Source of the DNA: an uncultured Thermoleophilia bacterium | GTDB lineage: Bacteria > Actinomycetota > Thermoleophilia > UBA2241 | NCBI GenBank assembly: GCA_963829205.1 | Contig: CAWHHT010000005.1 | Span: 8,082 to 72,081 of the forward strand | Reading direction: 5' to 3' | DNA length: 64,000 bases | In this document: in pieces, positions 1 to 64,000 of the stretch | Layout of the letters: every line of letters begins with the position of its first letter | Numbering within the stretch: position 1 is the first letter of the stretch | Notes under the pieces: generated by a model | Databases searched by the model: none | What the model was told of the DNA's origin: nothing | Seen by the model: only the letters and a program-made list of their open reading frames with translations | Program-made: the position numbers and the translations under genes

Positions 1-980
1 CGAAGCTCGGTCGGGCAGGGGTCGCGGCGCTCCTCGCCTCGCTGCACGACCCCTACACGGTGTACTTCTCGCCGCAGCAGGCCAAGCAGTTCGGCCAGGA
101 GCTGAGCGGCTCCTACACGGGGATCGGCGTCGCCGTCGCTCCCAAGGCCGGCCGCCTGACGGTCACCAAGGTGTTCCCGGGCTCGCCGGCGGCGCGGGCG
201 CGGGTGGTACCCGGCGAGGTGATCGTGAGCGTCAACGGGGTGACGACGGCCGGCAAGTCCGTCAACGCGAACGTGGCGCGCATCGCCGGCCCGGCCGGCA
301 GCACCGTGCGCCTGCGTCTGCGGCGGCCGGCGGCGCCGCGCTCGATGGACCTCACGCTCACGCGGCGCGCCATCTCCCTGCCGCTGACGACCTCGCGGCT
401 CATTCGCGATCACGCGACCAAGGTCGGCTACGTCGCGCTCAGCAGCTTCTCCACGGGGGCCGGCGCCCACGTCCGGCAGGCCATCGCCGGCCTGCAGCGC
501 CGCGGCGCGCAGTGGATCGTCTTCGACCTGCGCGACAACGGCGGCGGCCTCGTGAGCGAAGCGGCGAGCGTGGCCGGTGACTTCCTGCCGGCCGGCAAGG
601 TGGTCGTCACGATGCAGGGCTTGCATTCGGCCAAGGACGTCGTCACGACGAGCGGCGGCCCGCCCACGAGCCTGCCGGTCGTCGTTCTCGTCAACCGCAA
701 CACCGCCAGCGCCTCGGAGATCGTCACCGGCGCGCTCCAGGACTACCGGCGCGCCACCGTCATCGGCACCCGGACCTTCGGCAAGGGCGTCGTGCAGCAG
801 GTGATGCCGCTGCCCGGCGGCGCGGAACTCAAGATCACGGTCGCGTCATACCGCACGCCGCTCGGGCGGGACATCAACCACAAGGGCCTCACGCCGTCCA
901 TCCTCGTGCCTCGCCCCGCCGGCTCAGGCAGCGACCCGGCCCTCACACGCGCGCTGCGCTACATCGTGACGGGTCACTAG
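1..980 (+). CDS. S41 family C-terminal processing peptidase with PDZ domain (5' end outside window)
   Basis: The frame is open from nt 3 (LLASLHDPYTVYFSPQQ...). It has a PDZ-like segment (GIGVAV...VFPGSPAA) and S41 motifs (DLRDNGGG, NRNTASASEI, GTRTFGKGVVQ). Confidence 0.8.
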   Translation, partial: KLGRAGVAALLASLHDPYTVYFSPQQAKQFGQELSGSYTGIGVAVAPKAGRLTVTKVFPGSPAARARVVPGEVIVSVNGVTTAGKSVNANVARIAGPAGSTVRLRLRRPAAPRSMDLTLTRRAISLPLTTSRLIRDHATKVGYVALSSFSTGAGAHVRQAIAGLQRRGAQWIVFDLRDNGGGLVSEAASVAGDFLPAGKVVVTMQGLHSAKDVVTTSGGPPTSLPVVVLVNRNTASASEIVTGALQDYRRATVIGTRTFGKGVVQQVMPLPGGAELKITVASYRTPLGRDINHKGLTPSILVPRPAGSGSDPALTRALRYIVTGH

Positions 981-1086
981 GCGAACGGCCGCGGGGCATC
1001 GTCCGCCGGCGTCGGACGCCGGCGTCCGGCCTCCGTGTGAGTCGCGGAGTCGCCCGATCTGCGAACGGCGTCCAATAAGGGGGATG

Positions 1087-1119
1087 GGCCGCGACGACTG
1101 TTGTGCAGTCGTCGCGGCC
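1087..1119 (+). terminator. Perfect 14-bp stem hairpin (GGCCGCGACGACTG-TTGTG-CAGTCGTCGCGGCC) downstream of the peptidase gene
   Basis: Inverted repeat read directly from the sequence. There is no clear U-tract. Confidence 0.4.
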
Positions 1120-1492
1120 CACATGGGGCCGGCGGCTCCCGAGCCTCGGAGGGGGATGGCTCGGGCAGGTGGGACGCGGACTCGGTGGGGGCGCACCGTA
1201 CATCAGTCGCATCCCGACGGCTGGGGGAGCCGTCGTTGCCGTCGTATGGCTTGACGGTAGTGTGCGGCGCGGATGTGAAGCCGGTGTTGCGTAGGCGTTG
1301 AGGAAGGTTGCGCCGAGAGCGGGCTCAGACTCGAACACGCGCCCCCCGACGAATCTCTCAGTCTCCTCTCAGCTACGTTCTGCGCCGCGCGGGGGATTGT
1401 CCAGGGAGCACACCGTGCTTGCAGCGAACCCTTCCAGGCGGGCGCCGCGCCGAAACGGGCGCTCGTCCGGCTACCGAGAGTCGAGAGGTACC

Positions 1493-2798
1493 ATGAACGA
1501 CTTCGAGCTCCCATCTTCGCACGCCGACCGTGAAGGCGACGCCGGCGGCGTCGTCACCGGCGGCGTCGACATCGGCCCAGGTGATCCCCGCGGCGTTGAT
1601 ACCGGTCGCGGCGATCCCGGCGGCGGCCGCCCGCGGCCGCGCCGCCGGAGACGTTTCGCGCGGACGCTCGCCGGCGCCCTACTGGCGGCTGCTCTGGCGG
1701 CCACGCTCGTCGCGATCTTCGTCGTCCACGTCGGCAGCTCGTCCACGCCCGGCGTCGCCGGGCTCACCGGGCTCCAGGACTTCCTTCAGCGTGGTCCAAG
1801 CGACCCAGCCGGCGCCACCGGCGAGCACCTCCGCCATCACCGCGCGGGTCGACCCCGGCCTCGTCAACATCAGCGTCGCCAACGGCTCCACAGGTGCGGC
1901 GGGGGAGGCGACGGGGATGGTGCTGACGCCCTCCGGAGTGGTGCTCACCAACAACCACGTCATCCAGGGAGCGACGCAGATCCGCGCCACCGACGTCGGC
2001 AACGGCAAGACCTATGACGCCACCGTCGTCGGGTACGACCGCGGCGGCGACGTGGCGGTGATCCAGCTTCAGGGGGCGAGCGGCCTGCGGACCGTCGCCC
2101 TCGGCGATTCTTCCACGGTGGCCATCGCCAACAAGGTCATCGCGCTGGGCAACGCCGGCGGCGGAGGCGGCACGCCTCGCGTGGCGCAGGGAGCAGTCAC
2201 GGCGCTCCAGCAGACGATCACGGCGAGCGACCTCGGCGGCGGCAACGCCGAGCGGCTCGACGGCCTGATCCAGACGGACGCCGCGGTGCTGCCCGGGGAT
2301 TCGGGCGGGCCGCTGGTCAACGACGGCGGGCAGGTGGTCGGGATGGACGCCGCCGCCTCCTCGGCCAACACGCCCTTCATCGCCCAGACGTCCACTCCGC
2401 AGTCGTTCGCCATCCCCATCGACTCAGCGCTCGCGATCGCGAAGCAGATCGAGGCGGGGACGAGCTCGGCCACGGTGCACGTCGGGCCGACCGGCTTCCT
2501 CGGCGTCGAGGTCGTGCCTTCCTCGCAGTTCGGTGGCGGACCCGCGAGCGGGGCCGGGACGCAGGCCCAGGGTGCCGTCGTCGGCGGCACGCTCCCCGGC
2601 TACCCTGCCGCGCGCATCGGTCTCGCGCAGGGCGACGTCATCACCGCGGTCGACGGGCAGACTGTGGCCTCGGCAACGGCGCTCACCGACCTGCTCTCCG
2701 CACATCACCCGGGGGACTCGGTCCAGCTCCAGTGGACCGACACGTCGGGGCAGACGCACGCCGCGACCGTCAAGCTCGCCAGCGGTCCCGCCGCATGA
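1493..2798 (+). CDS. HtrA/DegP-like trypsin-fold serine protease with C-terminal PDZ; reading frame broken once near 1750-1830
   Basis: The N-terminal part (ATG 1493, membrane anchor LAGALLAAALAATLVAIFVV) lies in the frame of ORF 1298..2017. The catalytic part (TNNHVI, GDSGGPL, PDZ GDVITAVDG) lies in the frame of ORF 1530..2798. Confidence 0.75.
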
Positions 2799-2916
2799 CG
2801 GCCTTGGCGGAGAGGCAACGCCGGCTGAGTTCCACGGCGCCGCGATAGGGCACATTCTCTCCGTATCGAGAACGGTGCGAGCCCGAAACCGGCGCGCACC
2901 GAGCAAGGAGGACACG

Positions 2917-3231
2917 ATGTTCGCACGGGTCATGTCGGGTGACGTGACGCCCGACAAGGTGGAGACCTTCGTCGGCATGATTCGCGACCAGGTGATCCCG
3001 AGAGCGAAGGGCCTCGACGGCTTCAAGGGTGGCTACTGGCTCGCCGACCGCAGCTCCGGCAAGGTACTAGGTGTGACGTTGTACGAGAGCGAGGAGACGC
3101 TGAAAGCGAGCGCCGAGCAGGCCGACAAGATCCGGGAGGAAGCGAGTCGCGGTGCCGGGCTGCCGATCCCGTCGTTCCAGGAGTTCGAGGTCGTAGCGAG
3201 CGCGGAAATAGCCGACCGGCTCGCCGCATAG
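2917..3231 (+). CDS. Small ABM/Dabb-fold (antibiotic biosynthesis monooxygenase-like) protein
   Basis: AAGGAGGA RBS lies 6 nt before ATG 2917. The roughly 104-aa alpha+beta protein reads MFARVMSGDVTPDKVETFVG...YESEETLKAS. The upstream part of the long ORF 2533..3231 is R/P-rich noise. Confidence 0.55.
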   Translation: MFARVMSGDVTPDKVETFVGMIRDQVIPRAKGLDGFKGGYWLADRSSGKVLGVTLYESEETLKASAEQADKIREEASRGAGLPIPSFQEFEVVASAEIADRLAA

Positions 3232-3267
3232 ACGCCGCCCTGCGCGCTCCGGCGAGCGTTCACGAGG

Positions 3268-3310
3268 AGGGACGGAGCGGTGGCTGCCGACATGGCGCCG
3301 CTCCGTCCCT
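3268..3310 (+). terminator. 13-bp stem hairpin (AGGGACGGAGCGG...CCGCTCCGTCCCT) after the ABM-like gene
   Basis: Inverted repeat read directly. It is extended by flanking TCACGA/TCGTGA. Confidence 0.45.
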
Positions 3311-3365
3311 TCGTGAGCGCTCACACCATGCCGCAGGCGGAGGCGCCTGAACAAGGAGGCACACG

Positions 3366-3779
3366 ATGACAAACGAAGCTGCAGCGGAACCGGTGCCCGA
3401 GATGAGGCTCGAGCTGGTGCCGGTGCCCGTCTCCGACGTCGACCGAGCCAAGGCGTTCTACCTGAAGGCCGGGTTCGGCAACCTGCACGACACGCAGGTG
3501 ACCGACGCCATGCGGGTGGTCCAGTTCACGCCGCCCGGTTCCTCGTGCGCGATCGTCTTCGGCACGGGCATGGGCCCGCTCACCGACATGCAGCCCGGCT
3601 CGGTCAAGGGGCTGCACCTGGTCGTGAAGGACATCGCCGAGGCTCGCGGAGCGCTCGTCAGGCGAGGCGTGGACGTCGAAGAGGTCACGGACATCGGGGG
3701 CGTCAAATACGCGTGGTTCAGCGACCCCGACGGGAACCTGTGGGCGCTGCAGGAGTGGCCGGCCAGCTACGAAGGGTAG
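3366..3779 (+). CDS. VOC/glyoxalase-bleomycin resistance family protein
   Basis: 137 aa. MRLELVPVPVSDVDRAKAFY...DPDGNLW is typical of the VOC fold. An AAGGAGG RBS lies upstream. Confidence 0.75.
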   Translation: MTNEAAAEPVPEMRLELVPVPVSDVDRAKAFYLKAGFGNLHDTQVTDAMRVVQFTPPGSSCAIVFGTGMGPLTDMQPGSVKGLHLVVKDIAEARGALVRRGVDVEEVTDIGGVKYAWFSDPDGNLWALQEWPASYEG

Positions 3780-3815
3780 CGGGGCGCGGCCAGCCGCGCG
3801 CCGTCCGCATCGCGC

Positions 3816-4364
3816 CTACGAGCGCTCTGCCGGCACGTACTCGAGGATCACGATGCCGGAGTCGAAGACCTCGTGGTGCGTCAGCGTGAGGTCGGTCTGG
3901 CCGGCGTCGTCCGCAAAGAGGCGGGCGCCCTTGCCGAGCACGATCGGGTGCACCATGAAGCGGAACAGGTCGATGCGGTCAGCGCGCCTGAGGGCGTTGA
4001 ACAGCTGTGCGCTGCCGGAGAGCAGCAAGTCCTGGCCGGGCTGTGCTCTCAACGTGTCGATCTCGGCCTCGAGCTCGCCTGAGAGGACGATGGAGCCCGT
4101 CCACGCCGCGTCTTCGAGCGTCGACGAGACGACGTACTTGGGCATGCTGTTCATCTTCACGCCGAACTCGCCGGTGCCTTCCATGGTCGGCCAGGCGGCG
4201 GCGAAACCCTCGTAGGTCCGCCGCCCGAGCAGCAGCGCGTCAGTCGCCTCCAGCTCCTGCGCCTTGAAGCGCGCGGCCTGCTCGGTGAAGAAGGGGAACG
4301 ACCAGGTGCCCGGCTCTTCGAAGACGCCGTCAAGCGAAAGGTACTCGGTGGCTACGAGTCTCAT
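3816..4364 (-). CDS. Dihydrofolate reductase-like (RibD C-terminal domain) family protein
   Basis: MRLVATEYLSLDGVFEEPG...LLLGRRTYE...DLLLSGSAQL...DRIDLFRFMVHPIVLGKG. A GGAGG RBS precedes ATG at 4364. The ORF-track start at 4457 is unlikely. Confidence 0.7.
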   Translation of the reverse strand: MRLVATEYLSLDGVFEEPGTWSFPFFTEQAARFKAQELEATDALLLGRRTYEGFAAAWPTMEGTGEFGVKMNSMPKYVVSSTLEDAAWTGSIVLSGELEAEIDTLRAQPGQDLLLSGSAQLFNALRRADRIDLFRFMVHPIVLGKGARLFADDAGQTDLTLTHHEVFDSGIVILEYVPAERS

Positions 4365-4550
4365 GTCAGTGCCTCCGTCCTCGTCTCGTGCTCGGGTGAC
4401 GCAGCCGCCTGCCGGCGCGGGCGGACCTTGTGGAGTCCGCATACCCGTGGTCGCCACGGCCGACGCCTTCGCGCGCTCATCGCTCTGGCGTTACGCCGCG
4501 CCGTGCGCCGGGGAATCCATTCTGTGCGGCCATCGCGGTCGCAGAGCGTC

Positions 4551-4580
4551 CAACAGGAAGTGAACCAACAGGAAGTGAAC
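4551..4580 (+). repeat. Perfect 15-bp tandem direct repeat (CAACAGGAAGTGAAC x2) ending 4 nt before the ku start codon
   Basis: Read directly: caacaggaagtgaac caacaggaagtgaac gatc ATG. Confidence 0.9.
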
Positions 4581-4584
4581 GATC

Positions 4585-5409
4585 ATGGCGCGGCCACTCT
4601 GGAAGGGAAGCATCAGCTTCGGGCTCGTCACCATCCCCGTGCACGTCTACTCGGCGACTCGGGCGCGCGCCTTGCGCTTTCGTCAGCTCGATCGCCACGA
4701 CAGGTCCCCGATACGCGAACAACGCATCAACGAGAACACGGGCAAGGAGGTGCTCTGGGAAGACATCGTCAAGGGCTATGAGTACGAGAAGGACTCGTTC
4801 GTGATCCTCGAGCCCGAGGATTTCGAGCGCGCCAACGTGAAGGCGACCGAGACCATCGAGATCATGCAGGCCGTTCCCCGGGACGCGCTGGCGCCCGAGT
4901 ACCTCGAGACGCCGCACTTCATCGTGCCGACCAAGGCGGGCGTGAAGGCCTACCATCTCCTGCGCGAGACGCTGCGGCGCACCGACCGGCTGGCGATCGC
5001 GACCATCGTGATGCGCGGCCGCCAGCATCTGGCGGCGCTGATCCCGCACGAGGACGTGATGATGCTCGAGCTGCTGCGCTTCGCGTACGAGCTCAAGTCG
5101 GTCTCCGACCTGGACCTCGACCACGACATCTCGGCGCCCGACCCGAGGCCTCAGGAAGTCGAGATGGCGGAGCAGCTCGTCGCGGCGCTCGACGCGCCTT
5201 GGGACCCGAAGCAGTATCGCGACGACTACCGCGACGACCTGCTGGCGTTCATCGAGCGCAAGGCCAAGAGCGGCGACAAGCCTGTGCGCAGCGCGGGGCG
5301 CAAGGAGCGCGGCGAGACTGCCGAGGTCGTGGACATCATGGAGCTGCTCAAGCAGAGCGTGGGCGAGGCGCGCAAGCCCAGCCGCTCGCGCCAGCGCCGC
5401 GCGAGCTGA
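4585..5409 (+). CDS. ku: Non-homologous end joining protein Ku
   Basis: MARPLWKGSISFGLVTIPVHVYSAT is the canonical bacterial Ku N-terminus. It has a basic C-terminal tail and lies adjacent to ligD. Confidence 0.9.
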   Translation: MARPLWKGSISFGLVTIPVHVYSATRARALRFRQLDRHDRSPIREQRINENTGKEVLWEDIVKGYEYEKDSFVILEPEDFERANVKATETIEIMQAVPRDALAPEYLETPHFIVPTKAGVKAYHLLRETLRRTDRLAIATIVMRGRQHLAALIPHEDVMMLELLRFAYELKSVSDLDLDHDISAPDPRPQEVEMAEQLVAALDAPWDPKQYRDDYRDDLLAFIERKAKSGDKPVRSAGRKERGETAEVVDIMELLKQSVGEARKPSRSRQRRAS

Positions 5410-5424
5410 CGAGCCGGCTCAGCG

Positions 5425-8094
5425 ATGAGCAAGCTCAAGACATACCGCGAGAAGCGCGACTTCGAGAAGACCGCCGAGCCTGAGGGCGGTACGCCGGCGC
5501 CGCGGCGCGCGCGCAAGAGCGAAACGGGCGGCGTGTTCGTCATCCACAAGCACGCCGCCCGCCAGCTGCACTACGACCTGCGCCTGCAGATGGACGGCGT
5601 CCTCAAGAGCTGGGCCGTGCCGAAGGGGCCCAGCATGGACCCCGCCGTGCGCCGCCTGGCTGTCCACGTCGAGGATCACCCACTCGAGTACGGGACCTTC
5701 GAGGGCGTGATCCCCAAGGGCGAGTACGGCGGCGGCACGGTGATGCTCTGGGACGCCGGGCGCTGGGAGCCCATCGGCGACGCCGCCGGAGGCTATCGAC
5801 GCGGCGAGCTCAAGTTCCGTCTCGATGGCCGCCGGCTGCGTGGCGCCTGGGTGCTCGTCCGCCTGAAGGCGAGACCGGAGGACGGCGAGGGCGCCGGCGA
5901 GGCCAAGGACTGGCTGCTGATCAAGGAAAAGGACGAGGAGGCGGAGCCCGGCGTCGCCGATCCGTGGGGCGACGACGACCGCAGCGTGACCAGCCGGCGG
6001 ACCATGGCTGAGATCGCCGGGGAGGCGAAGGCGACGTGGCGGCCGTCCGAGGCCGGCCGGCCGAGCGCCTCGCACAGCCTGTCGGCTGCTGCGGGCCGCC
6101 AAACGCCGGCGGACCGGCGCCGAGCAAGCGGCGACGCGGCGCCGGCGGCTGCGGCTCGCCGGCGAAAGGGCAGTGGCCGCGCCGCGCCACCGCCCAAGAC
6201 AGTGGCACTCACGCTGGCGACGCTCGTCGATGAGCCACCGGAGGGCGACGAGTGGCTGCACGAGATCAAGTTCGACGGCTATCGCATCCTGGCGCGAGTG
6301 GCGGGCGAGGACGTGACGCTCCTGACGCGCAACGGGCTCGACTGGACGGCGCGCTTCCCGACGCTCGCCGCGGAGCTCGCGAAGCTCGGCGTGGGCGGCG
6401 CGCTGCTGGACGGCGAAGTCGTGGCGTTCGGCCCCGACGGCGTGAGCGACTTCGGGGCTCTGCAGAAGGCCCTGAGCGAGTCCGACGACGCCAGACTGAA
6501 CTACATGGTCTTCGATCTGCTCTACGCGGATGGCGTCGACACGCGGCAGCTGCCGCTGGCCGAGCGCAAGGCGCGCCTCGACGACCTCCTCGGCGCTGGG
6601 CGCGCCGGCGGCTCCCGGCTGATCCGCGTCAGCGAGCACGTCGCCGGCCATGGCGCGGCCTTCCACGCCGAGGCCTGCCGTCTCGGGCTCGAGGGAGTGG
6701 TGTCCAAGCGCGCCGACAGCACCTACGCCGGGCGGCGCTCGCGCTCCTGGCTCAAGAGCAAGTGTGGCCGCCGACAGGAGTTCGTCGTCGGCGGCTACAC
6801 GGACCCCTCAGGCAGCAGGCCCGGCTTCGGCGCCCTGCTCCTCGGCGTGCACGACGACTCCGAGGGGCTGCGCTACGCGGGCAAGGTCGGCTCCGGTTTC
6901 GGCGACGACGTCCTCGAGCGCCTCGCGACGCGATTCCGCGCCCTGGCGCGCACGTCCTCGCCGTTCGCCGGCCCCGTCAAGGAACGCGCGGCGCACTGGG
7001 TCACGCCCAGGCTGGTCGTCGAGGTCGCGTTCTCCGGCTGGACCGCGGACGGTCGCCTGCGCCAGCCGGTGTTCAAGGGCGTGCGCGATGACAAGGCGCC
7101 GGGCAGCGTGCGCCGCGAGACCGCGGCTTCAAAGGCCGCGCCCGGCGTGCAGGCCGAGGCGTCTCGCCCCGCCGCCAAGGTGCCGTCCGGCCGGGACGGG
7201 CCGCGAAAGCCCGGCTCGCGGGTCTCCGTCGAGGGCGTCACGGTCTCCCACCCCGACCGGATCGTCTATCCCGATGTCGGGATGACCAAGCTCGAGGTGG
7301 TGACGTACTACGAGGCCGTCGCCGAACGCATGGTGCCGGAGCTGGCCGGCCGGCCCCTCACCGTCGTGCGCTGCCCCGAGGGCGCCGGTCAGGCGTGCTT
7401 CTTCCAGAAGCACGCCACGGAGTCGATCCCCGACCTCGTCCCCCGGGTGACCGTCCAAGAGGGGCGCGGCACCATGACCTACCCGGTCGTGGCGAGCGCC
7501 GTTGCGCTCATCACCATGGTCCAGCTCGGCGCTCTCGAGTTCCACATCTGGGGGTCTCGCGAAGCTCACCTCGAGACCCCGGACAGGATCGTCTTCGACC
7601 TCGATCCGGCTCCCGACGTGAGATGGGCGGACGTGCGCGCAGGCGCCCTGCGGCTGCGCGATGATCTGGCGGAGCGCGGGCTCCAGAGCCTGCTGATGAC
7701 GTCGGGCGGCAAGGGCCTGCACGTCGTCGTCCCCCTGCGGCCGGAGGCCGGCTGGGACGCCGTCAAGCAGTTCTCCCGGGACGTCGTCGAAGACCTCGTT
7801 GCGCGCTTCCCTGAGAAGTACGTGGCGACCATGTCGAAGGCCAAGCGCCCCGGCAAGGTGTTCATCGACCACTTCCGCAACGGCCGCGGCGCGACGGCCA
7901 TCGCCCCGTACTCCCTGCGGCGGCGGGACGGCGCGCCGGTTGCGACACCGCTGGACTGGGACGAACTCGGCAGGACCGCCGGCGGCGCCGTGTGGACGGC
8001 GCCGCGCGTCCTGCGCCGCCTGCGCTCCCGGCCGGACCCATGGGCAGGCACGGACCGGCTCAGCCGCCAGCGCCTCCCGGCCGCCTATCGCTGA
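5425..8094 (+). CDS. ligD: Multidomain ATP-dependent DNA ligase LigD (phosphoesterase - ligase - polymerase/primase order)
   Basis: Phosphoesterase domain: FVIHKHAARQLHYDLRL, WAVPKGPS. Ligase adenylation motif: EIKFDGYR. Pol domain: LTVVRCPEG...FDLDP...LMTSGGKGLHVVVPL. Confidence 0.9.
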   Translation: MSKLKTYREKRDFEKTAEPEGGTPAPRRARKSETGGVFVIHKHAARQLHYDLRLQMDGVLKSWAVPKGPSMDPAVRRLAVHVEDHPLEYGTFEGVIPKGEYGGGTVMLWDAGRWEPIGDAAGGYRRGELKFRLDGRRLRGAWVLVRLKARPEDGEGAGEAKDWLLIKEKDEEAEPGVADPWGDDDRSVTSRRTMAEIAGEAKATWRPSEAGRPSASHSLSAAAGRQTPADRRRASGDAAPAAAARRRKGSGRAAPPPKTVALTLATLVDEPPEGDEWLHEIKFDGYRILARVAGEDVTLLTRNGLDWTARFPTLAAELAKLGVGGALLDGEVVAFGPDGVSDFGALQKALSESDDARLNYMVFDLLYADGVDTRQLPLAERKARLDDLLGAGRAGGSRLIRVSEHVAGHGAAFHAEACRLGLEGVVSKRADSTYAGRRSRSWLKSKCGRRQEFVVGGYTDPSGSRPGFGALLLGVHDDSEGLRYAGKVGSGFGDDVLERLATRFRALARTSSPFAGPVKERAAHWVTPRLVVEVAFSGWTADGRLRQPVFKGVRDDKAPGSVRRETAASKAAPGVQAEASRPAAKVPSGRDGPRKPGSRVSVEGVTVSHPDRIVYPDVGMTKLEVVTYYEAVAERMVPELAGRPLTVVRCPEGAGQACFFQKHATESIPDLVPRVTVQEGRGTMTYPVVASAVALITMVQLGALEFHIWGSREAHLETPDRIVFDLDPAPDVRWADVRAGALRLRDDLAERGLQSLLMTSGGKGLHVVVPLRPEAGWDAVKQFSRDVVEDLVARFPEKYVATMSKAKRPGKVFIDHFRNGRGATAIAPYSLRRRDGAPVATPLDWDELGRTAGGAVWTAPRVLRRLRSRPDPWAGTDRLSRQRLPAAYR

Positions 8095-8104
8095 GCGCCG
8101 CCTG

Positions 8105-8776
8105 TCAGCCCCGCGCGATGTTGACCGCCCTCGCGACGATCACCGCCAGGGTCGCGAACGAGAGCAGGTGCTCGATCGCCATCGCGAGCTTGGCGCGCCG
8201 CGAATACGGCATCGCGTCCGTCGGCGAAAAGGCGATGGAGCTCGTGAGCGACAGGTACAGGTAGTCGGAGAAGCTCGGCTTCCAGGTGGCCTCGGCGAGC
8301 CCTTGCTGGTCGGCCTGCTGCTGCGGGAAGACGAAGTCGGGGTAGCCGTCGACGTAGCCGTCGGCGCGCGCCTCCGGCCCCCCGCCGTCCATCTCCCAAT
8401 ACAGCAGCGCGAACACAGCCACGTTGACCGCCCACAGGGCGAGGCCCGCGAAAAGGAGTGCCGGCGGTCTGAGCTGTGAGCCGAGGAAGACGCCACGCAC
8501 GAGCAAGATCAGGCTCACGGCGTTGGCGATCACCAGGACGGCGTTGAAGGTAAAGGTGAGGGCCCGCGCGGCGCGTCCCGGCTCGCTCTGGCTCTCGTAC
8601 ACGGCGATGGACGCCAGCAGCAGCACCGCGGAGATGGCCGGCAGCAGCCAGAACGGGTCGAGGCGCAGACTGTGGGCCACCCACGCCTGACCGCCGATGA
8701 CGACGACTGCAGCGGCGAAGACCGCCCGCCGAGACTCAGGGGCGGTCTTGACCTTCCACTGGGGCTCCGCGGTCAT
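8105..8776 (-). CDS. DUF1345-like integral membrane protein
   Basis: Start MTAEPQWKV at 8776 overlaps the upstream SDR stop (ATGA). It has several TM helices and an SDYLYLSLTSSIAFSPTD motif. Confidence 0.6.
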   Translation of the reverse strand: MTAEPQWKVKTAPESRRAVFAAAVVVIGGQAWVAHSLRLDPFWLLPAISAVLLLASIAVYESQSEPGRAARALTFTFNAVLVIANAVSLILLVRGVFLGSQLRPPALLFAGLALWAVNVAVFALLYWEMDGGGPEARADGYVDGYPDFVFPQQQADQQGLAEATWKPSFSDYLYLSLTSSIAFSPTDAMPYSRRAKLAMAIEHLLSFATLAVIVARAVNIARG

Positions 8777-9504
8777 GTCTCCGGGCCCCCCGGACCGCCG
8801 GGGCCGCTGATCACGCTGCCGGCGGTCTCGCCGCCGTCCATGACGATCACCGAGCCGGTGAAATAGGTCGCCTCGTCGGAGGCGAGGTAGGCGAAGAGGC
8901 CGGCGATCTCCTCGGGCGCCGCATGGCGCCCGAGGGGGATCCGGCCGTTCACCTCGGCGAGCATCTCGGGCGAGTACTCGGCTTCCTGCATGGGCGTGAG
9001 GACGTAGCCGGGGCACACGGCGTTCACGCGCACGCGCGGCGCCCACTCGAGGGCGAGCGACCTCGTCAGGGCCACGAGCCCGGCCTTGGTGGCGTTGTAG
9101 TCGGCGTAGTAGCGGTAGCCGACGAGGGCGTTGGTCGAGGCCGTGTTGAGGATCACGCCGCCCCGCGCCTTGAGCATCAGGCGGCCCGCGGCCTGGGCGG
9201 CCCAGAAGGCGCCGCTGAGGTTGGTGGCGACGACGTCGTCCCACTGCTCGGCCGGGATGTCGAGGGCGGGGTTCCGCACGCTCACCCCGGCGTTGTTGAC
9301 GAGCACGTCGAGGTCTCCGACAAGCTCGAACGCCTGCTGCACCTGATCGCGGTCGCTCACGTCACAGGCGATGCCGCCGGGCCCCGGGCGCCGGGCCAGC
9401 ACGATGACCTCGGCGCCTTCGTCGCGGAAACGCTGTGCGGTCGCGGCGCCGATGCCGCTGGAGCCGCCGGTGACCACGACCCTCTTGCCGGCCAGACCTC
9501 TCAT
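8773..9504 (-). CDS. SDR family short-chain dehydrogenase/reductase
   Basis: MRGLAGKRVVVTGGSSGIGAA (TGxxxGxG), NNAG, and the YxxxK region YADYNATKAG. A GGGAGGG RBS precedes ATG 9504. Confidence 0.85.
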   Translation of the reverse strand: MRGLAGKRVVVTGGSSGIGAATAQRFRDEGAEVIVLARRPGPGGIACDVSDRDQVQQAFELVGDLDVLVNNAGVSVRNPALDIPAEQWDDVVATNLSGAFWAAQAAGRLMLKARGGVILNTASTNALVGYRYYADYNATKAGLVALTRSLALEWAPRVRVNAVCPGYVLTPMQEAEYSPEMLAEVNGRIPLGRHAAPEEIAGLFAYLASDEATYFTGSVIVMDGGETAGSVISGPGGPGGPET

Positions 9505-9569
9505 GCCGAGCCCTCCCTCGTCGCCGCGTCCGCGCGTCAGCGCCCCGCCGGGCACGATAGTATCGCACC

Positions 9570-10043
9570 GTGAGCGCGGACCCCTTCATCGGCGTCGTGA
9601 GCGACACGCACGGCTACTACGACCCCGTGCTCGACGAGCTGTTCGCCGGCGCGGTGCACATCGTGCACGCCGGCGACGTCAACGACCCGGCGACGTTGAC
9701 GCGCCTGCGCAGGCTGGCGCCGCTGACTGCTGTGGCCGGGAACACGGACCGCCCCGACCCGCTGATCGATCTGCCGTGGGAGGTCGCCACCGAGATCGCC
9801 GGCCTGCGCGTGCTCATCTGCCACATCGGCGCCGACCTGATGAACCGTCACGACCCGGTCGCCGAGGGCTTCGACCTCGTGATCAGCGGCCACAGCCATC
9901 GCGCGGCGACGGAATGGCGCGGGCACACGCTGTTCCTCAATCCGGGTTCGGCGGGGCGGCCGCGCTTCGGGCAGGCGCGCACCTGTGCGCTGGTGGCCGT
10001 CAAGGCCGGCCGGCCCGACCCGCAGATCGTCACGCTGGGCTAG
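9570..10043 (+). CDS. YfcE-like metallophosphoesterase
   Basis: Motifs GVVSDTHG, HAGD, GNTD and SGHSH; 157 aa. Confidence 0.75.
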   Translation: MSADPFIGVVSDTHGYYDPVLDELFAGAVHIVHAGDVNDPATLTRLRRLAPLTAVAGNTDRPDPLIDLPWEVATEIAGLRVLICHIGADLMNRHDPVAEGFDLVISGHSHRAATEWRGHTLFLNPGSAGRPRFGQARTCALVAVKAGRPDPQIVTLG

Positions 10044-10133
10044 CGCGCGCCGGCACGCCACCCTCGACCTGAGCCTGATTGCGGGCGGGTATATGAGGAA
10101 GGACGAAGGATCGACGCGCGGAGGCGCACAGCG

Positions 10134-10400
10134 ATGACGACACCACCCGCTACACCACCAGTGACCATCTACTCGCTCACCACCTGCGGCTGGAGCCGCA
10201 AGGCGAAGGCATACTTCCAGGAGCGCGGTATCCCCTTCTACGCCATCGAGTACGATATGGCTGGCCCGGAGCTGCAGCAGAAGATCGGCGCGGAGATGCA
10301 GGCGCACGGCGCGGACGGCTTCCCGTACGTCAAGATCGGCAGCCAGGTCGTCCGGGGCTACGACCCCGACACTTTTGCCCAGCTGCTCAAGGGCGCCTGA
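10134..10400 (+). CDS. Glutaredoxin-like (YruB/NrdH-like) protein, CGWS active-site variant
   Basis: VTIYSLTTCGWSRKAKAYF...FPYVKIG..VRGYDPD; thioredoxin fold. Confidence 0.7.
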   Translation: MTTPPATPPVTIYSLTTCGWSRKAKAYFQERGIPFYAIEYDMAGPELQQKIGAEMQAHGADGFPYVKIGSQVVRGYDPDTFAQLLKGA

Positions 10401-10425
10401 ACCGTCGCGGATGGAGGACGAACGC

Positions 10426-10686
10426 ATGCCCGAACAGACCAAGACCGTCTCGCTGTACACCTTGAGCACCTGCCCCTGGTGCCGCAAAGCCAAGGCCTAC
10501 CTCGACGACAAGCGCGTCAAGTACAGCTACATCGACTACGACCTCGCCGAAGAGGACGTGCAGGACCGGATCCAGGAGGAGATGATGGCGCACAACGCCG
10601 CCGCGTTCCCCTTCGCCAGGATCGGTGAGGACTTCATCGTCGGCTACAACCCCGAAGCGTACGCGCGGCTGCTGGGCCTGGAGTAG
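10426..10686 (+). CDS. Glutaredoxin-like (YruB/NrdH-like) protein, CPWC active site
   Basis: GGAGGA RBS, then ATG 10426. VSLYTLSTCPWCRKAKAYL...FPFARIG..IVGYNPE. It is a paralogue of the preceding gene. Confidence 0.7.
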   Translation: MPEQTKTVSLYTLSTCPWCRKAKAYLDDKRVKYSYIDYDLAEEDVQDRIQEEMMAHNAAAFPFARIGEDFIVGYNPEAYARLLGLE

Positions 10687-10719
10687 GGGAAGAGGGGACC
10701 GGCGCCGGCGGGAGGACGA

Positions 10720-10796
<77 letters not shown>

Positions 10797-10939
10797 ACGC
10801 GGAGACGGATTCTACCGGAACGCGGCCGGTGGCGCTACCGTCCGCCGGCCGCGGTCTGAGGCTGCGAGCCGGCCTGTCGCCGGTGCCGGACGGCGGGGCA
10901 CGGCCGTGGTCGAGGGCCGCTCTGAGCGGCCGGCGCCGC

Positions 10940-12247
10940 TCAGCAGAGGTCGTCGACGGCCGCGTCCGTCGGCAGGCCGGCCGTGACCGGCTCCGCCGGC
11001 AGATGGCCGGCCCGCCGGGCCTGCGCGGCCCGCATCGCTTCAAGCGCGGCCGGGAAGGGCTGCAGCGCGCGCTCGAAGATCCCGAGGCTGAAGGCGATCA
11101 CCAGCCCGTAGTTGGTGATCGGTACGCCCGCCTGCTTGCAGCGCAGGATGCGCCCCAGCATCGCGCGCCTGTTGAAGGTGCAGGCGCCGCAGTGGACGAT
11201 CAGGTCCCAGCCGGACGGGTCGTCGGGGAAGTCGTGCCCCTGCATGTGCTCGATGTTGAGCTTGCCGCCCACGTACTGGGTGAGCCAGCGCGGGATCTTG
11301 ACGCGCCCGATGTCCTCGGCGATGGGGTGGTGGCTGCAGGCCTCGGCGATGAGCACGTTGGCGCCGCTCTTGAGGTCGTCCACCGCCAGCGTGCCCTCGA
11401 CCTGGCTCACAAGGTCGCCCTTGAAGCGGCTGAAGAGGATGCTGAAGCTCGTCATCGGCACCTCGGGCGGCGTGTCGGCCGCCACCTTGAGGAAGGCCTG
11501 CGAGTCGGTGACGACGAGCTTCGGCGGCACCGTGAGGCGCTCGAAGGCGCTGCGGAGCTCACGCTCCTTGACCACGAGCGCCAGCGCGTCGCTGTCCATG
11601 AGGTCGCGGATGCTCTGCACCTGCGGCAGGATCAGGCGCCCGCGCGGCGCCTCCTTGTCGATCGGTACCACGAGCACGGCGAGCTCGCCGCTGTTGACGA
11701 GGTCGCCGAGGATCGTCGGGTTGTCGATGAAGTCCGGGGGCGCCGCGTCGAGCAGCGCCTGGCGGAAGTCGAGCACTCCGCGGCCCTCGCTCGCGGCGGT
11801 CAGCACCGGCGCGATCTTGAGCTCCTGCAGCCGCGGCACCGGCGCCGGCTTGCCGACCAGATCGCACTTGTTGAACACCACCACGACCGGCGCCTTGCGC
11901 TCGAGCAGCTCGTCGAGGATGCCGTCCTCGTACTCGCCCCAGCTGCCGGCCTCGGTGACCAGCACGCCGAGGTCCGTGCGGTCGAAGACCTGCGTCGTGC
12001 GTCTGGCGCGCAGCTCGCCGAGGACGCCGACGTCGTCGATGCCGGCGGTGTCGATGAACAGCACGGGGCCCAGAGGCAGGAGCTCCATCGGCTTCTCGAC
12101 GGGGTCCGTGGTCGTGCCGGCGAAGTCCGAGACGATGCTGACGTCCTGTCGCGTGATGGCGTTGAGCAGGCTGCTCTTGCCGACGTTGCGGCGGCCGAAG
12201 ATGCCGATGTGCAGCCGCATGCCGCGGGGTGCGTCCATCAGGCCCAT
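10940..12247 (-). CDS. hydF: [FeFe]-hydrogenase H-cluster maturation GTPase HydF
   Basis: G1 motif GRRNVGKSS, G3 motif DTAG, NKCD, and C-terminal cluster-binding CSHH...HCGAC. Confidence 0.9.
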   Translation of the reverse strand: MGLMDAPRGMRLHIGIFGRRNVGKSSLLNAITRQDVSIVSDFAGTTTDPVEKPMELLPLGPVLFIDTAGIDDVGVLGELRARRTTQVFDRTDLGVLVTEAGSWGEYEDGILDELLERKAPVVVVFNKCDLVGKPAPVPRLQELKIAPVLTAASEGRGVLDFRQALLDAAPPDFIDNPTILGDLVNSGELAVLVVPIDKEAPRGRLILPQVQSIRDLMDSDALALVVKERELRSAFERLTVPPKLVVTDSQAFLKVAADTPPEVPMTSFSILFSRFKGDLVSQVEGTLAVDDLKSGANVLIAEACSHHPIAEDIGRVKIPRWLTQYVGGKLNIEHMQGHDFPDDPSGWDLIVHCGACTFNRRAMLGRILRCKQAGVPITNYGLVIAFSLGIFERALQPFPAALEAMRAAQARRAGHLPAEPVTAGLPTDAAVDDLC

Positions 12248-12250
12248 GAG

Positions 12251-13681
12251 CTAGTCCTCCACCGGGCGCCCGAGCGGCTGCGGGTGGCCGAGGCGGCACA
12301 CGGCCTCCGGCGTGAGCAGCTCCTCGTAGGCCTCGGCCGTCAGCAGCCCGTCGGCGACGACGACGTCGCGGATCGTCTCTCCCCGCTCGGCGGCCTTTGC
12401 GACCACGGCGCAGGCCGCCTCGTAGCCGATCTCCGGCACCAGCGCCGTGGCGGCCGCGCTCGAGGCCCGGACGTGCGCGGCGCAGCGCTCTTCGTCGGCC
12501 TCGATGCCCTCGACGCAGTTGCGGCGCAGCGTCTCGCAGGCGCGGGCAAGCAACGTGAGGCTGTCCAGCAGGCAGGTCGCGACGAGGGGCAGGAACGCGT
12601 TGAGCTCGAGGCTGCCGAGGCCGCAGGCGGCGGCGATGGTGGCGTCGTAGCCCATGACGAGCAGCGCCACCTGGCTCACGGCCTCCGGGATCACCGGGTT
12701 GACCTTGCCGGGCATGATGCTGGAGCCGGCCTGCCGCCGCGGCAGGCGGATCTCGCCGAGCCCCGCCTCCGGCCCCGAGCTCATCAGCCGCAGGTCGCCG
12801 CAGATCTTGAGGAGGTTGACCGCGTGCGCCTTGAGGATGCCCGAGACCTCCACGAACACGTCGGCGTTCTGCGTGGCCTCGGTGAGGTTCTCGGCGCGCG
12901 CGAAGCCCACGCCGGTGAGCTCACGCAGCGTGTCGACGACGCGGAAGATGTACTGGCGCGGCGCGCCGAAGCCGGTGCCGATGGCGGTGCCGCCGAGGTT
13001 GACCACGCGCAGGCGCTCCTCGCACTTGTAGATGCGCCAGCGGTCGCGGTTGAGCGCCTCGGCGTAGGCGCCCATCTCGCGCCCGAGCGTGGTGAGGACG
13101 GCGTCCTGGTACTGCGTGCGGCCGACCTTGACGACGTGCGCGAACTGCTGCTCCTTCTGCTGGAACGCCTCCTGCAGGGTGACGACCTGGTCCTCCAGGC
13201 GGTGGAGCAGGGTGATCGCCGCCAGGCGCAGTGCGGTGGGGAAGGTGTCGTTCGTGCTCTGGTGGAGGTTGACGTCGTCGAGCGGCGAGACGCGGGCATA
13301 CGTCCCCAGCGGCTCGCCGAGCAGCTCCAGGGCGCGGTTGGCCAGCACCTCGTTCACGTTCATGTTGGTGCTGGTGCCGGCGCCGCCCTGCAGACGGTCG
13401 ACGACGATCTCGGCCGCGAGCCCGCCGTCGGCCAGCTCGCGGCAGGCGCGCTCGATGGCGTCCGCCTTGGCGTCATCCGCGGCCCAGGCGCCGAGCGCCC
13501 GGTTGGTGCGCGCGCAGGCGAGCTTGACCATGCCGAAGGCGCGGGCGAGCTCCGGGTGCACCGGCTCGCCCGCGAGCGGGAAGTTGTCGAGGGCGCGCTC
13601 GGTGTGCGCGCCGTGCAGGCTCTGCGCCGGCACGGCGACCTCACCGAGCAGGTCGCGCTCGATCCTCGTCTCGTCGCTCAC
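12251..13681 (-). CDS. aspA: Aspartate ammonia-lyase (aspartase/fumarase superfamily)
   Basis: GGAGTSTNMNVNEV (aspartase-type, not the SGSGTQ of fumarase), HQSTNDTFP, and GSSIMPGKVNPVIPE signature. Confidence 0.85.
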   Translation of the reverse strand: MSDETRIERDLLGEVAVPAQSLHGAHTERALDNFPLAGEPVHPELARAFGMVKLACARTNRALGAWAADDAKADAIERACRELADGGLAAEIVVDRLQGGAGTSTNMNVNEVLANRALELLGEPLGTYARVSPLDDVNLHQSTNDTFPTALRLAAITLLHRLEDQVVTLQEAFQQKEQQFAHVVKVGRTQYQDAVLTTLGREMGAYAEALNRDRWRIYKCEERLRVVNLGGTAIGTGFGAPRQYIFRVVDTLRELTGVGFARAENLTEATQNADVFVEVSGILKAHAVNLLKICGDLRLMSSGPEAGLGEIRLPRRQAGSSIMPGKVNPVIPEAVSQVALLVMGYDATIAAACGLGSLELNAFLPLVATCLLDSLTLLARACETLRRNCVEGIEADEERCAAHVRASSAAATALVPEIGYEAACAVVAKAAERGETIRDVVVADGLLTAEAYEELLTPEAVCRLGHPQPLGRPVED

Positions 13682-13714
13682 GGACGGCTCGTGGGGTCGG
13701 GCGGCTGGTCGGAG

Positions 13715-13975
13715 TCAGTGGTGGAACACCATCTTCTGGACGCCGACGCCCTCGACGCCGTTGAGCTTGGCCATCATCGCCGAGGCTTCGTCCTCTGAGC
13801 CGAAGAACTCGATGAGCACCACGCCACTCGGCGAGCAACTGCGCTCGTCGACGTCGTGCAGGCCGATGCGCGTCTTGATGTTGCAGCCGTACTCGGTGAA
13901 GACCTTCTGCACCTCCACCGCGTTCTTGAGCCGGTCGCTGATGTGGATGCCGAGGATGATGTGGTCGTCGTTCAC
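13715..13975 (-). CDS. TM1266-like small ACT/NikR-C-like protein associated with [FeFe]-hydrogenase maturation genes
   Basis: AAGGAGGAG RBS, then GTG at 13975. The 86-aa product reads VNDDHIILGIHISDRLKNAVEVQKVFTEYGCNIKTRIGLH. It sits between hydG and aspA. Confidence 0.6.
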   Translation of the reverse strand: MNDDHIILGIHISDRLKNAVEVQKVFTEYGCNIKTRIGLHDVDERSCSPSGVVLIEFFGSEDEASAMMAKLNGVEGVGVQKMVFHH

Positions 13976-14019
13976 GGTCCTGTCTCCTCCTTGGTCGTTG
14001 GCTGCCGGCGCGAGCTCGC

Positions 14020-15423
14020 TCAGCAGAGCACGTCGCGCTCGCCGCCCCGCACCTTGTCCAGCATCTTCTGGGTGTGGGCGCGACGCACGTCGTCCATCTC
14101 GCGCACGCGCTGCTCGATGAGCTTCTCGCCGATCTCGCGCGTGCTCTCCGTGCCGTAGTCGAGGAGGTACTCCTCGAAGGTCGCCAGCGCGTTGGGGTCG
14201 CAGTGATGCTTGATGTCGCCGGGCTTGGCGAGGTCCATGAAGTCCATGCCGGTGCGGCCGAGCCGGTAGCAGGCGGTGCAGAACGAGGGCACGTACCCGA
14301 GCTCGGCGACGTCGCGGATGACCTCGTCGAGCGAACGGTGGTCGCCGAGCTGGAACTGCGCCGAGTCGAACTTCTCGTTCTCCTCGTAGCCGCCGGGGTT
14401 GGTGCGGCTGCCGGCGGAGATCTGGCTGACGCCGAGCGCGAAGGTCTCGCGGCGCAGGTTGGCCGTCTCCCGGGTGCTCATGATCATGCCGGTGTACGGC
14501 ACGGAGAGGCGCAGGATGGCGACGATCTTGCGGAAGTCGATGTCGCCGACCGGCTGTGGCGGGTGGCTCGCCATGTCGGAGCCGCTGGCCGGCTCCAGGC
14601 GCGGCATGCTGATCGTGTGCGGCCCGACGCCGAAGGCGCGCTCGAGCTCGCGCACGTGCTGCATGAGCGCGAGCAGCTCGAAGCGCCAGTCGTAGAGGCC
14701 GAAGAGCACGCCGATGCCGACGTCGTCGATGCCGGCCTCCATGGCGCGGTGCATCCCGGTCACGCGCCAGTCGTAGTCCTTCTTCCTGCCGCCCAGGTGC
14801 ACGGCCGCGTACGTGGCGCGGTGGTAGGTCTCCTGGAAGAGCTGGAAGGTCCCGATGCCGGTGGCCTTGAGGGCCTTGAAGTCCGGCACGGAGAGAGGCG
14901 CGATGTTGACGTTGACGCGGCGGATCTCGCCGTTGCCGCGTTTGACCTCGTAGATGGTGGCGATCGAGTCGAGCACGTAGCCGAAGCCCTGCTTGGGATA
15001 GGACTCCCCGGCCACGAGGAGGATGCGCTTGTGACCCTGGTCGACGAGCAGCTCGGTCTCGTGGCGGATCTCCGCCTGGGTGAGCGCGCGGCGCTTGAGC
15101 TCCTTGTTGCGCACGCGGAAGGCGCAGTACATGCAGTCGTTGCTGCACAGGTTGCTGATGTACAGCGGCGCGAAGAGGACCAGGCGCGGGCCGTAGATGG
15201 CGTCCTTGACGTCGCGCGCCGCGGCGAACAGCTCGCCGAGCAGCTCGGGGTCGCTCACCGAGCTGAGGATGGCCACGTCTTCCATGTCGAGACCCTTGAG
15301 CTCGCGCGCCTTGGCGAGGATCTCGCGCACGCGACCTGCGTCTTTGGTGGAGGCCGCCCCAAGGGCTTCGCCGATGGCGGCCTCGTCGATGAACGCTCCC
15401 GTTTCCACGACTCTGGTGCTCAT
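14020..15423 (-). CDS. hydG: [FeFe]-hydrogenase H-cluster radical SAM maturase HydG
   Basis: Radical SAM motif CSNDCMYC and C-terminal cluster region SFCTACYR. 467 aa, typical HydG length. GAGGAG RBS. Confidence 0.9.
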   Translation of the reverse strand: MSTRVVETGAFIDEAAIGEALGAASTKDAGRVREILAKARELKGLDMEDVAILSSVSDPELLGELFAAARDVKDAIYGPRLVLFAPLYISNLCSNDCMYCAFRVRNKELKRRALTQAEIRHETELLVDQGHKRILLVAGESYPKQGFGYVLDSIATIYEVKRGNGEIRRVNVNIAPLSVPDFKALKATGIGTFQLFQETYHRATYAAVHLGGRKKDYDWRVTGMHRAMEAGIDDVGIGVLFGLYDWRFELLALMQHVRELERAFGVGPHTISMPRLEPASGSDMASHPPQPVGDIDFRKIVAILRLSVPYTGMIMSTRETANLRRETFALGVSQISAGSRTNPGGYEENEKFDSAQFQLGDHRSLDEVIRDVAELGYVPSFCTACYRLGRTGMDFMDLAKPGDIKHHCDPNALATFEEYLLDYGTESTREIGEKLIEQRVREMDDVRRAHTQKMLDKVRGGERDVLC

Positions 15424-15451
15424 GTAGTACTCCTCATCCGACGCTCGCCGG

Positions 15452-16786
15452 TCACGCGCACTCTGGCGTCGCCGGTATCTCGAAACAGAACTTCGCCCAC
15501 TCGCCGTGCTTGGACTCGGCGGTGATCCGACCTTGATGCAATTGGATGATGCGCCACGCGTTGTACAACCCGACGCCGGTGCCGCGGCGGTTCTTGAGGG
15601 CCGGGTCGTCGAGGCGCGAGAAGCGCCTGAACAACTGGTTCTTCTGTGCCTGGCTGAAGCCGGGCCCCTGATTGCACACGGCGATCTTGAGCTTGGCCGA
15701 GCTGCCGCGCCGCGCCGGCGTGACCTCGGCCGTGACCTTGACCTCGCCGCCGTCGAGGCCGTACTTGACGGCGTTGTCGAGGAGATTGACGAGGACGATG
15801 CGCAGCAGCGTCGGATCGCAGCACACGAGGGCCGAGCCGGTCGCCGGCATCTCGGTGATCAACCGCATGCCGCGCGCCTCCAGCTGCGGGCGCACGAGGT
15901 CCAGCGCCTCCTCGACGACCTCCACGCTCACGTCCACCTTCGAGCAGCGCTCCAGCTGGAGCTCGCCGCCCTCGACGCGCGCCAGGTCGAGGTATTCGTT
16001 GACGAGGCTGAGGAGGTACTGGCCCTTGCGGGTGATGCCGGCGAGCTTGCCTTTCTGGACGTCGGTGAGCTCGCCCAGGTAGCCCTGTTCGAGCAACTGC
16101 GCGTCCGTCACCATCGAGGCCACCGGGCTCTTGAGCTCGTGACTGACGAAGCCGAGCATCTGCGTGTAGGCGTAATTGGCCTCCTCGAGCTGCGCGATGC
16201 GCCACGCCTTCTCCACCGCCTGGCTGAGGCGCTCCGTGATCGCCATCTGCAGCTCGATGTGCCGCGGCCGGTACGTGTGCGTGCGCCGCGAGCTGCGGAA
16301 GATGAAGCCGACCACGCGGCCCTCCACGCTCAGCGGGCAGGTGAGGTTGGAGCGCACGCCCTCCTGGACGAGGCGCTTGGTGGAGCGGCTGCGCGGGTGC
16401 GCCCCGAGGTACAGGTCGAGGTTGCCGATGATGCGCGGCTGCCCGGTCTCGAGCACCTCGTGAAGAGACGTCTGCTGCAGTGCCTCCGAGTAGTCCTTGT
16501 CTATGGCGAGCGGCGCGTAGGAGGCGCGGTTGTAGTAGCTCGTGACGCGCTCGCCGCGCTCGTCGACGAAGGCCAGCCCGATGCGGTCGCAGGGGATGAG
16601 CTCCTGGGTGTTGTCGAACAGGTAGTCCACGATGGCGCGCAGGGAGGGGCGCGCGGCGATCTTCTGGTTGACCGTACGCAGGATCTTGCGCTCGTCCGGC
16701 GTGATCGGCGTGAGCACGCGCGCGTCGTGGAACGGGTCGACGAAACGGGCGGTCGACGGCGGCGTCTGATTGACGTGTTTGCCCAT
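15452..16786 (-). CDS. GAF-domain sensor histidine kinase
   Basis: N-terminal GAF-like region, HisKA FVSHELKSPV, and HATPase NLLDNAVKY...GTGVGLY. Confidence 0.8.
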   Translation of the reverse strand: MGKHVNQTPPSTARFVDPFHDARVLTPITPDERKILRTVNQKIAARPSLRAIVDYLFDNTQELIPCDRIGLAFVDERGERVTSYYNRASYAPLAIDKDYSEALQQTSLHEVLETGQPRIIGNLDLYLGAHPRSRSTKRLVQEGVRSNLTCPLSVEGRVVGFIFRSSRRTHTYRPRHIELQMAITERLSQAVEKAWRIAQLEEANYAYTQMLGFVSHELKSPVASMVTDAQLLEQGYLGELTDVQKGKLAGITRKGQYLLSLVNEYLDLARVEGGELQLERCSKVDVSVEVVEEALDLVRPQLEARGMRLITEMPATGSALVCCDPTLLRIVLVNLLDNAVKYGLDGGEVKVTAEVTPARRGSSAKLKIAVCNQGPGFSQAQKNQLFRRFSRLDDPALKNRRGTGVGLYNAWRIIQLHQGRITAESKHGEWAKFCFEIPATPECA

Positions 16787-16830
16787 GGACCTCGCTCGGA
16801 GTGAGCCTGCTTCCCTAGTGTAAGCGAAGC

Positions 16831-16863
16831 GGCGGCGGGGCGCTCGGGGAGCGCCCCGCCGCC
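16831..16863 (-). terminator. 15-bp perfect GC stem hairpin immediately after the hydA stop
   Basis: GGCGGCGGGGCGCTC-GGG-GAGCGCCCCGCCGCC read directly. It lies 20 nt downstream of the hydA stop codon on the minus strand. Confidence 0.5.
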
Positions 16864-16882
16864 GCGGCCAGCATGACGCCTG

Positions 16883-18820
16883 TTACTTCTGCGGGATGTA
16901 CTTGCCGCGCGCCGTGTAGCTGGTGTGCAGCAGCTCGTGGCTCTTGTGCCCGCACGGACCGTCGGTGAGGAACTCCTCGTAGGTCTTGGCCACCGCCGGG
17001 TTCTCGTAGGACTTGCGCACGCTGTACGCCTTGTCCTCGGAGTAGATGGCCTTGGCGCGGGCGGCGCGGATCTCGGCGTTGGTCGGGATCGGCTGGCCAC
17101 CGCCGCCCAGGCAGCCGCCCGGGCAGGCCATGAACTCGATGAAGTGGCATTCGCTGAACTTGCCGCCGGCCTTGATGTCTTCCATGACCTTCTTGGCGTT
17201 GGCGGTGCCGTGAGCCACGGCGACCTTGACGGTGACGCCGTCGAGCCAGTTCCAGTCCGGGACGAGGTGGGCGAGGATCGCCGGCACCGGCCCGACCTTG
17301 GGGATCGTGATCTCGGCGTAGCGCACGCCCTCGAAGCCGCGCACGGGGATGATGTCGCCGTGCTCGTAGATGCTCTCGACCTTCTCGCCGGTGACCAGCT
17401 CGATGACGGTCCGCAGGGCACTCTCCATCACGCCGCCGGTGGCGCCGAAGATCACGCCGGAGCCGGTGGCCGTGCCGAACGGGTCGTCGAAGTCGCTCTT
17501 GGGCAGGCTCGGCACATGCAGGCCGGCCTCCTTGAACATCTTGCCGAGCTCGCGCGTGGTGATGCCGAAGTCGACGTCCTTGAAGCCCGAGTCGTGCATC
17601 TCGGGCCGGTTGCACTCGAACTTCTTGGCCGAGCAGGGCATGAGCGCGCAGCTCACGATGCTGGCCGGGTCCACGCCCAGCTTCTCGGCGTAGTAGGTCT
17701 TGATCAACGCGCCGAACATCTGTTGCGGGCTCTTGGCGGACGAGGCGTTGGGCAGGTACTCGGGGTAGAAGTGCTCGAGGTACTTGACCCAGCCAGGCGA
17801 GCAGCTCGTGAACTGCGGCAGGGCCACGTCCTTGTCCCCTTCGACGAGGGCGCCATAGAGCCGCTTGATGAGCTCGGTGCCCTCCTCGATGATCGTGAGG
17901 TCGGCGGTGAAGTTGGTGTCGAAGACACGGTCGAAGCCGGCGCGGCGCAGGGCCGTGTTCATCTCGAACGTCACCGGCGTGCCGGGCTCGAGGCCAAAGA
18001 GCTCGCCCATCGCGGCGCGTGGCGCCGGCGCGGTCTGGATGACGACGTGCTTCTCTGGGTCGTCAAGAGCGGCCCAGACGGCGTCGGTCTCATCCTTGGC
18101 GTACAGGGCGCCGGTGGGGCAGCGGTTGACGCACTGGCCGCAGTTGATGCACACGACGTTGCCGAGCGGCAGGTCTTCAAAGGTGGCGATCTGCGTTTCG
18201 GCGCTGCGGTTGATGGCCTCGAGCACGCCCACTTCCTGCAGGTCGATGCAGGTGCGCACGCAGCGGCGGCAGCGGATGCACTTGTCCATGTCGCGCATCA
18301 CGGAGTAGCTGGAGAAATCGGGCTCGAACTGGGACTCGTCCGGGTGCCCGAAGGTGAAGTCGGTGATGCCGTATTCCTCGGCCAGCGTCTGCAGCTCGCA
18401 GTTGCCGTTGCGCACGCAGCTGTAGCACTCGCCGTAGTGCTCGCTGAGGAGCAGCTCGAGCACGTGGCGGCGCGCCTTGCGCACCTTGCGCGTGTGCGTG
18501 TTCACGGTCAGCGTGTTGGTGACCGGGTAGACGCAGGCGGCCTGCAGCGTGCGCTGGCCCTCGAGCTCGACCACGCACATGCGGCACACGCCGGCGACCT
18601 TGAGGTCCGGGTGGTTGCAGAGCGTGGGGATGTCGACGCCCACCGCCTTGGCGGCGTCGAGGATGGTCATGCCGAACGGCACTCTGGTCTCGATCCCGTC
18701 GATGGTGACGGACACGAGCGCGCCGATGGCCTCGGGGTTGTCGGAGACCGGTACCGTGCTCCCGACCTGGCTGGGCGGGATGCGCGGGGCTTTCTCGTCG
18801 TTTCTCGGCTGGTCGCTCAT
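16883..18820 (-). CDS. hydA: [FeFe] hydrogenase catalytic subunit HydA (NuoG-like N-terminus, group A NuoEF-linked type), copy 1, intact
   Basis: Start MSDQPRN at 18820. The 2Fe-2S N-domain reads VTIDGIETRV...LCNHP...GVCRMCVVE. There are 2x 4Fe-4S motifs. H-cluster motifs are FTSCSPGW, MPCSAKKFE and FMACPGGCLGGGGQP. Confidence 0.9.
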   Translation of the reverse strand: MSDQPRNDEKAPRIPPSQVGSTVPVSDNPEAIGALVSVTIDGIETRVPFGMTILDAAKAVGVDIPTLCNHPDLKVAGVCRMCVVELEGQRTLQAACVYPVTNTLTVNTHTRKVRKARRHVLELLLSEHYGECYSCVRNGNCELQTLAEEYGITDFTFGHPDESQFEPDFSSYSVMRDMDKCIRCRRCVRTCIDLQEVGVLEAINRSAETQIATFEDLPLGNVVCINCGQCVNRCPTGALYAKDETDAVWAALDDPEKHVVIQTAPAPRAAMGELFGLEPGTPVTFEMNTALRRAGFDRVFDTNFTADLTIIEEGTELIKRLYGALVEGDKDVALPQFTSCSPGWVKYLEHFYPEYLPNASSAKSPQQMFGALIKTYYAEKLGVDPASIVSCALMPCSAKKFECNRPEMHDSGFKDVDFGITTRELGKMFKEAGLHVPSLPKSDFDDPFGTATGSGVIFGATGGVMESALRTVIELVTGEKVESIYEHGDIIPVRGFEGVRYAEITIPKVGPVPAILAHLVPDWNWLDGVTVKVAVAHGTANAKKVMEDIKAGGKFSECHFIEFMACPGGCLGGGGQPIPTNAEIRAARAKAIYSEDKAYSVRKSYENPAVAKTYEEFLTDGPCGHKSHELLHTSYTARGKYIPQK

Positions 18821-20028
18821 GCTGTGGTCCTCGCGCTCTCGGCCTGGGCGGTTCGGCTCATGACCTCGTCGCCGAAGTGCTCCAGGATGGACATGAAGGC
18901 GTTGGAGCTCGTCTGGCCGAGGCCGCACTTGGACGCGACCTGCATCGTGCCGCTGAGCTCGCGCAGCTCGGCGACGTACTCCGCGGAGCAGGTCCCCTCC
19001 TTGAGCTGCCGGGCCGCCTCGAGCATCTTGACGTTGCCGAGGCGGCACGGGGTGCACTGGCCGCACGACTCGTCGACGAAGAACTCGAGGAAGTTCTCGG
19101 CCACGTCGAGCATGTCGCGCTGCGGGCCGAACACCATGACCGAGCCGCCCGTGGGGATGTCCTCGAAGGCCATCTGGCGGGCGAACTGCTTGCGTGGCAC
19201 GCAGGTGCCCGAGGCGCCGCCGATCTGCACGGCCTTGGCGTCCTCTCCGCCGACCTCCTTGAGCAGGTCGGCGACGGTGATCCCGAACGGGAACTCGTAG
19301 ACGCCGGGCCTGGCGCAGTCGCCCGAGACGCTGAACAGCTTGAAGCCGGTCGAGCGGTCTGTACCGAAGCTCTTGAACCAGTCGACGCCCTTGGCGAAGA
19401 TGCAGGCCGCCGAGGCGAGCGTCTCGACGTTGTTGACCACCGTCGGCGCGTAGCGGTAGCCGGCCACGACGGGGAACGGCGGGCGGTTGCGCGGCTCGCC
19501 GCGGAAGCCCTCGAGGGACTCGATGAGGGCCGTCTCCTCGCCGCAGATGTAGGCGCCGGCGCCGAGGGCGACGATGATGTCGAAGTCGAAGCCCTTGACG
19601 CCGCCGACGTCCTTGCCCAGCAGGCCGGCGGCGCGCCGCTTCTTGATGACCGCGTTGAGGTGCGAGCGCAGGTACGTGTACTCGCCGCGCAGGTAGACGA
19701 TGCCCTCGCTGGCGCCGATGGCGCGGCCGCCGATCGTCATGCCGGCGAACACGAGGTCCGCGAACTCGGTGAGGATGACGCGGTCCTTGAAGGTACCGGG
19801 CTCACCCTCGTCGGCGTTGCAGATGATGTACTTCTTGTCGCCCTTCTCAGAACCGCAGAAGTTCCACTTCATCCCGGTCGGGAAGCCGGCGCCGCCGCGG
19901 CCCTTCATGCCGGAGGCGGTGACCATGTCGATGATGTCCGGGCGCGACAACGCGAGGGCGGCCTTGAGGCCGGCATCCCCGTCGATGGAGGCGAAGGTGA
20001 GGGTGTTGCCCTGAGTCTCGATGCTCAT
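18817..20028 (-). CDS. hydB: NuoF-like flavoprotein subunit HydB (minimal form, 403 aa), copy 1
   Basis: Start MSIETQG at 20028. [37 protein letters not shown]. It lacks the N-terminal thioredoxin-like domain and the C-terminal ferredoxin domains. Confidence 0.85.
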   Translation of the reverse strand: MSIETQGNTLTFASIDGDAGLKAALALSRPDIIDMVTASGMKGRGGAGFPTGMKWNFCGSEKGDKKYIICNADEGEPGTFKDRVILTEFADLVFAGMTIGGRAIGASEGIVYLRGEYTYLRSHLNAVIKKRRAAGLLGKDVGGVKGFDFDIIVALGAGAYICGEETALIESLEGFRGEPRNRPPFPVVAGYRYAPTVVNNVETLASAACIFAKGVDWFKSFGTDRSTGFKLFSVSGDCARPGVYEFPFGITVADLLKEVGGEDAKAVQIGGASGTCVPRKQFARQMAFEDIPTGGSVMVFGPQRDMLDVAENFLEFFVDESCGQCTPCRLGNVKMLEAARQLKEGTCSAEYVAELRELSGTMQVASKCGLGQTSSNAFMSILEHFGDEVMSRTAQAESARTTA

Positions 20029-20546
20029 ACGAGGTACCCCTCTTTGCGCTCGGCCGTGTGCCCGCTGTAGGCGGCACGGCACTCGGCCGCGATCTCGCGC
20101 ACCACGTCGGGCGTGACGCGCGTGTAGACCTTGTCGTTGACGAGCAGGGCCGGGCCCTGGTCGCACATGCCCATACAGGCCGCCCAGTCGAGCGAGAAGC
20201 GGCCGTCGGCCGAGGTCTCGCCGAAGCCGATGCCGAGCTCGCCCTCGAGCGCCTGGGCGACGGCGTCCTTGCCGGCCAGGTCGCAGGAGATCGTGCCGCA
20301 CAGGCGCACGACGAACTCGCCCTGGGGCTCTGGATTCAGGAAAGCGTAGAACGTGGCGACGCTGTAGACCTCTACCGGGTGGATGTCGAGCAGGTCCGCG
20401 ACGATCTGCATCGCGTCCGTGTCGACGCCGTGGTAGCGGCTCTTGACAGCTTGAAGAATCGGTATGAGCGAGCTCCGGCCGGGCCCCAGCTTGTCCACCA
20501 GGGCGGTGACGTCGGTGCGGAGCTGCTCCTGCTGCGTGACCAGCAT
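20025..20546 (-). CDS. hydC: NuoE-like [2Fe-2S] subunit HydC, copy 1
   Basis: LCGTISC...CMGMC thioredoxin-like ferredoxin motifs. ATG at 20546 lies 9 nt after AAGGAGAG. The ORF-track TTG start at 20555 is the alternative. Confidence 0.85.
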   Translation of the reverse strand: MLVTQQEQLRTDVTALVDKLGPGRSSLIPILQAVKSRYHGVDTDAMQIVADLLDIHPVEVYSVATFYAFLNPEPQGEFVVRLCGTISCDLAGKDAVAQALEGELGIGFGETSADGRFSLDWAACMGMCDQGPALLVNDKVYTRVTPDVVREIAAECRAAYSGHTAERKEGYLV

Positions 20547-20551
20547 TTGCG

Positions 20552-20965
20552 TCAACTCTCCTTCGCGAGCAGCTTCTTGACCTTGGCGACGAGCGTCTGC
20601 GGGTCGACCGGCTTGGGCTGGAACTCGTCGACCGGGACCATCTCTTCGTCCTTGTCGATGTTGAGGCCCATCGCCGCGTTGACGCTCGTGAGCATGATGA
20701 TCGGCAGGGTGTGCCCCGCCTTGCGGATCTCGCGCGCCATGCGCAGGCCGTCGTCGGGCTCTTCCATCATGACGTCGAGGATGAGCAGGTCCGGACTTGC
20801 CTCCTCGAGCTTCAGCATGCCGGCGGCGCGATTGGGCGCCCCCTCGACCTCGTAGCCCTCGCGCTCGAGGACGAGGCGTCCGGCCTCGACGATGTCCGGG
20901 TCGTCGTCAACGATCAGGATCTTGGGCACCTCAGACTCCCTCTCTCGGTTACCGTTCCCCTCCAC
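20552..20965 (-). CDS. Stand-alone CheY-like response regulator receiver (no output domain), first gene of hydrogenase operon 1
   Basis: KILIVDDDPDIV...DLLILDVMM...LTS...K motifs; 137 aa. Confidence 0.85.
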   Translation of the reverse strand: MEGNGNRERESEVPKILIVDDDPDIVEAGRLVLEREGYEVEGAPNRAAGMLKLEEASPDLLILDVMMEEPDDGLRMAREIRKAGHTLPIIMLTSVNAAMGLNIDKDEEMVPVDEFQPKPVDPQTLVAKVKKLLAKES

Positions 20966-21156
20966 ACGCCTCGGAAGAGGCGTTCTGCGACGGCCCGTGA
21001 CCGCGCTCTCATGCGCACGCCCGAGGCGCTCGCCGGCAGGCGCCAGCGAGGCTTGGAGGTGCGGTGAGATGCCGATCGGTGCGGGCCACTTACTCCACAG
21101 GATCCACGTTCAACTGGGCCACAGCTGCTGACTCGTTTCTAACGCGTTTTCGACGC

Positions 21157-21174
21157 TTGTGCAAGCCGTCACGA
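21157..21174 (-). promoter_or_regulatory. Candidate Rex operator in the 276-bp region upstream of REC-hydCBA
   Basis: TTGTGCAAGCCGTCACGA versus the Rex consensus TTGTGAA-N4-TTCACAA (11 of 14 specified positions). It shares the TGTGxA-N4-GTCACGA form with the site upstream of rex. Confidence 0.4.
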
Positions 21175-21241
21175 GCGTAGAGAGAATGTAATCACACTTC
21201 GTGCGCCGGCGCGAGCGCGAGGAGAGGGCTGGCCGCGGTCG

Positions 21242-22495
21242 TCAGGCCGGCGGCGCGGGGGTGGGGGAGGTGACCCCGGTGGCAAGGTCCGGGCGGCTCG
21301 CCGCAGGCTGGTCGCCGCCGGCCGGCGCGTCCTGCAGCGTGACCGTGAAGGTGCTGCCGACGCCGGGCTCGCTCTGCACCTCGGCCTCGCCGTCGTACAT
21401 GTTGGCGATCTTGCGGACGGTGGACAGTCCGAGGCCGCTGCCGAGGATCTTGACGGTGTGCTCGTTCTTGATGCGCGTGAACTCGTTGAAGAGCTTGGCG
21501 GCTTCTTCGGGAGCGAGGCCGATGCCCGTGTCGCTGACGACGATGCGCATGCTCGTGCCCTTGCGTGCCAGGCGCACCGTGACCTTGCCGCCGTCGCGGT
21601 TGTACTTGACCGCGTTGGAGATCAGGTTGTTGAGCACGATCTCGACTTCGCCGGCGTCCGCGAAGAGCTCCGCGTCGCCGTCGGTCACCAGCTCCATACT
21701 GATGCCGCGGCGTTCGGCGTCCACGGCGAACAGCTCCATGGACGCTTTGGCGAGCTCGCCCAGGTCGAGCCGTTTGATCGCGCGTTCGCGCTGCCCCGAC
21801 TCGATGCGCGTGAGGTCGAGGAGGTCGCCGATGAGCTTCTTCATCCCGTCGACGCGCACGATGCTGCGCTCGACCATCTGCAGGTTCTGGTCGGCCTCGG
21901 TGGTGCGCAGGATGTTGAGGTAGCCCTCGACGGCGTTGAGCGGCGCCTTGAGCTCGTGCGCCAGGACCGAGATGAAGTTGAAGCGGACCTGGCGCTTCTC
22001 CTCGGCCAGCTTGAGCGCCTGCTTGCTGAGGATCAGCTGGCTCGTCGCCTTGCGCAGCGCGTAGCGCATCTCCTCGGGGGTGAACGGCTTGGCGAGGAAG
22101 TCGTAGGCGCCGAGCTTGGTCGCCTTCACCGCCGTCTCAAAGGTCGCGTAGGCCGTGATCATGATGGTGAGGACCTCACGGCCCTGATTGCTGAGCTCGT
22201 CGAGCACGTCCATGCCGCCCAGGCCGGGGAGCTTGAGGTCGAGCAGCAGCAGGTCGACCTCGCCGCCCTCGCTGAGGAAGACCAGGAAGTCCTCGCCGCT
22301 GGTGAAGTAGCGGAACTCGTAGGTGGCGTCCACGAGGACGTCGGCCACGTGCACCTTGTAGCGCTCGATGATGCGCCGCACGCCGCGGCAGAGCGCCTCT
22401 TCGTCGTCCACCATGACGACCTTGAGCGTGGCCTGTTGCGGGTCCATGAGGCTCTCGCGGGTGACGAGGCTCTCGCGGGTGACGTCCGGCTGCAT
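21242..22495 (-). CDS. Hybrid receiver-histidine kinase (REC-HisKA-HATPase)
   Basis: REC: VVMVDDEE...LLLLDLKLPG. HisKA: ISVLAHELKAPL. HATPase: NLISNAVKY...DTGIGL...GSGLGL. The start could be 22495 or the internal ATG at 22447. Confidence 0.85.
   Translation of the reverse strand: MQPDVTRESLVTRESLMDPQQATLKVVMVDDEEALCRGVRRIIERYKVHVADVLVDATYEFRYFTSGEDFLVFLSEGGEVDLLLLDLKLPGLGGMDVLDELSNQGREVLTIMITAYATFETAVKATKLGAYDFLAKPFTPEEMRYALRKATSQLILSKQALKLAEEKRQVRFNFISVLAHELKAPLNAVEGYLNILRTTEADQNLQMVERSIVRVDGMKKLIGDLLDLTRIESGQRERAIKRLDLGELAKASMELFAVDAERRGISMELVTDGDAELFADAGEVEIVLNNLISNAVKYNRDGGKVTVRLARKGTSMRIVVSDTGIGLAPEEAAKLFNEFTRIKNEHTVKILGSGLGLSTVRKIANMYDGEAEVQSEPGVGSTFTVTLQDAPAGGDQPAASRPDLATGVTSPTPAPPA
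22448..22483 (-). repeat. Perfect 18-bp tandem duplication (GAGGCTCTCGCGGGTGAC x2) at the 5' end or leader of the REC-HK gene
   Basis: Read directly. If translated from 22495 it encodes TRESLV twice in frame. Confidence 0.9.
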
Positions 22496-22497
22496 CG

Positions 22498-24553
22498 TCA
22501 GGTCTCCGTGATCTCCTGCAGGCTCGCCGGCGTGTCGAGCTCCGCCTCGAAGCGCGGCAGGACGATGGTGAAGGTCGTCTGGGTCGGCCCCTTGGCGGGA
22601 TCGGCGTTGGACTCCACGGTGATCTGGCCGCGGTGCATCTTGACGATCCCGTGCGTCACCGCGAGGCCGAGGCCCGTGCCCTTGCCGACCTGCTTGGTCG
22701 TGAAGAACGGGCTGAACAACTTGTCGAGGTTCTCGTCGGGGATGCCCGTGCCCGAGTCCGAGACCATGACGACGACGTTCTCGGAAGTGCCGTCGAGGGT
22801 GATGAGGATCCTGCCGCCGTCCGGCATGGCGTGCTGCGCGTTCGTGAGCAGATTGGCGAGCACCTGGACGATCTGGTCGGCGTCGACTTCGGCGATGGGG
22901 TCGGTGAGGCGGTCCTCGACTTCCACGTCGACCCCTTCGTCGATGGGGACCGTGCGCAGCACGTCCTGCACGAGGGCGGCGAGGTCGGTGGGCTGCCGGA
23001 CGACGCGGCTCTGGCGCGCGAAGTTGAGCAGCCCGGAGATGATCTTCTTGCAGCGGTTCGCCTGGTCGACGATCAGTTTGACGTCCTCGGCGACGGCCGC
23101 ATCGTCCTCACAGTCCTCGAGCAGCAGGTTGGCGTGCAGCAGGAGGATGCCGAGCGGGTTGTTGACCTCGTGGGCGATGCCGGCCGCGAGCTGGCCCATG
23201 CTCGCCAGCTTCTCGCTCTTGACCAGCGCCTCCTTGGTGCTGGCCAGCGAGCGGTTGGACTCCTGCAGCTCGTCGACCGCCTTGCGCAGCTCCTCGACCG
23301 AGTACGGCAGGCACATCTCGGCCTCGGCCAGGCCCTGCCAGATCGCCACCGCGTGGTCGTGGCAGGTCTCGTAGCCGCAGGCGCCGCAGTCGAGCTCGTC
23401 CTCGGGCGTGAACTTGTTCATGCGCGCCAGGATCTCGCGCAGCTCGGCCGCCGTCGGCATGTCGTCGAAGCGCTGGTCGAACGGCGCGAAGGTGCGCGAG
23501 AGGTCGATGGCCCGGTAGCGCGCCACGTCCGCCTCCCAGGCCTCGGTGTCGAAGAGGCTCTGGCGCGCGCGCGTCTCGCGGCTCACGTCCGAGCGGCGCT
23601 TGAACACCGGCGCCTCGCAGCTGAAGCCGGCGCCCATGATGCAGCCCTCGCAGCAGAGGATGTCGAGCAGCCGCGCCTCGGTCTCGCCGTGCTCGAAGTC
23701 GGTGATGGCGTCGGCGAGGTTGGCGCGGCCGTCGGCGCTCACGATGTCGCCGTCGAGCAGGTCCTCGCTGAGGGCGGCCGCCTGCAGCATCCCGCGCGTG
23801 ATGGGGAAGAGGGCGCCGAGGCTGCCGTGCGGCGCGTCGAAGTCGTCGTGGTCGTTCTGCGGCGTGCAGGCTGATGCCTCTGGCGGCGAGCATCGTGCGC
23901 AGCTCCACGTAGGTGAGCGCCGCGTCGACCTCGCCTTCGAACTGCTCGTAGGAGGCCTCGCCCTTCTTGGCGATGCAGGGCCCGATGAACACGACCTTGA
24001 CGCCATCGGGCCCGTACCTGTCGTGCAGCACGCGCGCCGTGGCGAGCATCGGCGAGACGATCGGCGCCAGCCTGTCGAGCAGGTCGGGGTGGTACTTGCG
24101 CACGTAGCTCACGACCGCCGGGCAGGTGGTGGCCACCCAGCGGCCGGCGCCGCGCTCCAGGAGCCGCCTGTACTCGGCCGCCACGAGATCCGCTCCGAAG
24201 GCGACCTCGTGCACGTGCGCGAACCCGAGGGTGCGCAGCGCCGCGACCAGCGCGCCGGTGTCGCACTCGGCGAACTCGGCCGGGTAGCTGGGCGCGACGA
24301 TGGCGGCCACCGGCGCGGGACCCGCCAGCAACTTCTCGGTGTCCTCGATCCCGCTCAGCACCTGCTTCGCGTTCTGGCTGCAGACGGTGACGCAGTTGCC
24401 GCAGCCGATGCAGCGCGTCTGGATGACGCTCGCCTGGCCGTCGAGGATCTGGATCGCCTTGGCCGGGCATTCGCGCACGCAGGTGTAGCAGACGCGGCAC
24501 TTCTCGCCGATGGTGGTGACGAGCTGGGTATAGGCGACGTCGTCGTCGTTCAT
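22498..24553 (-). CDS. Sensory [FeFe]-hydrogenase-like domain fused to a histidine kinase (HydS-type H-domain + HisKA + HATPase); one frame break near 23860-23870
   Basis: 2x 4Fe-4S motifs (CRVCYTCVRECP, CIGCGNCVTVC). H-cluster-like motifs TTCPAV, GPCIAKKGE and CCEGCIMGAG. Also CGACGYETCHDH, HisKA AHEVNNPL, and HATPase GTGLGLAV. The N-part is in the frame of ORF 23108..24553 and the C-part in the frame of ORF 22498..24006. Confidence 0.8.
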
Positions 24554-24574
24554 CGGGCTCTCGTGCCGGCTTCC

Positions 24575-24982
24575 TCAGCCGGCGCGGCCGAGGAGCTCCC
24601 CGACCTTGGCGAGGAGCGCGTCCGCCGGGATCGGCTTGTCGAAGTACGCGTCGACGCGCATCTTGACGAGGTCCTCGTCCGACTCCGGCCGCAGATTGAG
24701 GCCGAGCTGGCTGCTGACCGACGTGGAGATGATGATCGGCACGGCCGCCGTGCGCGCGTCGTCCTTGAGCTGGGCCGAGAACGCGAAACCGGCGTCGATG
24801 CTGGTCATCATCAGGTCGGTGATGACCAGGTCCGGCACCTCCTCGTCGACGCGCTTGAGCGCCTCGGCGGGATTGGTCGCGGTCGTCACGCGGTAGCCGG
24901 CGCCCTCGAGGATGAAGCGGTTGATCTCGAGGAAGTCGTAGTCGTCGTCGACGATCAGTATGAGGGCCTGTTCAGCGGTCAT
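24575..24982 (-). CDS. Stand-alone CheY-like response regulator receiver
   Basis: LILIVDDDYDF...DLVITDLMM...K; 135 aa with no output domain. Confidence 0.85.
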   Translation of the reverse strand: MTAEQALILIVDDDYDFLEINRFILEGAGYRVTTATNPAEALKRVDEEVPDLVITDLMMTSIDAGFAFSAQLKDDARTAAVPIIISTSVSSQLGLNLRPESDEDLVKMRVDAYFDKPIPADALLAKVGELLGRAG

Positions 24983-25040
24983 CGTGTGCTCTCAAGTATA
25001 GCCTCTCCGGCCTCGGCCTCCGGCCGCCTTCGGACTCGGC

Positions 25041-25104
25041 GGCGGCCCCGGGAGGCGACCCCGGTCGCCCGGGGCCGCCTCCGCGGCGGGCCGAAAGGCC
25101 CGCC
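25041..25104 (-). terminator. Two consecutive GC-rich hairpins downstream of hydA copy 2
   Basis: GGCGGGCC-GAAA-GGCCCGCC (25085..25104) and GGCGGCCCCGGG-15 nt-CCCGGGGCCGCC (25041..25079), read directly. Confidence 0.45.
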
Positions 25105-25135
25105 TGGTCCGCCGTGTCTGCGCGGCGTCTGGGCT

Positions 25136-26912
25136 TCAGACGCGGTCGTGCTCGAAGTAGTGCGTGTGCAGCAGGTGGTGCGAGATCTCGCCGCACGGCG
25201 CCCCGAGGTACTCGTCGTACAGGGCGCAGACGGCCGCGTTCTCGTGCGACTTGCGCACCTCGCGGCCCTCGTCCTCGCGGTAGATCGCGCGCCATGCGCG
25301 CCTTGCGCACCTCGTTGGTGGTGAAGCGCGGCTGGCCGCCGCCGCCGATGCACCCGCCGGGGCAGGTCATGACCTCGACGAAGTGGCACTCGATCTCGCC
25401 GCTCTTGACCCGGTCGATGAGCTTCTGCGCGTTGCCGAGGCCGTGGGCCACGCCGACCTTGAGGTCGGCGCCTTCGAGGAACGCCCAGTCGCCCTTGGCG
25501 CCCTCGACCTTGACGGTCGCCATCTTGACGCCTTCGAGACCGACGATGGGCTCGACGTGCAGGTTGGGGAACGGGAACGGCGTCTCGGTGACGATCTCCC
25601 ACACGGTGCGCAGGGCCGCCTCCATGACGCCGCCGGTGTTGGCGAAGATGTCGGCGGCGCCGGTGCTGATGCCGAGCGGCGCGTCCATCTGCTCGTCGTG
25701 CAGGCCGCGGAAGTCGATGCCGGCCTGCTTGATCAGGGCGCCGAGCTCGCGCGTCGTGAGCACGATGTCGACGTCGCGCACGCCGCTGTCGTTCATCTCC
25801 GGCCGCGCCGCCTCGTACTTCTTGGCGGTGCAGGGCATGACCGAGACGACGACCATGTCCTCCGGCTTCACGCCGATCTTCTCGGCGTAGTAGGTCTTGG
25901 CGATCGCCCCGAACATCTGCTGCGGGCTCTTGCACGGTGCTGAGGTTGTCGAGCATGTCCGGGTTGAAGTGCTCCATGTAGTTGATCCAGCCCGGGGAGC
26001 AGCTGGAGAACTGCGGCAGACGCCACCGTCTCGCCGTCCACGAGGGCCTTCTTGAGCCGCACCAGCAGCTCGGTGCCCTCCTCCATGATGGTGAGGTCGG
26101 CGGTGAAGTCGGTGTCGAACACCGCGTCGAAGCCGAGGCGGCGGAGGGCGGCGACCATCTTGCCGGTCACCAGGGTGCCGGGCGCGTAGTCGAAGCACTC
26201 GCCGAGGGCGGCGCGGATGGCAGGAGCGGTCTGCACGATCACCGTCTTGGTGGGATCCTCGAGCGCGTCCCAGACCTCGTCGATCTGGTTGCGTTCCTGG
26301 ATCGCGCCCACGGGGCAGACGGCGGCGCACTGGCCGCACTGCACGCAGACGACGTCGCTGAGGTTCTGCCGCGAAGGCCGGGCCGATGAGCGTGGCGAAG
26401 CCGCGGCCCTGGGCGAAGAGGCCGCCCACTTGCTGGACCTCGTTGCAGACGGTGACGCAGCGGCGGCAGGAGATGCACTTGCCGGTGTCGCGCACGAGCG
26501 CCGGCGTGCTGTCGTCGATCATCTTGAACGTCTTCTCGCCCTGGTAGCGTAGCTCGCCGATGCCCAGGTCGAGAGCGAGGCTCTTGAGCTCGCAGTCGGC
26601 GGAGCGGCCGCAGACCTGGCAGTCGCCGTCGTGCTCCGAGAGGAGCAGTTCGACGACCATCTGGCGGCCGTCGCGCACCTTGCCGGTATTGGTCTTCACG
26701 ACCATGCCGTCGGTGGCCGGCTGGCTGCACGAGGCGACCAGCGTGCGGGCGCCTTCCACCTCGACGAGGCAGACGCGGCAGGCGCCGATGGACTGGACTT
26801 CGTCGAGGTAGCAGAGGGTCGGGATCTTCACGCCGGCCTGACGGGCGGCTTGAAGGACCGTAGTGCCCTCCGGGACCTCGACCTTGATGTCGTCAATGGT
26901 GAGGGTTGGCAT
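25136..26912 (-). pseudogene. hydA: [FeFe] hydrogenase catalytic subunit HydA, copy 2; conserved sequence recoverable only across 4 frame changes
   Basis: [16 protein letters not shown]...ACRVCLVEVEG, then CVQCGQCAAVCP (second frame). Then LPQFSSCSPGWINYMEHF (third frame). Then CKSPQQMF...MPCTAKKYE...VMTCPGGCIGGGGQP. Then IYREDEGREVRKSHENAAV...HTHYFEHDRV stop at 25136. Breaks lie near 26370, 26020, 25935 and 25290. Confidence 0.8.
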
Positions 26913-26930
26913 CCTTCAGCACTCCTTGCT

Positions 26931-29900
26931 TTACGAGCAGTACTTGCCGTAGTCGCAGCGCAGGCAGCGCCGTGCCTCGGCGATGGCTGTCTGTGCGGCC
27001 CAGCTGAGCTCGACCTCGTCGAAGTTGGAGACGCGCTGACCCACCGGCAGCTCCTCGACCGCATGGCGGTCGACAAGCTCCGGGTCGGCGTCGGGATCGA
27101 ATGACACGGGCGGCTCGATGTCGCGGCGCCAGAAGGCGTGGTTGGCGCCGGTCAGGTACTCGTCCATGCCCGCCGCCGCGCGCTCGCCGGCGCCGATGGC
27201 CTCGACCACCGAAGACGGGCCGGTGGTGGCGTCGCCGCCGGCGAACACCCACTCGGTCGACGTCTTGCCCGTGTCGGGGTCGGCGGAGAAGTAGCCCCAG
27301 CGGTTGAGCTCGATGGGCGTGCCGTCCACGATCGCCGGCGCGTCCAGGGACTGGCCGATGGCGGCGATCACGGTGTCGGCCTCGACCACGAAGTCGGGGT
27401 TGTGGCCGGCCACGGGGCGGCGACGACCACTCTTGTCGTAGTCGCCGAGCGCCATCTCCTTGCAGCGCACGCCGGTGACCTTGCCGCTCGCGTCGCGGAC
27501 GATCTCCTCCGGGGCCACGAGGGTGAGGATCTCGATGCCCTCGAGGTCGGCGGCGTCGATCTCCTCGCCCCACGCCGGCATCTGCGCGCGCGTGCGGCGG
27601 TAGAGGATCTTGACCGACTCGGCGCCGAGGCGCAGGGCGGTGCGGGCGGCGTCGATGGCCGCGTTGCCGCCGCCGATGACGGCGACGTTCTTGCCCACCT
27701 CGCCGGTGCCGCTGCACGTTGTACTGCTTGAGGAAGGAGAGCCCGTCGTACACGCCGGGGCCGTCCTCGCCGGGCACGCCGATCTTCATGCCCTGCGGGG
27801 CGCCGACACCGACGAACACGGTCTCGTAGCCCTCGTCCTTGAGGCTCTGCAGGGTGAAGTCGCGGCCGAGCGCCTTGCCGTACTCGAACGTGACGCCCAT
27901 GGCCTCGATCATCTTGACTTCGCGCTCGAGCTCCGGCCGCGGCAGGCGGTAGGCCGGGATGGCCTGCACGAGCATGCCGCCGGCCTTGGGCTCGGCCTCG
28001 AACACGACCGGCTTGTAGCCGAGGCGCGCCAGGAAGTAGGCGGCCGAGAGGCCGGCCGGCCCGGAGCCGACGACGGCGACCTTGCGGGCGGCGTTCTCGG
28101 CGTTCTCCTGGATCTCGGGCAGCTGCGGGTCCTGCTCCTGCTCCACCATGAAGCGCTTGACGTGGCGGATGGCGAGGGCCCCGTCGAGGCCGGCGCGCAT
28201 GCACTTGCTCTCGCAGGGATGGAAGCAGACGCGGGCGCAGATGCTGGCCAGCGGGTTGCGCTCGCGGTGCAGCTTGAGGGCCTCGTCGTACCGCTGCTCG
28301 CCGACGAGGCTCACGAAGCCGGGGATGTTGACGCTCGCCGGGCACGCGTTGGAGCAGCGCGCCTTGAACAGCGTGGCGCAGACGCCGGCCTCGCAGTACT
28401 TGTCCTTGATGTGGGCCTCGTACTCGTGACGGAAGTGGCGGATCGTCGAGAGCACGGGGTTGGGGGCCGTCTGGCCGAGGCCGCAGAGTGCGGTCTGGCT
28501 GATGGACTCGCCGAGGGCGATGAGGCGTTCGATGTCGCCTTCCTCGCCCTCGCCCTTGCAGATGCGGTCGACGATCTCGAGCATGCGCTTGGTGCCGACG
28601 CGGCAGGGCGGGCACTTGCCGCAGCTCTCTTCCTGGGTGAACTCGAGGAAGAACCTGGCGATGTCGACCATGCAGGTGTCCTCGTCCATGACGATGACGC
28701 CGCCGGAGCCCATGATGGCGCCCAGTTCCTGCAGGGTGGCGTAGTCGACCGGGACGTTGAGGTGCTGCTTGGGGATGCAGCCGCCGGACGGTCCGCCGAG
28801 CTGCGCGGCCTTGAAGGCCTTGCCGCCCGGGATGCCGCCGCCGATCTCGTAGATGAGCTCGCCGAGCTGCATGCCGATCGGCACCTCGACGAGGCCGGTG
28901 TGCTGCACGTTGCCGCCGAGCGCGAACACCTTGGTGCCCTTGCTCTTCTCGGTGCCCGTGCTGGCGTACCACTCGGCGCCCTTGAGGATGATCGGGGCGA
29001 TGTTGGCGAAGGTCTCGACGTTGTTGAGCACGCTGGGCTTGCCCCAGAGGCCCGAGACCGCCGGGAACGGCGGGCGCGGGCGCGGCTCGCCGCGGTGGCC
29101 CTCGATCGACGTCATGAGGGCCGTCTCCTCGCCGCAGACGAAGGCGCCCGAGCCCATGCGGATCTCGAGGTCGAAGTCGAAGCCGCTGCCCATGATGTCC
29201 TTGCCGAGCAGGCCGTACTCGCGCGCCTGCCCGAGCGGCGTGCTCGAGGCGCTCGACCGCGAGCGGATACTCGGCGCGCACGTAGACGTAGCCCTGGTGC
29301 GCGCCGATCGCGAAGGCGCCGATGACCATGCCCTCGATGAGCGAGTGCGGGTCGCCTTCGAGCACCGAGCGGTCCATGAACGCGCCCGGGTCGCCTTCGT
29401 CGGCGTTGCAGAGGATGTACTTGGTCTCGTTGTCCTGCTGCTGCGCGAAGCGCCACTTCATCCCGGTGGGGAAGCCGGCGCCGCCGCGGCCGCGCAGGCC
29501 GCTGGCGAGGACCTCGTCGACGACCGCTTCGGGCGTCATCGCGGTGAGCACCTTGGCGAGCGCCTGGTAGCCCTCGCGGGCGATGTACTCGTCGATCTTG
29601 AGCGGGTCGATGATGCCGGAGTTGCGCAGCACGATCTTCACCTGACGGTTGAAGAACGGGATGTCGCTCATCTCGGCCTGCGTCTTCTCGGTGCCGGGCG
29701 CGTGGCTCACGAGGCGCTCGACGATGCGCCCCTTGAGGAGGTGCTCCTCGACGATCTCGGGGACGTCGGCGAGCTGGACCTTCTGGTAGAACACGCCGTC
29801 CGGGTAGACGAGGGCGACCGGGCCCTGGACGCACGGTCCGAGGCAGCCGGTCTCGATGACCTCGACTTCGTCGGCGAGGTCGCGCGCCTTGAGCTCGGCC

Positions 29901-29986
29901 CGGACGGCCTCGCTCAGCTCGAGCGCTCCGGAGGCGATGCACCCGCCGCCGGTGCAGATCAGGAAGTGCGTTCTCACATCAGCCAT
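26931..29986 (-). pseudogene. NuoF-like flavoprotein fused to a GltD/NADPH-oxidoreductase-like module (about 1018 aa if repaired); 2 frame breaks
   Basis: Thioredoxin-like 2Fe-2S N-domain (HFLICTGGGC...GCLGPC). NuoF core ([37 protein letters not shown]). GltD part (CSNACP...[51 protein letters not shown]). Breaks lie near 29235 and 27710. Confidence 0.8.
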
Positions 29987-30003
29987 AGTCGTGTCACTCG
30001 CTC

Positions 30004-30375
30004 TCAGGTCTTGATCAGGTAGGCGTCGACGGGAGTGCCGCCCACGAGGTGATTGCGGACGATGGTGTGCACCTTCTCCCGGTCGAGCAGGCCGTACCGG
30101 TAGATGGTCCCGTCGGCGAGCGTGACGGTGGCCATGGGCTCTTCCTCGCAGAGACCGGCGCAGCCGGTCTGATGCAGGCTCACCGAGGTCACGCCGGCGT
30201 CCGACATCTCGGTCATGAACGCGGCGACCACGTCGCGCGCGCCGGCGGCGATGCCGCAGGTGCCCATGTGGACGGTGACCTGGGACTCCTTGCGTCCCTG
30301 GCGCAGGTCGATGTCGGCCTTGGCCTTCTCGGCCATCGCCAGCAGCTGATCGGGGCTGGTGATCTTGTCGGCCAT
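30004..30375 (-). CDS. Thioredoxin-like [2Fe-2S] ferredoxin (HndB-like small subunit)
   Basis: MADKITSPDQL...VTVHMGTCGIAAGA...QTGCAGLCEEEP; intact. Confidence 0.7.
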   Translation of the reverse strand: MADKITSPDQLLAMAEKAKADIDLRQGRKESQVTVHMGTCGIAAGARDVVAAFMTEMSDAGVTSVSLHQTGCAGLCEEEPMATVTLADGTIYRYGLLDREKVHTIVRNHLVGGTPVDAYLIKT

Positions 30376-30376
30376 G

Positions 30377-30977
30377 TCAGGCGCTCCTCGGGCTGCCCGC
30401 GAATTGCTCCGCAGGCTGGTCAGCCGAACGCCGCTCACTGCGTCCGCTCGTTTCCGCGAGCACGGGCTCCTCGGCGTACTGCGCCAGGATCTCGTGCACG
30501 CGCTTGGGCTTGACGCGGTGGTGGACGTCGTCGTCCACGGTGATGACGGGCGCGAGGCCGCAGGCGCCGAAGCAGCGTGCGATCTCGAGCGAGAACAGCG
30601 CGGTCCTCGGTGGTGCCGCCGATGTCGATGCCGAGCTGCTTCTTGAAGGCGTCGAGCACCTGGACGCCGCCGCGCACGTAACAGGCGGTCCCCATGCAGA
30701 TGCGGATCAGGTGCTTGCCGCGCGGGACGGTCGTGAAGAACGAGTAGAAGCCGACCACGCCGGCGACCTCGCTGTAGGGCTTGCCCAGCTCTCGGGCGAT
30801 GTGCTTGAGGGCGACCTCAGGCAGGTACCCGAAGATGCCCTGGGCGAGCTGCAGCACCGGGATGAGCGCCCCGGGCTTGCCTCTGTACTCGGCGATCACC
30901 GCGTCGAGGCGCGCGAGGAGCTCTTCCTCCGTCGGTTCCTCGTCGCAGCACGTGCACGCCTTGACCTCTTCACTCAT
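30377..30977 (-). CDS. NuoE-like [2Fe-2S] subunit, copy 2; one frame break near 30600
   Basis: IPVLQLAQ...ICMGTACYVRG...GGTTEDR, then in another frame LFSLEIARCFGACGLAPVITVDDD. The repaired reading ends at a TGA 1 nt before the ATG of the next gene. Confidence 0.8.
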
Positions 30978-31029
30978 GCGCCTCTCCTTCGCTTGGTCCC
31001 ACTGCGATCCGCTTCGCAGAGAATGTCCT

Positions 31030-31525
31030 TCATGACAGCGCCTCCTGATAGGCGACGAGCTCGGCGAGGCGGCGCGGCAGCTCGCTGCCGCGCAGCTCGA
31101 GCCGCTCTCCGTCGTCGCTCAGGTGCACGACGAACTCGACCTCCGGGTTGGTCGCGACCATCGTGAGGATGCTGGTCGCGACGTCGCCGAACGGCGGACG
31201 ATCCACGTTCCCGAGGCTCATCCAGGCGCGCACGGCGACCCCGCCGAGCTCGTCGGAGACCCCCACGTCGAGGCCGCCTCCGGCGGCCTCGGCGGCCTGG
31301 CGGAACAGGCTCAGCCCCAGGCCGGTCTTCTTGCTCCTTCTTGGTCGTGAAGAACGGGTCCAGCGCCTCGTCGGGAGTGACGGGCAGGCCGGGACCGTCG
31401 TCTTCGACGGTGATCGTGAGCCTGTCGGCGGCGCGGTCGGCGGCGATGGTCACGGCCACCGCGCCGGCGCCCGCACGCAGCGAGTTCTCGAGCACGTCGA
31501 GCAGGTACAGCGAAAGGTCATGCAT
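31030..31525 (-). CDS. Stand-alone GHKL/HATPase_c ATP-binding protein of the hydrogenase regulatory cassette; one frame break near 31330
   Basis: LLDVLENSLRAGA...ITVEDDGPGL...DPFFTTKK, then in another frame KTGLGLSLFRQAAEAAGG... Confidence 0.65.
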
Positions 31526-32259
31526 CGGCGACGCTCCTGCCGTCTGCGCCGCGCAGGGCGAGGGCGAGCTCGGCGAAGCTCGGCGCCATCACGTTCAACG
31601 GGTGCGCACGGCGCCGATGTCGTCCGAGGTAGTGGCTGTCCGAGGAGTGCAGGATGGGCAGCCCGTGCCGGCGGAACGCGCTCCTCGGCCTCGGAGCCCG
31701 GCGCCACGTGGCGGCTGAGCTCGACGGCGTCGAAGCCGGCCTCGTGCGGGAAGAGGCCGAGCTGGCCGATGACGCCGAACGAGCGGCGGTCGATGTGCGC
31801 CGCGACGGCGAGGCCGCCGTGCCGGTGGACGAGGTCGACGACTTCGGAGATGGCGAGCGGCGTTGCCATGGCGAGCGCCGCGCGCTCTTCGCCGGCGCGG
31901 GTCCCGTCGGCGGCGAGCACGAGCTGCTCGCCGAAGAAGGCCGCGTAGCCGTCGTCGGCCGGAGGCAGCGCGGCCTCGAGCTCCGCGCCGGCGGCTTCGG
32001 CGGCCGCGGCGGCGGGGAAGAGGCCGACGACGTGGCACTCCTCGGCCGAGGTGATCTCCATGCCGGCGAGGACGGCGAGGCCGTCGCCGGCCGCCTCCTG
32101 CACGGCGGCGGCGTTGCGCGCGCTGTTGTGGTCGCAGACGGCGATCATGGCCAGTCCTTCAGCGATCGCCTTCGCGACGATCGCCGGCGGCGTCATCGCG
32201 TTGTCCGCGCAGGGCGAGAGCGCCGTGTGGATGTGCAGGTCTGCGGCGCAGACGTTCAC
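31518..32259 (-). pseudogene. PHP (polymerase/histidinol phosphatase) domain protein; at least 1 and probably 3 frame breaks in the 3' third
   Basis: ADLHIHTALSPCA...IAVCDHN...AAHIDR. After SEAEER the conserved tail FRRHGLPILHSSDSHYL..DDIGAVRTR..APSFAELALALRG is split over other frames. The repaired stop at 31518 overlaps the next ATG (ATGCATGA). Confidence 0.75.
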
Positions 32260-32609
32260 GCATGGTTCCCTTTCACGCCCAGCGCGTAGAGCCGGCCGAC
32301 GATGTCGAAGGTGTCGGCGGGCGACACGTACAGCGAGATGCCCTCGGCGGCGGCCTTGGCGAGCACGTCGTCCTCGGGGCGGCGGTTGCCGGCGAAGATG
32401 ACGGCGGCGAGCTCGGCGTGGCTGGCGACGGCGATGACGTTGAGGTGCACCTGCAGCGTGACGAGCACGCCGCCCTCGGGCGCGTGCGCGAGCACGTCGC
32501 TCAGGAGGTCGGAGGCGTAGCCGCGCGCGATCTCGGCGTCGCCGTTGCCGGCGACCTCGGGTGTGAGCTCGGACAAGCCGAGCTCGCGGGCGATCTCCTC
32601 GAGCTTCAT
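32256..32609 (-). CDS. DRTGG domain protein (copy 2), intact
   Basis: MKLEEIARELGL...GYASDLLSDVLAHA..GGVLVTLQVHLNVIAVA. Confidence 0.7.
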   Translation of the reverse strand: MKLEEIARELGLSELTPEVAGNGDAEIARGYASDLLSDVLAHAPEGGVLVTLQVHLNVIAVASHAELAAVIFAGNRRPEDDVLAKAAAEGISLYVSPADTFDIVGRLYALGVKGNHA

Positions 32610-32624
32610 GACGCGGTCCCCTCC

Positions 32625-34176
32625 TCAGGCTTCACGTACGGGCAGAGCGCGCGGGCCGGCGCGCCCCATGACGATGTCTTCGGCGAGCGCCGCGCAGGTG
32701 GGCGCGCCGCACACGCCGCAGTCCTTGCCGGGCAGCGCGGCAGTCTCGGCGTCGAGCTGCGCGAGCTTGCGGATGGCGACCGCCATGTCGGCGTCCAGGC
32801 GGATGCCCGGGCGGGCGCGGAACGGGCGGCTGCGCGCGAGACTGCGCCCACCGTCGCCTCCGTCGCCGGCCGAGGCCGCCCAGCGCCAGGAGGCCACGAA
32901 CGCGTCCTCGGCGAGGAGCGGCGAGCCGAAGCAGCCGCCGTCGCAGATGTAGGGCTCGACGGCGGCGACTCCGCCGAGCCGGCCGTCCTCGATCTCCTCG
33001 AGCACGGCGAGCACGTGCGAGACGCCGGTGACGACCAGCAGGTCGTCGGCGCCGGCCGCCTGCGGCCGCGGCGCCCCGCCGTCCGCGCGTCGGCCGCCGC
33101 GCCGCGAGGCGCGGCAGGAGCGCGTCGCGGACGAGCCGGACGGTGACCGTCTGGCGCTGCGCCGTCGGCTGCTGGCTGAGCAGCGCCGTGCGCTGGCTCG
33201 GGCACGAGACCGCGAACGTGGCGTCGCGCTCGCCGAGGTCGCGCTGGAGCGCCTCCCACGGGGAGGCGAGCGGCGCGAGGTGCGTGACGAGCGCCGGGAA
33301 CTTGAGCTCGATGAGGTTGACGACCGCCGGGCAGACCGGCGAGATCACCGGCGCCGGCCCATCGCCGGTCGCGGCTCGGTCGAGCACGTCGCGGCGCAGC
33401 GCGTCCTCGTACGGGATGCACGGAGACGACCTCGCGAGTAGCCGAGCGCGCGCAGCTCGTCGAGGACCGTGGCCGGCCGGGTGCTCGCCGAAGCCGGCGA
33501 GGAGCGCCGGCGGGACGGCGAGCACGCCGCCGTCGCCGTGGAGCTCGCCGGGCGCGTCCAGCATCGTGAGCGCGCGCGGCGCGCAGGCGGCGATGCAGCA
33601 GGTGCAGTCGATGCAGACGTGGTCCATCACCGACGGCCGCGCGTCGCGCACGCGCACGGCGGCCGTGGGGCAGGCGACCAGGCAGTGGCGGCAGTCGCGG
33701 CACAGCTCGGGGACCGTGCCCAGCGACGAGGGCCGCGCGCCCTGGTCGGCCGCTTCTGGCCGCAGCATCACGGAGAAGCTCACGCGCGTGCCTTCGCCGA
33801 CCGTGGACGTGACGCGGATGCGGTCGCTGTTGCGCTCGATGTTGGGCAGGCCCATGCCGGCGCCGAAGCCGAGCGCGCGCGCCTCCGCAGGAGGCGGTGG
33901 AGAAGCCCTCGTGCATCGCCCGCGGGATGTCCGGGATGCCCGGCCCGCGGTCGACGACGTCGACGTCGAGCTGGCCGTCGCTCACGGTGGCTTCGAGGCG
34001 ACCGCCGTCGGCGTGGATGACGACGTTCATCTCGGCCTCGTAGGCGGCGATCATGGCGCGGCGCACGGCGTCCGACTCCGCGCCGATCCGCTTGAGGTGC
34101 TGCTTGAGGTCGCGGGAGGCCGCGCCCGCGCCGTTGAAGTCACCGCTGCGGATGTCGTAGTCGAGGTGCTCCAGGG
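32625..34176 (-). pseudogene. RsbW-like serine kinase (HATPase_c) fused to a 2x4Fe-4S ferredoxin, a degenerate [FeFe]-hydrogenase-like domain and a C-terminal CGxCGxxTC Fe-S motif; at least 4 frame breaks
   Basis: LEHLDYDIRSGDFNGAGAAS...VVDRGPGIPD...GFSTAS. Then EARALGFGAGMGLPNIERNSD...CRDCRHCLVACP...CIDCTCCIAACAP. Then VLDELRALGYS. Then VISPVCPAVVNLIE...AVSCPSQ. Then VEPYICDGGCFGSP...DCGVCGAPTCAALAEDIV. Breaks lie near 33890, 33465, 33420 and 33090. The start codon is unclear. Confidence 0.65.
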
Positions 34177-34564
34177 TCAGTTGCGCGCGTCTCCGCCGAG
34201 GTGGGCGTAGATGAGGCCGCAGGTCTCGAAGACGCCGGCGGGGGAGACCAGCAGGAGCGTGCCGTTGGTCTGCGCGAGCTCCACGACCTCGGGCTCCGGC
34301 TCGACGCCGTTGACGAAGCAGATGCCGGGCACGTCCATGAGCTCGGCCACGCGCAGCATCTGGACGCTGGCGAGGTTGCTCACGAGCAGCGTCTTGTCCG
34401 ACGGCCTCGTTGAGGAGGTCGCTGACGCGGTCGCCGGCGTAGATGCGGGAGACCTCAGTGCCCCCGGGCCGGCCGGGGGTGATGACGCGGGCGCCGATGT
34501 TCTCGGCCAGATCCTCGAGCTTCATGTTCGACCTCGCCAGCAGGGATTCCAGTTTCTTGACCAT
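34177..34564 (-). CDS. DRTGG domain protein (copy 1); one frame break near 34400
   Basis: MKLEDLAENIGARVI...IYAGDRVSDLLNEA, then in another frame SDKTLLVSNLASVQMLRVAELMDVPGICFVNG. The start is 34564 or 34525. Confidence 0.65.
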
Positions 34565-35252
34565 GGGCTCGATCTCGCCCTCGTCTGCGCCCGGCCGCGT
34601 CGCGCCCGCCGAGGCGGGCGAAGAACGCGGCCGACTCGAGGGCCGCCGTGATGTCCATGTACTCGACGAAGATGTCGTTGGGGAGGTGGAGGGGCACGGG
34701 CGCGAAGCTGATGATGCTCTTCACGCCCGCGCGCACGAGCGTGTCGGCGGCGTCCTGGGCGGCGCCGCCCGGGACGGTGAGCACCGCGATCTCGATGCCG
34801 AGGTCGCGCACGAGCGTCTCCATGCGCGACGCATCGAAGCAGCGGCAGCCGTGCACGCTGTGCTCGGTGAGGTCGGGATCGATGTCGAAGGCGGCGACGA
34901 TGGCGACGGCGGCGGACTCGCCCGCGAAGTGCGCGAGGACCGCGCGCCCGAGGTTGCCGACGCCGACGAGGGCCACGTCCTGGCGGTCTGCCGCACCGAG
35001 GAAGCTGCTGATGCTCTCGATGCAGGCGCCGACGTCGTAGCCCCTGTTGGGGCTGCCGGAGTAGCCGATCACCATGAGGTCGCGGCGCACCTGGGCGGCG
35101 CTGACCACGGCGTGGCGCGCGAGCTGGTGGGAGTAGATGCTCTCGACGCCCTCGTCGTGCAACGAGGCCAGCAGCCGCCGGTAGCGGCTCATCCGAGCTA
35201 CGGTCTTGCGCGATACCACGTAGGTCCCATGCTCCCCGAAGATTCGACCCAC
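34455..35252 (-). CDS. rex: Redox-sensing transcriptional repressor Rex (3' end uncertain: R-rich tail overlaps the next gene)
   Basis: VSRKTVARMSRYRRLL (winged-helix), Rossmann VALVGVGNLGRAVL, ...AVLTVP...FAPVPL. The conserved core ends near 34605. A GTG start at 35252 is proposed. Confidence 0.8.
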   Translation of the reverse strand: MGRIFGEHGTYVVSRKTVARMSRYRRLLASLHDEGVESIYSHQLARHAVVSAAQVRRDLMVIGYSGSPNRGYDVGACIESISSFLGAADRQDVALVGVGNLGRAVLAHFAGESAAVAIVAAFDIDPDLTEHSVHGCRCFDASRMETLVRDLGIEIAVLTVPGGAAQDAADTLVRAGVKSIISFAPVPLHLPNDIFVEYMDITAALESAAFFARLGGRDAAGRRRGRDRAHGQETGIPAGEVEHEARGSGREHRRPRHHPRPARGH

Positions 35253-35273
35253 TACGTTCGTTACGGAACAAAC

Positions 35274-35293
35274 GCTGTGAAATCTGTCACGAT
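35274..35293 (-). promoter_or_regulatory. Candidate Rex operator in the rex leader
   Basis: gcTGTGAAATCTGTCACGAt. Half-sites are TGTGAA and GTCACG, compared with consensus TTGTGAA-N4-TTCACAA. It lies about 22 nt upstream of the proposed rex start. Confidence 0.45.
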
Positions 35294-35502
35294 TCTCCTC
35301 CCCCTGTGCGCTTCTGTCAACTTCCGTTCGAGTGGACAAGATGGACAAACGGCGAGCTCCAGAAGTGTCCTCCGTGTGTTGTCTTGGCGCGCTCCATCTG
35401 CGTCGCGGTTTGTTAGTATCCGCTCGAGCCATGGAGGGGAATCGCGTGCCTGACGCGTCCTCCCGTCCACATCGGAAAGTCGATCTGCTCTGGAGGTAGT
35501 CC

Positions 35503-36780
35503 ATGACGGACAGGCCCGCGTACATGAAGCACATGCCCCACTTCCTGGCGCCGGTGGCGCCGATCACCATCGACCACGCCGAGGGAAGCTGGGTCTACGA
35601 CACCGACGGCGGCAAGTGGCTCGACTTCGTGGTCGGCATCGCCGTCGTCAACACCGGCCATTGCCACCCCGCGGTCATCAAGGCCGTGCAGGAGCAGGCC
35701 GGCAAGGTCTCGCACGCGCAGATGAACATCTACCGTCACCAGCCGATCCTCGAGCTCAGCGAGAAGCTCGTCGAGATCCTGCCCGAGGGCATGGACCAGG
35801 TCATGTACGCCAACTCCGGCGCGGAAGCGGTGGAGAACGCGGTCAAGCTGGCCAAGCAGGTCACCCGCCGCCCCGGCGTGATCGCCTTCCACGGCGCGTT
35901 CCACGGCCGCACGCACCTCACGATGGCGCTCAACGACTCCGCCGTGCACTACCGCGGTCATCACGAGCCGCTCGTCGGCGGCATCTACCACGCGCGGTAC
36001 TGCTATCCGTACCGCACGCCGGCCAGCGAGGATCCCACCGAGTACGCGCTCGAGGACGTGCGCCGCGTGCTGAAGGCCGAGATCTACGGCGACGACGTCG
36101 CCGCGATCATCGTCGAGCCCATCCAGGGCGAGGGCGGCTTCATCGTGCCGACCAGCGAGTTCATGCACGGCCTGCGCGCCATCGCCGACGAGATCGGCGC
36201 CTGCCTGATCATCGACGAGATCCAGGCCGGCATGGGTCGCACCGGCAAGTGGTTCGGCCACGAGCACTTCGGCGTCAAGCCGGACATCCTCACGATCGCC
36301 AAGGGCATCGCCTCCGGCTATCCGCTGGCCGCCATCGCCGCCAACCACGAGTTGTGGGACAAGTGCCTGCCGGGCTCGATGGGCGGCACCTACGGCGGCA
36401 ACGGCGTCGCCTGCGCCGCCGGCGTCGCGACCATCGACGCGATGCGCGACGAGGGCATGCTCGCCAACGCCGCGAGGCAGGGCGAGAAGCTCAGGAAGTT
36501 CTTCACCGACCTGCAGGCCAAGTACCCCGCCATCGGCGAGGTCCGCGGCCTGGGCCTCATGTCGGCCATCGAGTGCGTCGAGCCGGGCGGCAAGACCCCC
36601 AACGCTGCCGCCGCCAAGGCCTTCATGGCCGAGTGCATCAAGCGCAACCTCATCATCATGGGTACCGGCGGCGCCCTGGGCAACGGCGTGCGTTTCCTGC
36701 CGCCGCTCAACATCAGCGACGCCGACATGGACGTGGCGTTCGGCATCTTCACCGAGGCCGCCAAGGTCGCCTTCGCCTGA
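35503..36780 (+). CDS. Class III pyridoxal-phosphate aminotransferase (4-aminobutyrate/ornithine aminotransferase-like)
   Basis: GIAVVNTGHCHP, LIIDEIQAGMGRTGKWF, TIAKGIASG (PLP lysine region); 425 aa. Confidence 0.85.
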   Translation: MTDRPAYMKHMPHFLAPVAPITIDHAEGSWVYDTDGGKWLDFVVGIAVVNTGHCHPAVIKAVQEQAGKVSHAQMNIYRHQPILELSEKLVEILPEGMDQVMYANSGAEAVENAVKLAKQVTRRPGVIAFHGAFHGRTHLTMALNDSAVHYRGHHEPLVGGIYHARYCYPYRTPASEDPTEYALEDVRRVLKAEIYGDDVAAIIVEPIQGEGGFIVPTSEFMHGLRAIADEIGACLIIDEIQAGMGRTGKWFGHEHFGVKPDILTIAKGIASGYPLAAIAANHELWDKCLPGSMGGTYGGNGVACAAGVATIDAMRDEGMLANAARQGEKLRKFFTDLQAKYPAIGEVRGLGLMSAIECVEPGGKTPNAAAAKAFMAECIKRNLIIMGTGGALGNGVRFLPPLNISDADMDVAFGIFTEAAKVAFA

Positions 36781-36814
36781 TCGCACAGGCGAGACTCACG
36801 ACGCAGTCCCCGGC

Positions 36815-36840
36815 GGGCGGGGCGCCTCGGCGCCCCGCCC
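36815..36840 (+). terminator. 12-bp GC palindrome/hairpin after the aminotransferase gene
   Basis: GGGCGGGGCGCC-TC-GGCGCCCCGCCC read directly. Confidence 0.4.
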
Positions 36841-36935
36841 ACCGTCGTCTTCAGCCGGCCTGCTCGCCCGGGCGGGGCTGCCCGCGGCCGGCCGCGGGTT
36901 CGGGCCGCGCTCGTGCGCGTGCTACACTTTTTGCG

Positions 36936-37352
36936 ATGGAAGTCCCCCCCTCGCAGCCACCTCGCTTCACCACGCGCCTGCGCGTGCGCTACGCGGAGAC
37001 CGACGCGGCCGGAGTCGTCTACTACGGCAACTACCTCACGTACTTCGAGGTCGTGCGCGTCGAGCTGCTGCGCGCCCTCGGTCATCCCATCACCTCGATC
37101 GAAGAGCGCGGCGTGATGCTGCCGGTGGTCGAGGCGCGCCTCAAGTACCTGCGTCCGGCGCGCCTGGACGACCTGCTCGAGGTCTCCGTGAGCGTCGAGT
37201 CCATCGGCCCGGCCTCGTTCGCCTTCGACTACGAGGTCACGCGCGACGGGCTGCTGCTCGTCACCGGCTGGACGCGGCTCGCCGTGTGCGAGCGCGACAC
37301 CGGGCGCGCGATGCCCATGCCGGCCTGGCTGCGCGAGCTCTTCGACCGCATC
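36936..37352 (+). CDS. YbgC/4HBT-type acyl-CoA thioesterase domain (no stop codon before the downstream rhomboid sequence)
   Basis: RLRVRYAETDAAGVVYYGNYLTYFEVVR...LPVVEARLKYLRPARLDD hot-dog fold. The frame stays open through a Pro-rich linker into the rhomboid N-terminus. Confidence 0.7.
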
Positions 37353-37457
37353 CCGCGGGACGGCCGAGGCGGCCCCGTGAGCAGCGTGCCGCCACAGCCC
37401 CCGGAGCCCCCGGAGTCGCCCTTCTCCGGCGATCTGCCGCCCGATTTCGACACGCGC

Positions 37458-38380
37458 ATGCCCGACGACATCGAGGTCAAGCACTGCTACCGGCACCCGA
37501 TGCGGGAGACCGGAGTCTCGTGCTCCAACTGCGGCCGCCCGATCTGCCACGAGTGCATGATCCCGGCGCCGGTCGGCTTCCGCTGCCCCGAGTGCGTGCG
37601 CGAGCAGAACGTCGCCCGGCTCGCGCGCCCGGGTCGTCACGCGGGCCCAGACGCGCTCGCGCTGGGGCTCCGGCGGCGTCGCCGGCTCCGGCGGGCTCTC
37701 GGCGACCAAGGTGCTCGTCGCCATCAACGTGGTGATGTTCCTCATCGAGGTGGTCACCGGCGCCACCGCCATCATGGGCGGCGGCTCGTCGCAGGCGCTC
37801 GTCAATCTCGGCGCCCTGTACTCGCCCTACGTGCTCCTCCGGCACGAGTACTGGCGCATGTTCACCTGCCTGTTCCTGCACGACGGCCTCCTGCACATCG
37901 CCTTCAACATGTGGGCGCTGTGGATCATCGGCAACTTCGTGGAGGCCGCCCTCGGGCGCGCTCAAGTTCCTCGTCGTCTACTTCGTGTCCGGCTTTGCCG
38001 GTTCCGTGCTCGTGCTGGTGGCGGCCCCGGTCAACACGCTGGTGGTGGGCGCCTCGGGGGCGATCTTCGGCATCTTCGGCGCCCTGGCCGTGCACGCGTT
38101 CCTCAACCGCGGCCGCGACCTGCAGTCTCGCGCCCTGCTCGGCAACATCGTGTTCCTGCTGGTCATCAACCTCGTGTTCAGCTTCACCGCCGGGTTCGTG
38201 TCGTGGCAGGCGCACGTCGGCGGCCTCGTGGTGGGCGGCGTGACGACGTTCGTGCTGATGCGCGGCGGCCGCAGGGACCCGCGCGGGTCCTTCGATGCCG
38301 TCGACATCGTGACCGTCCTGGCGATCGTCGCGGTGCTCGTGGCGGTCACCTGGTGGCGCGTGACGACGCTCGTCGTCTGA
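37458..38380 (+). pseudogene. Rhomboid family intramembrane serine protease with N-terminal zinc ribbon; 2 frame breaks
   Basis: CYRHPMRETGVSCSNCGRPICHECM...CPEC. Then LVAINVVMFLIE...EYWRMFTCLFLHDGLLHIAFNMWAL. Then LKFLVVYFVSGFAGS...GASGAIFGIFGA...AHVGGLVVG. Breaks lie near 37625 and 37958. Confidence 0.75.
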
Positions 38381-38449
38381 GCGGCGGGGCGCACCCGTGA
38401 CGCAGCGATCCGACGACCCAGGGAACCACGCGCGCCGCGACCTCCTCTC

Positions 38450-39650
38450 GTGGCGCCGGGGGCCGTGCTCGTGCCGGCCGCCGAGGCCAGCGCCCGCCTC
38501 GCCGGCCTGCAGGCGACCCTCGCGTCGCGTGGCCTCGACGCCGCGCTGCTCGTGCAGAACGCCGACCTCTACTACTTCAGCGGCACGGTCCAGCAGTCGT
38601 ACCTGTACGTGCCGGTCGAGCGGGGAGGCCACGCTGTTCGTGCGCAAGCTCGCCGAGCGCGCCCGCCTCGAGTCGCCGCTCGACGCCGTCGTCGAGCTGG
38701 CGAGCCCGCGCGACTTGCCGCGGCTCATCGCCGAGCGCTACGGCGCCCTGCCGCGGCGCGCCGGCCTCGAGCTCGACGTGCTGCCGGTGGCGGACTTCCG
38801 CCGCCTCGAGAGGCTCTTCCCGGAGGCGGCCTTCGAGGACGTCGGCCGCGACATCGTGCGCCAGCGCGCCGTCAAGTCGCCGTGGGAGGTGGAGCGCATC
38901 CGCGCCGCGGCGGCCGTGACCCTCGGCGTCTACGAGCTCGTCCCCGGCATCCTGCGCGAGGGCCTCACCGAGGCCGAGTTCGCCGGCAGGGTGGAGGCCG
39001 AGGCTCGCCGCCTCGGCCACGAGGGCTTCATCAGGATGCGCGGCTTCAACCAGGAGATGTTCTACGGCCAGCTGCTGACCGGCGCGAGCGGCTGGGCCTC
39101 CAGCTACCTCGACACGCCGCTGGCGGGCACCGGGCTCAGCGCCGCGATCGCCCAAGGCGTCAGCTTCAAGCCGATCCGCCGCGGCGAGCAGGTCGTGTTC
39201 GACTTCGTGACGACGAGCCAGGGCTACATCGCCGACTTCACGCGCATCTTCGTGCTCGGCGAGCTGCCGCCGGAGCTCGGCCGCGCCTACGACGCGGCCG
39301 TGCGCGTCGAGGCGGCTGTGGTCGCGGCGGCGAAGCCGGGCGTGACCTGCCGGTCCCTGTACGAGACGGCGCTCGCCGCCGCGGAGGCCGAGGGTCTCGC
39401 CGAGTACTTCATGGGGCACGGCGAGGGCCGCGTGCGCTTCATCGGCCACGGCGTCGGTCTCGAGCTCGACGAGCTGCCGGTGCTCTCGGCCAGCGACCTC
39501 GAGCTGGCGGAGGGCATGGTCTTCGCGCTCGAGCCCAAGTTCGTCTTGCCCGGTCTCGGCGCGATCGGCATCGAGGACACGTGGGTGGTCACCGGCGCCG
39601 GGCTGGAGCTGCTCACCCCGGCGCCGACGCACGTCTACGAGGTCGCCTGA
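38450..39650 (+). CDS. M24 family Xaa-Pro aminopeptidase; one frame break near 38625
   Basis: The N-domain (LAGLQATLASRGLDAALLVQNADLYYFSG) is in one frame. The rest (EATLFVRKL...KSPWEVERIR...DFVTTSQGYIADFTRIF...IGHGVGLELDE...ALEP...EDTWVV) is in the frame of ORF 38397..39650. Confidence 0.8.
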
Positions 39651-39775
39651 CGGCCGCGGCTGCGGCCGAGGAGGGTCGCCGGGAGGCGGCCACAGACGCT
39701 CGCCCGGAGGCGGCCGAGCGCGCACGCGACAACCGGGACGGCGCTCGCGCCGTGCCCTACGAAGCAGGAGGAGAC

Positions 39776-40570
39776 GTGGAGCAGATCGCCGCGGACACCT
39801 GGGTCCACCGCATCGACGCCGAAGGCTTCCCCACGGTGGCCACGGTGACGTTCACTGAACGCCGTGCATTCGTCATCGACACACTCATGCGCCCGCAGGA
39901 CATGACCTCCGTGAAGGCGTTCCTGGCGGAGAACGCCGGCGATCGCCGCGTGGTGGTCGTCAACACGCATCACCACTGGGACCACGTCTACGGCAACGCC
40001 GCCTTCGAGGGCGACGACATCGTCGCCCAGCGCGCCTGCCCGCGGCTCATCAGCGCCCAGATGGCTACCGCCGACGAGTCCATCCCGCTGCCGCCGCCCG
40101 AGGGCGTGCCGCTGCCGACGATCACGTTCGGCGACCGCCTCACGTACACCGACCCCGACGAGAGCGTGCACCTGATCCACACGCCCGGGCACAGCGAGGA
40201 CTCGCTCTGCGTCTTCCGCGCCGAGTCGCGCCTCCTGTTCGGCGGCGACACGGTGGAGTGGCCGCTGCCCAACTTCCAGCAGCGCGACGGCATGGAGGAG
40301 TGGGTGCGCACACTCCGCCAGCTCAAGCAGCTCCCGGTCGACCTGATCGTGCCCACGCACGGGCCGGCGATGGGGAAGAAGATCATCGACGCGAACGAGC
40401 GCTACATCACCGGCGTCTACGCGGCGGTCGCGAAGCAGAAGCAGGAGGGCGCCGGCCGCCACGAGCTCGACGTGCCGGCGGCCGGCCTGCTCGCCGACGG
40501 GGTCGAGCTCGACGACACGTATCGCAGCGCTCACCGGGCCAATCTCATGTGGGCGTGGGACGAGGTCTGA
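39776..40570 (+). CDS. MBL-fold metallo-hydrolase
   Basis: AGGAGGAGAC precedes GTG 39776. Motifs VVNTHHHWDH, TPGHSEDS, FGGDT. Confidence 0.75.
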   Translation: MEQIAADTWVHRIDAEGFPTVATVTFTERRAFVIDTLMRPQDMTSVKAFLAENAGDRRVVVVNTHHHWDHVYGNAAFEGDDIVAQRACPRLISAQMATADESIPLPPPEGVPLPTITFGDRLTYTDPDESVHLIHTPGHSEDSLCVFRAESRLLFGGDTVEWPLPNFQQRDGMEEWVRTLRQLKQLPVDLIVPTHGPAMGKKIIDANERYITGVYAAVAKQKQEGAGRHELDVPAAGLLADGVELDDTYRSAHRANLMWAWDEV

Positions 40571-40593
40571 GGACCGCTCCGCCCTCGTCAAAC

Positions 40594-40622
40594 TGGACAT
40601 TGTTGTCCTGTTCGTGTAAAAA
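40594..40622 (+). promoter_or_regulatory. AT-richer promoter-like patch with an inverted repeat, directly upstream of the Rrf2 gene
   Basis: TGGACA-17 nt-TAAAAA, and inverted repeat GGACA-TTGT-TGTCC at 40595..40608. GTG start at 40629. Confidence 0.3.
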
Positions 40623-40628
40623 GGGAGC

Positions 40629-41075
40629 GTGAAGCTCTCCACCCAAGCCGACTACGCCGTGCGCGCCGTCTACGAACTGTCGTGCCGGCCGCCGGGCACC
40701 GTCCTCCACACCTGTGATATCGCCGAGCGCCAGCGCATCCCCAGCGCGCGCCTGGCCAAGGTCGTGCAGGACCTGGCGCGCGCCGGGCTCGTGCGCACGC
40801 AGCGCGGGCAGCAGGGAGGCGTGATGCTGGCCCATCCAGCCGGCGAGATCACGGTGCGGGACGTGTACGAGGCCGTGGAGGGACCGATCTTGCTTTGCCG
40901 CTGCCGCCAGAGGGTAGAACGGTGCGGCGAAGATGTGTGCGACACCCACGAGTTCTGGCGCGGTGTCGAGATGCTCCTCTCTGAGGAGCTGCAGTCAATG
41001 ACGTTCGCGGCCCTGGCCGGTCCACGGCGACCAGCGCCTGGCACACACGGCCGCCCGCAAGCGACGAGGAGGTGA
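40629..41075 (+). CDS. Rrf2 family transcriptional regulator (IscR/NsrR-like, three C-terminal-half cysteines)
   Basis: MKLSTQADYAVRAVYELS...RGQQGGVMLA...LLCRCRQRVERCGEDVC. Confidence 0.8.
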   Translation: MKLSTQADYAVRAVYELSCRPPGTVLHTCDIAERQRIPSARLAKVVQDLARAGLVRTQRGQQGGVMLAHPAGEITVRDVYEAVEGPILLCRCRQRVERCGEDVCDTHEFWRGVEMLLSEELQSMTFAALAGPRRPAPGTHGRPQATRR

Positions 41076-41081
41076 CAATAC

Positions 41082-41315
41082 ATGGCTGAGATCAAAGAGC
41101 AGGTCGAGCAGGCCCTCGGCGACATCCGTCCGGCCCTCCAGGCCGACGGTGGCGACATCGAGCTCATCGACGTGCAGGACGGCGTCGTGCAGGTGCGCCT
41201 CCAGGGCGCTTGCGCCGGTTGCCCGATGTCCCAGCTCACGCTGACCAACGGCGTGGAGCGGCATCTGAAGAACGTGGTACCGGGAGTAGAGCGCGTCGAG
41301 AACATGGCGATGTGA
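41082..41315 (+). CDS. NifU C-terminal-like Fe-S assembly domain protein
   Basis: IRPALQADGGDIELIDV..GVVQVRLQGACAGCPMS; 77 aa. Confidence 0.8.
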   Translation: MAEIKEQVEQALGDIRPALQADGGDIELIDVQDGVVQVRLQGACAGCPMSQLTLTNGVERHLKNVVPGVERVENMAM

Positions 41316-41535
41316 AGCACGCCTCAGGCGCTTCCGCGGCCGGCGGGGTCACCAAAGGGTGGCGCCGCCGGCCGCTCGCATGTGTGCTCCGGCCGCGAAG
41401 GCGCTGGGGCGCGACGACGCCGGCGCGACGGGATGCGACGGCGCCCTCGGGAGCTCTCTCGGAAACTGGGAATATAATCGTCGCTCCAGTGAACCACCGG
41501 CCGTGGTGTGCTCTCGGCCGTCAAGGAGGGGCCGC

Positions 41536-43767
41536 ATGCGAGGGACGACCGACAACCAGTCGCGCGCCGACGAATTCCACGGCCGCCAGACCGTGAAGCG
41601 CACGACCGAGGCGGCGCACGAGGAGTTCATCTCCGAGTCCGGCGCCGATCTCGCCGGGATGGAGCTGCGCGACCCTTCCCTGTATCAGAACCGCGAGCTC
41701 AGCATGCTGGACTTCTTCGAGCGTGTGGTCGCCGAGGCTCGCGACATCAACAACCCGCTGCTCGAGCGCGTCAAGTTCGTCGGCATCGTCGGGTCCATCC
41801 TCGGCGAGTTCTTCATGGTGCGCATCGCCGGCCTGCGCCAGCAGGTCGAGGCCGGCGTGACCGAGGTGTCGGCCGACGGGTACACGCCGCAGAAGCTGCT
41901 GCCGCTCGTGCAGGAGCGCGCCTGGGGCCTCATGAAGGACGCCCGGGAGTGCTTCGCCGACCTGCTGCCGGAGCTCGAAGCGGCCGGCATCCATATCGTC
42001 GACTTCGCGAAGCTCGACGGCGGCCAGCGGGCGAAGCTGGACGAGTACTTCGAGAGCCAGGTGTTCCCCGTCCTCACGCCGCTGGCCTTCGATCCGGGCA
42101 GGCCGTTCCCGCACATCTCCAACATGAGCCACAACCTCGCCGTGCTCGTGCGCGACCAGAGCGGCGAGGAGCGTTTTGCGCGCGTCAAGGTCCCGGGCTC
42201 GCCGTTGCCGCGGCTCGTCCCGGTGCCGGCGCCGGCGGACTACGTCGCGCCGCAAGACGGCGAGGGCCCGCCCGACCAGTGGTTCACCTGGCTCGAGCAG
42301 GTCATCGCCGCCAACCTCGGCTCGCTGTTCCCGGGCATGGAAGTGCTCGAGTCGCACGCCTTCCGGGTCACGCGCGACGCCGAGCTCGCCATCCAGGAAC
42401 TGGAGGCGGACGATCTGCTGGAGACGATCGAGCGCTTCGTCCGCCGCCGCCGCTTCGGCTCGGTGATCCGCGTCACCATCGACGAGAACATGCCGGAGCG
42501 TATCCGCGGCATCCTCAAGGAGAACCTCGAGCTCGGCGAGGAGGACATCTACACCGTCAAGTCTCCGCTCGGCCTCAGCAGCCTCTGGGACCTCCAGCGC
42601 ATCGACCGGCCGGAGCTGTCGTTCCAGCCGCTCGTCCAGTCGACGCCGCCGCTCCTCGCCGACCCGGACGCGCCGGACATCTTCGCCGCCATCCGCCAGA
42701 AGGACATCCTGCTGCATCATCCCTACGACTCGTTCGACCCGGTCGTCGACTTCGTCGGCTCGGCCGCCGACGACCCCGACGTGCTCGCCATCAAGACGAC
42801 GCTGTACCGCGTCGGGCGCAACGCTCCGGTGGTGGACGCGCTCATGGAGGCGGCCGCAAACGGCAAGCAGGTGGCGGTGCTACTCGAGCTCAAGGCGCGC
42901 TTCGACGAGGAGAGCAACATCGGCTGGGCCAAGGCACTCGAGCGCGAGGGCGTCCACGTGGTCTACGGCCTCGTCGGCCTCAAGACGCACTCCAAGATCA
43001 TGCTCATCGTGCGTCGCGAGGGCGAGCGCATCCGCCGCTACGTCCACCTCGGCACCGGCAACTACAACAGCGTGACGACCAAGCAGTACACCGACCTCGG
43101 GTATCTCACCTGCGACGACGACCTCGGTGCCGACGCCTCGGTGGTCTTCAACTCGCTCACCGGCTACGCCACCTCCGGCGACTACCGCAAGTTCCTCGTG
43201 GCGCCGACGACGATGCGTCGCGGCATCGAGGAGCGCATCGATCGCGAGATCGCGCACGCGGAGCGCGGCGAAGAGGCGCATCTCATCTTCAAGATGAACT
43301 CGCTGGTGGACAAGCCGATGATCCGCCGGCTCTACCGGGCCTCTCAGGCCGGCGTCAAGGTCGAGCTCAACGTGCGCGGCATGTGCTGCCTGCGGACGGG
43401 CGTGCCCGGCGTGAGCGACAACATCACCGAGCGCAGCATCGTCGGCCGCTTCCTCGAGCACAGCCGCATCTACTGGTTCCGTAACGGCGGCGAGGAAGAG
43501 ATCCTGCTGGGCAGCGCCGACCTCATGCCGCGCAACCTCAACCGGCGCGTGGAGATCCTCTTCCCGGTGCGGGACAAGGCGATCCTGCGGCGCCTCCGCG
43601 ATGAGATCCTCGCGACGTACCTCTCGGACAACCTCAAGACGCGCGTGCTCCAGCCGGACGGCTCCTGGGAGCACGTCTGGCCGGCCGAGGGCGAGATGCC
43701 GCTCAACGCGCAGGAGTACTTCGTGGCGCAGGCGCGCGAGGCCGTGCTGCGGCAAGGCGACGAATGA
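41536..43767 (+). CDS. ppk: Polyphosphate kinase 1
   Basis: AAGGAGGG RBS, then ATG 41536. YQNRELSMLDFFERV, KTHSKIMLIVRRE, VHLGTGNYN, and the PLD-like C-domains. Confidence 0.9.
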   Translation: MRGTTDNQSRADEFHGRQTVKRTTEAAHEEFISESGADLAGMELRDPSLYQNRELSMLDFFERVVAEARDINNPLLERVKFVGIVGSILGEFFMVRIAGLRQQVEAGVTEVSADGYTPQKLLPLVQERAWGLMKDARECFADLLPELEAAGIHIVDFAKLDGGQRAKLDEYFESQVFPVLTPLAFDPGRPFPHISNMSHNLAVLVRDQSGEERFARVKVPGSPLPRLVPVPAPADYVAPQDGEGPPDQWFTWLEQVIAANLGSLFPGMEVLESHAFRVTRDAELAIQELEADDLLETIERFVRRRRFGSVIRVTIDENMPERIRGILKENLELGEEDIYTVKSPLGLSSLWDLQRIDRPELSFQPLVQSTPPLLADPDAPDIFAAIRQKDILLHHPYDSFDPVVDFVGSAADDPDVLAIKTTLYRVGRNAPVVDALMEAAANGKQVAVLLELKARFDEESNIGWAKALEREGVHVVYGLVGLKTHSKIMLIVRREGERIRRYVHLGTGNYNSVTTKQYTDLGYLTCDDDLGADASVVFNSLTGYATSGDYRKFLVAPTTMRRGIEERIDREIAHAERGEEAHLIFKMNSLVDKPMIRRLYRASQAGVKVELNVRGMCCLRTGVPGVSDNITERSIVGRFLEHSRIYWFRNGGEEEILLGSADLMPRNLNRRVEILFPVRDKAILRRLRDEILATYLSDNLKTRVLQPDGSWEHVWPAEGEMPLNAQEYFVAQAREAVLRQGDE

Positions 43768-44252
43768 CGCGCAGGATCTACTTCCTGCGGCACGGCAAGG
43801 CCGCGTCGCGCGCGACGTGGGAGGGCGACGACGGCCTGCGGCCGCTCACGCCCGACGGCGAGGCGCTGATGCGGCGCGAGGCCGCGGGGATCCGGCGCCT
43901 CGGGCTGGCTCCCGACGTCATCCTCACGAGCCCGCTGGTGCGCGCACGCCAGACCGCGGAGATCGCGGCCGAGGCGCTCGGCGCGCGGGACCGGCTGGTC
44001 GAGGACCCGCGCCTCGCGCATGGGTTCGACGGGCGCTGCCTCGAGCGGATGGCCGCGGAGCGCCCGGAGGCGACGGAGCTCATGGTCGTGGGCCACGAGC
44101 CGGAGTTCTCCGCGACCATCGCGGAGCTCATCGGCGGAGGCTACGTGGACATGAAGAAAGGGGGCCTCGCGCGCGTCGACGTGGGAGGCCCGGGACTCGA
44201 GGACGGCGTGCTCGCGTGGCTGCTCACGCCGTCCCAGCTGGCGGGGGAGTGA
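43764..44252 (+). CDS. sixA: SixA-type phosphohistidine phosphatase (histidine phosphatase superfamily)
   Basis: RIYFLRHGKA (RHG motif), ..VVGHEP; 162 aa. Its start overlaps the ppk stop (ATGA). Confidence 0.75.
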   Translation: MTRRIYFLRHGKAASRATWEGDDGLRPLTPDGEALMRREAAGIRRLGLAPDVILTSPLVRARQTAEIAAEALGARDRLVEDPRLAHGFDGRCLERMAAERPEATELMVVGHEPEFSATIAELIGGGYVDMKKGGLARVDVGGPGLEDGVLAWLLTPSQLAGE

Positions 44253-44256
44253 GGGC

Positions 44257-46191
44257 GTGGAGGTCGAGCTCAAGTTCACGGTGACCGATCCGGCGACTGT
44301 CGCTCGCCTCTCTCAAGCGACCGACCTCGCCGGGTACGGCGTGGAAGCCGGCGAACGCCGCCGCGATCGCGACACGTTCCTCGAGACGCCGGACCGGCGG
44401 TTTCTGGCCGCCGGCTACTACCTGCGCCGCCGCGAGACCGATGGCGGCGTGCGGCTGACGCTCAAGCAGCTCGCTCACGGCGCCGGCGGCGTGATGCGCC
44501 GCGAGGAGCTCGAGGCGCTCGTGGCCGCCGACGTCCCCTTGAGCGAGTGGCCCGAGGGCGAGCTGCGCGAGCGCATCCAGGCGATCGCCGGCGACGAGAC
44601 CCTGGAGCCGTTCCTCTTTCTCGAGCAGGAACGGCTGGCCCGCATCGTCACCGACGGGCGGCGCGAGGTCGCAGAGCTGAGTATCGACGACGTCATCGTC
44701 GCCGTGGAGGGACGCGCGAAGCGCTGGTCCGAGGTCGAGCTCGAGCTGCGCGAGGCCGGCACCGAGGACGACCTCGAGAAGCTGTCCGCGGCGCTGCGCG
44801 GCGAGCCCGGCATGGAGCCCGAGCCGCGCGCCAAGTTCGTGCGCGCCCTCGAGCTTGCCGAGCCGGCCGGGGATGGCGGCACGCTGCTGCCGCCGGCCGA
44901 ACGGGCCACTCACGAGGCCCACGCCGCCGGCGAGGGCGCCAACGCGCGTCGCGCCCTCGTGCTGCTGGCGATCGACGAGGGCATGTCCGCCGCCGAGGCC
45001 GGCGCTCGCGCCGGCCTCTCGAGCCGGCGCGCCCGCTATTGGGTGGCACGGTATCGCGTGGACGGGCTCGGCATCTACGTCGCCCCTCGCGACGGCGCGG
45101 TCGACATGAGCGCCGCGATCGCCACGGCCCGCGGCACGGAGGCCCCGGCCGGCGGGAGTCCGAGAGGTGGCACGGAGCGGCCGGAGGCGCCCGGAGAACC
45201 GCCGGAGGCCGACGCCGAGAAGAAGAAGCGCCCCGGCATCCTGCCGGCCGACACGATGGTGCAGGCGGCGGGGAAGACCTTCCGCTTCCACCTCGCACGC
45301 ATGCTCGAACACGAGGCCGGCACCCGGCTCGGAGAAGATCCTGAGGAACTGCACGTGATGCGCGTCTCGACGCGCCGCATGCGCATGGCCCTGCGCGTGT
45401 TCGACGAGTACCTCGATCCAGACGTGATGCGCCCGGTACTCAAAGGGCTGCGGCGGACCGGCCGCATGCTCGGCGCGGTGCGCGATCTCGACGTCTTCGG
45501 CGAGAAGACGCAGCACCACCTCGACGGCCTCCCGGAGGCGCGGCGCGGCGAGCTGGACGGCCTCCTCGAGGCCTGCCACGGCGAGCGCGAACGGCAGCGC
45601 GCGAAGATGGCCGCGTATCTCGACGGCGACCGGTACAGGGCGTTCATCGAGCGCTTCTCCGATCTGCTCGAGGGACCGGTGGAGCGCCTCGCCTCGCGCC
45701 CGCCCGCGGACCCGCGGCCCCAGCGCGTCGCGCAGGTACTGCCCGGGGTGCTGTACAAGGATATGGCCGTCGTGTGGGCCTTCGAGGGCCAGCTCGGCGG
45801 GCTGGAGACGCCGCTCCCCCGGTTCCATGCGCTGCGGAAAGCCTGCAAAGGGCTGCGCTATACGCTCGAGTTCTTCGAGGATGTGCTCGGCCCGGGTGCA
45901 CGGCCGCTCATCAAGAAGGTCAAAGGCATGCAGGACCACCTCGGCGACCTGCAGGACGCGGTCGTCACCAGCGGCGTCCTGCGCGACTACATCACCTGGG
46001 GCACCTGGCGGCACGGCGGCCACCAGCTGCCGGGGCCGATCGAGGTCACCATCGCCCCCGGCGCCGCGCGCTACTTGGCCGTCCGCCAGGAGGAGATGGA
46101 GCGCCTCGTCCTCACCTTCCCGGAGGTGTGGCCCACCGTCGCGGGCAGCGGCTTCAGCCGCGAGCTGGCGACGGTGATCGCCGAGATCTAG
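44257..46191 (+). CDS. CYTH (triphosphate tunnel metalloenzyme) - helix-turn-helix insert - CHAD domain protein
   Basis: CYTH ExExK motif: VEVELKF. HTH-like insert: GMSAAEAGARAGLSSRRARYWVARYRVDGL. CHAD: LHVMRVSTRRMRMALRVF...LRKACKGLRYTLEFF. Confidence 0.8.
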   Translation: MEVELKFTVTDPATVARLSQATDLAGYGVEAGERRRDRDTFLETPDRRFLAAGYYLRRRETDGGVRLTLKQLAHGAGGVMRREELEALVAADVPLSEWPEGELRERIQAIAGDETLEPFLFLEQERLARIVTDGRREVAELSIDDVIVAVEGRAKRWSEVELELREAGTEDDLEKLSAALRGEPGMEPEPRAKFVRALELAEPAGDGGTLLPPAERATHEAHAAGEGANARRALVLLAIDEGMSAAEAGARAGLSSRRARYWVARYRVDGLGIYVAPRDGAVDMSAAIATARGTEAPAGGSPRGGTERPEAPGEPPEADAEKKKRPGILPADTMVQAAGKTFRFHLARMLEHEAGTRLGEDPEELHVMRVSTRRMRMALRVFDEYLDPDVMRPVLKGLRRTGRMLGAVRDLDVFGEKTQHHLDGLPEARRGELDGLLEACHGERERQRAKMAAYLDGDRYRAFIERFSDLLEGPVERLASRPPADPRPQRVAQVLPGVLYKDMAVVWAFEGQLGGLETPLPRFHALRKACKGLRYTLEFFEDVLGPGARPLIKKVKGMQDHLGDLQDAVVTSGVLRDYITWGTWRHGGHQLPGPIEVTIAPGAARYLAVRQEEMERLVLTFPEVWPTVAGSGFSRELATVIAEI

Positions 46192-46237
46192 CGGGTCGCG
46201 GCGATGGCCGCGGTGCGGTCGACCCCAAGGGCCGGGT

Positions 46238-47758
46238 CTAGCCGGCCGCAGGCGCCGCGAGCTCGCTCACGGTCAGCTCGCGGCCGAGCGCCTTCTCGAG
46301 CGTGTCGCGGCGGTCCTCGAGTCGCCAGCGCTCGAGATGCCAGTCACGCACCGGCTGCACTTCGAGTACGAGCGCCCGTTTGCCATAGCGGCGGAGCACG
46401 ACGTGCGCCACGGCCTGGGTGTGGCTGCGGTCGAGGTATTCCGCCATGCGCAGCAGCGCCGCGAGCAACCGCACGGTCCTTCGCGCCTCCCGGTCGAGCG
46501 CCGCATAGGCCGCGTGGCGCGAGCCGGGGCGGCTCTTGCGGTGGAACAGGGCCGTCGCGGCCATGATCTCCACCTCCTCCTGGTCGAACCCGAGAAGGTC
46601 CGCGTTGCGGATCAGGTAGTAGGTGTGGATGTGGTGGTCCGGGTAGCTGAGGAAGGCGCCGATGTCGTGCAGCAGAGCGGCGTACTCGAAGAGCTCGCGC
46701 TCGCCGGCGCCGAAGTCGTGAAGCCCGGCGTCGCCGGCGCTGTCGAAGAGCTCGAGCGCGAGCGCGGTCACGTGGCGCGCGTGCTCCTCGTCGAAGGCGG
46801 TGGCGCGCGCCAGTGCCAGCACGCTCCGCTCGCGCACCGTCGGAGCTTCCCCGGGAGCGGCGCGCGACGTGCGCGCGAGATGGTCCATGACGAGGCCTTC
46901 CCGCAGGCCGCACTCGCCGATCGCCGAGATCTCCTCGAGGCCGAAGTCCTCCATGACGGCGTCGAGGATGGCGGCCCCGGCGAGGACGATGTCGGCGCGG
47001 GCCGGGTTGAGCCCCGGCACCTTGCGCCGCGCCTCGAGACCGTTCGTCCGCAGGAGCTTGACCACCTTGCGCAGCTCGGCGCGCGTGAAGGTGTCGATGC
47101 GCTGCGGTGTCTCTCCGCGGAGGGCGCGGACGATGACGCTGGCCAGGTTGCGGATACTGCCCGACGTCCCGTAGGCGATGTCGATCCGCTCGCCCGCGAG
47201 CTTGTGTTTCACGCGCGCCGATTCCACCTGCACTCGCCGGCGCATCGCCTCATAGGTCGCGGCCGGGACCGGGTCCGGACCGCCGGCCTCGGGAAACTCG
47301 CTCGTGAGCCGGATCGCTCCGAGCCTGAGCGAGTCGGTCGAGTCGGCGCCGCCGGCGCCGCCCAGGGCGATCTCGGTGCTGCCGCCGCCGATGTCGACGA
47401 CCAGCGCGCGCTCGTCCTCGAGGTGGACCGTGGCGAGCACCCCGAGGAACACGAGGCGGGCCTCCTCGGGCCCGGAGACCACGTGCACCTCGATCCCCGC
47501 CTCGTCGCGCAGGCGGTGCACGAACGTGCCTTGGTTCTGTGCCTCCCGCGTGGCGGACGTCGCGACCGCGACGATCTCAGTGGCGCCTTGTGACCGGGCG
47601 AGGTCCGCCAGCGTCCGGCACACGAGGACGGCTCGGTCCATGGCGGCGGGCTGCAGCACGCTCTGCCCGCCGAACTCCCCCTCGCCCAGGCGCACGGGTT
47701 CCTTCTGCTGCGCCAGCGTGGTCCACGTGTGGGGATCCTCGATGCGCGTCACGAGCAA
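46238..47758 (-). CDS. ppx: Ppx/GppA family exopolyphosphatase with C-terminal HD domain
   Basis: VVDIGGGSTE, AYGTSGSIRN, and HD-region LLHDIGAFLSYPDHHIHTYY. Confidence 0.85.
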   Translation of the reverse strand: MLVTRIEDPHTWTTLAQQKEPVRLGEGEFGGQSVLQPAAMDRAVLVCRTLADLARSQGATEIVAVATSATREAQNQGTFVHRLRDEAGIEVHVVSGPEEARLVFLGVLATVHLEDERALVVDIGGGSTEIALGGAGGADSTDSLRLGAIRLTSEFPEAGGPDPVPAATYEAMRRRVQVESARVKHKLAGERIDIAYGTSGSIRNLASVIVRALRGETPQRIDTFTRAELRKVVKLLRTNGLEARRKVPGLNPARADIVLAGAAILDAVMEDFGLEEISAIGECGLREGLVMDHLARTSRAAPGEAPTVRERSVLALARATAFDEEHARHVTALALELFDSAGDAGLHDFGAGERELFEYAALLHDIGAFLSYPDHHIHTYYLIRNADLLGFDQEEVEIMAATALFHRKSRPGSRHAAYAALDREARRTVRLLAALLRMAEYLDRSHTQAVAHVVLRRYGKRALVLEVQPVRDWHLERWRLEDRRDTLEKALGRELTVSELAAPAAG

Positions 47759-47808
47759 GCGGACCGAGTTCGTGCCTATGTCGAGGAACCCGATAGTCTC
47801 GGGGGCGC

Positions 47809-48027
47809 TCAGGACTTGCCCTTCTTGGCGCCCTTCTTCTTGCCGCCGCCGCCCTTGCCGCTCTTCTTACCGGCCAGCACGAGCTTGCGGTCGGCAGCGA
47901 GCTTCTCCAGACCTTCCTTGCGCCCGAACGCGCCGATGTACGCCTGCGCGATCTCGCACTTCTTGCAGCCCTTGCCGCAGCAGTCCTTCCACTTCTTGCG
48001 CTTGAAGCTGGTCTCGAGCTCGGGCAT
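47809..48027 (-). CDS. Small (72 aa) cysteine-knuckle, lysine-rich protein upstream of ppx
   Basis: KKWKDCCGKGCKKCEIAQAY resembles the CCxxGCxxC[VI] motif of the Oxidored-like (PF09791) family. C-terminal tail: KKSGKGGGGKKKGAKKGKS. Confidence 0.5.
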   Translation of the reverse strand: MPELETSFKRKKWKDCCGKGCKKCEIAQAYIGAFGRKEGLEKLAADRKLVLAGKKSGKGGGGKKKGAKKGKS

Positions 48028-48103
48028 GACGCGTCCTTCTGCGGGCAGGGGTATGACGTCGCTAGAGATACCGCAGGGCGCCGGTGGGGAAACGCGGCGC
48101 CGG

Positions 48104-48769
48104 TCAGCCGCCGAACGCCTCCAGCCGCACGTCGCCGGCGACCTCGTAGGCCATGTCGGTACAGGCCGCGATGTCGTCCAGCGAGTATCCGGCGGCGACC
48201 TCCTCCAGCACCCAGCCTTTCTCGGGGTAGCGGCGGAAGAGGGCGCGCTCGGTGATGATCACGTCGGCCTCCTCGGCGCCGGTCAGCGGGAAGGTGCACT
48301 GCTTCATCAGCTTCGAGGCGCCGTCCTTGGAGCAGTGCTCGCTGACGATGTAGACGACCTTCGCGCCGGCGACCAGGTCCATCGCCCCGCCCATGCCGGC
48401 GAGCATCTTGCCGGGCACGATCCAGTTGGCGATATTGCCCTTCTCGTCGACCTGCAGCGTGCCCAGGAAGGTGGCGTCGATGTGGCCGCCGCGGATCATC
48501 GCGAACGACGTGGCGGAGTCGAAGTAGCTGCCGCCGGGGACCAGCGTGATCGGCTGGTTGCCGGCGTTGGCGCGGTCGCGGTCCTCGCAGCCCGGTGCCG
48601 GGGCGGGGCCGACCCCGATGCCGCCGTTCTCGGTCTGGATGACGACGTCGACGCCCTCGGGCACGTAGTTGGCGATCAGCGTCGGCAGCCCGATGCCGAG
48701 GTTGATGATCTGCCCGTCGCGGAGCTCGCGACCCGCGCGGGCGGCGATGACCTGCTTTGCGTCAGCCAT
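48104..48769 (-). CDS. 3-oxoacid/acetate CoA-transferase subunit B
   Basis: RAGRELRDGQIINLGIGLPTL...ENG...GGAMDL family I CoA-transferase beta motifs. Confidence 0.8.
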   Translation of the reverse strand: MADAKQVIAARAGRELRDGQIINLGIGLPTLIANYVPEGVDVVIQTENGGIGVGPAPAPGCEDRDRANAGNQPITLVPGGSYFDSATSFAMIRGGHIDATFLGTLQVDEKGNIANWIVPGKMLAGMGGAMDLVAGAKVVYIVSEHCSKDGASKLMKQCTFPLTGAEEADVIITERALFRRYPEKGWVLEEVAAGYSLDDIAACTDMAYEVAGDVRLEAFGG

Positions 48770-49457
48770 TGAACTTCTCCTCACGCAGCGTGCAGTACTC
48801 GACGTTGGCGCGCACGACCGCGTCCACGAAGATGCCGGGGGTGTGGATGGCGTTGGGGTCGAGCTCCCCCATGGTGTAGAGGTTCTCGACCTCGGCGATG
48901 ACGTACTCGGCGCACATCGCGGCCGGTACGTTGAAGTTGCGCGACGTGCCGCGGTAGATGAGGTTGCCCCAGGTGTCGCCGGCGTGGGCGCGGATGATGG
49001 CGATGTCGCATTTGAGCGAGGGCACGAGGATGTACTTGCGCCCGCCCAGCTCGATGACCTGCTTGCCCTCCTCGGCGACCGTGCCGACGCCGGTCGGCGT
49101 GAGGAAGCCGCCGAGCCCGGCGCCGCCGCAGCGCATCATCTCGGCGAGCGTGCCTTGTGGCGTCGGCTCGACCTCGAGGCGACCCTCGTTCATGGCCTTG
49201 CCGATCTCGGGCGTGGTGCCGATGTGGCTGGCGACGACCTTCTTGATCTTGCCCTGCTTGACCAGTTCCACGACGCCGCGTTCGCGGTAGCCCGCGTCGT
49301 TCTCGTAGACCGTGAGGCCGCTCACGTCCATGGTCTTGAGGTAGTCGATCAGGGTGAGCGGATCGCCCTGACCGATGAAGCCGCCGACGGCGATGCTCAT
49401 CCCGCTCTTCACGTGGGACATCGCCTCGTCGATGGGGATGACTTTGTTCTTGGGCAC
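48762..49457 (-). CDS. 3-oxoacid/acetate CoA-transferase subunit A
   Basis: AAGGAG RBS, then GTG 49457. KVIPIDEAMSHVKSGMSIAVGGF...TPQGTLAE...GGFLTPTG. Confidence 0.8.
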   Translation of the reverse strand: MPKNKVIPIDEAMSHVKSGMSIAVGGFIGQGDPLTLIDYLKTMDVSGLTVYENDAGYRERGVVELVKQGKIKKVVASHIGTTPEIGKAMNEGRLEVEPTPQGTLAEMMRCGGAGLGGFLTPTGVGTVAEEGKQVIELGGRKYILVPSLKCDIAIIRAHAGDTWGNLIYRGTSRNFNVPAAMCAEYVIAEVENLYTMGELDPNAIHTPGIFVDAVVRANVEYCTLREEKFNG

Positions 49458-49727
49458 CGTTCGCTCCTTTGCGCGGAAGAGACCCGGGCGGCAGGCTGCG
49501 GCGACGGGTGTGCATCCGTCCGGGGATACTCGCTGGTGCATGGAATCTATCACTCCGCGGCGGTCGCTGACGACGCCGCGATGGCCCCCTGCGAGCGTCT
49601 CCGGTGGCCCTCGTGGCACGCCCTTCCGGCGAGGCTGCGTCCTCACGCGCGCGCGGGCTTGTACGCGCTCTGCATCCCTGTATACTTCCGGCGGCGCACG
49701 TCAGAACGGAGGGAAAGGGTGCCCGGC

Positions 49728-50588
49728 ATGCAGGATTCGGCAAGCGTCGGCGTGATCGGCGGATCAGGTTTCTACGAGCTCCTCGAGAACGCCCGCGAGG
49801 TCCGCATCGACACCCCGTTCGGGGCTCCGAGCGACTCCTACTTCCTTGGTGACATCGACGGCGTCCCGGTGGCCTTCCTGCCGCGCCACGCGCGTGGCCA
49901 TCGCATCCTGCCCGGCGAGGTCAACTACCGCGCCAACATCTGGGGCATGAAGTCGCTGGGCGTGAAGTACGTGCTCTCCGCCAGCGCCGTGGGCAGCCTT
50001 CGCGAGGAGCTCAAGCCGCTCGACGTGGTCGTCCCGGATCAGCTCTTCGACCGCACGAAGGCGCGCCCGAGCACGTTCTTCGGCGACGGTGTGGTCGTGC
50101 ACATGGGCTTCGCCGACCCGTTCTGCCCGTATTGCTCGCAGCTCATCATCGAGCACGGACGGGCTGCGGGCGCGACCGTGCATGAGGGCGGGACCTACGT
50201 CTGCATCGAGGGGCCGCAATTCTCCACGCGCGCCGAGAGCAACGTCTACCGGCAGCTGGGCTTCGACGTCATCGGCATGACCAACCTGCAGGAGGCCAAA
50301 CTGGCGCGCGAGGCCGAGCTCTGCTACGCCACCATGGCCATGGTCACCGACTATGACGTGTGGTACGAAGGGGAAGAGGACGTCACGCTGGAGCAGGTGC
50401 TGGGCAACGTCCAGCGCAACGTCCAGACCGCGCAAGCTATCGTTCGTCGCGTGGTTGGCGCTCTCGACCAGGAGCGCGACTGCGCCTGCCGCCACGCCGT
50501 GGAGTTCGCCATCAACACGCCGGCCGAACTCATCCCGGCGGCGACCAAGAAGAAGCTCGACCTTCTGATCGGCAAGTACCTGGGCTGA
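49728..50588 (+). CDS. mtnP: S-methyl-5'-thioadenosine phosphorylase
   Basis: VGVIGGSGFYEL...DTPFG.PSD...FLPRHARGH...NYRANIWGMK...IGMTNLQEAKLAREAE. The start is ATG 49728 or GTG 49719. Confidence 0.85.
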   Translation: MQDSASVGVIGGSGFYELLENAREVRIDTPFGAPSDSYFLGDIDGVPVAFLPRHARGHRILPGEVNYRANIWGMKSLGVKYVLSASAVGSLREELKPLDVVVPDQLFDRTKARPSTFFGDGVVVHMGFADPFCPYCSQLIIEHGRAAGATVHEGGTYVCIEGPQFSTRAESNVYRQLGFDVIGMTNLQEAKLAREAELCYATMAMVTDYDVWYEGEEDVTLEQVLGNVQRNVQTAQAIVRRVVGALDQERDCACRHAVEFAINTPAELIPAATKKKLDLLIGKYLG

Positions 50589-50729
50589 GACGTCTGCCGC
50601 GCGCAAGAGCGCGGCCGGTGGGGCAAGAGGGACGGACGGGCGTCTGCGTCCGCGATGTGAGGGGTGGACGCGGCTGGGTCTGCGAAGATCAGGCCGCGTA
50701 CCACGTGGAGCCAGGAAAGGAGCTACGCA

Positions 50730-52886
50730 GTGTCTTCGTTCGTATCCAACAACGCCATACTCGTGGCGGTCATCTGTGGGCTTATCGCCGTTGTCTACGG
50801 CGTTCTGCTCATCAGGTGGCTGCTCGCGCTGCCAGCCGGAGACGAGCTCATGCAGAGCGTCGCCGGCGCCGTGCAGGAGGGCGCCAAGGCCTATCTGGCC
50901 CGCCAGTACCGCACCATCGCCATGGTCGGCGTGGTCGTGTTCGCCGTGCTGCTGGTGGCCCTGGGCCTCGGCAAGGACTGGACCTACGGCTGGCACGCCG
51001 CCGTGGGCTTCGTGATCGGCGCCTGCCTCTCGGCCTCCGCCGGCTACATCGGCATGATGGTCAGCGTGCGCGTCAACGTGCGCACCGCGGAGGCCGCCCG
51101 CCAGGGCCTCGGCAGAGCGCTCACCGTCGCCTTCCGCGGCGGCGCCGTCACCGGCCTGCTCGTCGTCGGCCTCGCGCTCCTCGGCGTGGCCGGCTACTAC
51201 TGGGCTACCGGCGACGTTGCGGCACTCGTCGGCCTCGGCTTCGGAGGCAGCCTCATCAGCGTGTTCGCGCGCGTCGGCGGCGGCATCTTCACCAAGGCCG
51301 CCGATGTGGGCGCCGATCTCGTCGGCAAGGTCGAGGCGGGCATCCCCGAGGACGACCCGCGCAACCCGGCCGTCATCGCCGACAACGTGGGCGACAACGT
51401 CGGCGACTGCGCCGGCATGGCCGCCGACCTGTTCGAGACCTACGCCGTGACCGCCGTGGCCGCGATGCTGCTCGCGTTCCTCACGTTCCGCGTGGGCGTC
51501 GGCGCCACCACCGCCGCCAAGGGTCTGCTCATCCACGTCAGCACCCAGGTCGCCTACAAGCCCGCCGTGCTGTACCCGCTCGTCATCGGCGGCGTCTCCA
51601 TCATCGCCAGCATCATCGGCACGTTCTTCGTCCGCCTCGGCAAGACCAACAACATCATGAACGCCCTCTACAAGGGGCTGTCGGTCTCGGCCGTCATCGC
51701 GATCATCCTCTTCTATCCCATCACCAAGTGGATGCTCGGCAGCCCGACCGCGCGTCTCTTCGGCGTGCCGTCGGTGAACCGGCTCTTCCTGGCGGCCGTC
51801 ACCGGCGTCGTCGTCACCGCGCTCATCGTGGTGATCACCGAGTACTACACCGCCGCGCGCTACAACCCGGTCAAGAGCATCGCCAAGGCGAGCCTCACCG
51901 GTCACGCCACCAACATCATCCAGGGCCTCGCCGTGTCGATGCAGTCCACGGCGCTGCCCGTCCTCGTCATCGCCGCGGGCATCCTCACGAGCTACACCGC
52001 TGCCGGCGGCGGCCGCGCCGGCCTCTACGGCATCGCCGTCGCGGTCATGGCCATGCTCTCCATGACCGGCATCATCGTGGCCATCGACGCCTACGGACCG
52101 ATCACCGACAACGCCGGCGGCATCGCCGAGATGGCGAACATGCCGGAGTCCGTGCGCCAGACGACCGACCCGCTGGACGCGGTCGGCAACACGACCAAGG
52201 CCATCACCAAGGGATACGCGATCGGGTCGGCCGGGTTCGCGGCCCTCATCCTGTTCGTGTCGTACACGCTCGACCTGCAGGAGCACTTCCTCACCAAGTA
52301 CAACTTCCACCAGGCGATCTCGTTCATGATCGACAACCCGTGGGTGCTCGCCGGCCTGTTCATCGGCGGCATGCTGCCGTACCTCTTCGCCTCGCTCTGC
52401 ATGAAAGCCGTCGGCAAGGCCGGCGGCCAGGTGGTCGAGGAGGTCCGGCGCCAGTTCCGCGAGCTCCCGGGCATCATGGACGGCACCGACAAGCCGGACT
52501 ACGCCACGGCCGTGGACATCGTCACCAAGTCGGCGATCCGCGAGATGCTGCTGCCGGCAGCCATCCCGGTGCTCACGCCGATCATCATCGGCTTGGCCTT
52601 CCGCCAGCACGGCTACGAGGTGCTCGGCGGCGTGCTCATGGGCTGCATCATCACGGGCATCTTCCTGGCCATCAGCATGACCTCGGGCGGCGGCGCCTGG
52701 GACAACGCCAAGAAGCTCATCGAGGACGGCGAGTACGGCGGCAAGGGCTCCGACGCCCATGCGGCCGCCGTCACCGGCGACACCGTCGGCGACCCCTACA
52801 AGGACACCGCCGGTCCTGCCATCAACCCGATGATCAAGGTCATCAACATCGTCGCTCTGCTCGTTATCCCGTTCCTCATCAAGTAG
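50730..52886 (+). CDS. hppA: Membrane-bound H+-translocating pyrophosphatase, K+-independent type
   Basis: GGAAAGGAG RBS, then GTG 50730. Motifs [45 protein letters not shown] (Lys in GNTTKA marks the K+-independent clade), [15 protein letters not shown]. Confidence 0.9.
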
Positions 52887-52915
52887 GACGGTTCAGCAGA
52901 GCACGCGCTCTCCCG

Positions 52916-52959
52916 GAGGGGGCGCGGCGGAGGCCCTTCGGCCGCCGCCGCGCCCCCTC
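52916..52959 (+). terminator. Strong hairpin after hppA
   Basis: GAGGGGGCGCGGCGG-A-GGCC-CTTC-GGCC-G-CCGCCGCGCCCCCTC read directly. Confidence 0.5.
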
Positions 52960-53100
52960 TCTCTGGTGCCTCCTCCGCTGCCCGTTTGGCCCGCCCTACA
53001 CGCCATCTTTATTGACGTCTTGTCCACGCTGGCGGCGGGTGCTAGGCTGCCGCGAATGGCCGGTCCGCAGCCCGGACCGGCTTTTTGCGGATTGTGGAGC

Positions 53101-53262
53101 ATGTGGACGGCACGCCGGATCATCACCATCATCATGGGGGTCGTCGGAGTCCTGCTGATCGTGCGCGGTGTCTGGGGCGGCGTGTACCCGCTCTCGATAC
53201 AGCTGATCGCCGGCGTGCTCCTCGTGATCCTCGCGGCACTGCGCTGGCGCTACATCAAGTGA
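53101..53262 (+). CDS. Hypothetical 53-aa two-helix membrane protein
   Basis: GGAG, then ATG 53101. MWTARRIITIIMGVVGVLLIVRG...LIAGVLLVILAALRW. No family recognised. Confidence 0.35.
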   Translation: MWTARRIITIIMGVVGVLLIVRGVWGGVYPLSIQLIAGVLLVILAALRWRYIK

Positions 53263-53280
53263 GAATGGGGCTGAACGACC

Positions 53281-55578
53281 GTGGCACGACGTAAGAAACG
53301 AGAAGGTCAGAGCCTGCACAAGGTCCTCGGCGTTCCCGCCCTCTTCAGCACCGCCTACGGCAACGTCGGCTCTTCGATCTACTACGCGCTAGGCGTCGTG
53401 GCCGCGTACGCGCTCGGGCTCACGCCGGTCGTGTTCATGCTCACCGGCCTTCTCTTCGTGACCACAGCCTTCTCGTACGCCGAGGGCACGACGATGTTCC
53501 CGGAGGCGGGCGGCTCGTCGAGCTTCGCCCGCCACACCTTCAACGAGTTCGTGAGTTTCATCGCCGGCTGGGCGCTGATGCTCGACTACATCATCACCAT
53601 CGCCATCTCGGCGTTCTTCGTGCCCAACTATCTGGCCGCCTTCTGGCCGGTTCTGAAGACCTGGCCGTACAACTCCATCGGCGGCATTCTGACCATCGGC
53701 TTCCTCGTGGCCATCAACATCGTCGGCATCAAGGAAGCCGCACGCATCAACATCATCCTCGCCATCCTCGACCTGGGCACACAGGTGCTCCTGGCGCTCG
53801 TGGGCTTGTTCGTCTTCCTCTCACCGAAGATCCTGATCAACCAGATCCACCTGGGCACGGTGCCTACGTGGCATCAACTCATTTACGGCATCTCCATCGG
53901 TACCGTCGCCTACACAGGCATCGAGACAGTCTCCAACATGTCTGAGGAAGCGTCGGACCCCGGCCGCGACGTGCCACGCTCCGTGAAGTTCGTTCTCGTG
54001 GCCGTCCTTGGCGTGTACTTCGCCATTTCCATGGTCGGACTCTCCGCGATGACGGTGCAGCCCAACGTCCTCCCGGTGAACCCCACAACGAAGATGACCA
54101 TCCCTCAGGCCGTACAGCCTGAGCCGGGCAAGCCTGCAGAGATAGGCCCGTGGGTGTTCAAGGACAATCCGGCTCAGAAGGTCTACGTTGCTGTGGACGC
54201 GGCCACACTGCAGACGCAGTCCCTCAAGGCCAGTGGGCCGATCTACCAGTTGAACGGCCATTGGGTGACCAAGATCTACGCGACTCAGCTGGCGACGGTG
54301 TACGAGGCGGACCCGCTTCAGGGCATCGTGCAGAACTTGCCCGGCAGTCTCAGCTGGATGAAGGTCGTCCTCTCGCCCTGGATCGCTCTCCTCGCCGCGA
54401 CCATCCTCGTCATCGGGACCAACGCCGGTATCATCGGCTCGTCGCGCCTCGCGTACTCCATGTCTTTGCACAAGCAGTTGCCACCGATCCTCGGCCGGGT
54501 CCACCGGACTCGCCTGACTCCATACGTGTCCATCGCCGTGTTCGGGGGTGTCGCGGCGCTGCTCATCACGCCCGGCAGCATCTCGTTCCTTGCCGACCTC
54601 TACGCGTTTGGCGCCATGATCTCGTTCACGGTCGCGCACATCTGCGTCGTCGCGTTGCGCTTCAAGATGCCTGACTACGAGCGTCCCTGGCGAACTCCCA
54701 TCAACATCCCGTTCCGCGGCAAGAGCATCCCGGTCCTCGCGGTCATCGGAGCGCTGGGCACGGGGACCGTATGGGTGGTCGTCGTTCTCACGCACGCGGA
54801 GGGTCGCGCAGTCGGCTTCGCCTGGATGGGCATCGGCATTGTGGTCTACGTGCTGTATCGGCGCGCCAAGGGATACTCGCTCACCAAGACCGTGGTGGAC
54901 GTGCCGCTGCCCGCTTCGGTCAAGGAGGACATCGACTACGACCAGATCCTTGTGCCGATCGTCGGCTCGCGCATCAGCGACGAGATGATGGTGCTCGCCT
55001 GCCAGCTCGCGACCGAGAAGAAGTCGGCCGTCGACGGCCTCTACGTGATCGAGGTGCCGCTCAATCTGCCGCTCGACGCGCGCCTCACCGCCGAGCGCGA
55101 GAGGGCCGACAAGGTGCTTGAAACGGCGGCGCGCGTCGCCGACTCCTTCAAGGTCGGGTTCACGCCGCTCGTGCTGACGGCGCGGCAGGCCGGCCGCGCC
55201 ATCGTGGAGGAAGCCGTGCGGCGACGCTCAGAAGTGATCATCGTCGGCACGGCGCGCAAGAGGCGCGTCGCCGACCGCGCCTTCGGGCGCACGGTGGACT
55301 ACGTGCTCGACCATGCGCCGTGCGAAGTGCTGCTGAACCTGGTGCCGAAGGAGTACCCGACCGGCGGGACTGCGGACTACGGCGAAGGAATGGCCGACAC
55401 GCCCCCCACGGCGGGGCGTGCTGCCGGTCGGCCATATAGTCCGCCGACACAGCCGACGGACCTGAGCGCCGCACCGGGCGGGGCGTCGGCCGCGGATATG
55501 GTGCCGGTCGTGAGCGCGCCGTCGGCGGCGCCGACGCCGGAGCCCCCCGAGGCGCCGCGCGCCGCCGGATGCTCCTGA
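53281..55578 (+). CDS. APC superfamily amino acid permease fused to a C-terminal universal stress protein (USP) domain
   Basis: The roughly 12-TM permease reads LFSTAYGNVGSSIYYALG...FSYAEG. The USP tail reads ILVPIVGSRISDEMM...IIVGTARKRR...TVDYVLDHAPCEVLL. It ends in an A/P-rich extreme C-terminus. Confidence 0.8.
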   Translation: MARRKKREGQSLHKVLGVPALFSTAYGNVGSSIYYALGVVAAYALGLTPVVFMLTGLLFVTTAFSYAEGTTMFPEAGGSSSFARHTFNEFVSFIAGWALMLDYIITIAISAFFVPNYLAAFWPVLKTWPYNSIGGILTIGFLVAINIVGIKEAARINIILAILDLGTQVLLALVGLFVFLSPKILINQIHLGTVPTWHQLIYGISIGTVAYTGIETVSNMSEEASDPGRDVPRSVKFVLVAVLGVYFAISMVGLSAMTVQPNVLPVNPTTKMTIPQAVQPEPGKPAEIGPWVFKDNPAQKVYVAVDAATLQTQSLKASGPIYQLNGHWVTKIYATQLATVYEADPLQGIVQNLPGSLSWMKVVLSPWIALLAATILVIGTNAGIIGSSRLAYSMSLHKQLPPILGRVHRTRLTPYVSIAVFGGVAALLITPGSISFLADLYAFGAMISFTVAHICVVALRFKMPDYERPWRTPINIPFRGKSIPVLAVIGALGTGTVWVVVVLTHAEGRAVGFAWMGIGIVVYVLYRRAKGYSLTKTVVDVPLPASVKEDIDYDQILVPIVGSRISDEMMVLACQLATEKKSAVDGLYVIEVPLNLPLDARLTAERERADKVLETAARVADSFKVGFTPLVLTARQAGRAIVEEAVRRRSEVIIVGTARKRRVADRAFGRTVDYVLDHAPCEVLLNLVPKEYPTGGTADYGEGMADTPPTAGRAAGRPYSPPTQPTDLSAAPGGASAADMVPVVSAPSAAPTPEPPEAPRAAGCS

Positions 55579-55646
55579 CGGCGCTCCCGGTGGCGCGAGC
55601 GGCGGCCGGGAGTAGTCTTGACTGTGTCGGACACGAGAGGTGAAGC

Positions 55647-56076
55647 ATGCATGTAGTCATAGTCGGCTGCGGCCGCGTTGGATCCGGGCCTCGCCCGTGA
55701 CCTCGTGACCCAGGGCTTCGACGTCGCCATCATCGACGAGAGTCCGGACGCCTTCCACCTGCTCGGCGACGACTTCCCAGGGGAGTTCGTCGTCGGCAGG
55801 GCGCTGGACTGGGATTCGCTCCGCCGTGCGGGCATCAAGGACGCCGTCGCGTTCGTGGCCTGCACCGACGGCGACAACACCAACATCGTGATCGCGCAGA
55901 TCGCGCAGAAGAAGTACGGGATCCGCTGCGTGGTCGCCAGGGTCTACGACCCGCTGCGCGCCGAGCTCTTCCAGCAGGTCGGCATCCGCACCGTGTGCCC
56001 CACGCGCGACGTGCGGATCTCGCTCTTCGACGCCGTCCGCTCGTGCCAGGTGCCGACGCCGTCGCAGGAGGTCTGA
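55647..56076 (+). CDS. TrkA-N (RCK N-terminal, NAD-binding) K+ transport regulatory protein; frame break near 55685
   Basis: MHVVIVGCGRVGS runs into a stop. GLARDLVTQGFDVAIID... continues in the frame of ORF 55678..56076. The junction is at a CCGGGCC run. Confidence 0.7.
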
Positions 56077-56079
56077 GCC

Positions 56080-56790
56080 ATGTTCGTGCTCATCGTCGGA
56101 GGCGGGAAGGTCGGCCTCAACACTGCTCGTCAGCTGCTCCAGCTCGGTCACGAGATCGCCCTTGTCGAGCAGCGCAAGACGCGTTTCGATCTCATCTACC
56201 CGGAGCTCGAGGACTCCCTCGTGTTCGGCGACGGCACCGAGATCTGGGTGCTGGAGAAGGCCGGGATCGGCCGCGCCGACATGGTCGTGGCGGTGACCGG
56301 CGACGACGAGGACAACATCATCATCTCGCAGGTCTCAAAGCTGAAGTTCGGCGTGCCCAAGGTGGTCGCGCGCGTGAACAACCCCTTCAACCAGCCGACG
56401 TTCGACCTGCTGGGCGTGGAGGCCACGGTCTGCGCCGCGACCTCGATGCTGCGCATGATCCTGCACGAGCTGCCGGTCCACAAGTTCGTCCACCTGCTCT
56501 CGCTCAGGCGCGAGAACGTGGAGCTCGTCGAGCTCGAAGTCGGCGACTCCTCGCCGTTCGCCAACACCTACGTGCAGGACATCGACCTGCCCGAGGGCGT
56601 GCTCCTGGCGGCGATCGTGCGCGCCGGCCACGCCCTCATGGCGCGCGGCTCCACCGAGATCCTGCCCGGCGACTACGTGCTCTGCCTCCTGCCGCCGGGC
56701 CGCGAGAAGGACCTCATCAGGGTCTTCCTGCCGGACGAGGAAGCGGATCGCGTGCAGGAGCTCTCCGAGCTGGACACGTCGGGGGGCTGA
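56080..56790 (+). CDS. trkA: TrkA family K+ uptake regulatory protein (RCK N + C domains)
   Basis: MFVLIVGGGKVGLNTARQL...VAVTGDDEDN. C-domain: VELEVGDSSP...GDYVLCLL. Confidence 0.8.
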   Translation: MFVLIVGGGKVGLNTARQLLQLGHEIALVEQRKTRFDLIYPELEDSLVFGDGTEIWVLEKAGIGRADMVVAVTGDDEDNIIISQVSKLKFGVPKVVARVNNPFNQPTFDLLGVEATVCAATSMLRMILHELPVHKFVHLLSLRRENVELVELEVGDSSPFANTYVQDIDLPEGVLLAAIVRAGHALMARGSTEILPGDYVLCLLPPGREKDLIRVFLPDEEADRVQELSELDTSGG

Positions 56791-56929
56791 CGCCTGTCGC
56801 GGCGGCTCGTCGCGGCGTTCACGTCCGCGTCGCCGCTGACGGCTTTCGGCCGCGACGCGATCGGTTGACCGTCCGCAGGCTCCACCGATAGCATGGACCG
56901 GCTCTTCCGGGAGCCTGCGTCTTCCCGGT

Positions 56930-57005
56930 GGCGAGGTAGCTCAGTTGGTAGAGCACACGACTGAAAATCGTGGTGTCGTCAGTTCAATTCTGACCCTCGC
57001 CACCA
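56930..57005 (+). tRNA. tRNA-Phe (anticodon GAA), CCA encoded
   Basis: Hand-folded: acceptor GGCGAGG/CCTCGCC, D stem GCTC/GAGC, anticodon stem CACGA/TCGTG with loop CTGAAAA, T arm GTCAG-TTCAATT-CTGAC. Confidence 0.95.
56987..57005 (+). repeat. attL-like copy of a 19-bp direct repeat (ATTCTGACCCTCGCCACCA), forming the 3' end of tRNA-Phe
   Basis: It is identical to 61441..61459. Similarity extends to 25 nt with one mismatch. Confidence 0.9.
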
Positions 57006-57092
57006 ACCAACCCCTCCGCTCTGTAGGGGACTGACTCGGCTAGAACGGCCTGCGAATGACGACGGTGGAGTCTGCGCTGCTCAGGAGGCCTG

Positions 57093-57557
57093 ATGCACCT
57101 CTTTGGTGACGCCAGCGGCCCGCACCTCGCCCACTTCCAAGCGCGCCGCGAAGACGACCACGTCGATCTCCTTTGGGAGGTGCGGAACGCCAGCGGCCTG
57201 CGCTGGCGCGTGCTGCGCTCCGAGCACGAGTTTGCCGAGGCCGCCGACCCGTTGCCCGTCGGCCAGACGCTGGTCTCCGAGAGCAGCGAGGGTCACGTCT
57301 GCGACCGTCGCGTCGTCGCGGGCACGCCCTACTTCTACACGGTCTTCGTCAAGGACGAGCATGAGCTTTGGCAGCGCCAGGTCACGGTCAGGCTGGCGCA
57401 GCGCGAGCACTTGCGCTGGCTGCATCCCGCGCACGAGGACCAGCCGACGGAGACTGACTCTTCGCCGATCGGCTACCTGACGGGCGAGGTCTGGCACAGT
57501 GCAGGGGACCTCGCGGTCCTCTGGATGTATGCAGCCAACGAAGGACGCCACCGGTGA
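57093..57557 (+). CDS. Hypothetical protein (beta-sandwich/FN3-like sequence pattern)
   Basis: DLLWEVRNASGLRWRVLRS...GTPYFYTVFV. Its composition is more protein-like than that of the overlapping minus-strand ORF. Confidence 0.4.
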   Translation: MHLFGDASGPHLAHFQARREDDHVDLLWEVRNASGLRWRVLRSEHEFAEAADPLPVGQTLVSESSEGHVCDRRVVAGTPYFYTVFVKDEHELWQRQVTVRLAQREHLRWLHPAHEDQPTETDSSPIGYLTGEVWHSAGDLAVLWMYAANEGRHR

Positions 57558-57652
57558 TCGATGATCACAACGAGCGGTTGTGAGTGCCCAAGCGGCACGC
57601 TCTCGGCGTCTGATGCCGCCAGCCTGGCCCGCCCTCGCCCTCCTCGCCGCCA

Positions 57653-57913
57653 GTGTTGAAGACCAAGGAGCATATGGCCATGCTTGGCGTTGACTCTCGG
57701 CTACTCGACACGAAGTTCCTGCGCGTCGCCCTCTGGAGTGCGTGTATCTTCGTCGCACTCCTCCTCGCCGTCACGATAGGGCTGCCCTCCTGGCTCGCTA
57801 TCTTGGCCGGAGTTGGCCTCGTCATCAGCGGACTCGTTGCGGGCGTGGCTGCGTACGTCTGGGCCTGGACGCTCGCGCACAGCGCCGGGAAGTCACGGGG
57901 TGGGCGACGGTGA
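57653..57913 (+). CDS. Hypothetical two-TM membrane protein
   Basis: Two hydrophobic helices (ALWSACIFVALLLAV..., LAILAGVGLVISGLVAGVAAYVWAW). Confidence 0.35.
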   Translation: MLKTKEHMAMLGVDSRLLDTKFLRVALWSACIFVALLLAVTIGLPSWLAILAGVGLVISGLVAGVAAYVWAWTLAHSAGKSRGGRR

Positions 57914-57926
57914 CTCGGCCACCGGT

Positions 57927-58514
57927 ATGAAGTTCGCCGTCGTCGTCCTCGCCGCCGCCGCGCTGCTGATCGCGGGCTGCGGCTCGGCGCAGCCGGGCGT
58001 CACGGCGACGGCGGCGGGCGGCACGCTGGCTACGTTCCGCAGCACAGCCGGATGCTTCTCCATCAGCTACGATCCTCGTCTCTTCTACGCGGACGCTCAG
58101 CTGAGCTATGACACGCCCGGAGTACCGCCGTCAGTGGTCTGGAACACTTGGCCAGCGACCCTGGGGAACAAGGAGCCGACGGATGCACCTGCTGCTGAGA
58201 TCAGTGTCTCGGCGACAGACTGGTTTGCCAACGGCATGACGAGCGGCAACGTGCTGTTCGATGCGTCGTGGTACCGATCGCAGGCGCAGCAGGGTCATGG
58301 TCGCTTCGAGACCGTTCGGCGCGGCGGTCTGCACGGCTTTCGCGCCGAGTGGGTCGAGGCCAACGACAACAACCAGCGGCAAGTCCTCATCATGCTCGGT
58401 CTCGTGCAGAAACACCTCCTGTACCACATCTCGGCTGTCTGCCTACTCAGCCACTGGCCTCGTCTGCGTACTCCAATGACCGCCGTCCTCGGCTCCTTCC
58501 GAGTGCTGCCGTGA
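57927..58514 (+). CDS. Hypothetical lipoprotein
   Basis: Signal peptide with lipobox: MKFAVVVLAAAALLIAGCGS. Confidence 0.5.
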   Translation: MKFAVVVLAAAALLIAGCGSAQPGVTATAAGGTLATFRSTAGCFSISYDPRLFYADAQLSYDTPGVPPSVVWNTWPATLGNKEPTDAPAAEISVSATDWFANGMTSGNVLFDASWYRSQAQQGHGRFETVRRGGLHGFRAEWVEANDNNQRQVLIMLGLVQKHLLYHISAVCLLSHWPRLRTPMTAVLGSFRVLP

Positions 58515-58562
58515 CCATCACTCGCCAGGGCGAGGGTGACGACGAAGCCGGCGATGTGGAGG

Positions 58563-58874
58563 TCAGGACCTGGACTGGATGAGCAACAGCCCGACGATCG
58601 CAAGGGAGAGTGCTACCGCTGCCCCATCGATGCCGAGGTCGGCTACGGCCGACCAGGTATCCGCGTTGTAGGCAACGTAGTAGCAGGCAACAGCGCCGAG
58701 AGACCCGAGGCCAACCAAGACCCAGCCGACTTTCCGCACAAGTCCCCCCACTTCGCCTGTCTGCGGCCACGCTATGTCCCGGCTATTGCGGTGCTGTGAA
58801 GTCATTGTGAAGAACCACGAAGAGCGGACAACAGAAACGGCCCGCCAGATGCCCAGTCGCGATGCCTCGTCCAA
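58563..58874 (-). CDS. Hypothetical membrane protein
   Basis: Two hydrophobic segments; no family recognised; the start is uncertain. Confidence 0.3.
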   Translation of the reverse strand: MDEASRLGIWRAVSVVRSSWFFTMTSQHRNSRDIAWPQTGEVGGLVRKVGWVLVGLGSLGAVACYYVAYNADTWSAVADLGIDGAAVALSLAIVGLLLIQSRS

Positions 58875-58981
58875 TGTGGGATACGGGTCAATGCGATGGC
58901 CGGGCCAGTGGGAGCGGCGACGTCGTCAGGCAGCGTCGGGTGAGGTCGAGCGTCTGTTCGAACGGGAGGCCGCGTCGTGGG

Positions 58982-59170
58982 TCAGAGCCACACTTTTCGG
59001 TTCATCCAGAAGCCGATGACACCGATGGCCGCGAGCGTGACCCCCCCGACCAGAGCCGGTGATTGCGATCCCGCGGCCAGCCGGTCGGCCGCCGCCATGT
59101 ATGCGGCGACGACCCCGACCGCGACGAGGAAGACAGAGGCGACAGTGGTGACGATTGGGTCCATTCTCAT
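58982..59170 (-). CDS. Hypothetical 62-aa two-TM membrane protein
   Basis: VASVFLVAVGVVAAYMAA...VTLAAIGVIGFWM. Confidence 0.35.
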   Translation of the reverse strand: MRMDPIVTTVASVFLVAVGVVAAYMAAADRLAAGSQSPALVGGVTLAAIGVIGFWMNRKVWL

Positions 59171-59216
59171 GCGAAGCCTCTCGTCGGTTCAGTGCAGCCG
59201 GGCACGGTGCATCACC

Positions 59217-59444
59217 TCAGCCGTCCAGCGCCTTCCTCTTCATCTCCTTGCGGTCCAGTAAGAGATGTCGACCGATCTTCGTGCTCCACACGTCTCCCTT
59301 CACTACCATGCGCCGAACCTCGAACGCACTCACGCCCAGCATCTCGGCCGCCTCTTTGGTCGTCATCACTGGACGCTCAGTCTGCGACAGTTGCTCCAGG
59401 GCCACGTCCGTACCTCCTCGCCATCCAACCTCAGCCATGACCAC
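59217..59444 (-). CDS. Excisionase-family/MerR-like helix-turn-helix DNA-binding protein
   Basis: MTTKEAAEMLGVSAFEVRRMVVKGDVWSTKIGRHLLL. The start is probably the internal Met. Confidence 0.55.
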   Translation of the reverse strand: MVMAEVGWRGGTDVALEQLSQTERPVMTTKEAAEMLGVSAFEVRRMVVKGDVWSTKIGRHLLLDRKEMKRKALDG

Positions 59445-59650
59445 GCATTCAACTCGCGCCTGGGTTCACCTTCTGCGTAGCTTGCGGGGCGCGGAATGGC
59501 GTGCGACGCGCAGGATGACGAACGGGGTGCGACGTGATGCGGGCGAGAGTCTGCGGATGGCCGGACGGGAGGGCGACGTTGTCAGGCAGAGTCGCCCTCG
59601 CCAGCGCCCGAGCGGCCCTGCTGCTGACACTCCCTCGCCAGGCGATGCTT

Positions 59651-59902
59651 CTACTCGCGGCTGAGGGCGTAGTGGTCACGCGTGACCTCCCTCAGACGTG
59701 CGGCCCTGGCGTGTCTGGCGGCGTAGCCCAGCGTCCGGGCATCATGCGGGTCGCAGTGGTAGCGCGCGGGAGCGGCCGCCGTGTGGCACTCCTCGCACCA
59801 TGTATTGGCTTCGCCGGGCAGCGCACACCACATCTCGCGTGCGGCCGGCTTCGTTTGGCCGCACTTGGCGCAGGTCTTTGTTTCCTTCATGCGGCCTAGC
59901 AT
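59651..59902 (-). CDS. Hypothetical zinc-finger protein (CxxC...CxxCH), phage-like
   Basis: KTCAKCGQTKP...WCEECH. Confidence 0.4.
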   Translation of the reverse strand: MLGRMKETKTCAKCGQTKPAAREMWCALPGEANTWCEECHTAAAPARYHCDPHDARTLGYAARHARAARLREVTRDHYALSRE

Positions 59903-60219
59903 CCGCCGCGAAGGGTGAGGGCATCAACGACCCGAGAGCCATCGCCTTGTCGCAGATGCGGTCGCCTATCGTCCCAAAAGGTACAACGAGGAACTGGCGT
60001 TCGGTCGCGCACTGGATCACGTCGAAACCCTTGGGCGCCGGCTGAGCCGCCGGCGCCATGATCGCGTCAGGAGAGTCGGGTGAAACGCCGACCTTGGTGC
60101 CCGAGGCCCATGAGGCCACTCTGCCGAAGTAGAAGCGCATCTCTCGGGCTTCCCCCGCGATGGGGCTACTGCTCGTCACGCCTCAGGACGATAATGTCGA
60201 TGGGTGACCAAGGAGAGCC

Positions 60220-60678
60220 ATGACCGTGCAACCGCCGCCGCCGGTACCGGCACGACCGCCGGGATCACCGAAGCGCCTCGTCGTCGGCCTTACGGCCAAG
60301 AGCTGGGCTGTCATCGGCGGCATCTTCCTGCTGCTCTTCGTCGGCGTCATCGGCTGCGCGCATCTCCACGCCAGCAGCAACCCCGCCCCGAAACTCAGCC
60401 CGCAGGCCATCGCCTTCCTCGACACGGCCATGCCGGCGCTCGCCAAGGTGATGGACGAGTACAACGCCGGCAACGAGGAGCAGGCCGCGGCCGACTGGCA
60501 GGCCATCGGCGAGATGCCTGTGTCGACGACCACGGACTTCGTCGTCGACAAGGACTACAGCGCCTACGCGAACAACGTTCAGTTCTACATGCTGGGCAAC
60601 GGAAGCAGCACGCTCAAGCAAGTTGAGGACTCACGCTCCAAGACGGAGAAGGCCATCGAGGCGGCAAAGCAGCCGTAG
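60220..60678 (+). CDS. Hypothetical membrane-anchored protein
   Basis: Pro-rich N-terminus, single TM (WAVIGGIFLLLFVGVIGCA), and a soluble C-domain. Confidence 0.4.
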   Translation: MTVQPPPPVPARPPGSPKRLVVGLTAKSWAVIGGIFLLLFVGVIGCAHLHASSNPAPKLSPQAIAFLDTAMPALAKVMDEYNAGNEEQAAADWQAIGEMPVSTTTDFVVDKDYSAYANNVQFYMLGNGSSTLKQVEDSRSKTEKAIEAAKQP

Positions 60679-60771
60679 GTACTACCCGCTCAACCCGCAA
60701 GGGTGGCTATCGGGCGCGGGCTACCCACGGCGGTTGGAACCAGGCGCGGGGTCGTGAAAGACGCCGCGCGG

Positions 60772-61140
60772 CTACCGAGAAGTGAAACCCTTGGGTGACT
60801 CGGGCGCGGTGGGAGGGCTGACCGTGTCCGGCGGCTCAGGCGGCGGGTAGGGCGCTTCGGAAGCGGTCTCCGCTGCCGTCGCTGCCGCGTCAGCGGCCGC
60901 ATCTGGAATGGCCTCAGGGGCATGACGGGGGACCGCTGGTCTCCGCTTCACCATGACGTAGCCCTTGCCGTGGCACTTGACGCAGTGTGCATAGCCCTGC
61001 CGGTCGACGTAGGGCATGTGGCTCCACGAGAACCGGGGATTGCGACGCGGAAGGCCGGTGCCATCGCAGGCGTCGCAGCGCACGCGCTCGCAATCCGCCG
61101 GATCGTCCTTCTCGTCTGAGGCGCTCCGCCGCCAGTCCAT
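60772..61140 (-). CDS. Hypothetical protein with DnaJ-type CxxCxGxG zinc-finger repeats
   Basis: CDACDGTG and CVKCHGKG, followed by an A/P-rich tail. Start taken at MDWRR. Confidence 0.4.
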   Translation of the reverse strand: MDWRRSASDEKDDPADCERVRCDACDGTGLPRRNPRFSWSHMPYVDRQGYAHCVKCHGKGYVMVKRRPAVPRHAPEAIPDAAADAAATAAETASEAPYPPPEPPDTVSPPTAPESPKGFTSR

Positions 61141-61440
61141 GCCGCGATTGTACCCACGGCGGCGCCGCGACCGCCGGGCCAGAGGGGCGGCCATGTTGTC
61201 AGGCGCCGTCGTCCATGGGCCTTCCGCGAAGCTGCGCCGACGACCATCATCGGCACCGCGCGGACGGAAGTGCAATGGAGCGATGGACGCAGGGCGGCCC
61301 GTCGCACAAGCGCCCCCTAGGGCTGCGCGACGGGCCGCGAGGGTCATGCCGTCGCATCACCCGTGCCTAGGCTTTGACGTTGGTGGCTCATCTCCTCCGG
61401 CCTCAGATGCGAAACGGCTCGCAGTTGGCGATGGGGTTCG

Positions 61441-61459
61441 ATTCTGACCCTCGCCACCA
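61441..61459 (+). repeat. attR-like copy of the 19-bp direct repeat (tRNA-Phe 3' end fragment)
   Basis: ATTCTGACCCTCGCCACCA, preceded by GTTCG (versus GTTCA in the tRNA). No 5' half of a tRNA is present. Confidence 0.9.
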
Positions 61460-61625
61460 CTTCCGTCCCCAGCCGATCAACGGACTCCGCAGGCACGCAA
61501 AAGGCCCGGCGCGCCGGTAGTCTTCGCGGCAAGCGTCGGGCCTGTGATCTGACCATACATCGGTCGTTGACGCGGAGCGACCCGCTGTCGCCGATCACGC
61601 GAGGAGTGCGGCCAGGCGACAGCGG

Positions 61626-62000
61626 TCAGGCGTTCACCATGAGCTTCGCCTGCGCCACGTTGAGTACCTGCCACACCGCCAGCTTCCGAAAAGCGAACCT
61701 CATCTCCACCAGCAGTCCTGGGTCGCATGTGACCGGGTCGAGGGCGTCGACCACTGCGTCGGCGACCGGACGCTCATGGACCTGCACCAGGCGTGTTCTG
61801 CCGCTCGGCAGCACCTGAGGACGCCGGTGTTCGCGAACGCTGATGGCCATGGTCGAGTCAGGGCGAATGAGGCAGGTGAGCCGGTACTCGCTCTCGCCTA
61901 GGAGCAGCGTCGTCGCGGCGCCCGTGTCGAGGGCGTGGCATACGGCCTCATCCACGTTCTCGAAGCCGTGCGGATCCCAGAGTACGTCGAGCTCGGCCAT
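61626..62000 (-). CDS. Hypothetical protein
   Basis: ORF from MAELDVLWDPHGFENVDEAV...; no family recognised. Confidence 0.35.
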   Translation of the reverse strand: MAELDVLWDPHGFENVDEAVCHALDTGAATTLLLGESEYRLTCLIRPDSTMAISVREHRRPQVLPSGRTRLVQVHERPVADAVVDALDPVTCDPGLLVEMRFAFRKLAVWQVLNVAQAKLMVNA

Positions 62001-62285
62001 GTGACCTCCGTGGAGTGTGGCGACCCATGCGGTCGTGGTCGGTGACAGCCTACGACCGCATACGGACGTCGACAATGGGGCGAAAGACGCGAAGTAGCCC
62101 GCCGCCGATCGATCCGCGTGTGTGCACGGCGGTGCACCGTCTCACCCGACGCGGACGCCGCTACCCGGTTCGTCCGTCTGAGCTCCGCGCCCAAGGGCAG
62201 AGTGGGAGAAGGGCGCGCAGCAGCCGGGGAACGGGGCGGATCACAGCGCGTGGAGCACTGGCGACGACGACGGCGGGGCTACGGC

Positions 62286-62582
62286 ATGGTGACCAGACGG
62301 CTGCTCCAGCTCAAGCTCGACCGGCGTGAGCTGGGTTTCTACAGCGCGCGAGTAGTGCGCGAAGACGGGGGCAAGGCGGGTTGGTCGCTGCGCGTCGAGT
62401 CGCCCTCCGATGTCGACCAGTTCCGCGATCGCCTGGCGGCCGGCTCCTCTCTGAGCTTGAACATGCTGACCATCGACGGCGACCGGCTGGCCGGCGAGGC
62501 GTGTGTGGCCAGCCTCAGCGACTCGCTCGAGGAGGCGACGATCGTCGTGCTCTCGGGCATGGGACCCTTGCGCCGGGCGTAG
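62286..62582 (+). CDS. Hypothetical protein
   Basis: ORF from MVTRRLLQLKLDRRELGFY...; no family recognised. Confidence 0.3.
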   Translation: MVTRRLLQLKLDRRELGFYSARVVREDGGKAGWSLRVESPSDVDQFRDRLAAGSSLSLNMLTIDGDRLAGEACVASLSDSLEEATIVVLSGMGPLRRA

Positions 62583-62604
62583 CGAGAGAGGCGTCTCCCG
62601 GCCG

Positions 62605-62916
62605 TCAGCTCTGGAAGACGTCCTCGCCGACGAGCTCCGGGACGCGCAGCATCTCGAACACGCCGCGCACTGCGGGGGAGAGGTTGCGCGCCAGCAACGG
62701 GGTGCCCTGGCTCTTCATGTCGAGGCATAGTCTCACGAAGATGCCGGTGCCCGACGAATCGATGAACTCCACTCCCGCGAAGTCCAGAACGACCATCTTG
62801 GCGCCGCGCGCGGCCTCAGCCACGGCGTCGCGGAGGGTGTCGGCGCAGTCGAGGTCCATCTCACCGGCGAGGAACACGGTGGGCGCCGGGCCCTGAGCGA
62901 TCGTTGTCCGCAGCAT
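62605..62916 (-). CDS. STAS-domain anti-sigma factor antagonist (RsbV/SpoIIAA-like)
   Basis: VVLDFAGVEFIDSSGTGIFV (phosphorylatable Ser in DSSG). 103 aa. GGAG RBS. Confidence 0.75.
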   Translation of the reverse strand: MLRTTIAQGPAPTVFLAGEMDLDCADTLRDAVAEAARGAKMVVLDFAGVEFIDSSGTGIFVRLCLDMKSQGTPLLARNLSPAVRGVFEMLRVPELVGEDVFQS

Positions 62917-62927
62917 GGTCTCCTGCC

Positions 62928-63710
62928 TCAGTCGGTGGTCATGCGGTCGAGAAGCAACGTGGTGCCGTCTGGGCCCGTGGAAAGCCCGACCGCGTCGAGA
63001 TAGTCGAGGATGATCTTGAATCCGTATCCCATCGACGCCTGCCCTTTGGCCTTGGGCGGCTCGATCCAGTTCAGGAAGTTGAGGCCTGGGCCGTGGTCGG
63101 CGACCACGACGCGCAGCCGGTCGTCGAGGCGGCGCAGCGTCATGCCGCCGTGGCCGCCCCCGTGCAGCAGCATGTTGGTGACGGCCTCGGAGATGCACAA
63201 CGTGGTGCGCTTTCGCGTGGTGTCGTCGATGTCCGCCTCGCGCAGGACGTCGTCGACCGCCTCGCGCGCCTCCGTGAGCTCGGCGGACCTGCTGATGTCG
63301 AAGTGCAGGACCTGTTCGCCGGCTGTGACCTCGGCGGTCACCTGATCGGCGTCGAGGACACGGAGCTTGCCGCAGGCGATGGCCGCCGCGAGGTTGTTGA
63401 GGATCTCCACGAGGCTGCGACGGTGGTCGCCGTGGTGCCGTTGCCAGCCGTTGGTGCGGATGCTGAGGATGTCGCAGTGGTCGCCCTGCGGGACGAAGCA
63501 GAGCTCATCGGCGACGAAGTCGTCGGCCTGGGAGACCGCGTAGCACATGAAGGTGCCGCTCGATAGGGCCTCGGCCGCGTGTGCGACGAGGTCATCCTGC
63601 GGAAGCTCGGGCTCGAGTTCACCGATCACCGGGCACACTTCGCTGTCGCCTTGCGTGTACCGGTAGACCTGCAGCGAGACCGGCGGTTCGGCCGCGGCGT
63701 CAACCATCAC
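62928..63710 (-). CDS. RsbW/SpoIIAB-like serine kinase (HATPase_c) with a roughly 140-aa unrecognised N-terminal domain
   Basis: The C-terminal half reads LCISEAVTNMLLHGGG...VVADHGPGL...GYGFKII. The N-terminal half has no recognised family. Confidence 0.7.
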   Translation of the reverse strand: MMVDAAAEPPVSLQVYRYTQGDSEVCPVIGELEPELPQDDLVAHAAEALSSGTFMCYAVSQADDFVADELCFVPQGDHCDILSIRTNGWQRHHGDHRRSLVEILNNLAAAIACGKLRVLDADQVTAEVTAGEQVLHFDISRSAELTEAREAVDDVLREADIDDTTRKRTTLCISEAVTNMLLHGGGHGGMTLRRLDDRLRVVVADHGPGLNFLNWIEPPKAKGQASMGYGFKIILDYLDAVGLSTGPDGTTLLLDRMTTD

Positions 63711-63758
63711 TGCCCCCGTTTGCTGTCATCCATCCCGCGGTCAGTCGCCGGCGCGGCC

Positions 63759-64000
63759 TCAGGCTATGCGCGCGAGCAACAGTGTCGCGTCGTCGCTCGG
63801 CGAGGCCTCGGCGCGAAACGCTTCGATCCGGCTCCAGACCGTGTCAAGTGTCTCATCAAGCGAGCGCAGATGACAGTCCTGAAGCGTCTCCTCGAGCCGC
63901 TCGAGCCCGAAGAGGGCGCCGCCGGGAGCGCGCGCCTCGGTCAAGCCATCGGTGTACAGCGCGACCGCGTCGCCCGGCGACAGGTCGATTCGGTCCTCGG
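63759..64000 (-). CDS. PP2C/SpoIIE-family phosphatase (C-terminal part; 5' end outside window)
   Basis: LSPGDAVALYTDGLTEAR...SDDATLLLARI. The frame is open to the window edge. Confidence 0.7.
   Translation of the reverse strand, partial: EDRIDLSPGDAVALYTDGLTEARAPGGALFGLERLEETLQDCHLRSLDETLDTVWSRIEAFRAEASPSDDATLLLARIA

Follow-up and report, generated by a model that had tools for sequence, protein, structure and literature searches.

The properties of group C and group D [FeFe]-hydrogenases, and the status of the hypothesis that they are sensors, have been covered in several studies (PMC8163306, PMC13104023, PMC5037454, PMC11406978). TmHydS and TamHydS are the only group C/D enzymes that have been studied, and neither has a readable output; both bind a functional H-cluster and were seen to react with H2 (PMC8163306). 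The enzymes of the putatively sensory classes M2f (group C) and M2e (group D) are united by the C-terminal motif Cx2Cx4Cx16C (PMC8163306), and a 2026 study asked for the interaction partners of group C/D enzymes to be identified (PMC13104023). Kinase-linked group C enzymes were already catalogued in HydDB in 2016, where class C carries the label 'putative sensory', and the HydDB entry for the kinase-fused form is WP_006928132.1 from Caldithrix abyssi (PMC11406978). A 2024 paper named the histidine-kinase-fused form 'BfuT', the T subunit of sub-type V BfuABC clusters, and filed it under C3, with a degenerate HATPase-bearing form and some proteins without recognisable H-cluster motifs under C1; its description of BfuT is in silico only and leaves receiver partners unmentioned (PMC11406978). 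In the [NiFe] systems, a slow and inhibitor-tolerant regulatory hydrogenase passes the H2 signal through a histidine kinase to the hydrogenase genes (PMC5037454, PMC8163306). Our literature search, which had most subscription journals outside its scope, found no biochemistry on a kinase-fused [FeFe] sensor, and the searched literature contains no report of H2-dependent kinase activity or H2-responsive signalling by a group C/D enzyme. This agrees with the first-pass annotation of the DNA studied here, according to which kinase-linked group C enzymes are known from genomes only (PMC5037454, PMC11406978, PMC13104023). The kinase-fused class is widespread and already catalogued, and its members are presumed H2 sensors; for the whole of group C, H2 sensing is a putative role.

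We have analysed a window of 64,000 nucleotides from an uncultured Thermoleophilia bacterium (contig CAWHHT010000005.1, positions 8,082 to 72,081), which encodes such a fusion, hydS-HK, on its minus strand (Table 1). As given, the gene has 2056 nt (3n+1) and is covered by two overlapping ORFs, one in frame 0 (24553..23108) and one in frame +1 (24006..22498). The frame 0 sense ends at residue 231 ('...ARGISLHA') and the frame +1 sense starts at 'QNDHDDFDAPHG...'. Alignment with the orthologous genes L003 and L004 shows a single-base excess at the break, and removal of the extra G yields an ORF of 2055 nt whose codons run in step with those of three intact orthologues (genes L001, L003 and L004); P0001 (94% identity), P0002 and P0005 are named as intact and codon-collinear orthologues. 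Orthologues of 684 aa without a frame break, with identities of up to 94%, were found in Thermoleophilia metagenome genomes and span the break site as '...ARGISLHAQNDQDDFEAPHG...' without interruption. The first-pass annotation had read the two ORFs as one polypeptide with a single frame repair, and these orthologues bear this out; its coordinates and strand are exact, and its domain order and each motif it quoted are found in the repaired translation.

Table 1. Features of the hydS-HK locus in the window (residue numbers refer to the repaired protein)
Feature	Coordinates	Strand	Basis or remark
hydS-HK gene	22498..24553	-	684-aa protein once one extra base removed
hydS-HK frame break	23859..23863	-	one extra G, + strand 23861/23862, within GCGGC
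F-domain, two ferredoxin-type [4Fe-4S] motifs, residues 16-62	24368..24508	-	Fer4 families
H-domain Fe_hyd_lg_C, residues 81-308	23629..24313	-	Pfam profile and structural match
L1 ATTCPAV, residues 141-147	24113-24133	-	
L2 GPCIAKKGE, residues 191-199	23957-23983	-	
L3 CCEGCIMGAG, residues 300-309	23626-23655	-	
C-terminal cluster motif Cx2Cx4Cx16C (C389, C392, C397, C414)	23311..23388	-	Pfam FeS PF04060, 32 bits
Signalling helix, residues 415-460	23173..23310	-	AF2 model and invariant heptad
HisKA (DHp), residues 452-514	23011..23199	-	47.4 bits (cut-off 26.9)
Phospho-acceptor H461 in AHEVNNPL	23170-23172	-	invariant in 113 orthologues
HATPase_c, residues 557-667	22552..22884	-	89.6 bits (cut-off 26.4)
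Stand-alone receiver, 135 aa	24575..24982	-	Response_reg 64.7 bits; 21 nt upstream of hydS-HK
Receiver-HisKA-HATPase hybrid, 417 aa	21242..22495	-	begins 2 nt past hydS-HK stop codon
Second stand-alone receiver, 137 aa	20552..20965	-	overlaps nuoE start of operon 2
Hydrogenase operon 1	25139..30977	-	nuoE-like, 123-aa ORF, NuoF-GltD fusion, HydA
Hydrogenase operon 2	16883..20555	-	NuoE, NuoF, HydA; all three genes intact
H-cluster maturation genes	10940..15423	-	hydG, TM1266-like ORF, aspartase-like gene, hydF

The sensor module starts with two CxxCxxCxxxCP motifs (C19/22/25/29 and C48/51/54/58), of which all eight Cys are invariant in a set of 113 orthologues with 64-94% identity. The H-domain matches PF02906 (Fe_hyd_lg_C) with 163 bits (cut-off 22.1, E=1.3e-47) over profile positions 2-245 of 245, and the same Pfam search of the repaired translation, a check proposed with the first-pass annotation, places HisKA and HATPase_c above their cut-offs as well. 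In Foldseek comparisons the modelled H-domain reaches TM scores of 0.63-0.69 to DdH and 0.54 to the HydA of HydABC. The Cys that we take to be equivalent to the H-cluster ligands C300, C355, C499 and C503 of CpI are C144 and C193, each conserved in 113/113 orthologues, and C301 and C304, each in 112/113. L3 has the form CxxC and is one residue shorter than in group A; the orthologue P0112 carries ACEGC, and the second Cys of the 'CC' is therefore the ligand. In CpI numbering, the residues of the 2Fe-subsite pocket are Lys358, the APS/APA motif, Pro324 and Phe417. Among the orthologues, K196, A87-P88-S89 and P168 are invariant and F249 is kept in 110/113. In a wider set of 140 representatives, drawn from clusters at 50%, each of the four ligand positions is Cys in at least 98%, the Lys358 position is mostly Lys and the M353 position is Gly. 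The CpI numbering of the ligand Cys is in part that of PMC8163306. The domain aligns and keeps its four Cys, two of the points on which the annotation had let its reading stand or fall.

The catalytic machinery is altered in the same module. In an HMMER alignment to solved group A enzymes, T143 faces the first Cys of TSCCP, and the Thr that had been annotated at this proton-relay position is confirmed; among the orthologues it is occupied by T (81), S (20), P (9) or A (3) and never by Cys (0/113), nor is it Cys in any of the 49 kinase-class representatives. Departing from catalytic group A enzymes, hydS-HK has T143, G191 and L299 in place of the relay Cys, Met353 and Met497, and it scores 112 bits against the group A model TIGR02512 (cut-off 406) and 105 bits against NF040763 (cut-off 765). 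An affinity to group C (HydS-type) had been proposed and is upheld by the Cx2Cx4Cx16C motif, by the Gly at the M353 position and by the nearest non-kinase relatives, whose Fer4x2 + H-domain + FeS + PAS arrangement is the M2f architecture; a PDB search for a solved HydS structure to anchor the group C label found none. By these motifs, the N-terminal 430 residues keep the full set for binding an H-cluster together with two relay [4Fe-4S] clusters, and have lost the Cys at the start of the catalytic proton pathway. The motif set is not a chance pattern.

Between the sensor module and the kinase lie the C-terminal cluster and a helix. The cluster motif, a fourth [4Fe-4S] site, has CGACGYETCHDH at residues 389-400 and its fourth Cys at C414, where the helix starts, and the four Cys are invariant in the 113 orthologues (4/4). 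In the AF2 model, residues 415-480 form a single helix (66 residues, pLDDT 85-97) that continues into the DHp histidine, and the heptad L422/L429/L436/L443/A450/A457 is invariant among the 113 orthologues; what had been annotated as a coiled linker is this one predicted helix with its Leu/Ala heptad. The model is a monomer, while histidine kinases act as dimers, and its quality depends on the alignment (pLDDT 94 with the diverse alignment A2; pLDDT 70 with the shallow orthologue alignment A1, in which the F-domain and the linker are poor). Pfam gives no match to a PAS domain in hydS-HK, and a cryptic PAS between the cluster and HisKA was considered and rejected, as only one helix is found there. 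Since there is no PAS and only a 47-residue helix from C414 to H461, the input is a group-C-type module and not M2f in the strict sense. The spacing from the last cluster Cys to the phospho-acceptor His is 47 in 77 of 79 genomic loci and 40 in the other two, and 27 of the 32 short linkers among the representatives are 47 residues long or differ from that length by a multiple of 7. This periodicity, together with the modelled helix, argues that the cluster site would be coupled to the kinase by a rigid coiled coil. The kinase itself appears complete in its boxes (N box N567/N571; G1 D599xGxG603; G2 G623-G629), with N567, N571, D599, G601, G603, G623, G625, G627 and G629 invariant in the 113 orthologues.

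The gene had been placed between two hydrogenase operons and among receivers. We have found that both operons encode group A [FeFe] enzymes and that three receiver domains lie within 2 kb of hydS-HK, of which the receiver at 24575..24982 is a candidate phosphotransfer partner. The HydA of operon 1 has 590 aa (NF040763, group A6) and its NuoF-GltD fusion has 1017 aa in the orthologue; this operon contains seven frame breaks in the window. The HydA of operon 2 has 645 aa and matches NF040763 with 792 bits. Among the maturation genes, hydG (15423-14020) matches TIGR03955 with 528 bits (cut-off 312) and hydF (12247-10940) matches the HydF domains; no hydE was found among the scanned ORFs of the window. 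A promoter and terminator scan of 20400-25300 returned nothing, a scan that is uninformative at ~70% G+C. The window also holds a second HydS-like gene, in which only the first third of the H-domain is kept.

In a scan of genome contigs, the hydS-HK architecture was found in ~14 phyla (80 full-length loci), within a conserved cassette of hydCBA, hydS-HK, a stand-alone receiver and a receiver-kinase hybrid. HydA lies directly upstream in 72 of the 80 loci, a stand-alone receiver is adjacent in 69, the hybrid is downstream in 71 and hydG is present in 41. No DNA-binding response regulator was found within the cassette (~70/80 loci, ~14 phyla). The sensor module is shared with proteins of other outputs. 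Among the 140 nearest representatives, Fer4x2 + H-domain + FeS is followed by PAS only in 57, by HisKA and HATPase in 49 and by HisKA_3 in one more, by Sigma54_activat + HTH_8 in 17, by GGDEF with or without HD in 4 and by MCPsignal in 3, class sizes that rest on BLAST clustering of the C-terminal tails with one or two members per class scanned against Pfam. A neighbour-joining tree of the sensor module sets the PAS-only clade apart from the kinase, sigma-54, GGDEF and MCP fusions. Judged from these architectures, the module appears to behave as a portable input.

We therefore regard hydS-HK as a sensor histidine kinase of the cytoplasm that takes its input from an [FeFe]-hydrogenase module of group C (HydS-type) with a putative role in H2 sensing, and give this reading a probability of about 0.62. 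H2 would bind and be slowly oxidized at the H-cluster, whose reduced states would be stabilized as they are in TmHydS and TamHydS. The H-domain and the C-terminal cluster domain might then change in redox state or conformation, and this change, relayed along the rigid helix by rotation or by a piston-like shift, would switch the autophosphorylation of H461 on or off. The phosphoryl group could pass to the co-operonic receivers, either the stand-alone receiver, the receiver-HisKA-HATPase hybrid or both, and this short relay would adjust the flanking NADH/ferredoxin-linked hydrogenases to ambient H2, with Rex supplying an NADH/NAD+ input. A simple model in which the redox state of the cluster drives the helix is doubtful, and the coupling may be conformational instead. 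A more specific proposal is that the cassette is an H2-driven phosphorelay with a non-transcriptional end point, namely direct protein-level control of the bifurcating hydrogenase, and that the signal is transmitted mechanically from the C-terminal [4Fe-4S] cluster through the 47-residue heptad-locked coiled coil. On such a route, a phosphorylated single-domain receiver would bind HydABC; the second receiver gene overlaps the nuoE start of operon 2. We consider this full version speculative and unlikely. If true, transmission from the C-terminal [4Fe-4S] cluster through the 47-residue coiled coil would be a novel kind of link between a gas-binding metallocofactor and a kinase.

The frame break itself allows another view of the locus, in which the frameshift is real and the sensor has been lost together with hydrogenase operon 1. 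The break is present in the window sequence, and some 12-15 breaks cluster at 23.8-38 kb over operon 1, its regulators and hydS-HK, while operon 2 and the remaining window appear intact. However, all 12 breaks in the neighbouring ~10 kb (23.8-34.2 kb) run in the +1 direction, each of the seven alignable ones is an insertion of one G or C, and neither deletions nor stop-creating substitutions are found among them (0 of each). Besides 23861/23862, extra G/C bases lie at 25289, 25935, 26021, 26370, 27712 and 29236. The broken genes match their orthologues as closely (up to 96% aa identity) as the intact genes do. In repaired hydS-HK, the coding signature continues 3' of the break, with substitutions at the three codon positions of 14/13/65 and 57 synonymous against 26 non-synonymous changes, and in short-read assemblies of close relatives the genes are intact. 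Related genomes are long-read 'contig_NNNN' assemblies, in which, we infer, insertion errors are plausible. Because the 12 breaks share one direction, an error of assembly or base calling is the most likely origin of the break in hydS-HK, and the full-length protein is therefore probably made by the organism; a true pseudogene is quite improbable. Programmed frameshifting was also considered and rejected, the orthologues being uninterrupted.

With the protein taken as full-length, its sensor could respond to something other than H2. Its Fe-S clusters, with or without a 2Fe subsite, might report how reduced the ferredoxin/NADH pool is, or the presence of O2 or CO, and the hydrogenase fold would have been taken over as a scaffold for clusters, in the manner of Nar1/Narf-like proteins. 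The loss of the catalytic proton relay and of both active-site Met is consistent with such a redox or electron-pressure sensor, as are four Fe-S sites within one sensor, the existence of some 'group C1' proteins without recognisable H-cluster motifs (PMC11406978) and the truncated second HydS-like gene, where the fold degenerates at the same locus. Yet the four H-cluster Cys, the pocket Lys and the APS, Pro and Phe residues are kept across phyla and output classes, and would be needless in a plain Fe-S sensor; TmHydS and TamHydS, its relatives, hold a working H-cluster (PMC8163306), and the linkage to H2-metabolizing enzymes, hydG and hydF is tight. A redox sensor seems unlikely. Alternatively, the protein could be a catalytic or structural fourth subunit of the bifurcating complex, with a kinase domain that would have only an ATP-dependent or scaffolding function and take no part in two-component signalling, as its naming as a T subunit (PMC11406978) and its position nearly always directly after hydA might imply. 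This is very improbable, given that the H-box His is invariant, as are boxes N, G1 and G2, that canonical receivers are co-operonic in ~70/80 loci and that the fusion of the same module to sigma-54 activators, GGDEF and MCP domains is sensible only for a signalling input.

The H2-sensing kinase reading has practical consequences, as a fusion of sensor and kinase offers a one-protein assay, in which autophosphorylation and transfer to the receivers nearby would be followed as a function of H2, and the invariant 47-residue heptad linker provides a definite hypothesis of how the signal is passed on, one that is open to mutation. The copy described here is one of hundreds of equivalent candidates; its lineage is uncultured and the assembly is error-prone in this stretch. 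The spread over ~14 phyla suggests that anaerobes make wide use of the cassette as a major means of adjusting their H2 production. While the kinase fusion was already catalogued, the cassette, the outputs of the portable module and the fixed 47-residue spacing are new here.

Compared with known systems, hydS-HK is closest to BfuT, whose domains follow in the same order and whose gene likewise comes directly after the hydA of an NADH/ferredoxin-linked hydrogenase. Relatives in Calditrichota and Hydrogenedentota genomes (L019, L026 and L027) are full-length, share 51-54% identity with it and have the same neighbours. The locus differs from these in its host (Thermoleophilia, Actinomycetota), in having the receiver upstream, not downstream, and in its two hydrogenase operons. 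TmHydS resembles hydS-HK in its two N-terminal [4Fe-4S] clusters, the missing relay Cys, the Gly at M353, the C-terminal Cx2Cx4Cx16C and its place next to a bifurcating hydrogenase (PMC8163306), but it has a PAS domain at its end and depends on separate signalling partners, whereas in hydS-HK the 47-residue coiled coil leads straight into HisKA/HATPase. TamHydS shares the F-domain, the H-domain, the C-terminal cluster and the absence of PAS, and its gene neighbours those of a bifurcating hydrogenase and of an ATPase that resembles a kinase (PMC8163306, PMC13104023); it differs in having no fused output domain and Ser at M353 in place of Gly. On the kinase side, the best NCBIfam matches are AtoS and ZraS (residues 433-670, 189 bits against an equivalog cut-off of 646), and the cytoplasmic domain of ZraS (9jfj) superimposes on the transmitter with TM 0.78-0.80 at 33% identity, although the ZraS, AtoS and NtrB transmitters have an entirely different input domain and hydS-HK has no NtrC-type partner nearby. 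The [NiFe] systems HoxBC-HoxJ-HoxA and HupUV-HupT-HupR (HydDB [NiFe] group 2b) follow the same logic as that proposed for hydS-HK. Their metal centre and fold are unrelated, however, their sensor and kinase are separate polypeptides joined via a PAS-like domain, and they end in an NtrC-type DNA-binding regulator, in contrast to the hydS-HK locus, where sensor and kinase form a single chain among receivers and such a regulator is absent.

The gene hydS-HK joins an [FeFe]-hydrogenase H-domain sensor to a histidine kinase. Its frame 0 gives a convincing protein through residue 231 ('...LAARGISLHA'), and frame +1 becomes convincing at 'QNDHDDFDAPHGSLG...' and stays so until the stop at 22498. Deletion of one base, a G at + strand 23861/23862 (a C within GCCGC on the coding strand), regains a 684-aa ORF, in which residues are numbered here. 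The first-pass annotation had proposed a fusion of H-domain, HisKA and HATPase interrupted by a single frame break; Pfam finds all of these domains on the repaired translation, and intact orthologues are collinear with the repaired 2055-nt gene. The motifs quoted at first pass are all in place, with window coordinates verified for ATTCPAV, GPCIAKKGE, CCEGCIMGAG and H461 on the reverse complement of the sequence.

Features of hydS-HK and its surroundings in the window
Feature	Position	Strand	Remarks
Ku and LigD	4585-8094	plus	LigD full length
HydG, TM1266-like ORF, aspartase-like gene, HydF		minus	HydG 528 bits
GAF-HisKA-HATPase kinase	15452-16786	minus	444 aa; directly after operon 2 hydA, ahead of hydG
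Operon 2: NuoE, NuoF, HydA	16883-20555	minus	follows a REC (receiver) gene, itself after a ~280-nt gap; HydA 792 bits
Candidate Rex sites	21157-21174, 35275-35292
18-bp tandem duplication	22467-22484		in REC-HisKA-HATPase hybrid
REC, hydS-HK, REC-HisKA-HATPase hybrid		minus	in this order
hydS-HK	24553-22498	minus	2056 nt = 3n+1
Two ferredoxin-type 4Fe-4S motifs	residues 16-62		Pfam
Fe_hyd_lg_C	residues 81-308		Pfam, full length of profile, 163 bits, E=1.3e-47
FeS domain PF04060	residues 387-416		Pfam
HisKA	residues 452-514		Pfam
HATPase_c	residues 557-667		Pfam
hydA-1/receiver intergenic region	25049-25136
Operon 1: NuoE, NuoF-GltD, HydA	25139-30977	minus	HydA: group A6 model, 861 bits in orthologue
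NuoF-GltD	26934-29986	minus	1017 aa in orthologues
Small HATPase protein	31525-31033	minus	164 aa
PHP phosphoesterase	32196-31521	minus
Second HydS-like gene	32658-34174	minus	RsbW-like HATPase domain
Rex-type redox repressor	34455-35570	minus	head of locus
Polyphosphate kinase, CYTH-CHAD protein	41359-46191
Single G/C insertions (vs L003)	29236, 27712, 26370, 26021, 25935, 25289, ~23861

Clustered at 90% identity, the intact orthologues make up over 100 groups, 681-687 aa long and alike in Pfam architecture. The closest are 92-94% identical, and one of them, P0001, reads 'ARGISLHAQNDQDDFEAPHGSLG' across the break position. The repaired gene is codon-for-codon collinear with the genes of three orthologous loci, L001, L003 and L004. 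On the 3′ side of the break, differences from L003 number 14, 13 and 65 at codon positions 1, 2 and 3, and 57 codon changes are synonymous against 26 non-synonymous; this bias indicates that, read in the repaired frame, the 3′ part has evolved as a coding region. When the L001 orthologous proteins were mapped onto the window, 12 intragenic frame changes were found at 23.8-34.2 kb, in HydA-1, the NuoF-GltD fusion, NuoE, two regulators and the second HydS-like gene, and none at 13.7-23.8 kb. All 12 go in the same direction (+1). Seven of the frame changes can be aligned to L003 (93% nucleotide identity), and each is the insertion of one G or C, in several cases producing GCNGC. A scan of GC3 points to two or three further breaks, up to ~38 kb, with essentially none elsewhere. 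Altogether, ~12-15 breaks are clustered at 23800-38000, and the remaining window appears clean.

The break in hydS-HK could be read as a real frameshift in a pseudogene. We consider this improbable, since the breaks are one-directional, single-base G/C insertions and amino-acid identity is undiminished. For the same reasons, the frame breaks look, from the sequence, less like decaying genes than like errors made locally in assembly or base calling. Their clustering suggests that the assembly is error-prone in this stretch, perhaps in connection with a methylation motif. The hydA-1/receiver intergenic region also has two G+C-rich segments, 32 and 42 nt long, that L003 lacks.

In HMMER alignments to solved group A enzymes, T143 faces the proton-relay Cys, in agreement with the Thr annotated at first pass, and C144 faces the cluster ligand. 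Among 113 orthologues (64-94% identity), position 143 is T, S, P or A but never C. The eight F-domain Cys, C144, C193, K196, E199 and the cysteines of a C-terminal Cx2Cx4Cx16C motif are invariant, and C301 and C304 are Cys in 112 of the 113. The L3 motif is CxxC, one residue fewer than in group A, and its ligand Cys is pinpointed by an orthologue reading 'LACEGC'. Met353 and Met497 (CpI numbering) are replaced by G191 and L299; the APS, Pro and Phe lining the 2Fe subsite in group A align with invariant A87-P88-S89 and P168 and with F249, present in 110 of the 113. The H-domain scores far under the NCBIfam group A cut-offs. A confident AF2 model (pLDDT 94.1, pTM 0.76), made from a diverse alignment, matches the hydrogenases DdH and CbA5H and the HydA of HydABC in its sensor half (TM 0.5-0.69) and ZraS in its transmitter half (TM ~0.8); the structural search found no HydS-type structure in the PDB. 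The C-terminal motif is precisely the Cx2Cx4Cx16C that unites the M2f (group C) and M2e (group D) subclasses, both putatively sensory (PMC8163306). hydS-HK bears the group C/D sensor signature but lacks the PAS domain of the M2f subclass.

In the model, residues 415-480 form a single helix that starts directly behind C414, the last cluster ligand, and includes H461. The orthologue alignment shows a clean heptad of invariant L422, L429, L436, L443, A450 and A457, ending four residues ahead of H461. Of 79 genomic loci from many phyla, 77 have C414 and the His 47 residues apart, and the remaining two have a spacing of 40. Representatives with short linkers show spacings of 47 (17), 40 (4), 54 (3), 33 (2) or 68 (1); in total, 27 of the 32 short linkers are 47 long or differ from that length by a multiple of 7 (chance expectation ~1 in 7). 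These heptad-quantised lengths argue for a rigid, register-dependent coiled coil. Since the C-terminal cluster of the putatively sensory TamHydS is not reduced by H2 (PMC13104023), coupling through the C-terminal cluster domain would more likely be conformational than redox-based.

Relatives of the 430-residue sensor module were collected in an exhaustive profile-free search, which gave 5378 at the 50%-cluster level; 944 have E<1e-30. The best 140 were grouped by C-terminal tails, with Pfam run on exemplars only. The Fer4x2, H-domain and FeS module is followed by PAS only in 57 (the classical HydS architecture), HisKA and HATPase in 49 (some with GAF domains), Sigma54_activat and HTH_8 in 17 (some with PAS), GGDEF with or without HD (HD-GYP-like HD_5) in 4, MCPsignal in 3 and HisKA_3 in 1. 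Ligand and pocket residues are kept in all output classes, and Cys occurs at the proton-relay position only in PAS-type proteins (9 of 57). In a neighbour-joining tree of the module, 52 of the 57 PAS-only proteins form their own clade. Fusions to kinase, sigma-54, GGDEF and MCP domains are interspersed with one another, and the window protein falls in the kinase group. One input module shuffled onto many output domains is the usual mark of a sensor domain, which is evidence for a role of the module in signalling input. The sigma-54 activator fusion would be a one-component H2-responsive transcription factor. Examples of the sigma-54, GGDEF and MCP fusions are P0152, P0165, P0139, P0214 and P0168.

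hydS-HK starts 21 nt after the upstream receiver gene, and its stop codon lies 2 nt ahead of the REC-HK hybrid. With the GAF-HisKA-HATPase kinase added to the other two, the locus has three kinases; it has three receiver domains and no DNA-binding response regulator. A scan of species-representative genomes yielded 545 loci, the best 80 of which are all full-length including the kinase (45-83% identity). Their record titles assign them to Thermoleophilia, Planctomycetota, Acidobacteriota, Desulfobacterota, Hydrogenedentota, Verrucomicrobiota/Victivallales, Myxococcota, Calditrichota, Bacteroidota, Fibrobacterota, Melainabacteria, Elusimicrobiota, Spirochaetota and Bdellovibrionota. Among these 80, HydA is immediately upstream in 72, NuoF is found in 67, a stand-alone receiver adjoins in 69, the REC-HK hybrid is downstream in 71 and hydG follows in 41. 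Their conserved gene set includes no DNA-binding response regulator.

Several other features of the region were observed. The second HydS-like gene, with 2 frame breaks here and 521 aa in its orthologue (L001:460-2025), has an RsbW/SpoIIAB-like HATPase_c_2 N-terminus, two Fer4 motifs, a PF04060 FeS motif and Fe_hyd_lg_C limited to the first ~100 positions, with 'VCPAV' kept. It resembles HATPase-bearing 'C1' proteins without clear H-cluster motifs (PMC11406978), and is followed by a 117-aa ORF, the PHP phosphoesterase and the small HATPase protein. Two candidate Rex-operator sites (TGTG-N9-TCACGA, 3 mismatches each to TTGTGAANNNNTTCACAA; 0.21 expected by chance) lie upstream of rex and in the gap before operon 2. 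In the NuoF-GltD fusion, a GltD/NAD(P)-binding oxidoreductase module is joined to the NuoF-like subunit, so that the operon 1 hydrogenase may have a second nicotinamide site; the operon 2 NuoF is plain (403 aa). At its N-terminus, the REC-HK hybrid carries VTRESL VTRESL, an in-frame duplication absent from L003 and L004. Just beyond the hydrogenase island, Ku and LigD (phosphoesterase, ligase and primase-polymerase) make a non-homologous end-joining pair, and polyphosphate kinase is encoded with a CYTH-CHAD protein.

Taken together, the initial observation is confirmed and its interpretation supported: hydS-HK belongs to the [FeFe] H-domain family and the HisKA kinases, and we put the probability that it is an H2-responsive kinase at roughly 60%. 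Its architecture has been noted in silico and is of an uncharacterised kind. The present analysis adds a cassette with two receiver proteins that is shared across phyla, the variety of output domains, and a heptad-locked 47-residue linker, which together offer a testable mechanism. HydDB lists 'histidine kinase-linked' C1, 'chemotactic' C2 and 'phosphatase-linked' C3 classes, all marked putative with roles undetermined (PMC5037454). A 2024 paper described 'BfuT', a group C3 protein that includes a His-kinase domain and is encoded directly downstream of bfuA; its hosts are Hydrogenedentota, cultured Bacteroidota and Caldithrix abyssi (HydDB WP_006928132.1), and in some of these a second bfuT lies upstream of bfuC (PMC11406978). 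The window shares this latter arrangement. The receiver genes are not mentioned in that paper. The literature searched, which leaves out most subscription journals, held no report of H2-dependent phosphorylation. Only TmHydS and TamHydS are biochemically characterised, neither with a fused output (PMC8163306, PMC13104023), and TmHydS has Gly at Met353 (PMC8163306), as does hydS-HK. The [NiFe] regulatory hydrogenase, paired with the HoxJ/HupT kinase, is the functional counterpart, alike in logic but unrelated in fold.

Follow-up and report, generated by a model that had tools for sequence, protein, structure and literature searches.

Clustered +1 frame breaks in a Thermoleophilia hydrogenase locus as probable consensus errors at polymorphic sites

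A dense cluster of frame breaks disrupts 11 genes in the assembled genome of an uncultured Thermoleophilia bacterium (UBA2241). We analysed 64,000 nt of this genome, which we call the window (GCA_963829205.1, CAWHHT010000005.1 positions 8,082-72,081, forward strand). The 26 breaks lie at 23861-38621 (14.8 kb); about 23 of them are +1 insertions and three are deletions. It is very likely that they are artefacts and not mutations of the organism. Probably they are consensus or polishing errors at sites where a mixed population is polymorphic, in genes that are themselves intact. For the way these errors arose we lean towards a doubling of alleles, in which the consensus would carry both variants of a polymorphic base one after the other.

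The breaks can be found from the window alone (Table 1). We segmented the window by GC3 phase with a Viterbi procedure, independently of the list in the first-pass annotation. On the minus strand the reading frame changes at the following positions, none of them with a stop codon: 23861, 25285, 25931, 26020, 26370, 27703, 29237, 30600, 31332, 31676, 33085, 33887, 34400 and 34586. This is nearly the list that the first-pass annotation had given, and breaks are indeed present at its positions. Its count of at least 16 breaks in about 12 kb was too low: 22 of the 26 fall inside 22498-34605, and the remaining four just outside. Absent from its list were 32657, 33435, the deletion at 34174 and the break near 34599 in the rex-DRTGG linker, which corresponds to what had been called the rex 3' end.

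The same annotation placed the concentration of breaks in the second hydrogenase operon and its sensors. This proved too narrow, as the cluster extends to 37355, 37615, 37959 and 38621. These four further events fall in opposite-strand genes for a 4HBT thioesterase, a rhomboid protease and an M24 peptidase, which makes the cluster positional and not operon-specific. Affected genes lie on both strands and include housekeeping genes. The four plus-strand events are probably most of the five breaks that had been counted elsewhere in the window.

The remainder of the window is free of such errors. Between 4.6 and 22.5 kb, a stretch previously described as break-free, every frame switch in the segmentation falls on a stop codon and ten ORFs align end to end with NCBIfam profiles. 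Across the flanks, all 19 ORFs checked against NCBIfam are full length with end-to-end profile matches. The 26 events in the cluster stand against none in ~38 kb of flanking coding sequence, a concentration that chance does not explain (P ~1e-15 to 1e-30). The flanks contain intact paralogous hydCBA genes with hydF, hydG and aspA at 10.9-20.6 kb, and Ku and LigD are also encoded within the window. Two further candidates were discarded. There is no evidence of additional breaks at 1.3-3.2 kb, because Pfam shows one ordinary HtrA-like ORF there (Trypsin_2 and PDZ). In the non-periodic region at 56.9-62.6 kb, considered as a possible rRNA operon and a hint of long reads, Rfam gives two tRNAs only.

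Table 1. Predicted genes and frame-changing events in and around the cluster, in window positions. L001 is a sister contig, L006 a long-read MAG.
Feature	Position	Strand	Remarks
Sensor histidine kinase	22498..24553	-	N-terminal Fer4 and [FeFe]-hydrogenase-like, FeS, HisKA, HATPase domains; 684 aa minus base 23861
+1 insertion, sensor kinase	23861		placement +/-5 nt
Single-domain response regulator	24575..24982	-	135 aa, intact
HydA copy 2, group A [FeFe]-hydrogenase	25136..26912	-	590 aa after four single-base removals
+1 insertion, hydA2	25290		doublet G/C, Ala third codon position; relatives show both alleles
+1 insertion, hydA2	25935		doublet C/G; ACC in L001, ACG in L006
+1 insertion, hydA2	26021		doublet G/T, Ala third codon position
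+1 insertion, hydA2	26370		G beside G, hence uninformative for the allele test
NuoF-GltD fusion, HydB-like	26931..29986	-	1017 aa after two base removals
+1 insertion, nuoF-gltD	27712		
+1 insertion, nuoF-gltD	29238		doublet C/G; GCG in L001, GCC in L006
Thioredoxin-like [2Fe-2S] ferredoxin	30004..30375	-	intact
NuoE/HydC	30377..30977	-	199 aa after one base removal
+1 insertion, nuoE	30598		doublet G/C, first codon position; G in L001, C in L006
GHKL (HATPase_c) ATPase	31030..31525	-	
+1 insertion, GHKL ATPase	31335		doublet A/G; G in L001, A in L006
PHP-domain protein	31518..32259	-	
Four events, PHP 3' part	31584..31682		+1 31682, +1 31627, -2 (or -1) ~31601, +1 ~31584; the last three ambiguous in exact description because the stretch is poorly conserved
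Small DRTGG-like protein	32256..32609	-	117 aa, intact
HATPase - Fer4 - partial Fe_hyd_lg_C - FeS fusion	32606..34173	-	~520 aa corrected
+1 insertion, near 3' end of fusion gene	32657		
Net +1 frame change, fusion gene	33082..33098		low-complexity Arg/Ala linker; exact base ambiguous
Three +1 insertions, fusion gene	33472, 33435, 33416		within 57 nt; 19 codons scrambled
+1 insertion, fusion gene	33888		doublet T/G; TCG in L001, GCC in L006
-1 deletion, fusion gene start	34174		CC-TGG in window, CCATGG in relatives; ATG start codon thereby lost
Rex fused to DRTGG domain	34177..35219	-	split in window; one 346-389 aa ORF in relatives
+1 insertion, DRTGG part	34402		
Net +1 frame change, rex-DRTGG linker	34596..34599		
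Class-III aminotransferase	35503..36780	+	intact; within cluster span, in a 2.9 kb event-free gap
4HBT thioesterase	36936..37360	+	stop codon removed by +1 at 37355
Rhomboid-family protease	37389..38377	+	+1 at ~37615 and ~37959
M24 (Xaa-Pro) peptidase	38450..39650	+	+1 at ~38621; 399 aa corrected, no stop codons

Comparison with the closest related genomes, which had been suggested as a check, shows that the breaks are private to the window. In 9-11 related Thermoleophilia contigs the ORFs are intact at every break site, and alignments with 6-10 relatives show all 26 events in the window only. These DNA alignments resolve the events as private one-base insertions. Each of nine relatives carries 0-3 private indels that are not multiples of three, whereas the window has 18 such insertions and 3 such deletions. 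One relative, L004, seems to have many private deletions, which are artefacts of alignment ends except for three -1 events in its rex gene. The same picture emerges from tblastn: intact ORFs of L006 match the window in consecutive segments and successive frames (HydA -3/-1/-2/-3/-1, NuoF-GltD -1/-2/-3). On the plus strand, the Pfam Rhomboid model is split across frames (positions 2-40 in one, 39-142 in the next), and so is Creatinase_N in the M24 peptidase (1-41 and 45-128).

Neither genome contigs and metagenome contigs nor protein databases, searched with the corrected HydA and the fast-evolving fusion protein, yielded a sequence of the same species, and two intact window proteins had no exact match on record. 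The best matches share only 92-95% amino acid and 90-94% DNA identity with the window, and it is at this distance that the insertions are shown to be absent.

When a single base is taken out at each site, the ORFs regain exactly the full lengths seen in the relatives and contain no stop codons (corrected lengths in Table 1). The earlier statement that premature in-frame stops are lacking holds, as none is left after correction. HydA is 590-591 aa long in more than 100 database homologues, and the corrected window HydA falls into this range. It matches Pfam Fer2_4, NADH-G_4Fe-4S_3, Fe_hyd_lg_C and Fe_hyd_SSU, carries the H-cluster motifs MPCTAKKYE and EVMTCPGGCIGGGG, and is encoded together with NuoF-like and NuoE-like partners. 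The corrected NuoF-GltD protein contains 2Fe-2S thioredoxin-like, Complex1_51K, NADH_4Fe-4S, Fer4_20 and Pyr_redox_2 domains (Pfam). Judged by domains, motifs and partners, the corrected genes are predicted to encode a group A [FeFe]-hydrogenase module of the HydABC type; NCBI names the HydA homologues "NADH-dependent [FeFe] hydrogenase, group A6". The fusion protein is a predicted anti-sigma-kinase-like or hydrogenase-like sensor. Removing its three neighbouring insertions (33472, 33435 and 33416) gives back GTVLDELRALGYSEVVSVH, in agreement with the relatives.

The spectrum of the events is narrow. All insertions are exactly 1 nt long and no event exceeds 2 nt. In 16 of 22 cases the inserted base differs from both neighbours. 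None of the insertions lies in any of the 73 homopolymer runs of at least four bases, so the homopolymer pattern of classical nanopore, 454 or Ion Torrent errors is not found here. The affected genes show no nonsense mutations. Enrichment of motifs at the insertion sites is weak: GCGCGC occurs at 2/22, CTGCSGC at 2/22 and CGCG at 5/22 (P = 0.02-0.09 uncorrected; ~0.04-0.06 each for GCGCGC and CTGCSGC before multiple-test correction), and no single motif is present at more than a quarter of the sites.

No excess of substitutions accompanies the insertions. Terminal-branch dN/dS is 0.18-0.22 for the window (95% CI 0.14-0.27), 0.17-0.19 for the sister L001 and 0.14-0.16 for a control gene. The terminal branch of the window is not longer either. 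Relaxed purifying selection on the window lineage is not supported by this test, whose power is limited and with which a short neutral phase of unusually high indel-to-substitution ratio would be compatible.

What sets the insertion sites apart is their relation to variation among relatives. Among the 17 sites that could be tested, 14 have an extra base that forms, with its neighbour, the pair of alleles carried by relatives in that column. By chance 5.7 such sites are expected (P = 5e-6), or 6.5 if the null is matched for base and run class (P = 1.6e-4); with another set of relatives the result is 15/21 vs 6.6 expected. The test is statistical and takes related species as a proxy for polymorphism within the population. 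Three to six events do not fit the pattern, and there are three deletions. Codon position was rejected as evidence: in conserved genes 7 of 7 doublets are compatible with a third position, yet two thirds of random sites are equally compatible.

These observations suggest how the errors may have been made. Two or more strains or populations, closely related to each other, would have contributed reads to the ~15 kb stretch. Where they differ by a single nucleotide, both alleles would in some cases be written in succession, XY for X or Y, and XY in place of a single base yields a +1 insertion. In this way an assembler or polisher would have lengthened the consensus by one base at each of some two dozen sites in 23.86-38.62 kb. 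Because the rest of the window is error-free, the cause has to be strictly local, but the divergence pattern, in which such a cause was sought, does not change at the cluster borders. A mosaic or recombinant segment was considered and rejected, as sliding identity to each relative follows gene conservation across these borders.

A second contig of the same lineage shows a similar pattern. L161 (ENA ERZ25039473 contig_68162) is the closest relative found (90-94% DNA identity), an independent contig with a long-read-style name. It has a cluster of its own: within ~1.8 kb of nuoF-gltD there are 15 +1 insertions private to it, and their sites differ from those of the window. The doubled-allele signature is present at 8/15 of them (2.7 expected, P = 0.0016). 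No comparable cluster was seen in six short-read-style contigs or in L006.

Could the artefact have another origin? Random long-read errors left over in a patch of low coverage or of one read, or systematic base-calling errors at methylated motifs, are an unlikely source. With ~15 kb the cluster has about the length of a long read or a patch, its flanks are clean, and GCGCGC, CTGCSGC and CGCG are weakly enriched (2/22, 2/22 and 5/22; P = 0.02-0.06 uncorrected). Random errors, however, should neither coincide with variable columns nor copy the alleles of relatives. Errors in homopolymers, which are typical of consensus sequences from nanopore reads or low coverage, are absent. A low-coverage patch should also yield deletions and substitutions, and the branch length of the window shows no excess of the latter. 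Each motif accounts for at most a quarter of the sites. The first-pass annotation had proposed a localised assembly error as one of two options. In general this agrees with our results, while its more specific mechanism, a modified GCGCGC or CTGCSGC motif, is reflected weakly at two of 22 sites each. Its other option, a very recent inactivation of a redundant second hydrogenase operon and its sensors that now gather frameshifts, is highly improbable. The sequence as given does contain every break, and redundancy is plausible because of the intact paralogous hydCBA genes. But unrelated thioesterase, rhomboid and M24 genes are broken likewise across a divergent promoter. In real bacterial pseudogenes the insertion:deletion ratio is ~0.76 and indel sizes are mixed (PMC6054270); compared to this spectrum, the ~23:3 bias towards single-base insertions without any event above 2 nt is significant (P = 2e-6). 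Homopolymer association and nonsense mutations are missing and dN/dS is unchanged. The three insertions that lie within 57 nt together preserve the frame, at the cost of 19 scrambled conserved codons; there is no mutational rationale for the link to polymorphic columns, and the pattern recurs in L161 at another place in the locus.

A real but localised mutational shower is the least probable of the explanations. Here the insertions would stem from error-prone repair along a ~15 kb recombination tract, a process new in Actinomycetota that turns mismatches between diverged donor and recipient alleles into +1 insertions. The route may be, for example, mismatch-directed cleavage followed by Ku/LigD end-joining with addition of single nucleotides. 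Clustering in a single tract, nearly exclusive +1 events and their placement at sites variable among relatives would all fit, and Ku and LigD are at hand in the window. Addition of single nucleotides is a trait of NHEJ in actinobacteria, and in Actinomycetota NucS replaces MutS/MutL. If the insertions were real, the process would have to recur in the lineage because L161 shows a similar cluster. However, rejoining ~26 independent breaks in order without loss of sequence is implausible, and a genotype that lost more than 10 genes at once would need to dominate its population. The pattern is confined to the window and L161, while the six short-read-style contigs and the long-read MAG L006 are without it. 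We know of no described repair shower that converts mismatches into +1 insertions.

Programmed frameshifting and transcriptional slippage (prfB, dnaX, IS elements) occur at single sites that are conserved among relatives and carry slippery motifs. The window resembles these systems in that one gene is read in two frames, but its 26 sites lack a common motif and none of them is found in relatives. The pseudogenes of genomes in reductive evolution, such as those of the Candidatus Burkholderia leaf-nodule symbionts, also have several frameshifts per gene compared to intact orthologues. In contrast to the window, deletions outnumber insertions there, sizes vary widely, nonsense mutations and relaxed dN/dS occur, and the breaks are scattered by gene and not by position (PMC6054270).

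Consensus errors are a closer match. Indels in long-read consensus sequences are known to cause frameshifted gene calls (PMC9262707). As in such assemblies (IDEEL-type; PMC9262707; proovframe 10.1101/2021.08.23.457338), private one-base indels split conserved ORFs in the window, correction restores full-length proteins, and L161 of the same lineage is also affected. Classical long-read errors, in contrast, are homopolymer insertions and deletions spread genome-wide, whereas here non-homopolymer +1 events are limited to 15 kb and the other parts of the 64 kb window are clean. Because homopolymer indels are absent, this is not a textbook long-read artefact. Polishers can mix haplotypes in heterozygous regions and introduce frameshifts (Hapo-G, PMC8092372), and merged haplotypes have led to consensus errors that truncate genes (Candida krusei, PMC5592916). 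Such errors appear where the read set contains two alleles; they are similarly local, frame-breaking and located at polymorphic positions, in line with the doubled-allele statistic of the window. These reports concern diploid eukaryotes and do not mention a tandem insertion of both alleles as the dominant error, which is what we infer from the sequence of this window.

Taken literally, the assembly has lost a whole hydrogenase module with sensory and regulatory genes, a rhomboid protease and an aminopeptidase. Such a reading would distort metabolic reconstruction and pseudogene statistics. Since the breaks look like assembly consensus errors, the genes should be read as intact, which restores about 11 of them. 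Going by the sequence, the second group-A [FeFe]-hydrogenase module, the sensor and regulator genes, the thioesterase, the rhomboid protease and the M24 peptidase are most probably intact and functional. Clusters of +1 insertions outside homopolymers, in which the added base equals the other allele of a variable site, may serve as a practical flag for mixed-strain consensus errors in assemblies that are clean elsewhere; L161, another public contig of this lineage, bears this signature too.

With about 70% G+C and a GC3 close to 0.95, the window shows its coding frame by base periodicity alone. When codon-position G+C was segmented with a seven-state Viterbi model, 14 minus-strand frame switches emerged in the cluster, and all of them occur without a stop codon at the switch (Table). 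Past 39.7 kb every frame switch has a stop codon, and the same is true between 4.6 and 22.5 kb, where the first-pass annotation had reported no breaks. Segment-by-segment translation finds the [FeFe]-hydrogenase motifs of a single HydA distributed across three frames. The break coordinates proposed earlier thus prove accurate to a few bases, and the observation of clustered frame breaks is confirmed and extended.

We compared the window with the closest public genomes, which are uncultured Thermoleophilia MAGs (contigs L001-L006, L081-L083, L161 and L162). They share 83-94% DNA identity with it, and synteny extends over about 17.7-39.2 kb. The genes that are broken in the window are single intact ORFs in these relatives; in L006, HydA has 597 aa, NuoF-GltD 1017 aa, the sensor kinase 684 aa and Rex-DRTGG 346 aa. 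In tblastn searches the relatives' proteins match the window as consecutive segments, with the frame stepping in one constant direction. DNA alignments resolve the steps into single-base insertions found in the window only, together with a 2-nt loss and a 1-nt loss that abolishes the ATG of the kinase/ferredoxin/hydrogenase-like fusion gene. Removing one base per site restores ORFs as long as those of the relatives, free of internal stops, and the corrected proteins have the expected domain architectures (Pfam). The 57-nt stretch 33416-33472 holds three distinct insertions: once the three bases are taken out, a scrambled 19-residue stretch agrees with L001 and L006. In the same columns, each of nine relatives carries 0-3 private indels of a length not divisible by three.

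Frame-breaking events in the window, and related loci (window coordinates unless a contig is named)
Position	Event or feature	Viterbi switch (minus strand)	Detail
23861	+1, private	23861	
25290	+1, private	25285	
25935	+1, private	25931	alleles ACC/ACG
26021	+1, private	26020	
26370	+1, private	26370	
27712	+1, private	27703	
29238	+1, private	29237	alleles GCG/GCC
30598	+1, private	30600	alleles GAG/CAG
31335	+1, private	31332	alleles GGC/AAC
31584	+1, private		
~31601	-2		
31627	+1, private		
31682	+1, private	31676	
32657	+1, private		
~33098	+1, private	33085	
33416	+1, private		
33435	+1, private		
33472	+1, private		
33888	+1, private	33887	alleles TCG/GCC
34174	-1		start codon lost
34402	+1, private	34400	
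~34599	+1, private	34586	
37355	+ strand		4HBT thioesterase, stop codon destroyed
37615	+ strand		rhomboid protease, Pfam Rhomboid domain broken across frames
37959	+ strand		rhomboid protease, Pfam Rhomboid domain broken across frames
38621	+ strand		M24 peptidase, Creatinase_N domain broken across frames
34177-35219	Rex-DRTGG		
L006:3992-5032	Rex-DRTGG		
L001:3916-5085	Rex-DRTGG		
L161:4034-5047	Rex-DRTGG		
L161:9200-12270	L161 insertion cluster		window 27726-29521

The cluster follows position, not operon. Like events persist on the opposite strand, past the divergent intergenic region. In the flanks, 19 ORFs fit NCBIfam models essentially over their full length, among them Ku, LigD, HydF, AspA, HydG, HydA1, NuoF and NuoE on the left and PPK1, SixA, exopolyphosphatase, CoA-transferase A and B and membrane pyrophosphatase on the right. 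The 14.8-kb cluster holds 26 events, whereas the flanking coding sequence, about 38 kb in all, is free of them (P about 1e-15 to 1e-30). Divergence from the relatives does not shift at the cluster borders.

In many cases the added base, taken together with the base beside it, gives the pair of alleles found among relatives at a single column. We scored each insertion for this doubled-allele property against simulated insertions in the same neighbourhoods. Under the local null, 14 of 17 insertions have it where 5.7 are expected (P = 5e-6); the excess persists under a null that controls for inserted base and run class (6.5 expected, P = 1.6e-4) and with a different relative set (15/21 observed, 6.6 expected, P = 1.5e-4). 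No such pattern is to be expected of random sequencing errors, of randomly planted insertions or of real insertion mutations. A consensus built from the reads of two co-occurring strains could write both SNP alleles in tandem, which would yield exactly this pattern. We infer that the breaks probably arose where a mixed population is polymorphic and both alleles were written into the consensus. In heterozygous regions polishers mix haplotypes and may introduce frameshifts (PMC8092372), merged haplotypes cause consensus errors that truncate genes (PMC5592916), and gene calls are broken by long-read consensus indels (PMC9262707). These papers document the general phenomenon, but the tandem both-allele form is not among their descriptions.

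A second cluster lies in L161 (ENA ERZ25039473 contig_68162), the closest relative found, with 90-94% DNA identity over the entire cluster span and probably, judging from its contig name, a long-read assembly. Most of its genes are intact. Its nuoF-gltD, however, carries 15 private +1 insertions in about 1.8 kb, none at the window's sites, and is on record as fragments of 117, 603 and 62 aa between intact adjoining genes. The insertions are mostly non-homopolymer, and 8 of the 15 are doubled alleles (2.7 expected, P = 0.0016). Relatives' contigs with short-read-assembler-style names (NODE_, Ga0...) have no such clusters. That two assemblies share one odd error type, each in its own part of the locus, speaks for a methodological rather than a biological origin. 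Another MAG of this lineage, L004 (MFD00032.bin.2.192 contig_92326), has further local indel errors, here of deletion type: three private -1 deletions in rex near the contig end, corresponding to window 34729, 34959 and 35176.

The first-pass annotation had weighed recent inactivation of a redundant operon against localised assembly or base-calling error. Inactivation is disfavoured. About 23 of the 26 events are insertions, each of exactly one base, while curated bacterial pseudogenes have an insertion:deletion ratio of about 0.76 and far larger mean sizes (PMC6054270; P = 2e-6 for the difference). The inserted base is unlike both neighbours in 16 of 22 cases, and none of the 73 homopolymers of at least 4 bases in the affected stretch carries an insertion, the reverse of what slippage mutation gives. 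The corrected genes contain no nonsense mutations or larger lesions. Their terminal-branch dN/dS is 0.18-0.22 in the window versus 0.17-0.19 in the sister L001 (0.14-0.16 for an unbroken control gene), and the window's branch is no longer than the sister's. Unrelated housekeeping genes are struck in the same way as the supposedly redundant operon. That the insertions were a real, mismatch-linked +1 shower is very improbable. Localised assembly error is supported, with doubled alleles as a narrower candidate cause; the GCGCGC and CTGCSGC contexts suggested for the junctions show a weak enrichment. This conclusion is drawn from comparative and statistical evidence; no same-species sequence was found in any genome, metagenome or protein collection searched.

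The appropriate annotation for the corrected locus is an intact second group-A [FeFe]-hydrogenase module (HydA, NuoF-GltD, NuoE and ferredoxin), accompanied by a hydrogenase-like sensor kinase, a response regulator, a GHKL ATPase, PHP and DRTGG proteins and Rex-DRTGG. The practical value lies in a quality-control signature; the biological interest is small. Rex (Put_DNA-bind_N and CoA_binding) and DRTGG form one continuous ORF of 337-389 aa in the relatives, which suggests that this lineage has a redox-sensing repressor with a fused DRTGG domain. The database protein P0172 (439 aa), an entry linked to no contig, matches the corrected kinase/ferredoxin/hydrogenase-like fusion protein at 87% identity over 91% of its length and may be a gene call from frameshifted sequence. 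The textbook H-cluster motif is TSCCPxW. Both HydA paralogues of the window (25136-26912 and 16886-18862) have xSCSPGW, as do all 131 retrieved homologues in which the motif was located (among database proteins P0001-P0136).

Elsewhere in the window, a private 15-nt tandem duplication (22462-22491) lies at the 5' end of the REC-HK hybrid gene, whose protein reads MQPDVTRESLVTRESLMD... at this point. It is in frame, is missing from L001 and L006, and could be natural or a further consensus artefact. Immediately following a tRNA gene (56930-57002), 5.7 kb (56864-62610) have a reduced G+C of 0.63-0.66, weak codon periodicity and only small ORFs, none of the eight tested matching Pfam. An element or island integrated at the tRNA is one possible explanation, poorly coding DNA another. 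At 4579-8091, Ku (a full-length TIGR02772 match) adjoins a LigD with three domains (phosphoesterase, ligase and polymerase), and the two are predicted to form a complete bacterial NHEJ pair.

Follow-up and report, generated by a model that had tools for sequence, protein, structure and literature searches.

The window, a 64,000-nucleotide stretch of DNA from a Thermoleophilia-type actinobacterium, contains a hydrogenase operon (hydCDBA, 5.8 kb) that sits behind a Rex-headed sensor cassette. The third gene of this operon, hydB::gltD, encodes a NuoF-type flavoprotein joined to a module of the kind found in the glutamate synthase small subunit, GltD. The order hydC-hydD-hydB-hydA is the same in relatives, and the four genes are:

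30380..30977, minus strand: hydC, NuoE-like with a C1 [2Fe-2S] domain (PF01257, E 7e-31; tblastn of a relative's 199-aa HydC), with one frame break near 30599
30004..30375, minus strand: hydD-like small subunit, 123 aa (domain search, relatives' operon, tblastn)
26931..29986, minus strand: hydB::gltD, 1017 aa plus stop after deletion of two extra bases
25136..26912, minus strand: hydA, catalytic subunit of an M3-type [FeFe]-hydrogenase, 591 aa (Fe_hyd_lg_C, Fer2_4 and NADH-G_4Fe-4S_3 domains; tblastn), with about four frame breaks

HydA has the P2 and P3 motifs, and its P1 motif reads SSCSPGW. The coordinates, strand and motifs given for hydB::gltD in the initial annotation agreed with our reading. 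Its proposal of one repaired gene of about 1018 aa held as to the single gene, whereas the length is 1017 aa.

Three minus-strand frames are used to read hydB::gltD (29986..29237, 29235..27715 and 27713..26931), each with a GC3 of about 1.0. The frames are separated by two breaks, both located by tblastn and DNA alignment (extra base in lower case):

29236, minus strand: frame break 1, one extra base (context HA-g-LGQAREYG)
27711..27715, minus strand: frame break 2, one extra base within these five nucleotides (context YNVQ-c-GTGEVGKN)

When the DNA was aligned with the intact gene of a relative (88% nucleotide identity), the only indels were two one-nucleotide insertions, at 29236 and 27712. 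Intact homologues are 1017-1022 aa long and 92-95% identical to the repaired protein. Those of 1017 aa were found on many contigs, and the relatives' operon of the same layout has all of its genes unbroken in three independent records. The comparison extended to contigs from independent metagenomes that are 97-99% alike to the source DNA. The extra base of break 1 is missing from contigs of runs X2, X4 and X6 and that of break 2 from contigs of runs X2 and X4, the X6 contig that spans break 2 having one gap there. Across the source genome, which was assembled from a metagenome, at least 618 stop-less frame switches were detected, which lie on all large contigs and are 83% of the insertion type. 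Because such switches occur genome-wide, we conclude that both breaks in hydB::gltD are one-base assembly errors and hence that in nature the gene is unbroken. Errors abound in the assembly of the source genome, a point that the initial annotation had not made when it repaired the reading.

The alternative that hydB::gltD is a true pseudogene in the source strain, with two real frameshifts in a second hydrogenase operon undergoing decay, draws on two observations. The operon has about seven frame breaks in its 5.8 kb, a density above the average for the genome (about 1.8 per 10 kb), and run X1 gave no contig across either break. However, 20-kb bins with 8-16 breaks are common elsewhere in the genome, and the uncompensated breaks in our alignments are single-base insertions, the type that predominates in a genome where breaks are patchy everywhere. 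(Note that the indels listed by blastn for the surrounding region were too noisy for counts, containing paralogous matches and compensating gap pairs.) Moreover, the GC3 value persists in each coding frame, the ligand residues are all retained, and near-identical contigs of other metagenomes cover the breaks without the extra bases. These data make a pseudogene very improbable. Decay specific to the operon is likewise unsupported, given the patchy break density of the whole genome. Programmed ribosomal frameshifting was ruled out by the relatives and the site-covering metagenome contigs, which lack the extra bases, and by the genome-wide occurrence of breaks.

The initial annotation had proposed checking the domains with profile models, and all four named in it (Complex1_51K, NADH_4Fe-4S, Fer4_20 and Pyr_redox_2) were found, together with 2Fe-2S_thioredx and SLBB. 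The translated gene has the full set of motifs from LICTGGGC through to RRCLRC. Conservation was counted in 62 full-length homologues from loci of more than 15 phyla. [quoted passage not shown]

29702..29986, minus strand: N-terminal thioredoxin-like [2Fe-2S] domain, the B5 site (PF01257; ligands Cys11, Cys16, Cys48 and Cys52, conserved in 58-61 of 62)
28996..29509, minus strand: FMN/NAD(H)-binding domain Complex1_51K (PF01512; aligns with 7t2r_B and 7q4v_B), with GRGGAGFPTG and CGEETAL in 62 of 62; frame break 1 falls within it
28780..28926, minus strand: SLBB/ubiquitin-like domain (PF10531)
28411..28665, minus strand: four-helix bundle with the B1 [4Fe-4S] cluster (PF10589, E 7e-35; ESCGKCPPC...LCGLG), ligands Cys455, Cys458, Cys461 and Cys501 in 62 of 62
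28378..28413, minus strand: hinge H525-x5-C531-x4-C536, from alignments to solved HydB chains, conserved in 62 of 62
28129..28404, minus strand: Fer4_20 region (PF14691) that replaces the B3/B4 ferredoxin-like domain, colinear with 9bov_A and 8oh5_C, its cysteines in 60-62 of 62
27186..28083, minus strand: FAD domain (VVGSGPAGL) and NADPH domain of GltD/NfnL type (PF07992), their motifs in 61-62 of 62; frame break 2 falls between the two Rossmann folds
26934..27017, minus strand: C-terminal segment NFDEV...EARRCLRC with the last two cysteines of the GltD-type clusters, in 61 of 62

The GltD/NfnL feature set is thus present, with eight cysteines for two [4Fe-4S] clusters, the FAD GxGxxG motif, and the NADPH GxGxxA motif plus YRR (60-62 of 62). 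Cofactor ligands and both nucleotide sites are invariant or nearly so across the 62 homologues. The hinge His/Cys residues and Cys438 correspond to the B2/Zn site of Bfu enzymes, a role described in PMC12018979.

Residues 1-542 align end to end with solved HydB/BfuB chains (7t2r_B, E 6e-242; also 7q4v_B, 8a6t_B, 8oh5_B, 9bov_B and 7p5h_B). The match includes the hinge His/Cys residues, where canonical HydB homology ends, and stops at residue 540-542, whereas the solved chains are 584-630 residues long. After the hinge there is no ferredoxin-like B3/B4 domain at the C terminus, with its two CX2CX2CX3CP motifs, and Pfam found no Fer4-type domain in hydB::gltD besides Fer4_20. This bears out the claim that the usual HydB 2x[4Fe-4S] tail is missing. 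The colinear counterparts of residues 541-1012 are instead the NADPH modules found in NfnA (9bov_A, E 1.6e-110) and StnC (8oh5_C), and both Rossmann motifs, including the second, which the initial annotation had offered as a point of possible failure, align with the solved NfnA, StnC and NfnL structures. These matches to solved structures are decisive for the predicted fold. By homology, then, the place of the B3/B4 domain is taken by a GltD/NfnA-type module that would hold FAD, a pair of [4Fe-4S] clusters and an NADPH site. The full GltD-type module that had been proposed for this position is present, its FAD and NADPH motifs conserved, and the subunit is predicted to carry an NAD(H)/FMN site and an FAD/NADP(H) site, which agrees with the two nicotinamide-nucleotide sites claimed earlier.

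A stop codon and ribosome-binding site between the NuoF and GltD parts would have refuted the initial annotation, and this refutation does not apply. The NuoF-to-GltD junction lies within the middle frame, in a single open frame without a stop. A junction query was matched at or near full length in most of 80 loci from other species, and the intact 1017-aa proteins lie on many contigs. We found no evidence in favor of two genes, nuoF/hydB and gltD, that had been falsely joined, or of an assembly chimera. The one-frame junction and the full-length or nearly full-length matches elsewhere refute these readings, the chance of which we regard as negligible.

The fusion cannot be called rare: junction relatives are encoded in at least 595 stretches of a species-genome collection, and the best 80 loci come from more than 15 phyla, nearly all being matched end to end. 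Fusion of NuoF and GltD parts in hydrogenase flavoproteins is widespread. Cultured carriers are Pontiella sulfatireligans F21 (locus L030), Pelotomaculum terephthalicicum JT (locus L054) and Syntrophus gentianae, the last being named in PMC11406978. A full HydA is encoded directly downstream of the fusion gene in 51 of the 64 informative loci, and HydC upstream in nearly all loci with enough upstream DNA. The architecture has already been published from genomes as "sub-type I BfuB" (mSystems 2024, PMC11406978), which that paper defines by the replacement of B3/B4 with DPD_II (2x[4Fe-4S]) followed by an FAD/NAD(P)-binding domain at the C terminus. In the present protein PF14691 and PF07992 follow straight after the hinge, as in this definition. 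The domain order given there for sub-type I (N-terminal 2Fe-2S, FMN, SLBB, 4Fe-4S helix bundle, DPD_II, C-terminal FAD/NAD(P)) is that of our protein, and its sub-type I clusters likewise have the gene order C-D-B-A and an M3a-type HydA with Ser after the conserved P1 Cys. The examples in the paper are from Hydrogenedentota, Spirochaetota, Pseudomonadota, Planctomycetota, Verrucomicrobiota, Kiritimatiellota and Thermodesulfobacteriota, whereas the present copy is from a Thermoleophilia-type actinobacterium. Note that our placement of the gene in sub-type I follows the paper's description, the sequence comparison being with a Hydrogenedentota locus of the genome collection (L021, 69% identity across the junction). 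Our literature search for biochemical work on a NuoF-GltD hydrogenase fusion, or for an earlier account of one, yielded that paper alone, and it found no purified or assayed enzyme of this architecture. The fusion is not treated in the Bfu family paper PMC9304861, in PMC6085437, PMC5736913, PMC10327494 and PMC7325909, or in the review PMC5861303.

The initial annotation had held that the protein combines features that classification schemes keep apart. This claim was overstated, as the protein does fit the HydDB scheme: HydDB assigns class A3 whenever NuoF is found, and A2 only when GltD is present and NuoF absent. The NuoF domain places the present enzyme in A3, although HydDB applies its rule to the product of the gene after hydA, whereas the flavoprotein gene of this operon precedes hydA. 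Of the features of BfuB/HydB proteins, the NuoF-like core, the B5 domain, the hinge B2/Zn residues (Cys438/His525/Cys531/Cys536) and neighboring hydC and hydA genes were found, and the B3/B4 domain was not. A glutamate synthase (GltBD) or a classical NfnAB was ruled out by partners and model cut-offs: the operon has no GltB, and the scores of hydB::gltD with the gltD/gltA models TIGR01318, TIGR01317 and TIGR01316 were all below the cut-offs. The enzyme also differs from a transhydrogenase of the Nfn-Bfu/Stn type, because it is BfuB that bears the module, and its BfuA subunit is a HydA in which Fe_hyd_lg_C and the P2/P3 motifs were found.

Over residues 1-542 the protein resembles HydB of the HydABC enzymes of A. 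woodii (7q4v), T. kivui (8a6t) and T. maritima (7p5h) and of the NiFe-HydABCSL of A. mobile (7t2r), with E values of 6e-242 to 1.4e-182. It shares with them B5, the FMN/NADH site, B1, the hinge ligands and the HydC and HydA partners. Unlike these HydB proteins, it lacks the B3/B4 ferredoxin docking domain and has an FAD/NADPH module of about 475 aa instead. The best structural relatives of residues 541-1012 are NfnA (9bov_A, 9n5u_A) and StnC (8oh5_C), E 1.6e-110, which have the same topology, the same cluster, FAD and NADPH motifs and an RCLxC segment after the NADPH domain. In Nfn-Bfu/Stn enzymes, however, the module belongs to the BfuA-type subunit, which has no H-cluster, and feeds a "third substrate" path, and BfuB retains B3/B4. 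Here it is BfuB that carries the module, at the B3/B4 place, and its BfuA partner is a genuine hydrogenase. The NfnSL large subunit (4ylf_B, 5jca_L; E 1.7e-95) and GltD (2vdc_G, 6s6s_G; E 7e-66) also share the fold family and the 2x[4Fe-4S], FAD and NADPH set, but the present protein has no NfnS or GltB partner, and its RCLxC segment is permuted relative to NfnL and GltD, where it stands at the N terminus. Residues 499-532 of the alignment query align with 4ylf_B 10-43, and the segment is colinear with 9bov_A.

From these homologies, we propose that hydB::gltD encodes the HydB/BfuB flavoprotein of a soluble [FeFe]-hydrogenase with four subunits, HydCDBA, that would couple H2 with NAD(H) and NADP(H) without ferredoxin, a proposal whose chances we consider even. 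In Bfu enzymes low-potential electrons pass from C1 via B3/B4 to ferredoxin, which docks at the BfuB ferredoxin-like domain (PMC12018979). In HydCDBA, electrons would flow between the H-cluster and the FMN/B1/C1 site via the iron-sulfur chain of HydA, and the FMN would be the site of reaction with NAD(H). The low-potential arm, normally C1 to B3/B4 to ferredoxin, would be rerouted to FAD and NADP(H) by way of both GltD-type clusters. If the NADP(H) arm takes over the ferredoxin arm in this way, H2 would be coupled to both NAD(H) and NADP(H) and ferredoxin would not be needed. The likeliest direction would be confurcation, with H2 formed from NADH and NADPH together when H2 pressure is low, although by our own calculation the energetic gain is modest. 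That the complex carries out ferredoxin-independent confurcation of NADH and NADPH to H2, or bifurcation of H2 to NAD+ and NADP+, via FMN/B1/C1 has, in our estimation, a little less than an even chance. To our knowledge neither reaction has been described for any hydrogenase. The suggestion of dual NADH/NADPH specificity or an Nfn-like confurcation in the initial annotation is plausible, and it is close to a speculation in PMC11406978.

Ferredoxin might still be a substrate if the GltD-type [4Fe-4S] pair replaced B3/B4 in docking, with FAD/NADP(H) as an extra branch. In that case the enzyme would combine a hydrogenase with an Nfn-like transhydrogenase and connect H2, NAD, NADP and ferredoxin, and the FAD might be a second bifurcating flavin. 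The homologous subunit of NfnSL passes electrons to ferredoxin from its pair of [4Fe-4S] clusters, and by analogy those of the fusion protein could do so. The homologous NfnL (4ylf_B, 5jca_L) bifurcates at its FAD and reaches ferredoxin via two clusters (PMC12018979), and two bifurcation centers are suggested in PMC11406978. Reduced ferredoxin is probably available in the host, because the genome encodes four pyruvate:ferredoxin-oxidoreductase-type domains (POR_N matches), and neither of the two hydrogenase operons in the window has a canonical B3/B4 domain. However, the module is closest to, and colinear with, the NfnA/StnC type, which is a plain NADPH entry in enzymes where ferredoxin binds at B3/B4. 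There is also no NfnS equivalent beside the FAD in the gene, and six further NuoF-like genes of the genome might serve ferredoxin-linked complexes. We therefore consider a role for ferredoxin rather unlikely, although this is the alternative to be taken most seriously.

A hydrogenase of dual specificity without coupling was also considered, in which NADH would react at FMN and NADPH at FAD as independent points on one iron-sulfur wire to the H-cluster. At high H2 pressure coupling of H2 to NAD+ and NADP+ requires no bifurcation, so reduction of either nucleotide by H2 could proceed uncoupled. Both nucleotide sites are conserved, as this would require, and non-bifurcating HydABC enzymes are known, such as that of S. 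wolfei (cited in PMC5861303). But the full bifurcation apparatus is strictly conserved, from the B5 domain and B1 to the hinge and to HydC, whose C1 domain is mobile, whereas B3, B4 and B5 have all been lost from the "sub-type II" enzymes, which do not bifurcate (PMC11406978). These features make an uncoupled enzyme improbable, and coupling of H2 to both nucleotides without ferredoxin remains our preferred reading.

The present window is of value mainly for annotation: the gene is unbroken in nature, the assembly contains many errors and the fusion architecture had been described before. In anoxic soils, sediments and digesters, multimeric [FeFe]-hydrogenases govern the H2 economy, and how enzymes of the Bfu family split electron pairs is still debated. 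The variant is found in hundreds of species of more than 15 phyla, syntrophs and cultured strains included. If ferredoxin indeed plays no part in the coupling of H2 to NADH and NADPH, metabolic models of these organisms that rely on ferredoxin-dependent bifurcation would misrepresent this enzyme, and the fusion would provide a natural test case for electron steering by the Bfu "flavobicluster".

The gene under study (a HydB/BfuB flavoprotein carrying a GltD-type module) is coding from end to end across 29986..26931 of the reverse strand, with the reading frame changing twice. In each of the three frames a GC3 plot gave third-position G+C of 0.95-1.00, and the Pfam domains fall on the three pieces as follows.

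29986 to ~29240 (-): piece 1, 2Fe-2S_thioredx and the first part of Complex1_51K
~29240 to ~27715 (-): piece 2, the rest of Complex1_51K, SLBB, NADH_4Fe-4S, Fer4_20 and the first Rossmann fold
~27715 to 26931 (-): piece 3, the second half of Pyr_redox_2

The Complex1_51K, NADH_4Fe-4S, Fer4_20 and Pyr_redox_2 domains proposed in the initial annotation were all detected, and all of the motifs it quoted are present in the translations of the three frames. A stop codon between the NuoF and GltD parts, which would make them two genes, was looked for and none was found: in translation the junction of the NuoF 4Fe-4S domain with the GltD-type cluster domain lies entirely within piece 2. The junction is therefore read in one frame, and the one-gene fusion holds.

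The two frame breaks are assembly errors. When an intact homologue was used as tblastn query, its residues 1-250, 251-757 and 758 onward mapped to the three frames with exactly one unread base between each adjoining pair. Aligned at the DNA level to a relative's intact gene (88% nucleotide identity), the 3056 nt have only two indels, both of them single bases inserted in the window, at 29236 and 27712. Without these two bases the gene has 1017 codons, as most close homologues do. Contigs from public metagenome runs of different studies, 97-99% alike to the stretch, were scored where they cover these sites. One letter is omitted at the first break (29236/29237) in contigs of runs X2, X4 and X6 and at the second (27711/27715) in contigs of X2 and X4; the X6 contig spanning the second break has one gap. 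It is most improbable that the gene is a strain-specific pseudogene. A seven-state codon-position model run over the whole 3.39-Mb assembly (13 contigs) found at least 618 frame switches that involve no stop codon, 83% of them insertion-type. Every large contig has them at 1.6-2.0 per 10 kb, in patches: many 20-kb bins contain 8-16, and the two bins with the hyd region 8 apiece. The neighboring genes are also broken, hydC by one frame break and hydA by about four. Any "broken gene" in this genome should be suspected first of being an assembly error.

Comparison with solved structures bore out the structural reading of the initial annotation. Over their whole length, residues 1-542 match flavoprotein subunits of bifurcating enzymes, namely A. 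mobile NiFe-HydB (7t2r_B, E 6e-242), the HydB proteins of A. woodii (7q4v_B), T. kivui (8a6t_B) and T. maritima (7p5h_B), StnB (8oh5_B) and NfnB (9bov_B and 9n5u_B). The alignment runs through the hinge motif [13 protein letters not shown] and goes no further. In the solved subunits the next 45-90 residues form a ferredoxin-like domain with clusters B3 and B4, whereas residues 541-1012 stand at this position in the fused gene. Cryo-EM work on NfnABC places the ferredoxin-binding site at the B3/B4 domain, with low-potential electrons passing from a mobile C1 cluster through B3/B4 to ferredoxin (PMC12018979). The ferredoxin-docking domain has been replaced exactly at the hinge. The NADPH modules of NfnA (9bov_A residues 101-568, E 1.6e-110) and StnC (8oh5_C) align colinearly with residues 541-1012; NfnL (4ylf_B), GltD and dihydropyrimidine dehydrogenase are more distant relatives. 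The segment with RCLxC at its end (window 26934-27017) comes after the NADPH domain, as in NfnA and StnC, whereas it is N-terminal in NfnL and GltD. This C-terminal position suggests that the module derives from an Nfn-Bfu-type gene rather than from nfnB or gltD.

The fusion had been considered unusual, which proved overstated. The best 120 of at least 8000 long-protein matches all have both NuoF and GltD domains and are ~1000-1060 aa long, except for one of 974 aa marked partial; their named sources are Thermoleophilia, Actinobacteria, Polyangiaceae, Planctomycetota and Phycisphaerae. With a 281-aa query spanning the junction, relatives were found in at least 595 stretches of a species-genome collection. 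The best 80 of these cover more than 15 phyla, and nearly all match the query end to end, with cultured strains such as Pontiella sulfatireligans F21 and Pelotomaculum terephthalicicum JT among the sources. Within the genus, 12 of 24 other sampled genomes encode the complete junction with at least 86% identity. Some relatives (G023 and G027) have a second, divergent copy besides the orthologue, 49-54% identical across the junction. Several genus relatives (for example G016, at L088:2165-5000) encode a 637-aa protein with NADH_4Fe-4S, Fer4_20 and Pyr_redox_2 that lacks the FMN domain. Its identity across the junction is 38-39%, and a formate-dehydrogenase-like subunit comes next; therefore the junction of NuoF helix bundle and GltD module exists also without the flavin core. 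This protein was not found in the window's genome. Cofactor ligands are almost all invariant among 62 full-length homologues from the best 80 loci, namely those of B5 and B1, the hinge Cys and eight GltD-type Cys, together with the FMN, NADH, FAD GxGxxG and NADPH GGGN and YRR motifs. Selection therefore acts on both nucleotide sites.

The gene order is rex, a sensor cassette, hydC (NuoE-like), a 123-aa hydD-like gene, the fused gene and hydA. A relative that is 92% identical has the same order, with all genes intact, in three independent records; in two of them a second hydCBA operon, whose NuoF has 398 aa, comes after. The window's genome has four pyruvate:ferredoxin-oxidoreductase-type (POR_N) domain matches and eight NuoF-like (Complex1_51K) loci (five on contig C12, one on C6 and two on C5), and soluble redox complexes of the NuoF type seem abundant in this organism.

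Full-length HydA directly follows the fused gene in 51 of 64 informative loci. In a Syntrophobacteraceae MAG (L087:7849-11642), fused BfuB adjoins a NuoG-like subunit plus [NiFe]-hydrogenase small and large subunits, and in an Anaerolineales MAG (L046:7709-12032) it adjoins a small Fe-S BfuA plus HdrA/MvhD-like and FrhB-like proteins. Given these differing partners, the GltD-fused flavoprotein is a general variant of BfuB, not confined to hydrogenases. The P1 H-cluster motif reads SSCSPGW or TSCSPGW in both hydA genes of the window (26019 in operon 2, 17821 in operon 1) and across loci L008-L086. Ser replaces the second Cys of canonical TSCCPxW in 51 of 55 P1 motifs from the 51 loci in which a full HydA comes after a fused HydB. 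In contrast, the solved T. kivui HydA1, HDCR HydA2 and DdH have CC. In CpI that second Cys coordinates [4Fe-4S]H. Ser is common at this position (PMC11406978).

This very architecture was described in 2024, in a genome survey of Hydrogenedentota, as "sub-type I" BfuB, having a DPD_II domain and an extra C-terminal FAD/NAD(P)-binding domain in place of B3/B4, a cluster order written BfuABDC, and relatives in Spirochaetota, Pseudomonadota, Planctomycetota, Verrucomicrobiota, Kiritimatiellota and Thermodesulfobacteriota (PMC11406978). Its authors speculated on a second, FAD-based bifurcation center and noted that biochemical validation is lacking (PMC11406978). The initial annotation saw in the fusion a combination of features that classification schemes keep apart. 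HydDB assigns A2 only to a GltD domain without NuoF and A3 whenever NuoF is found, and therefore already allows for the combination (PMC5037454). A literature search for enzymology of a NuoF-GltD-fused hydrogenase flavoprotein found none. The gene is an actinobacterial member of a published, widespread kind known from genomes.

The domain set, conserved ligands and conserved partners are established. NADPH-specific GltD/NfnL proteins typically have the YRR motif, and NADH-specific NuoF the CGEETAL glutamate. NAD(H) would react at FMN and NADP(H) at FAD, with the two GltD-type clusters wiring FAD to the C1/hinge region. In one rival reading the GltD-type clusters would still serve ferredoxin; in the other, the two nucleotide sites would be uncoupled. 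The simplest model would be a ferredoxin-independent enzyme that couples H2 with NAD(H) plus NADP(H). Standard-potential estimates are about -280 mV for NADH in vivo and -380 mV for NADPH, with a joint average of about -330 mV. By our own estimates, NADH alone would permit H2 formation up to a few Pa; the joint NADH and NADPH average would permit it up to roughly 100 Pa.
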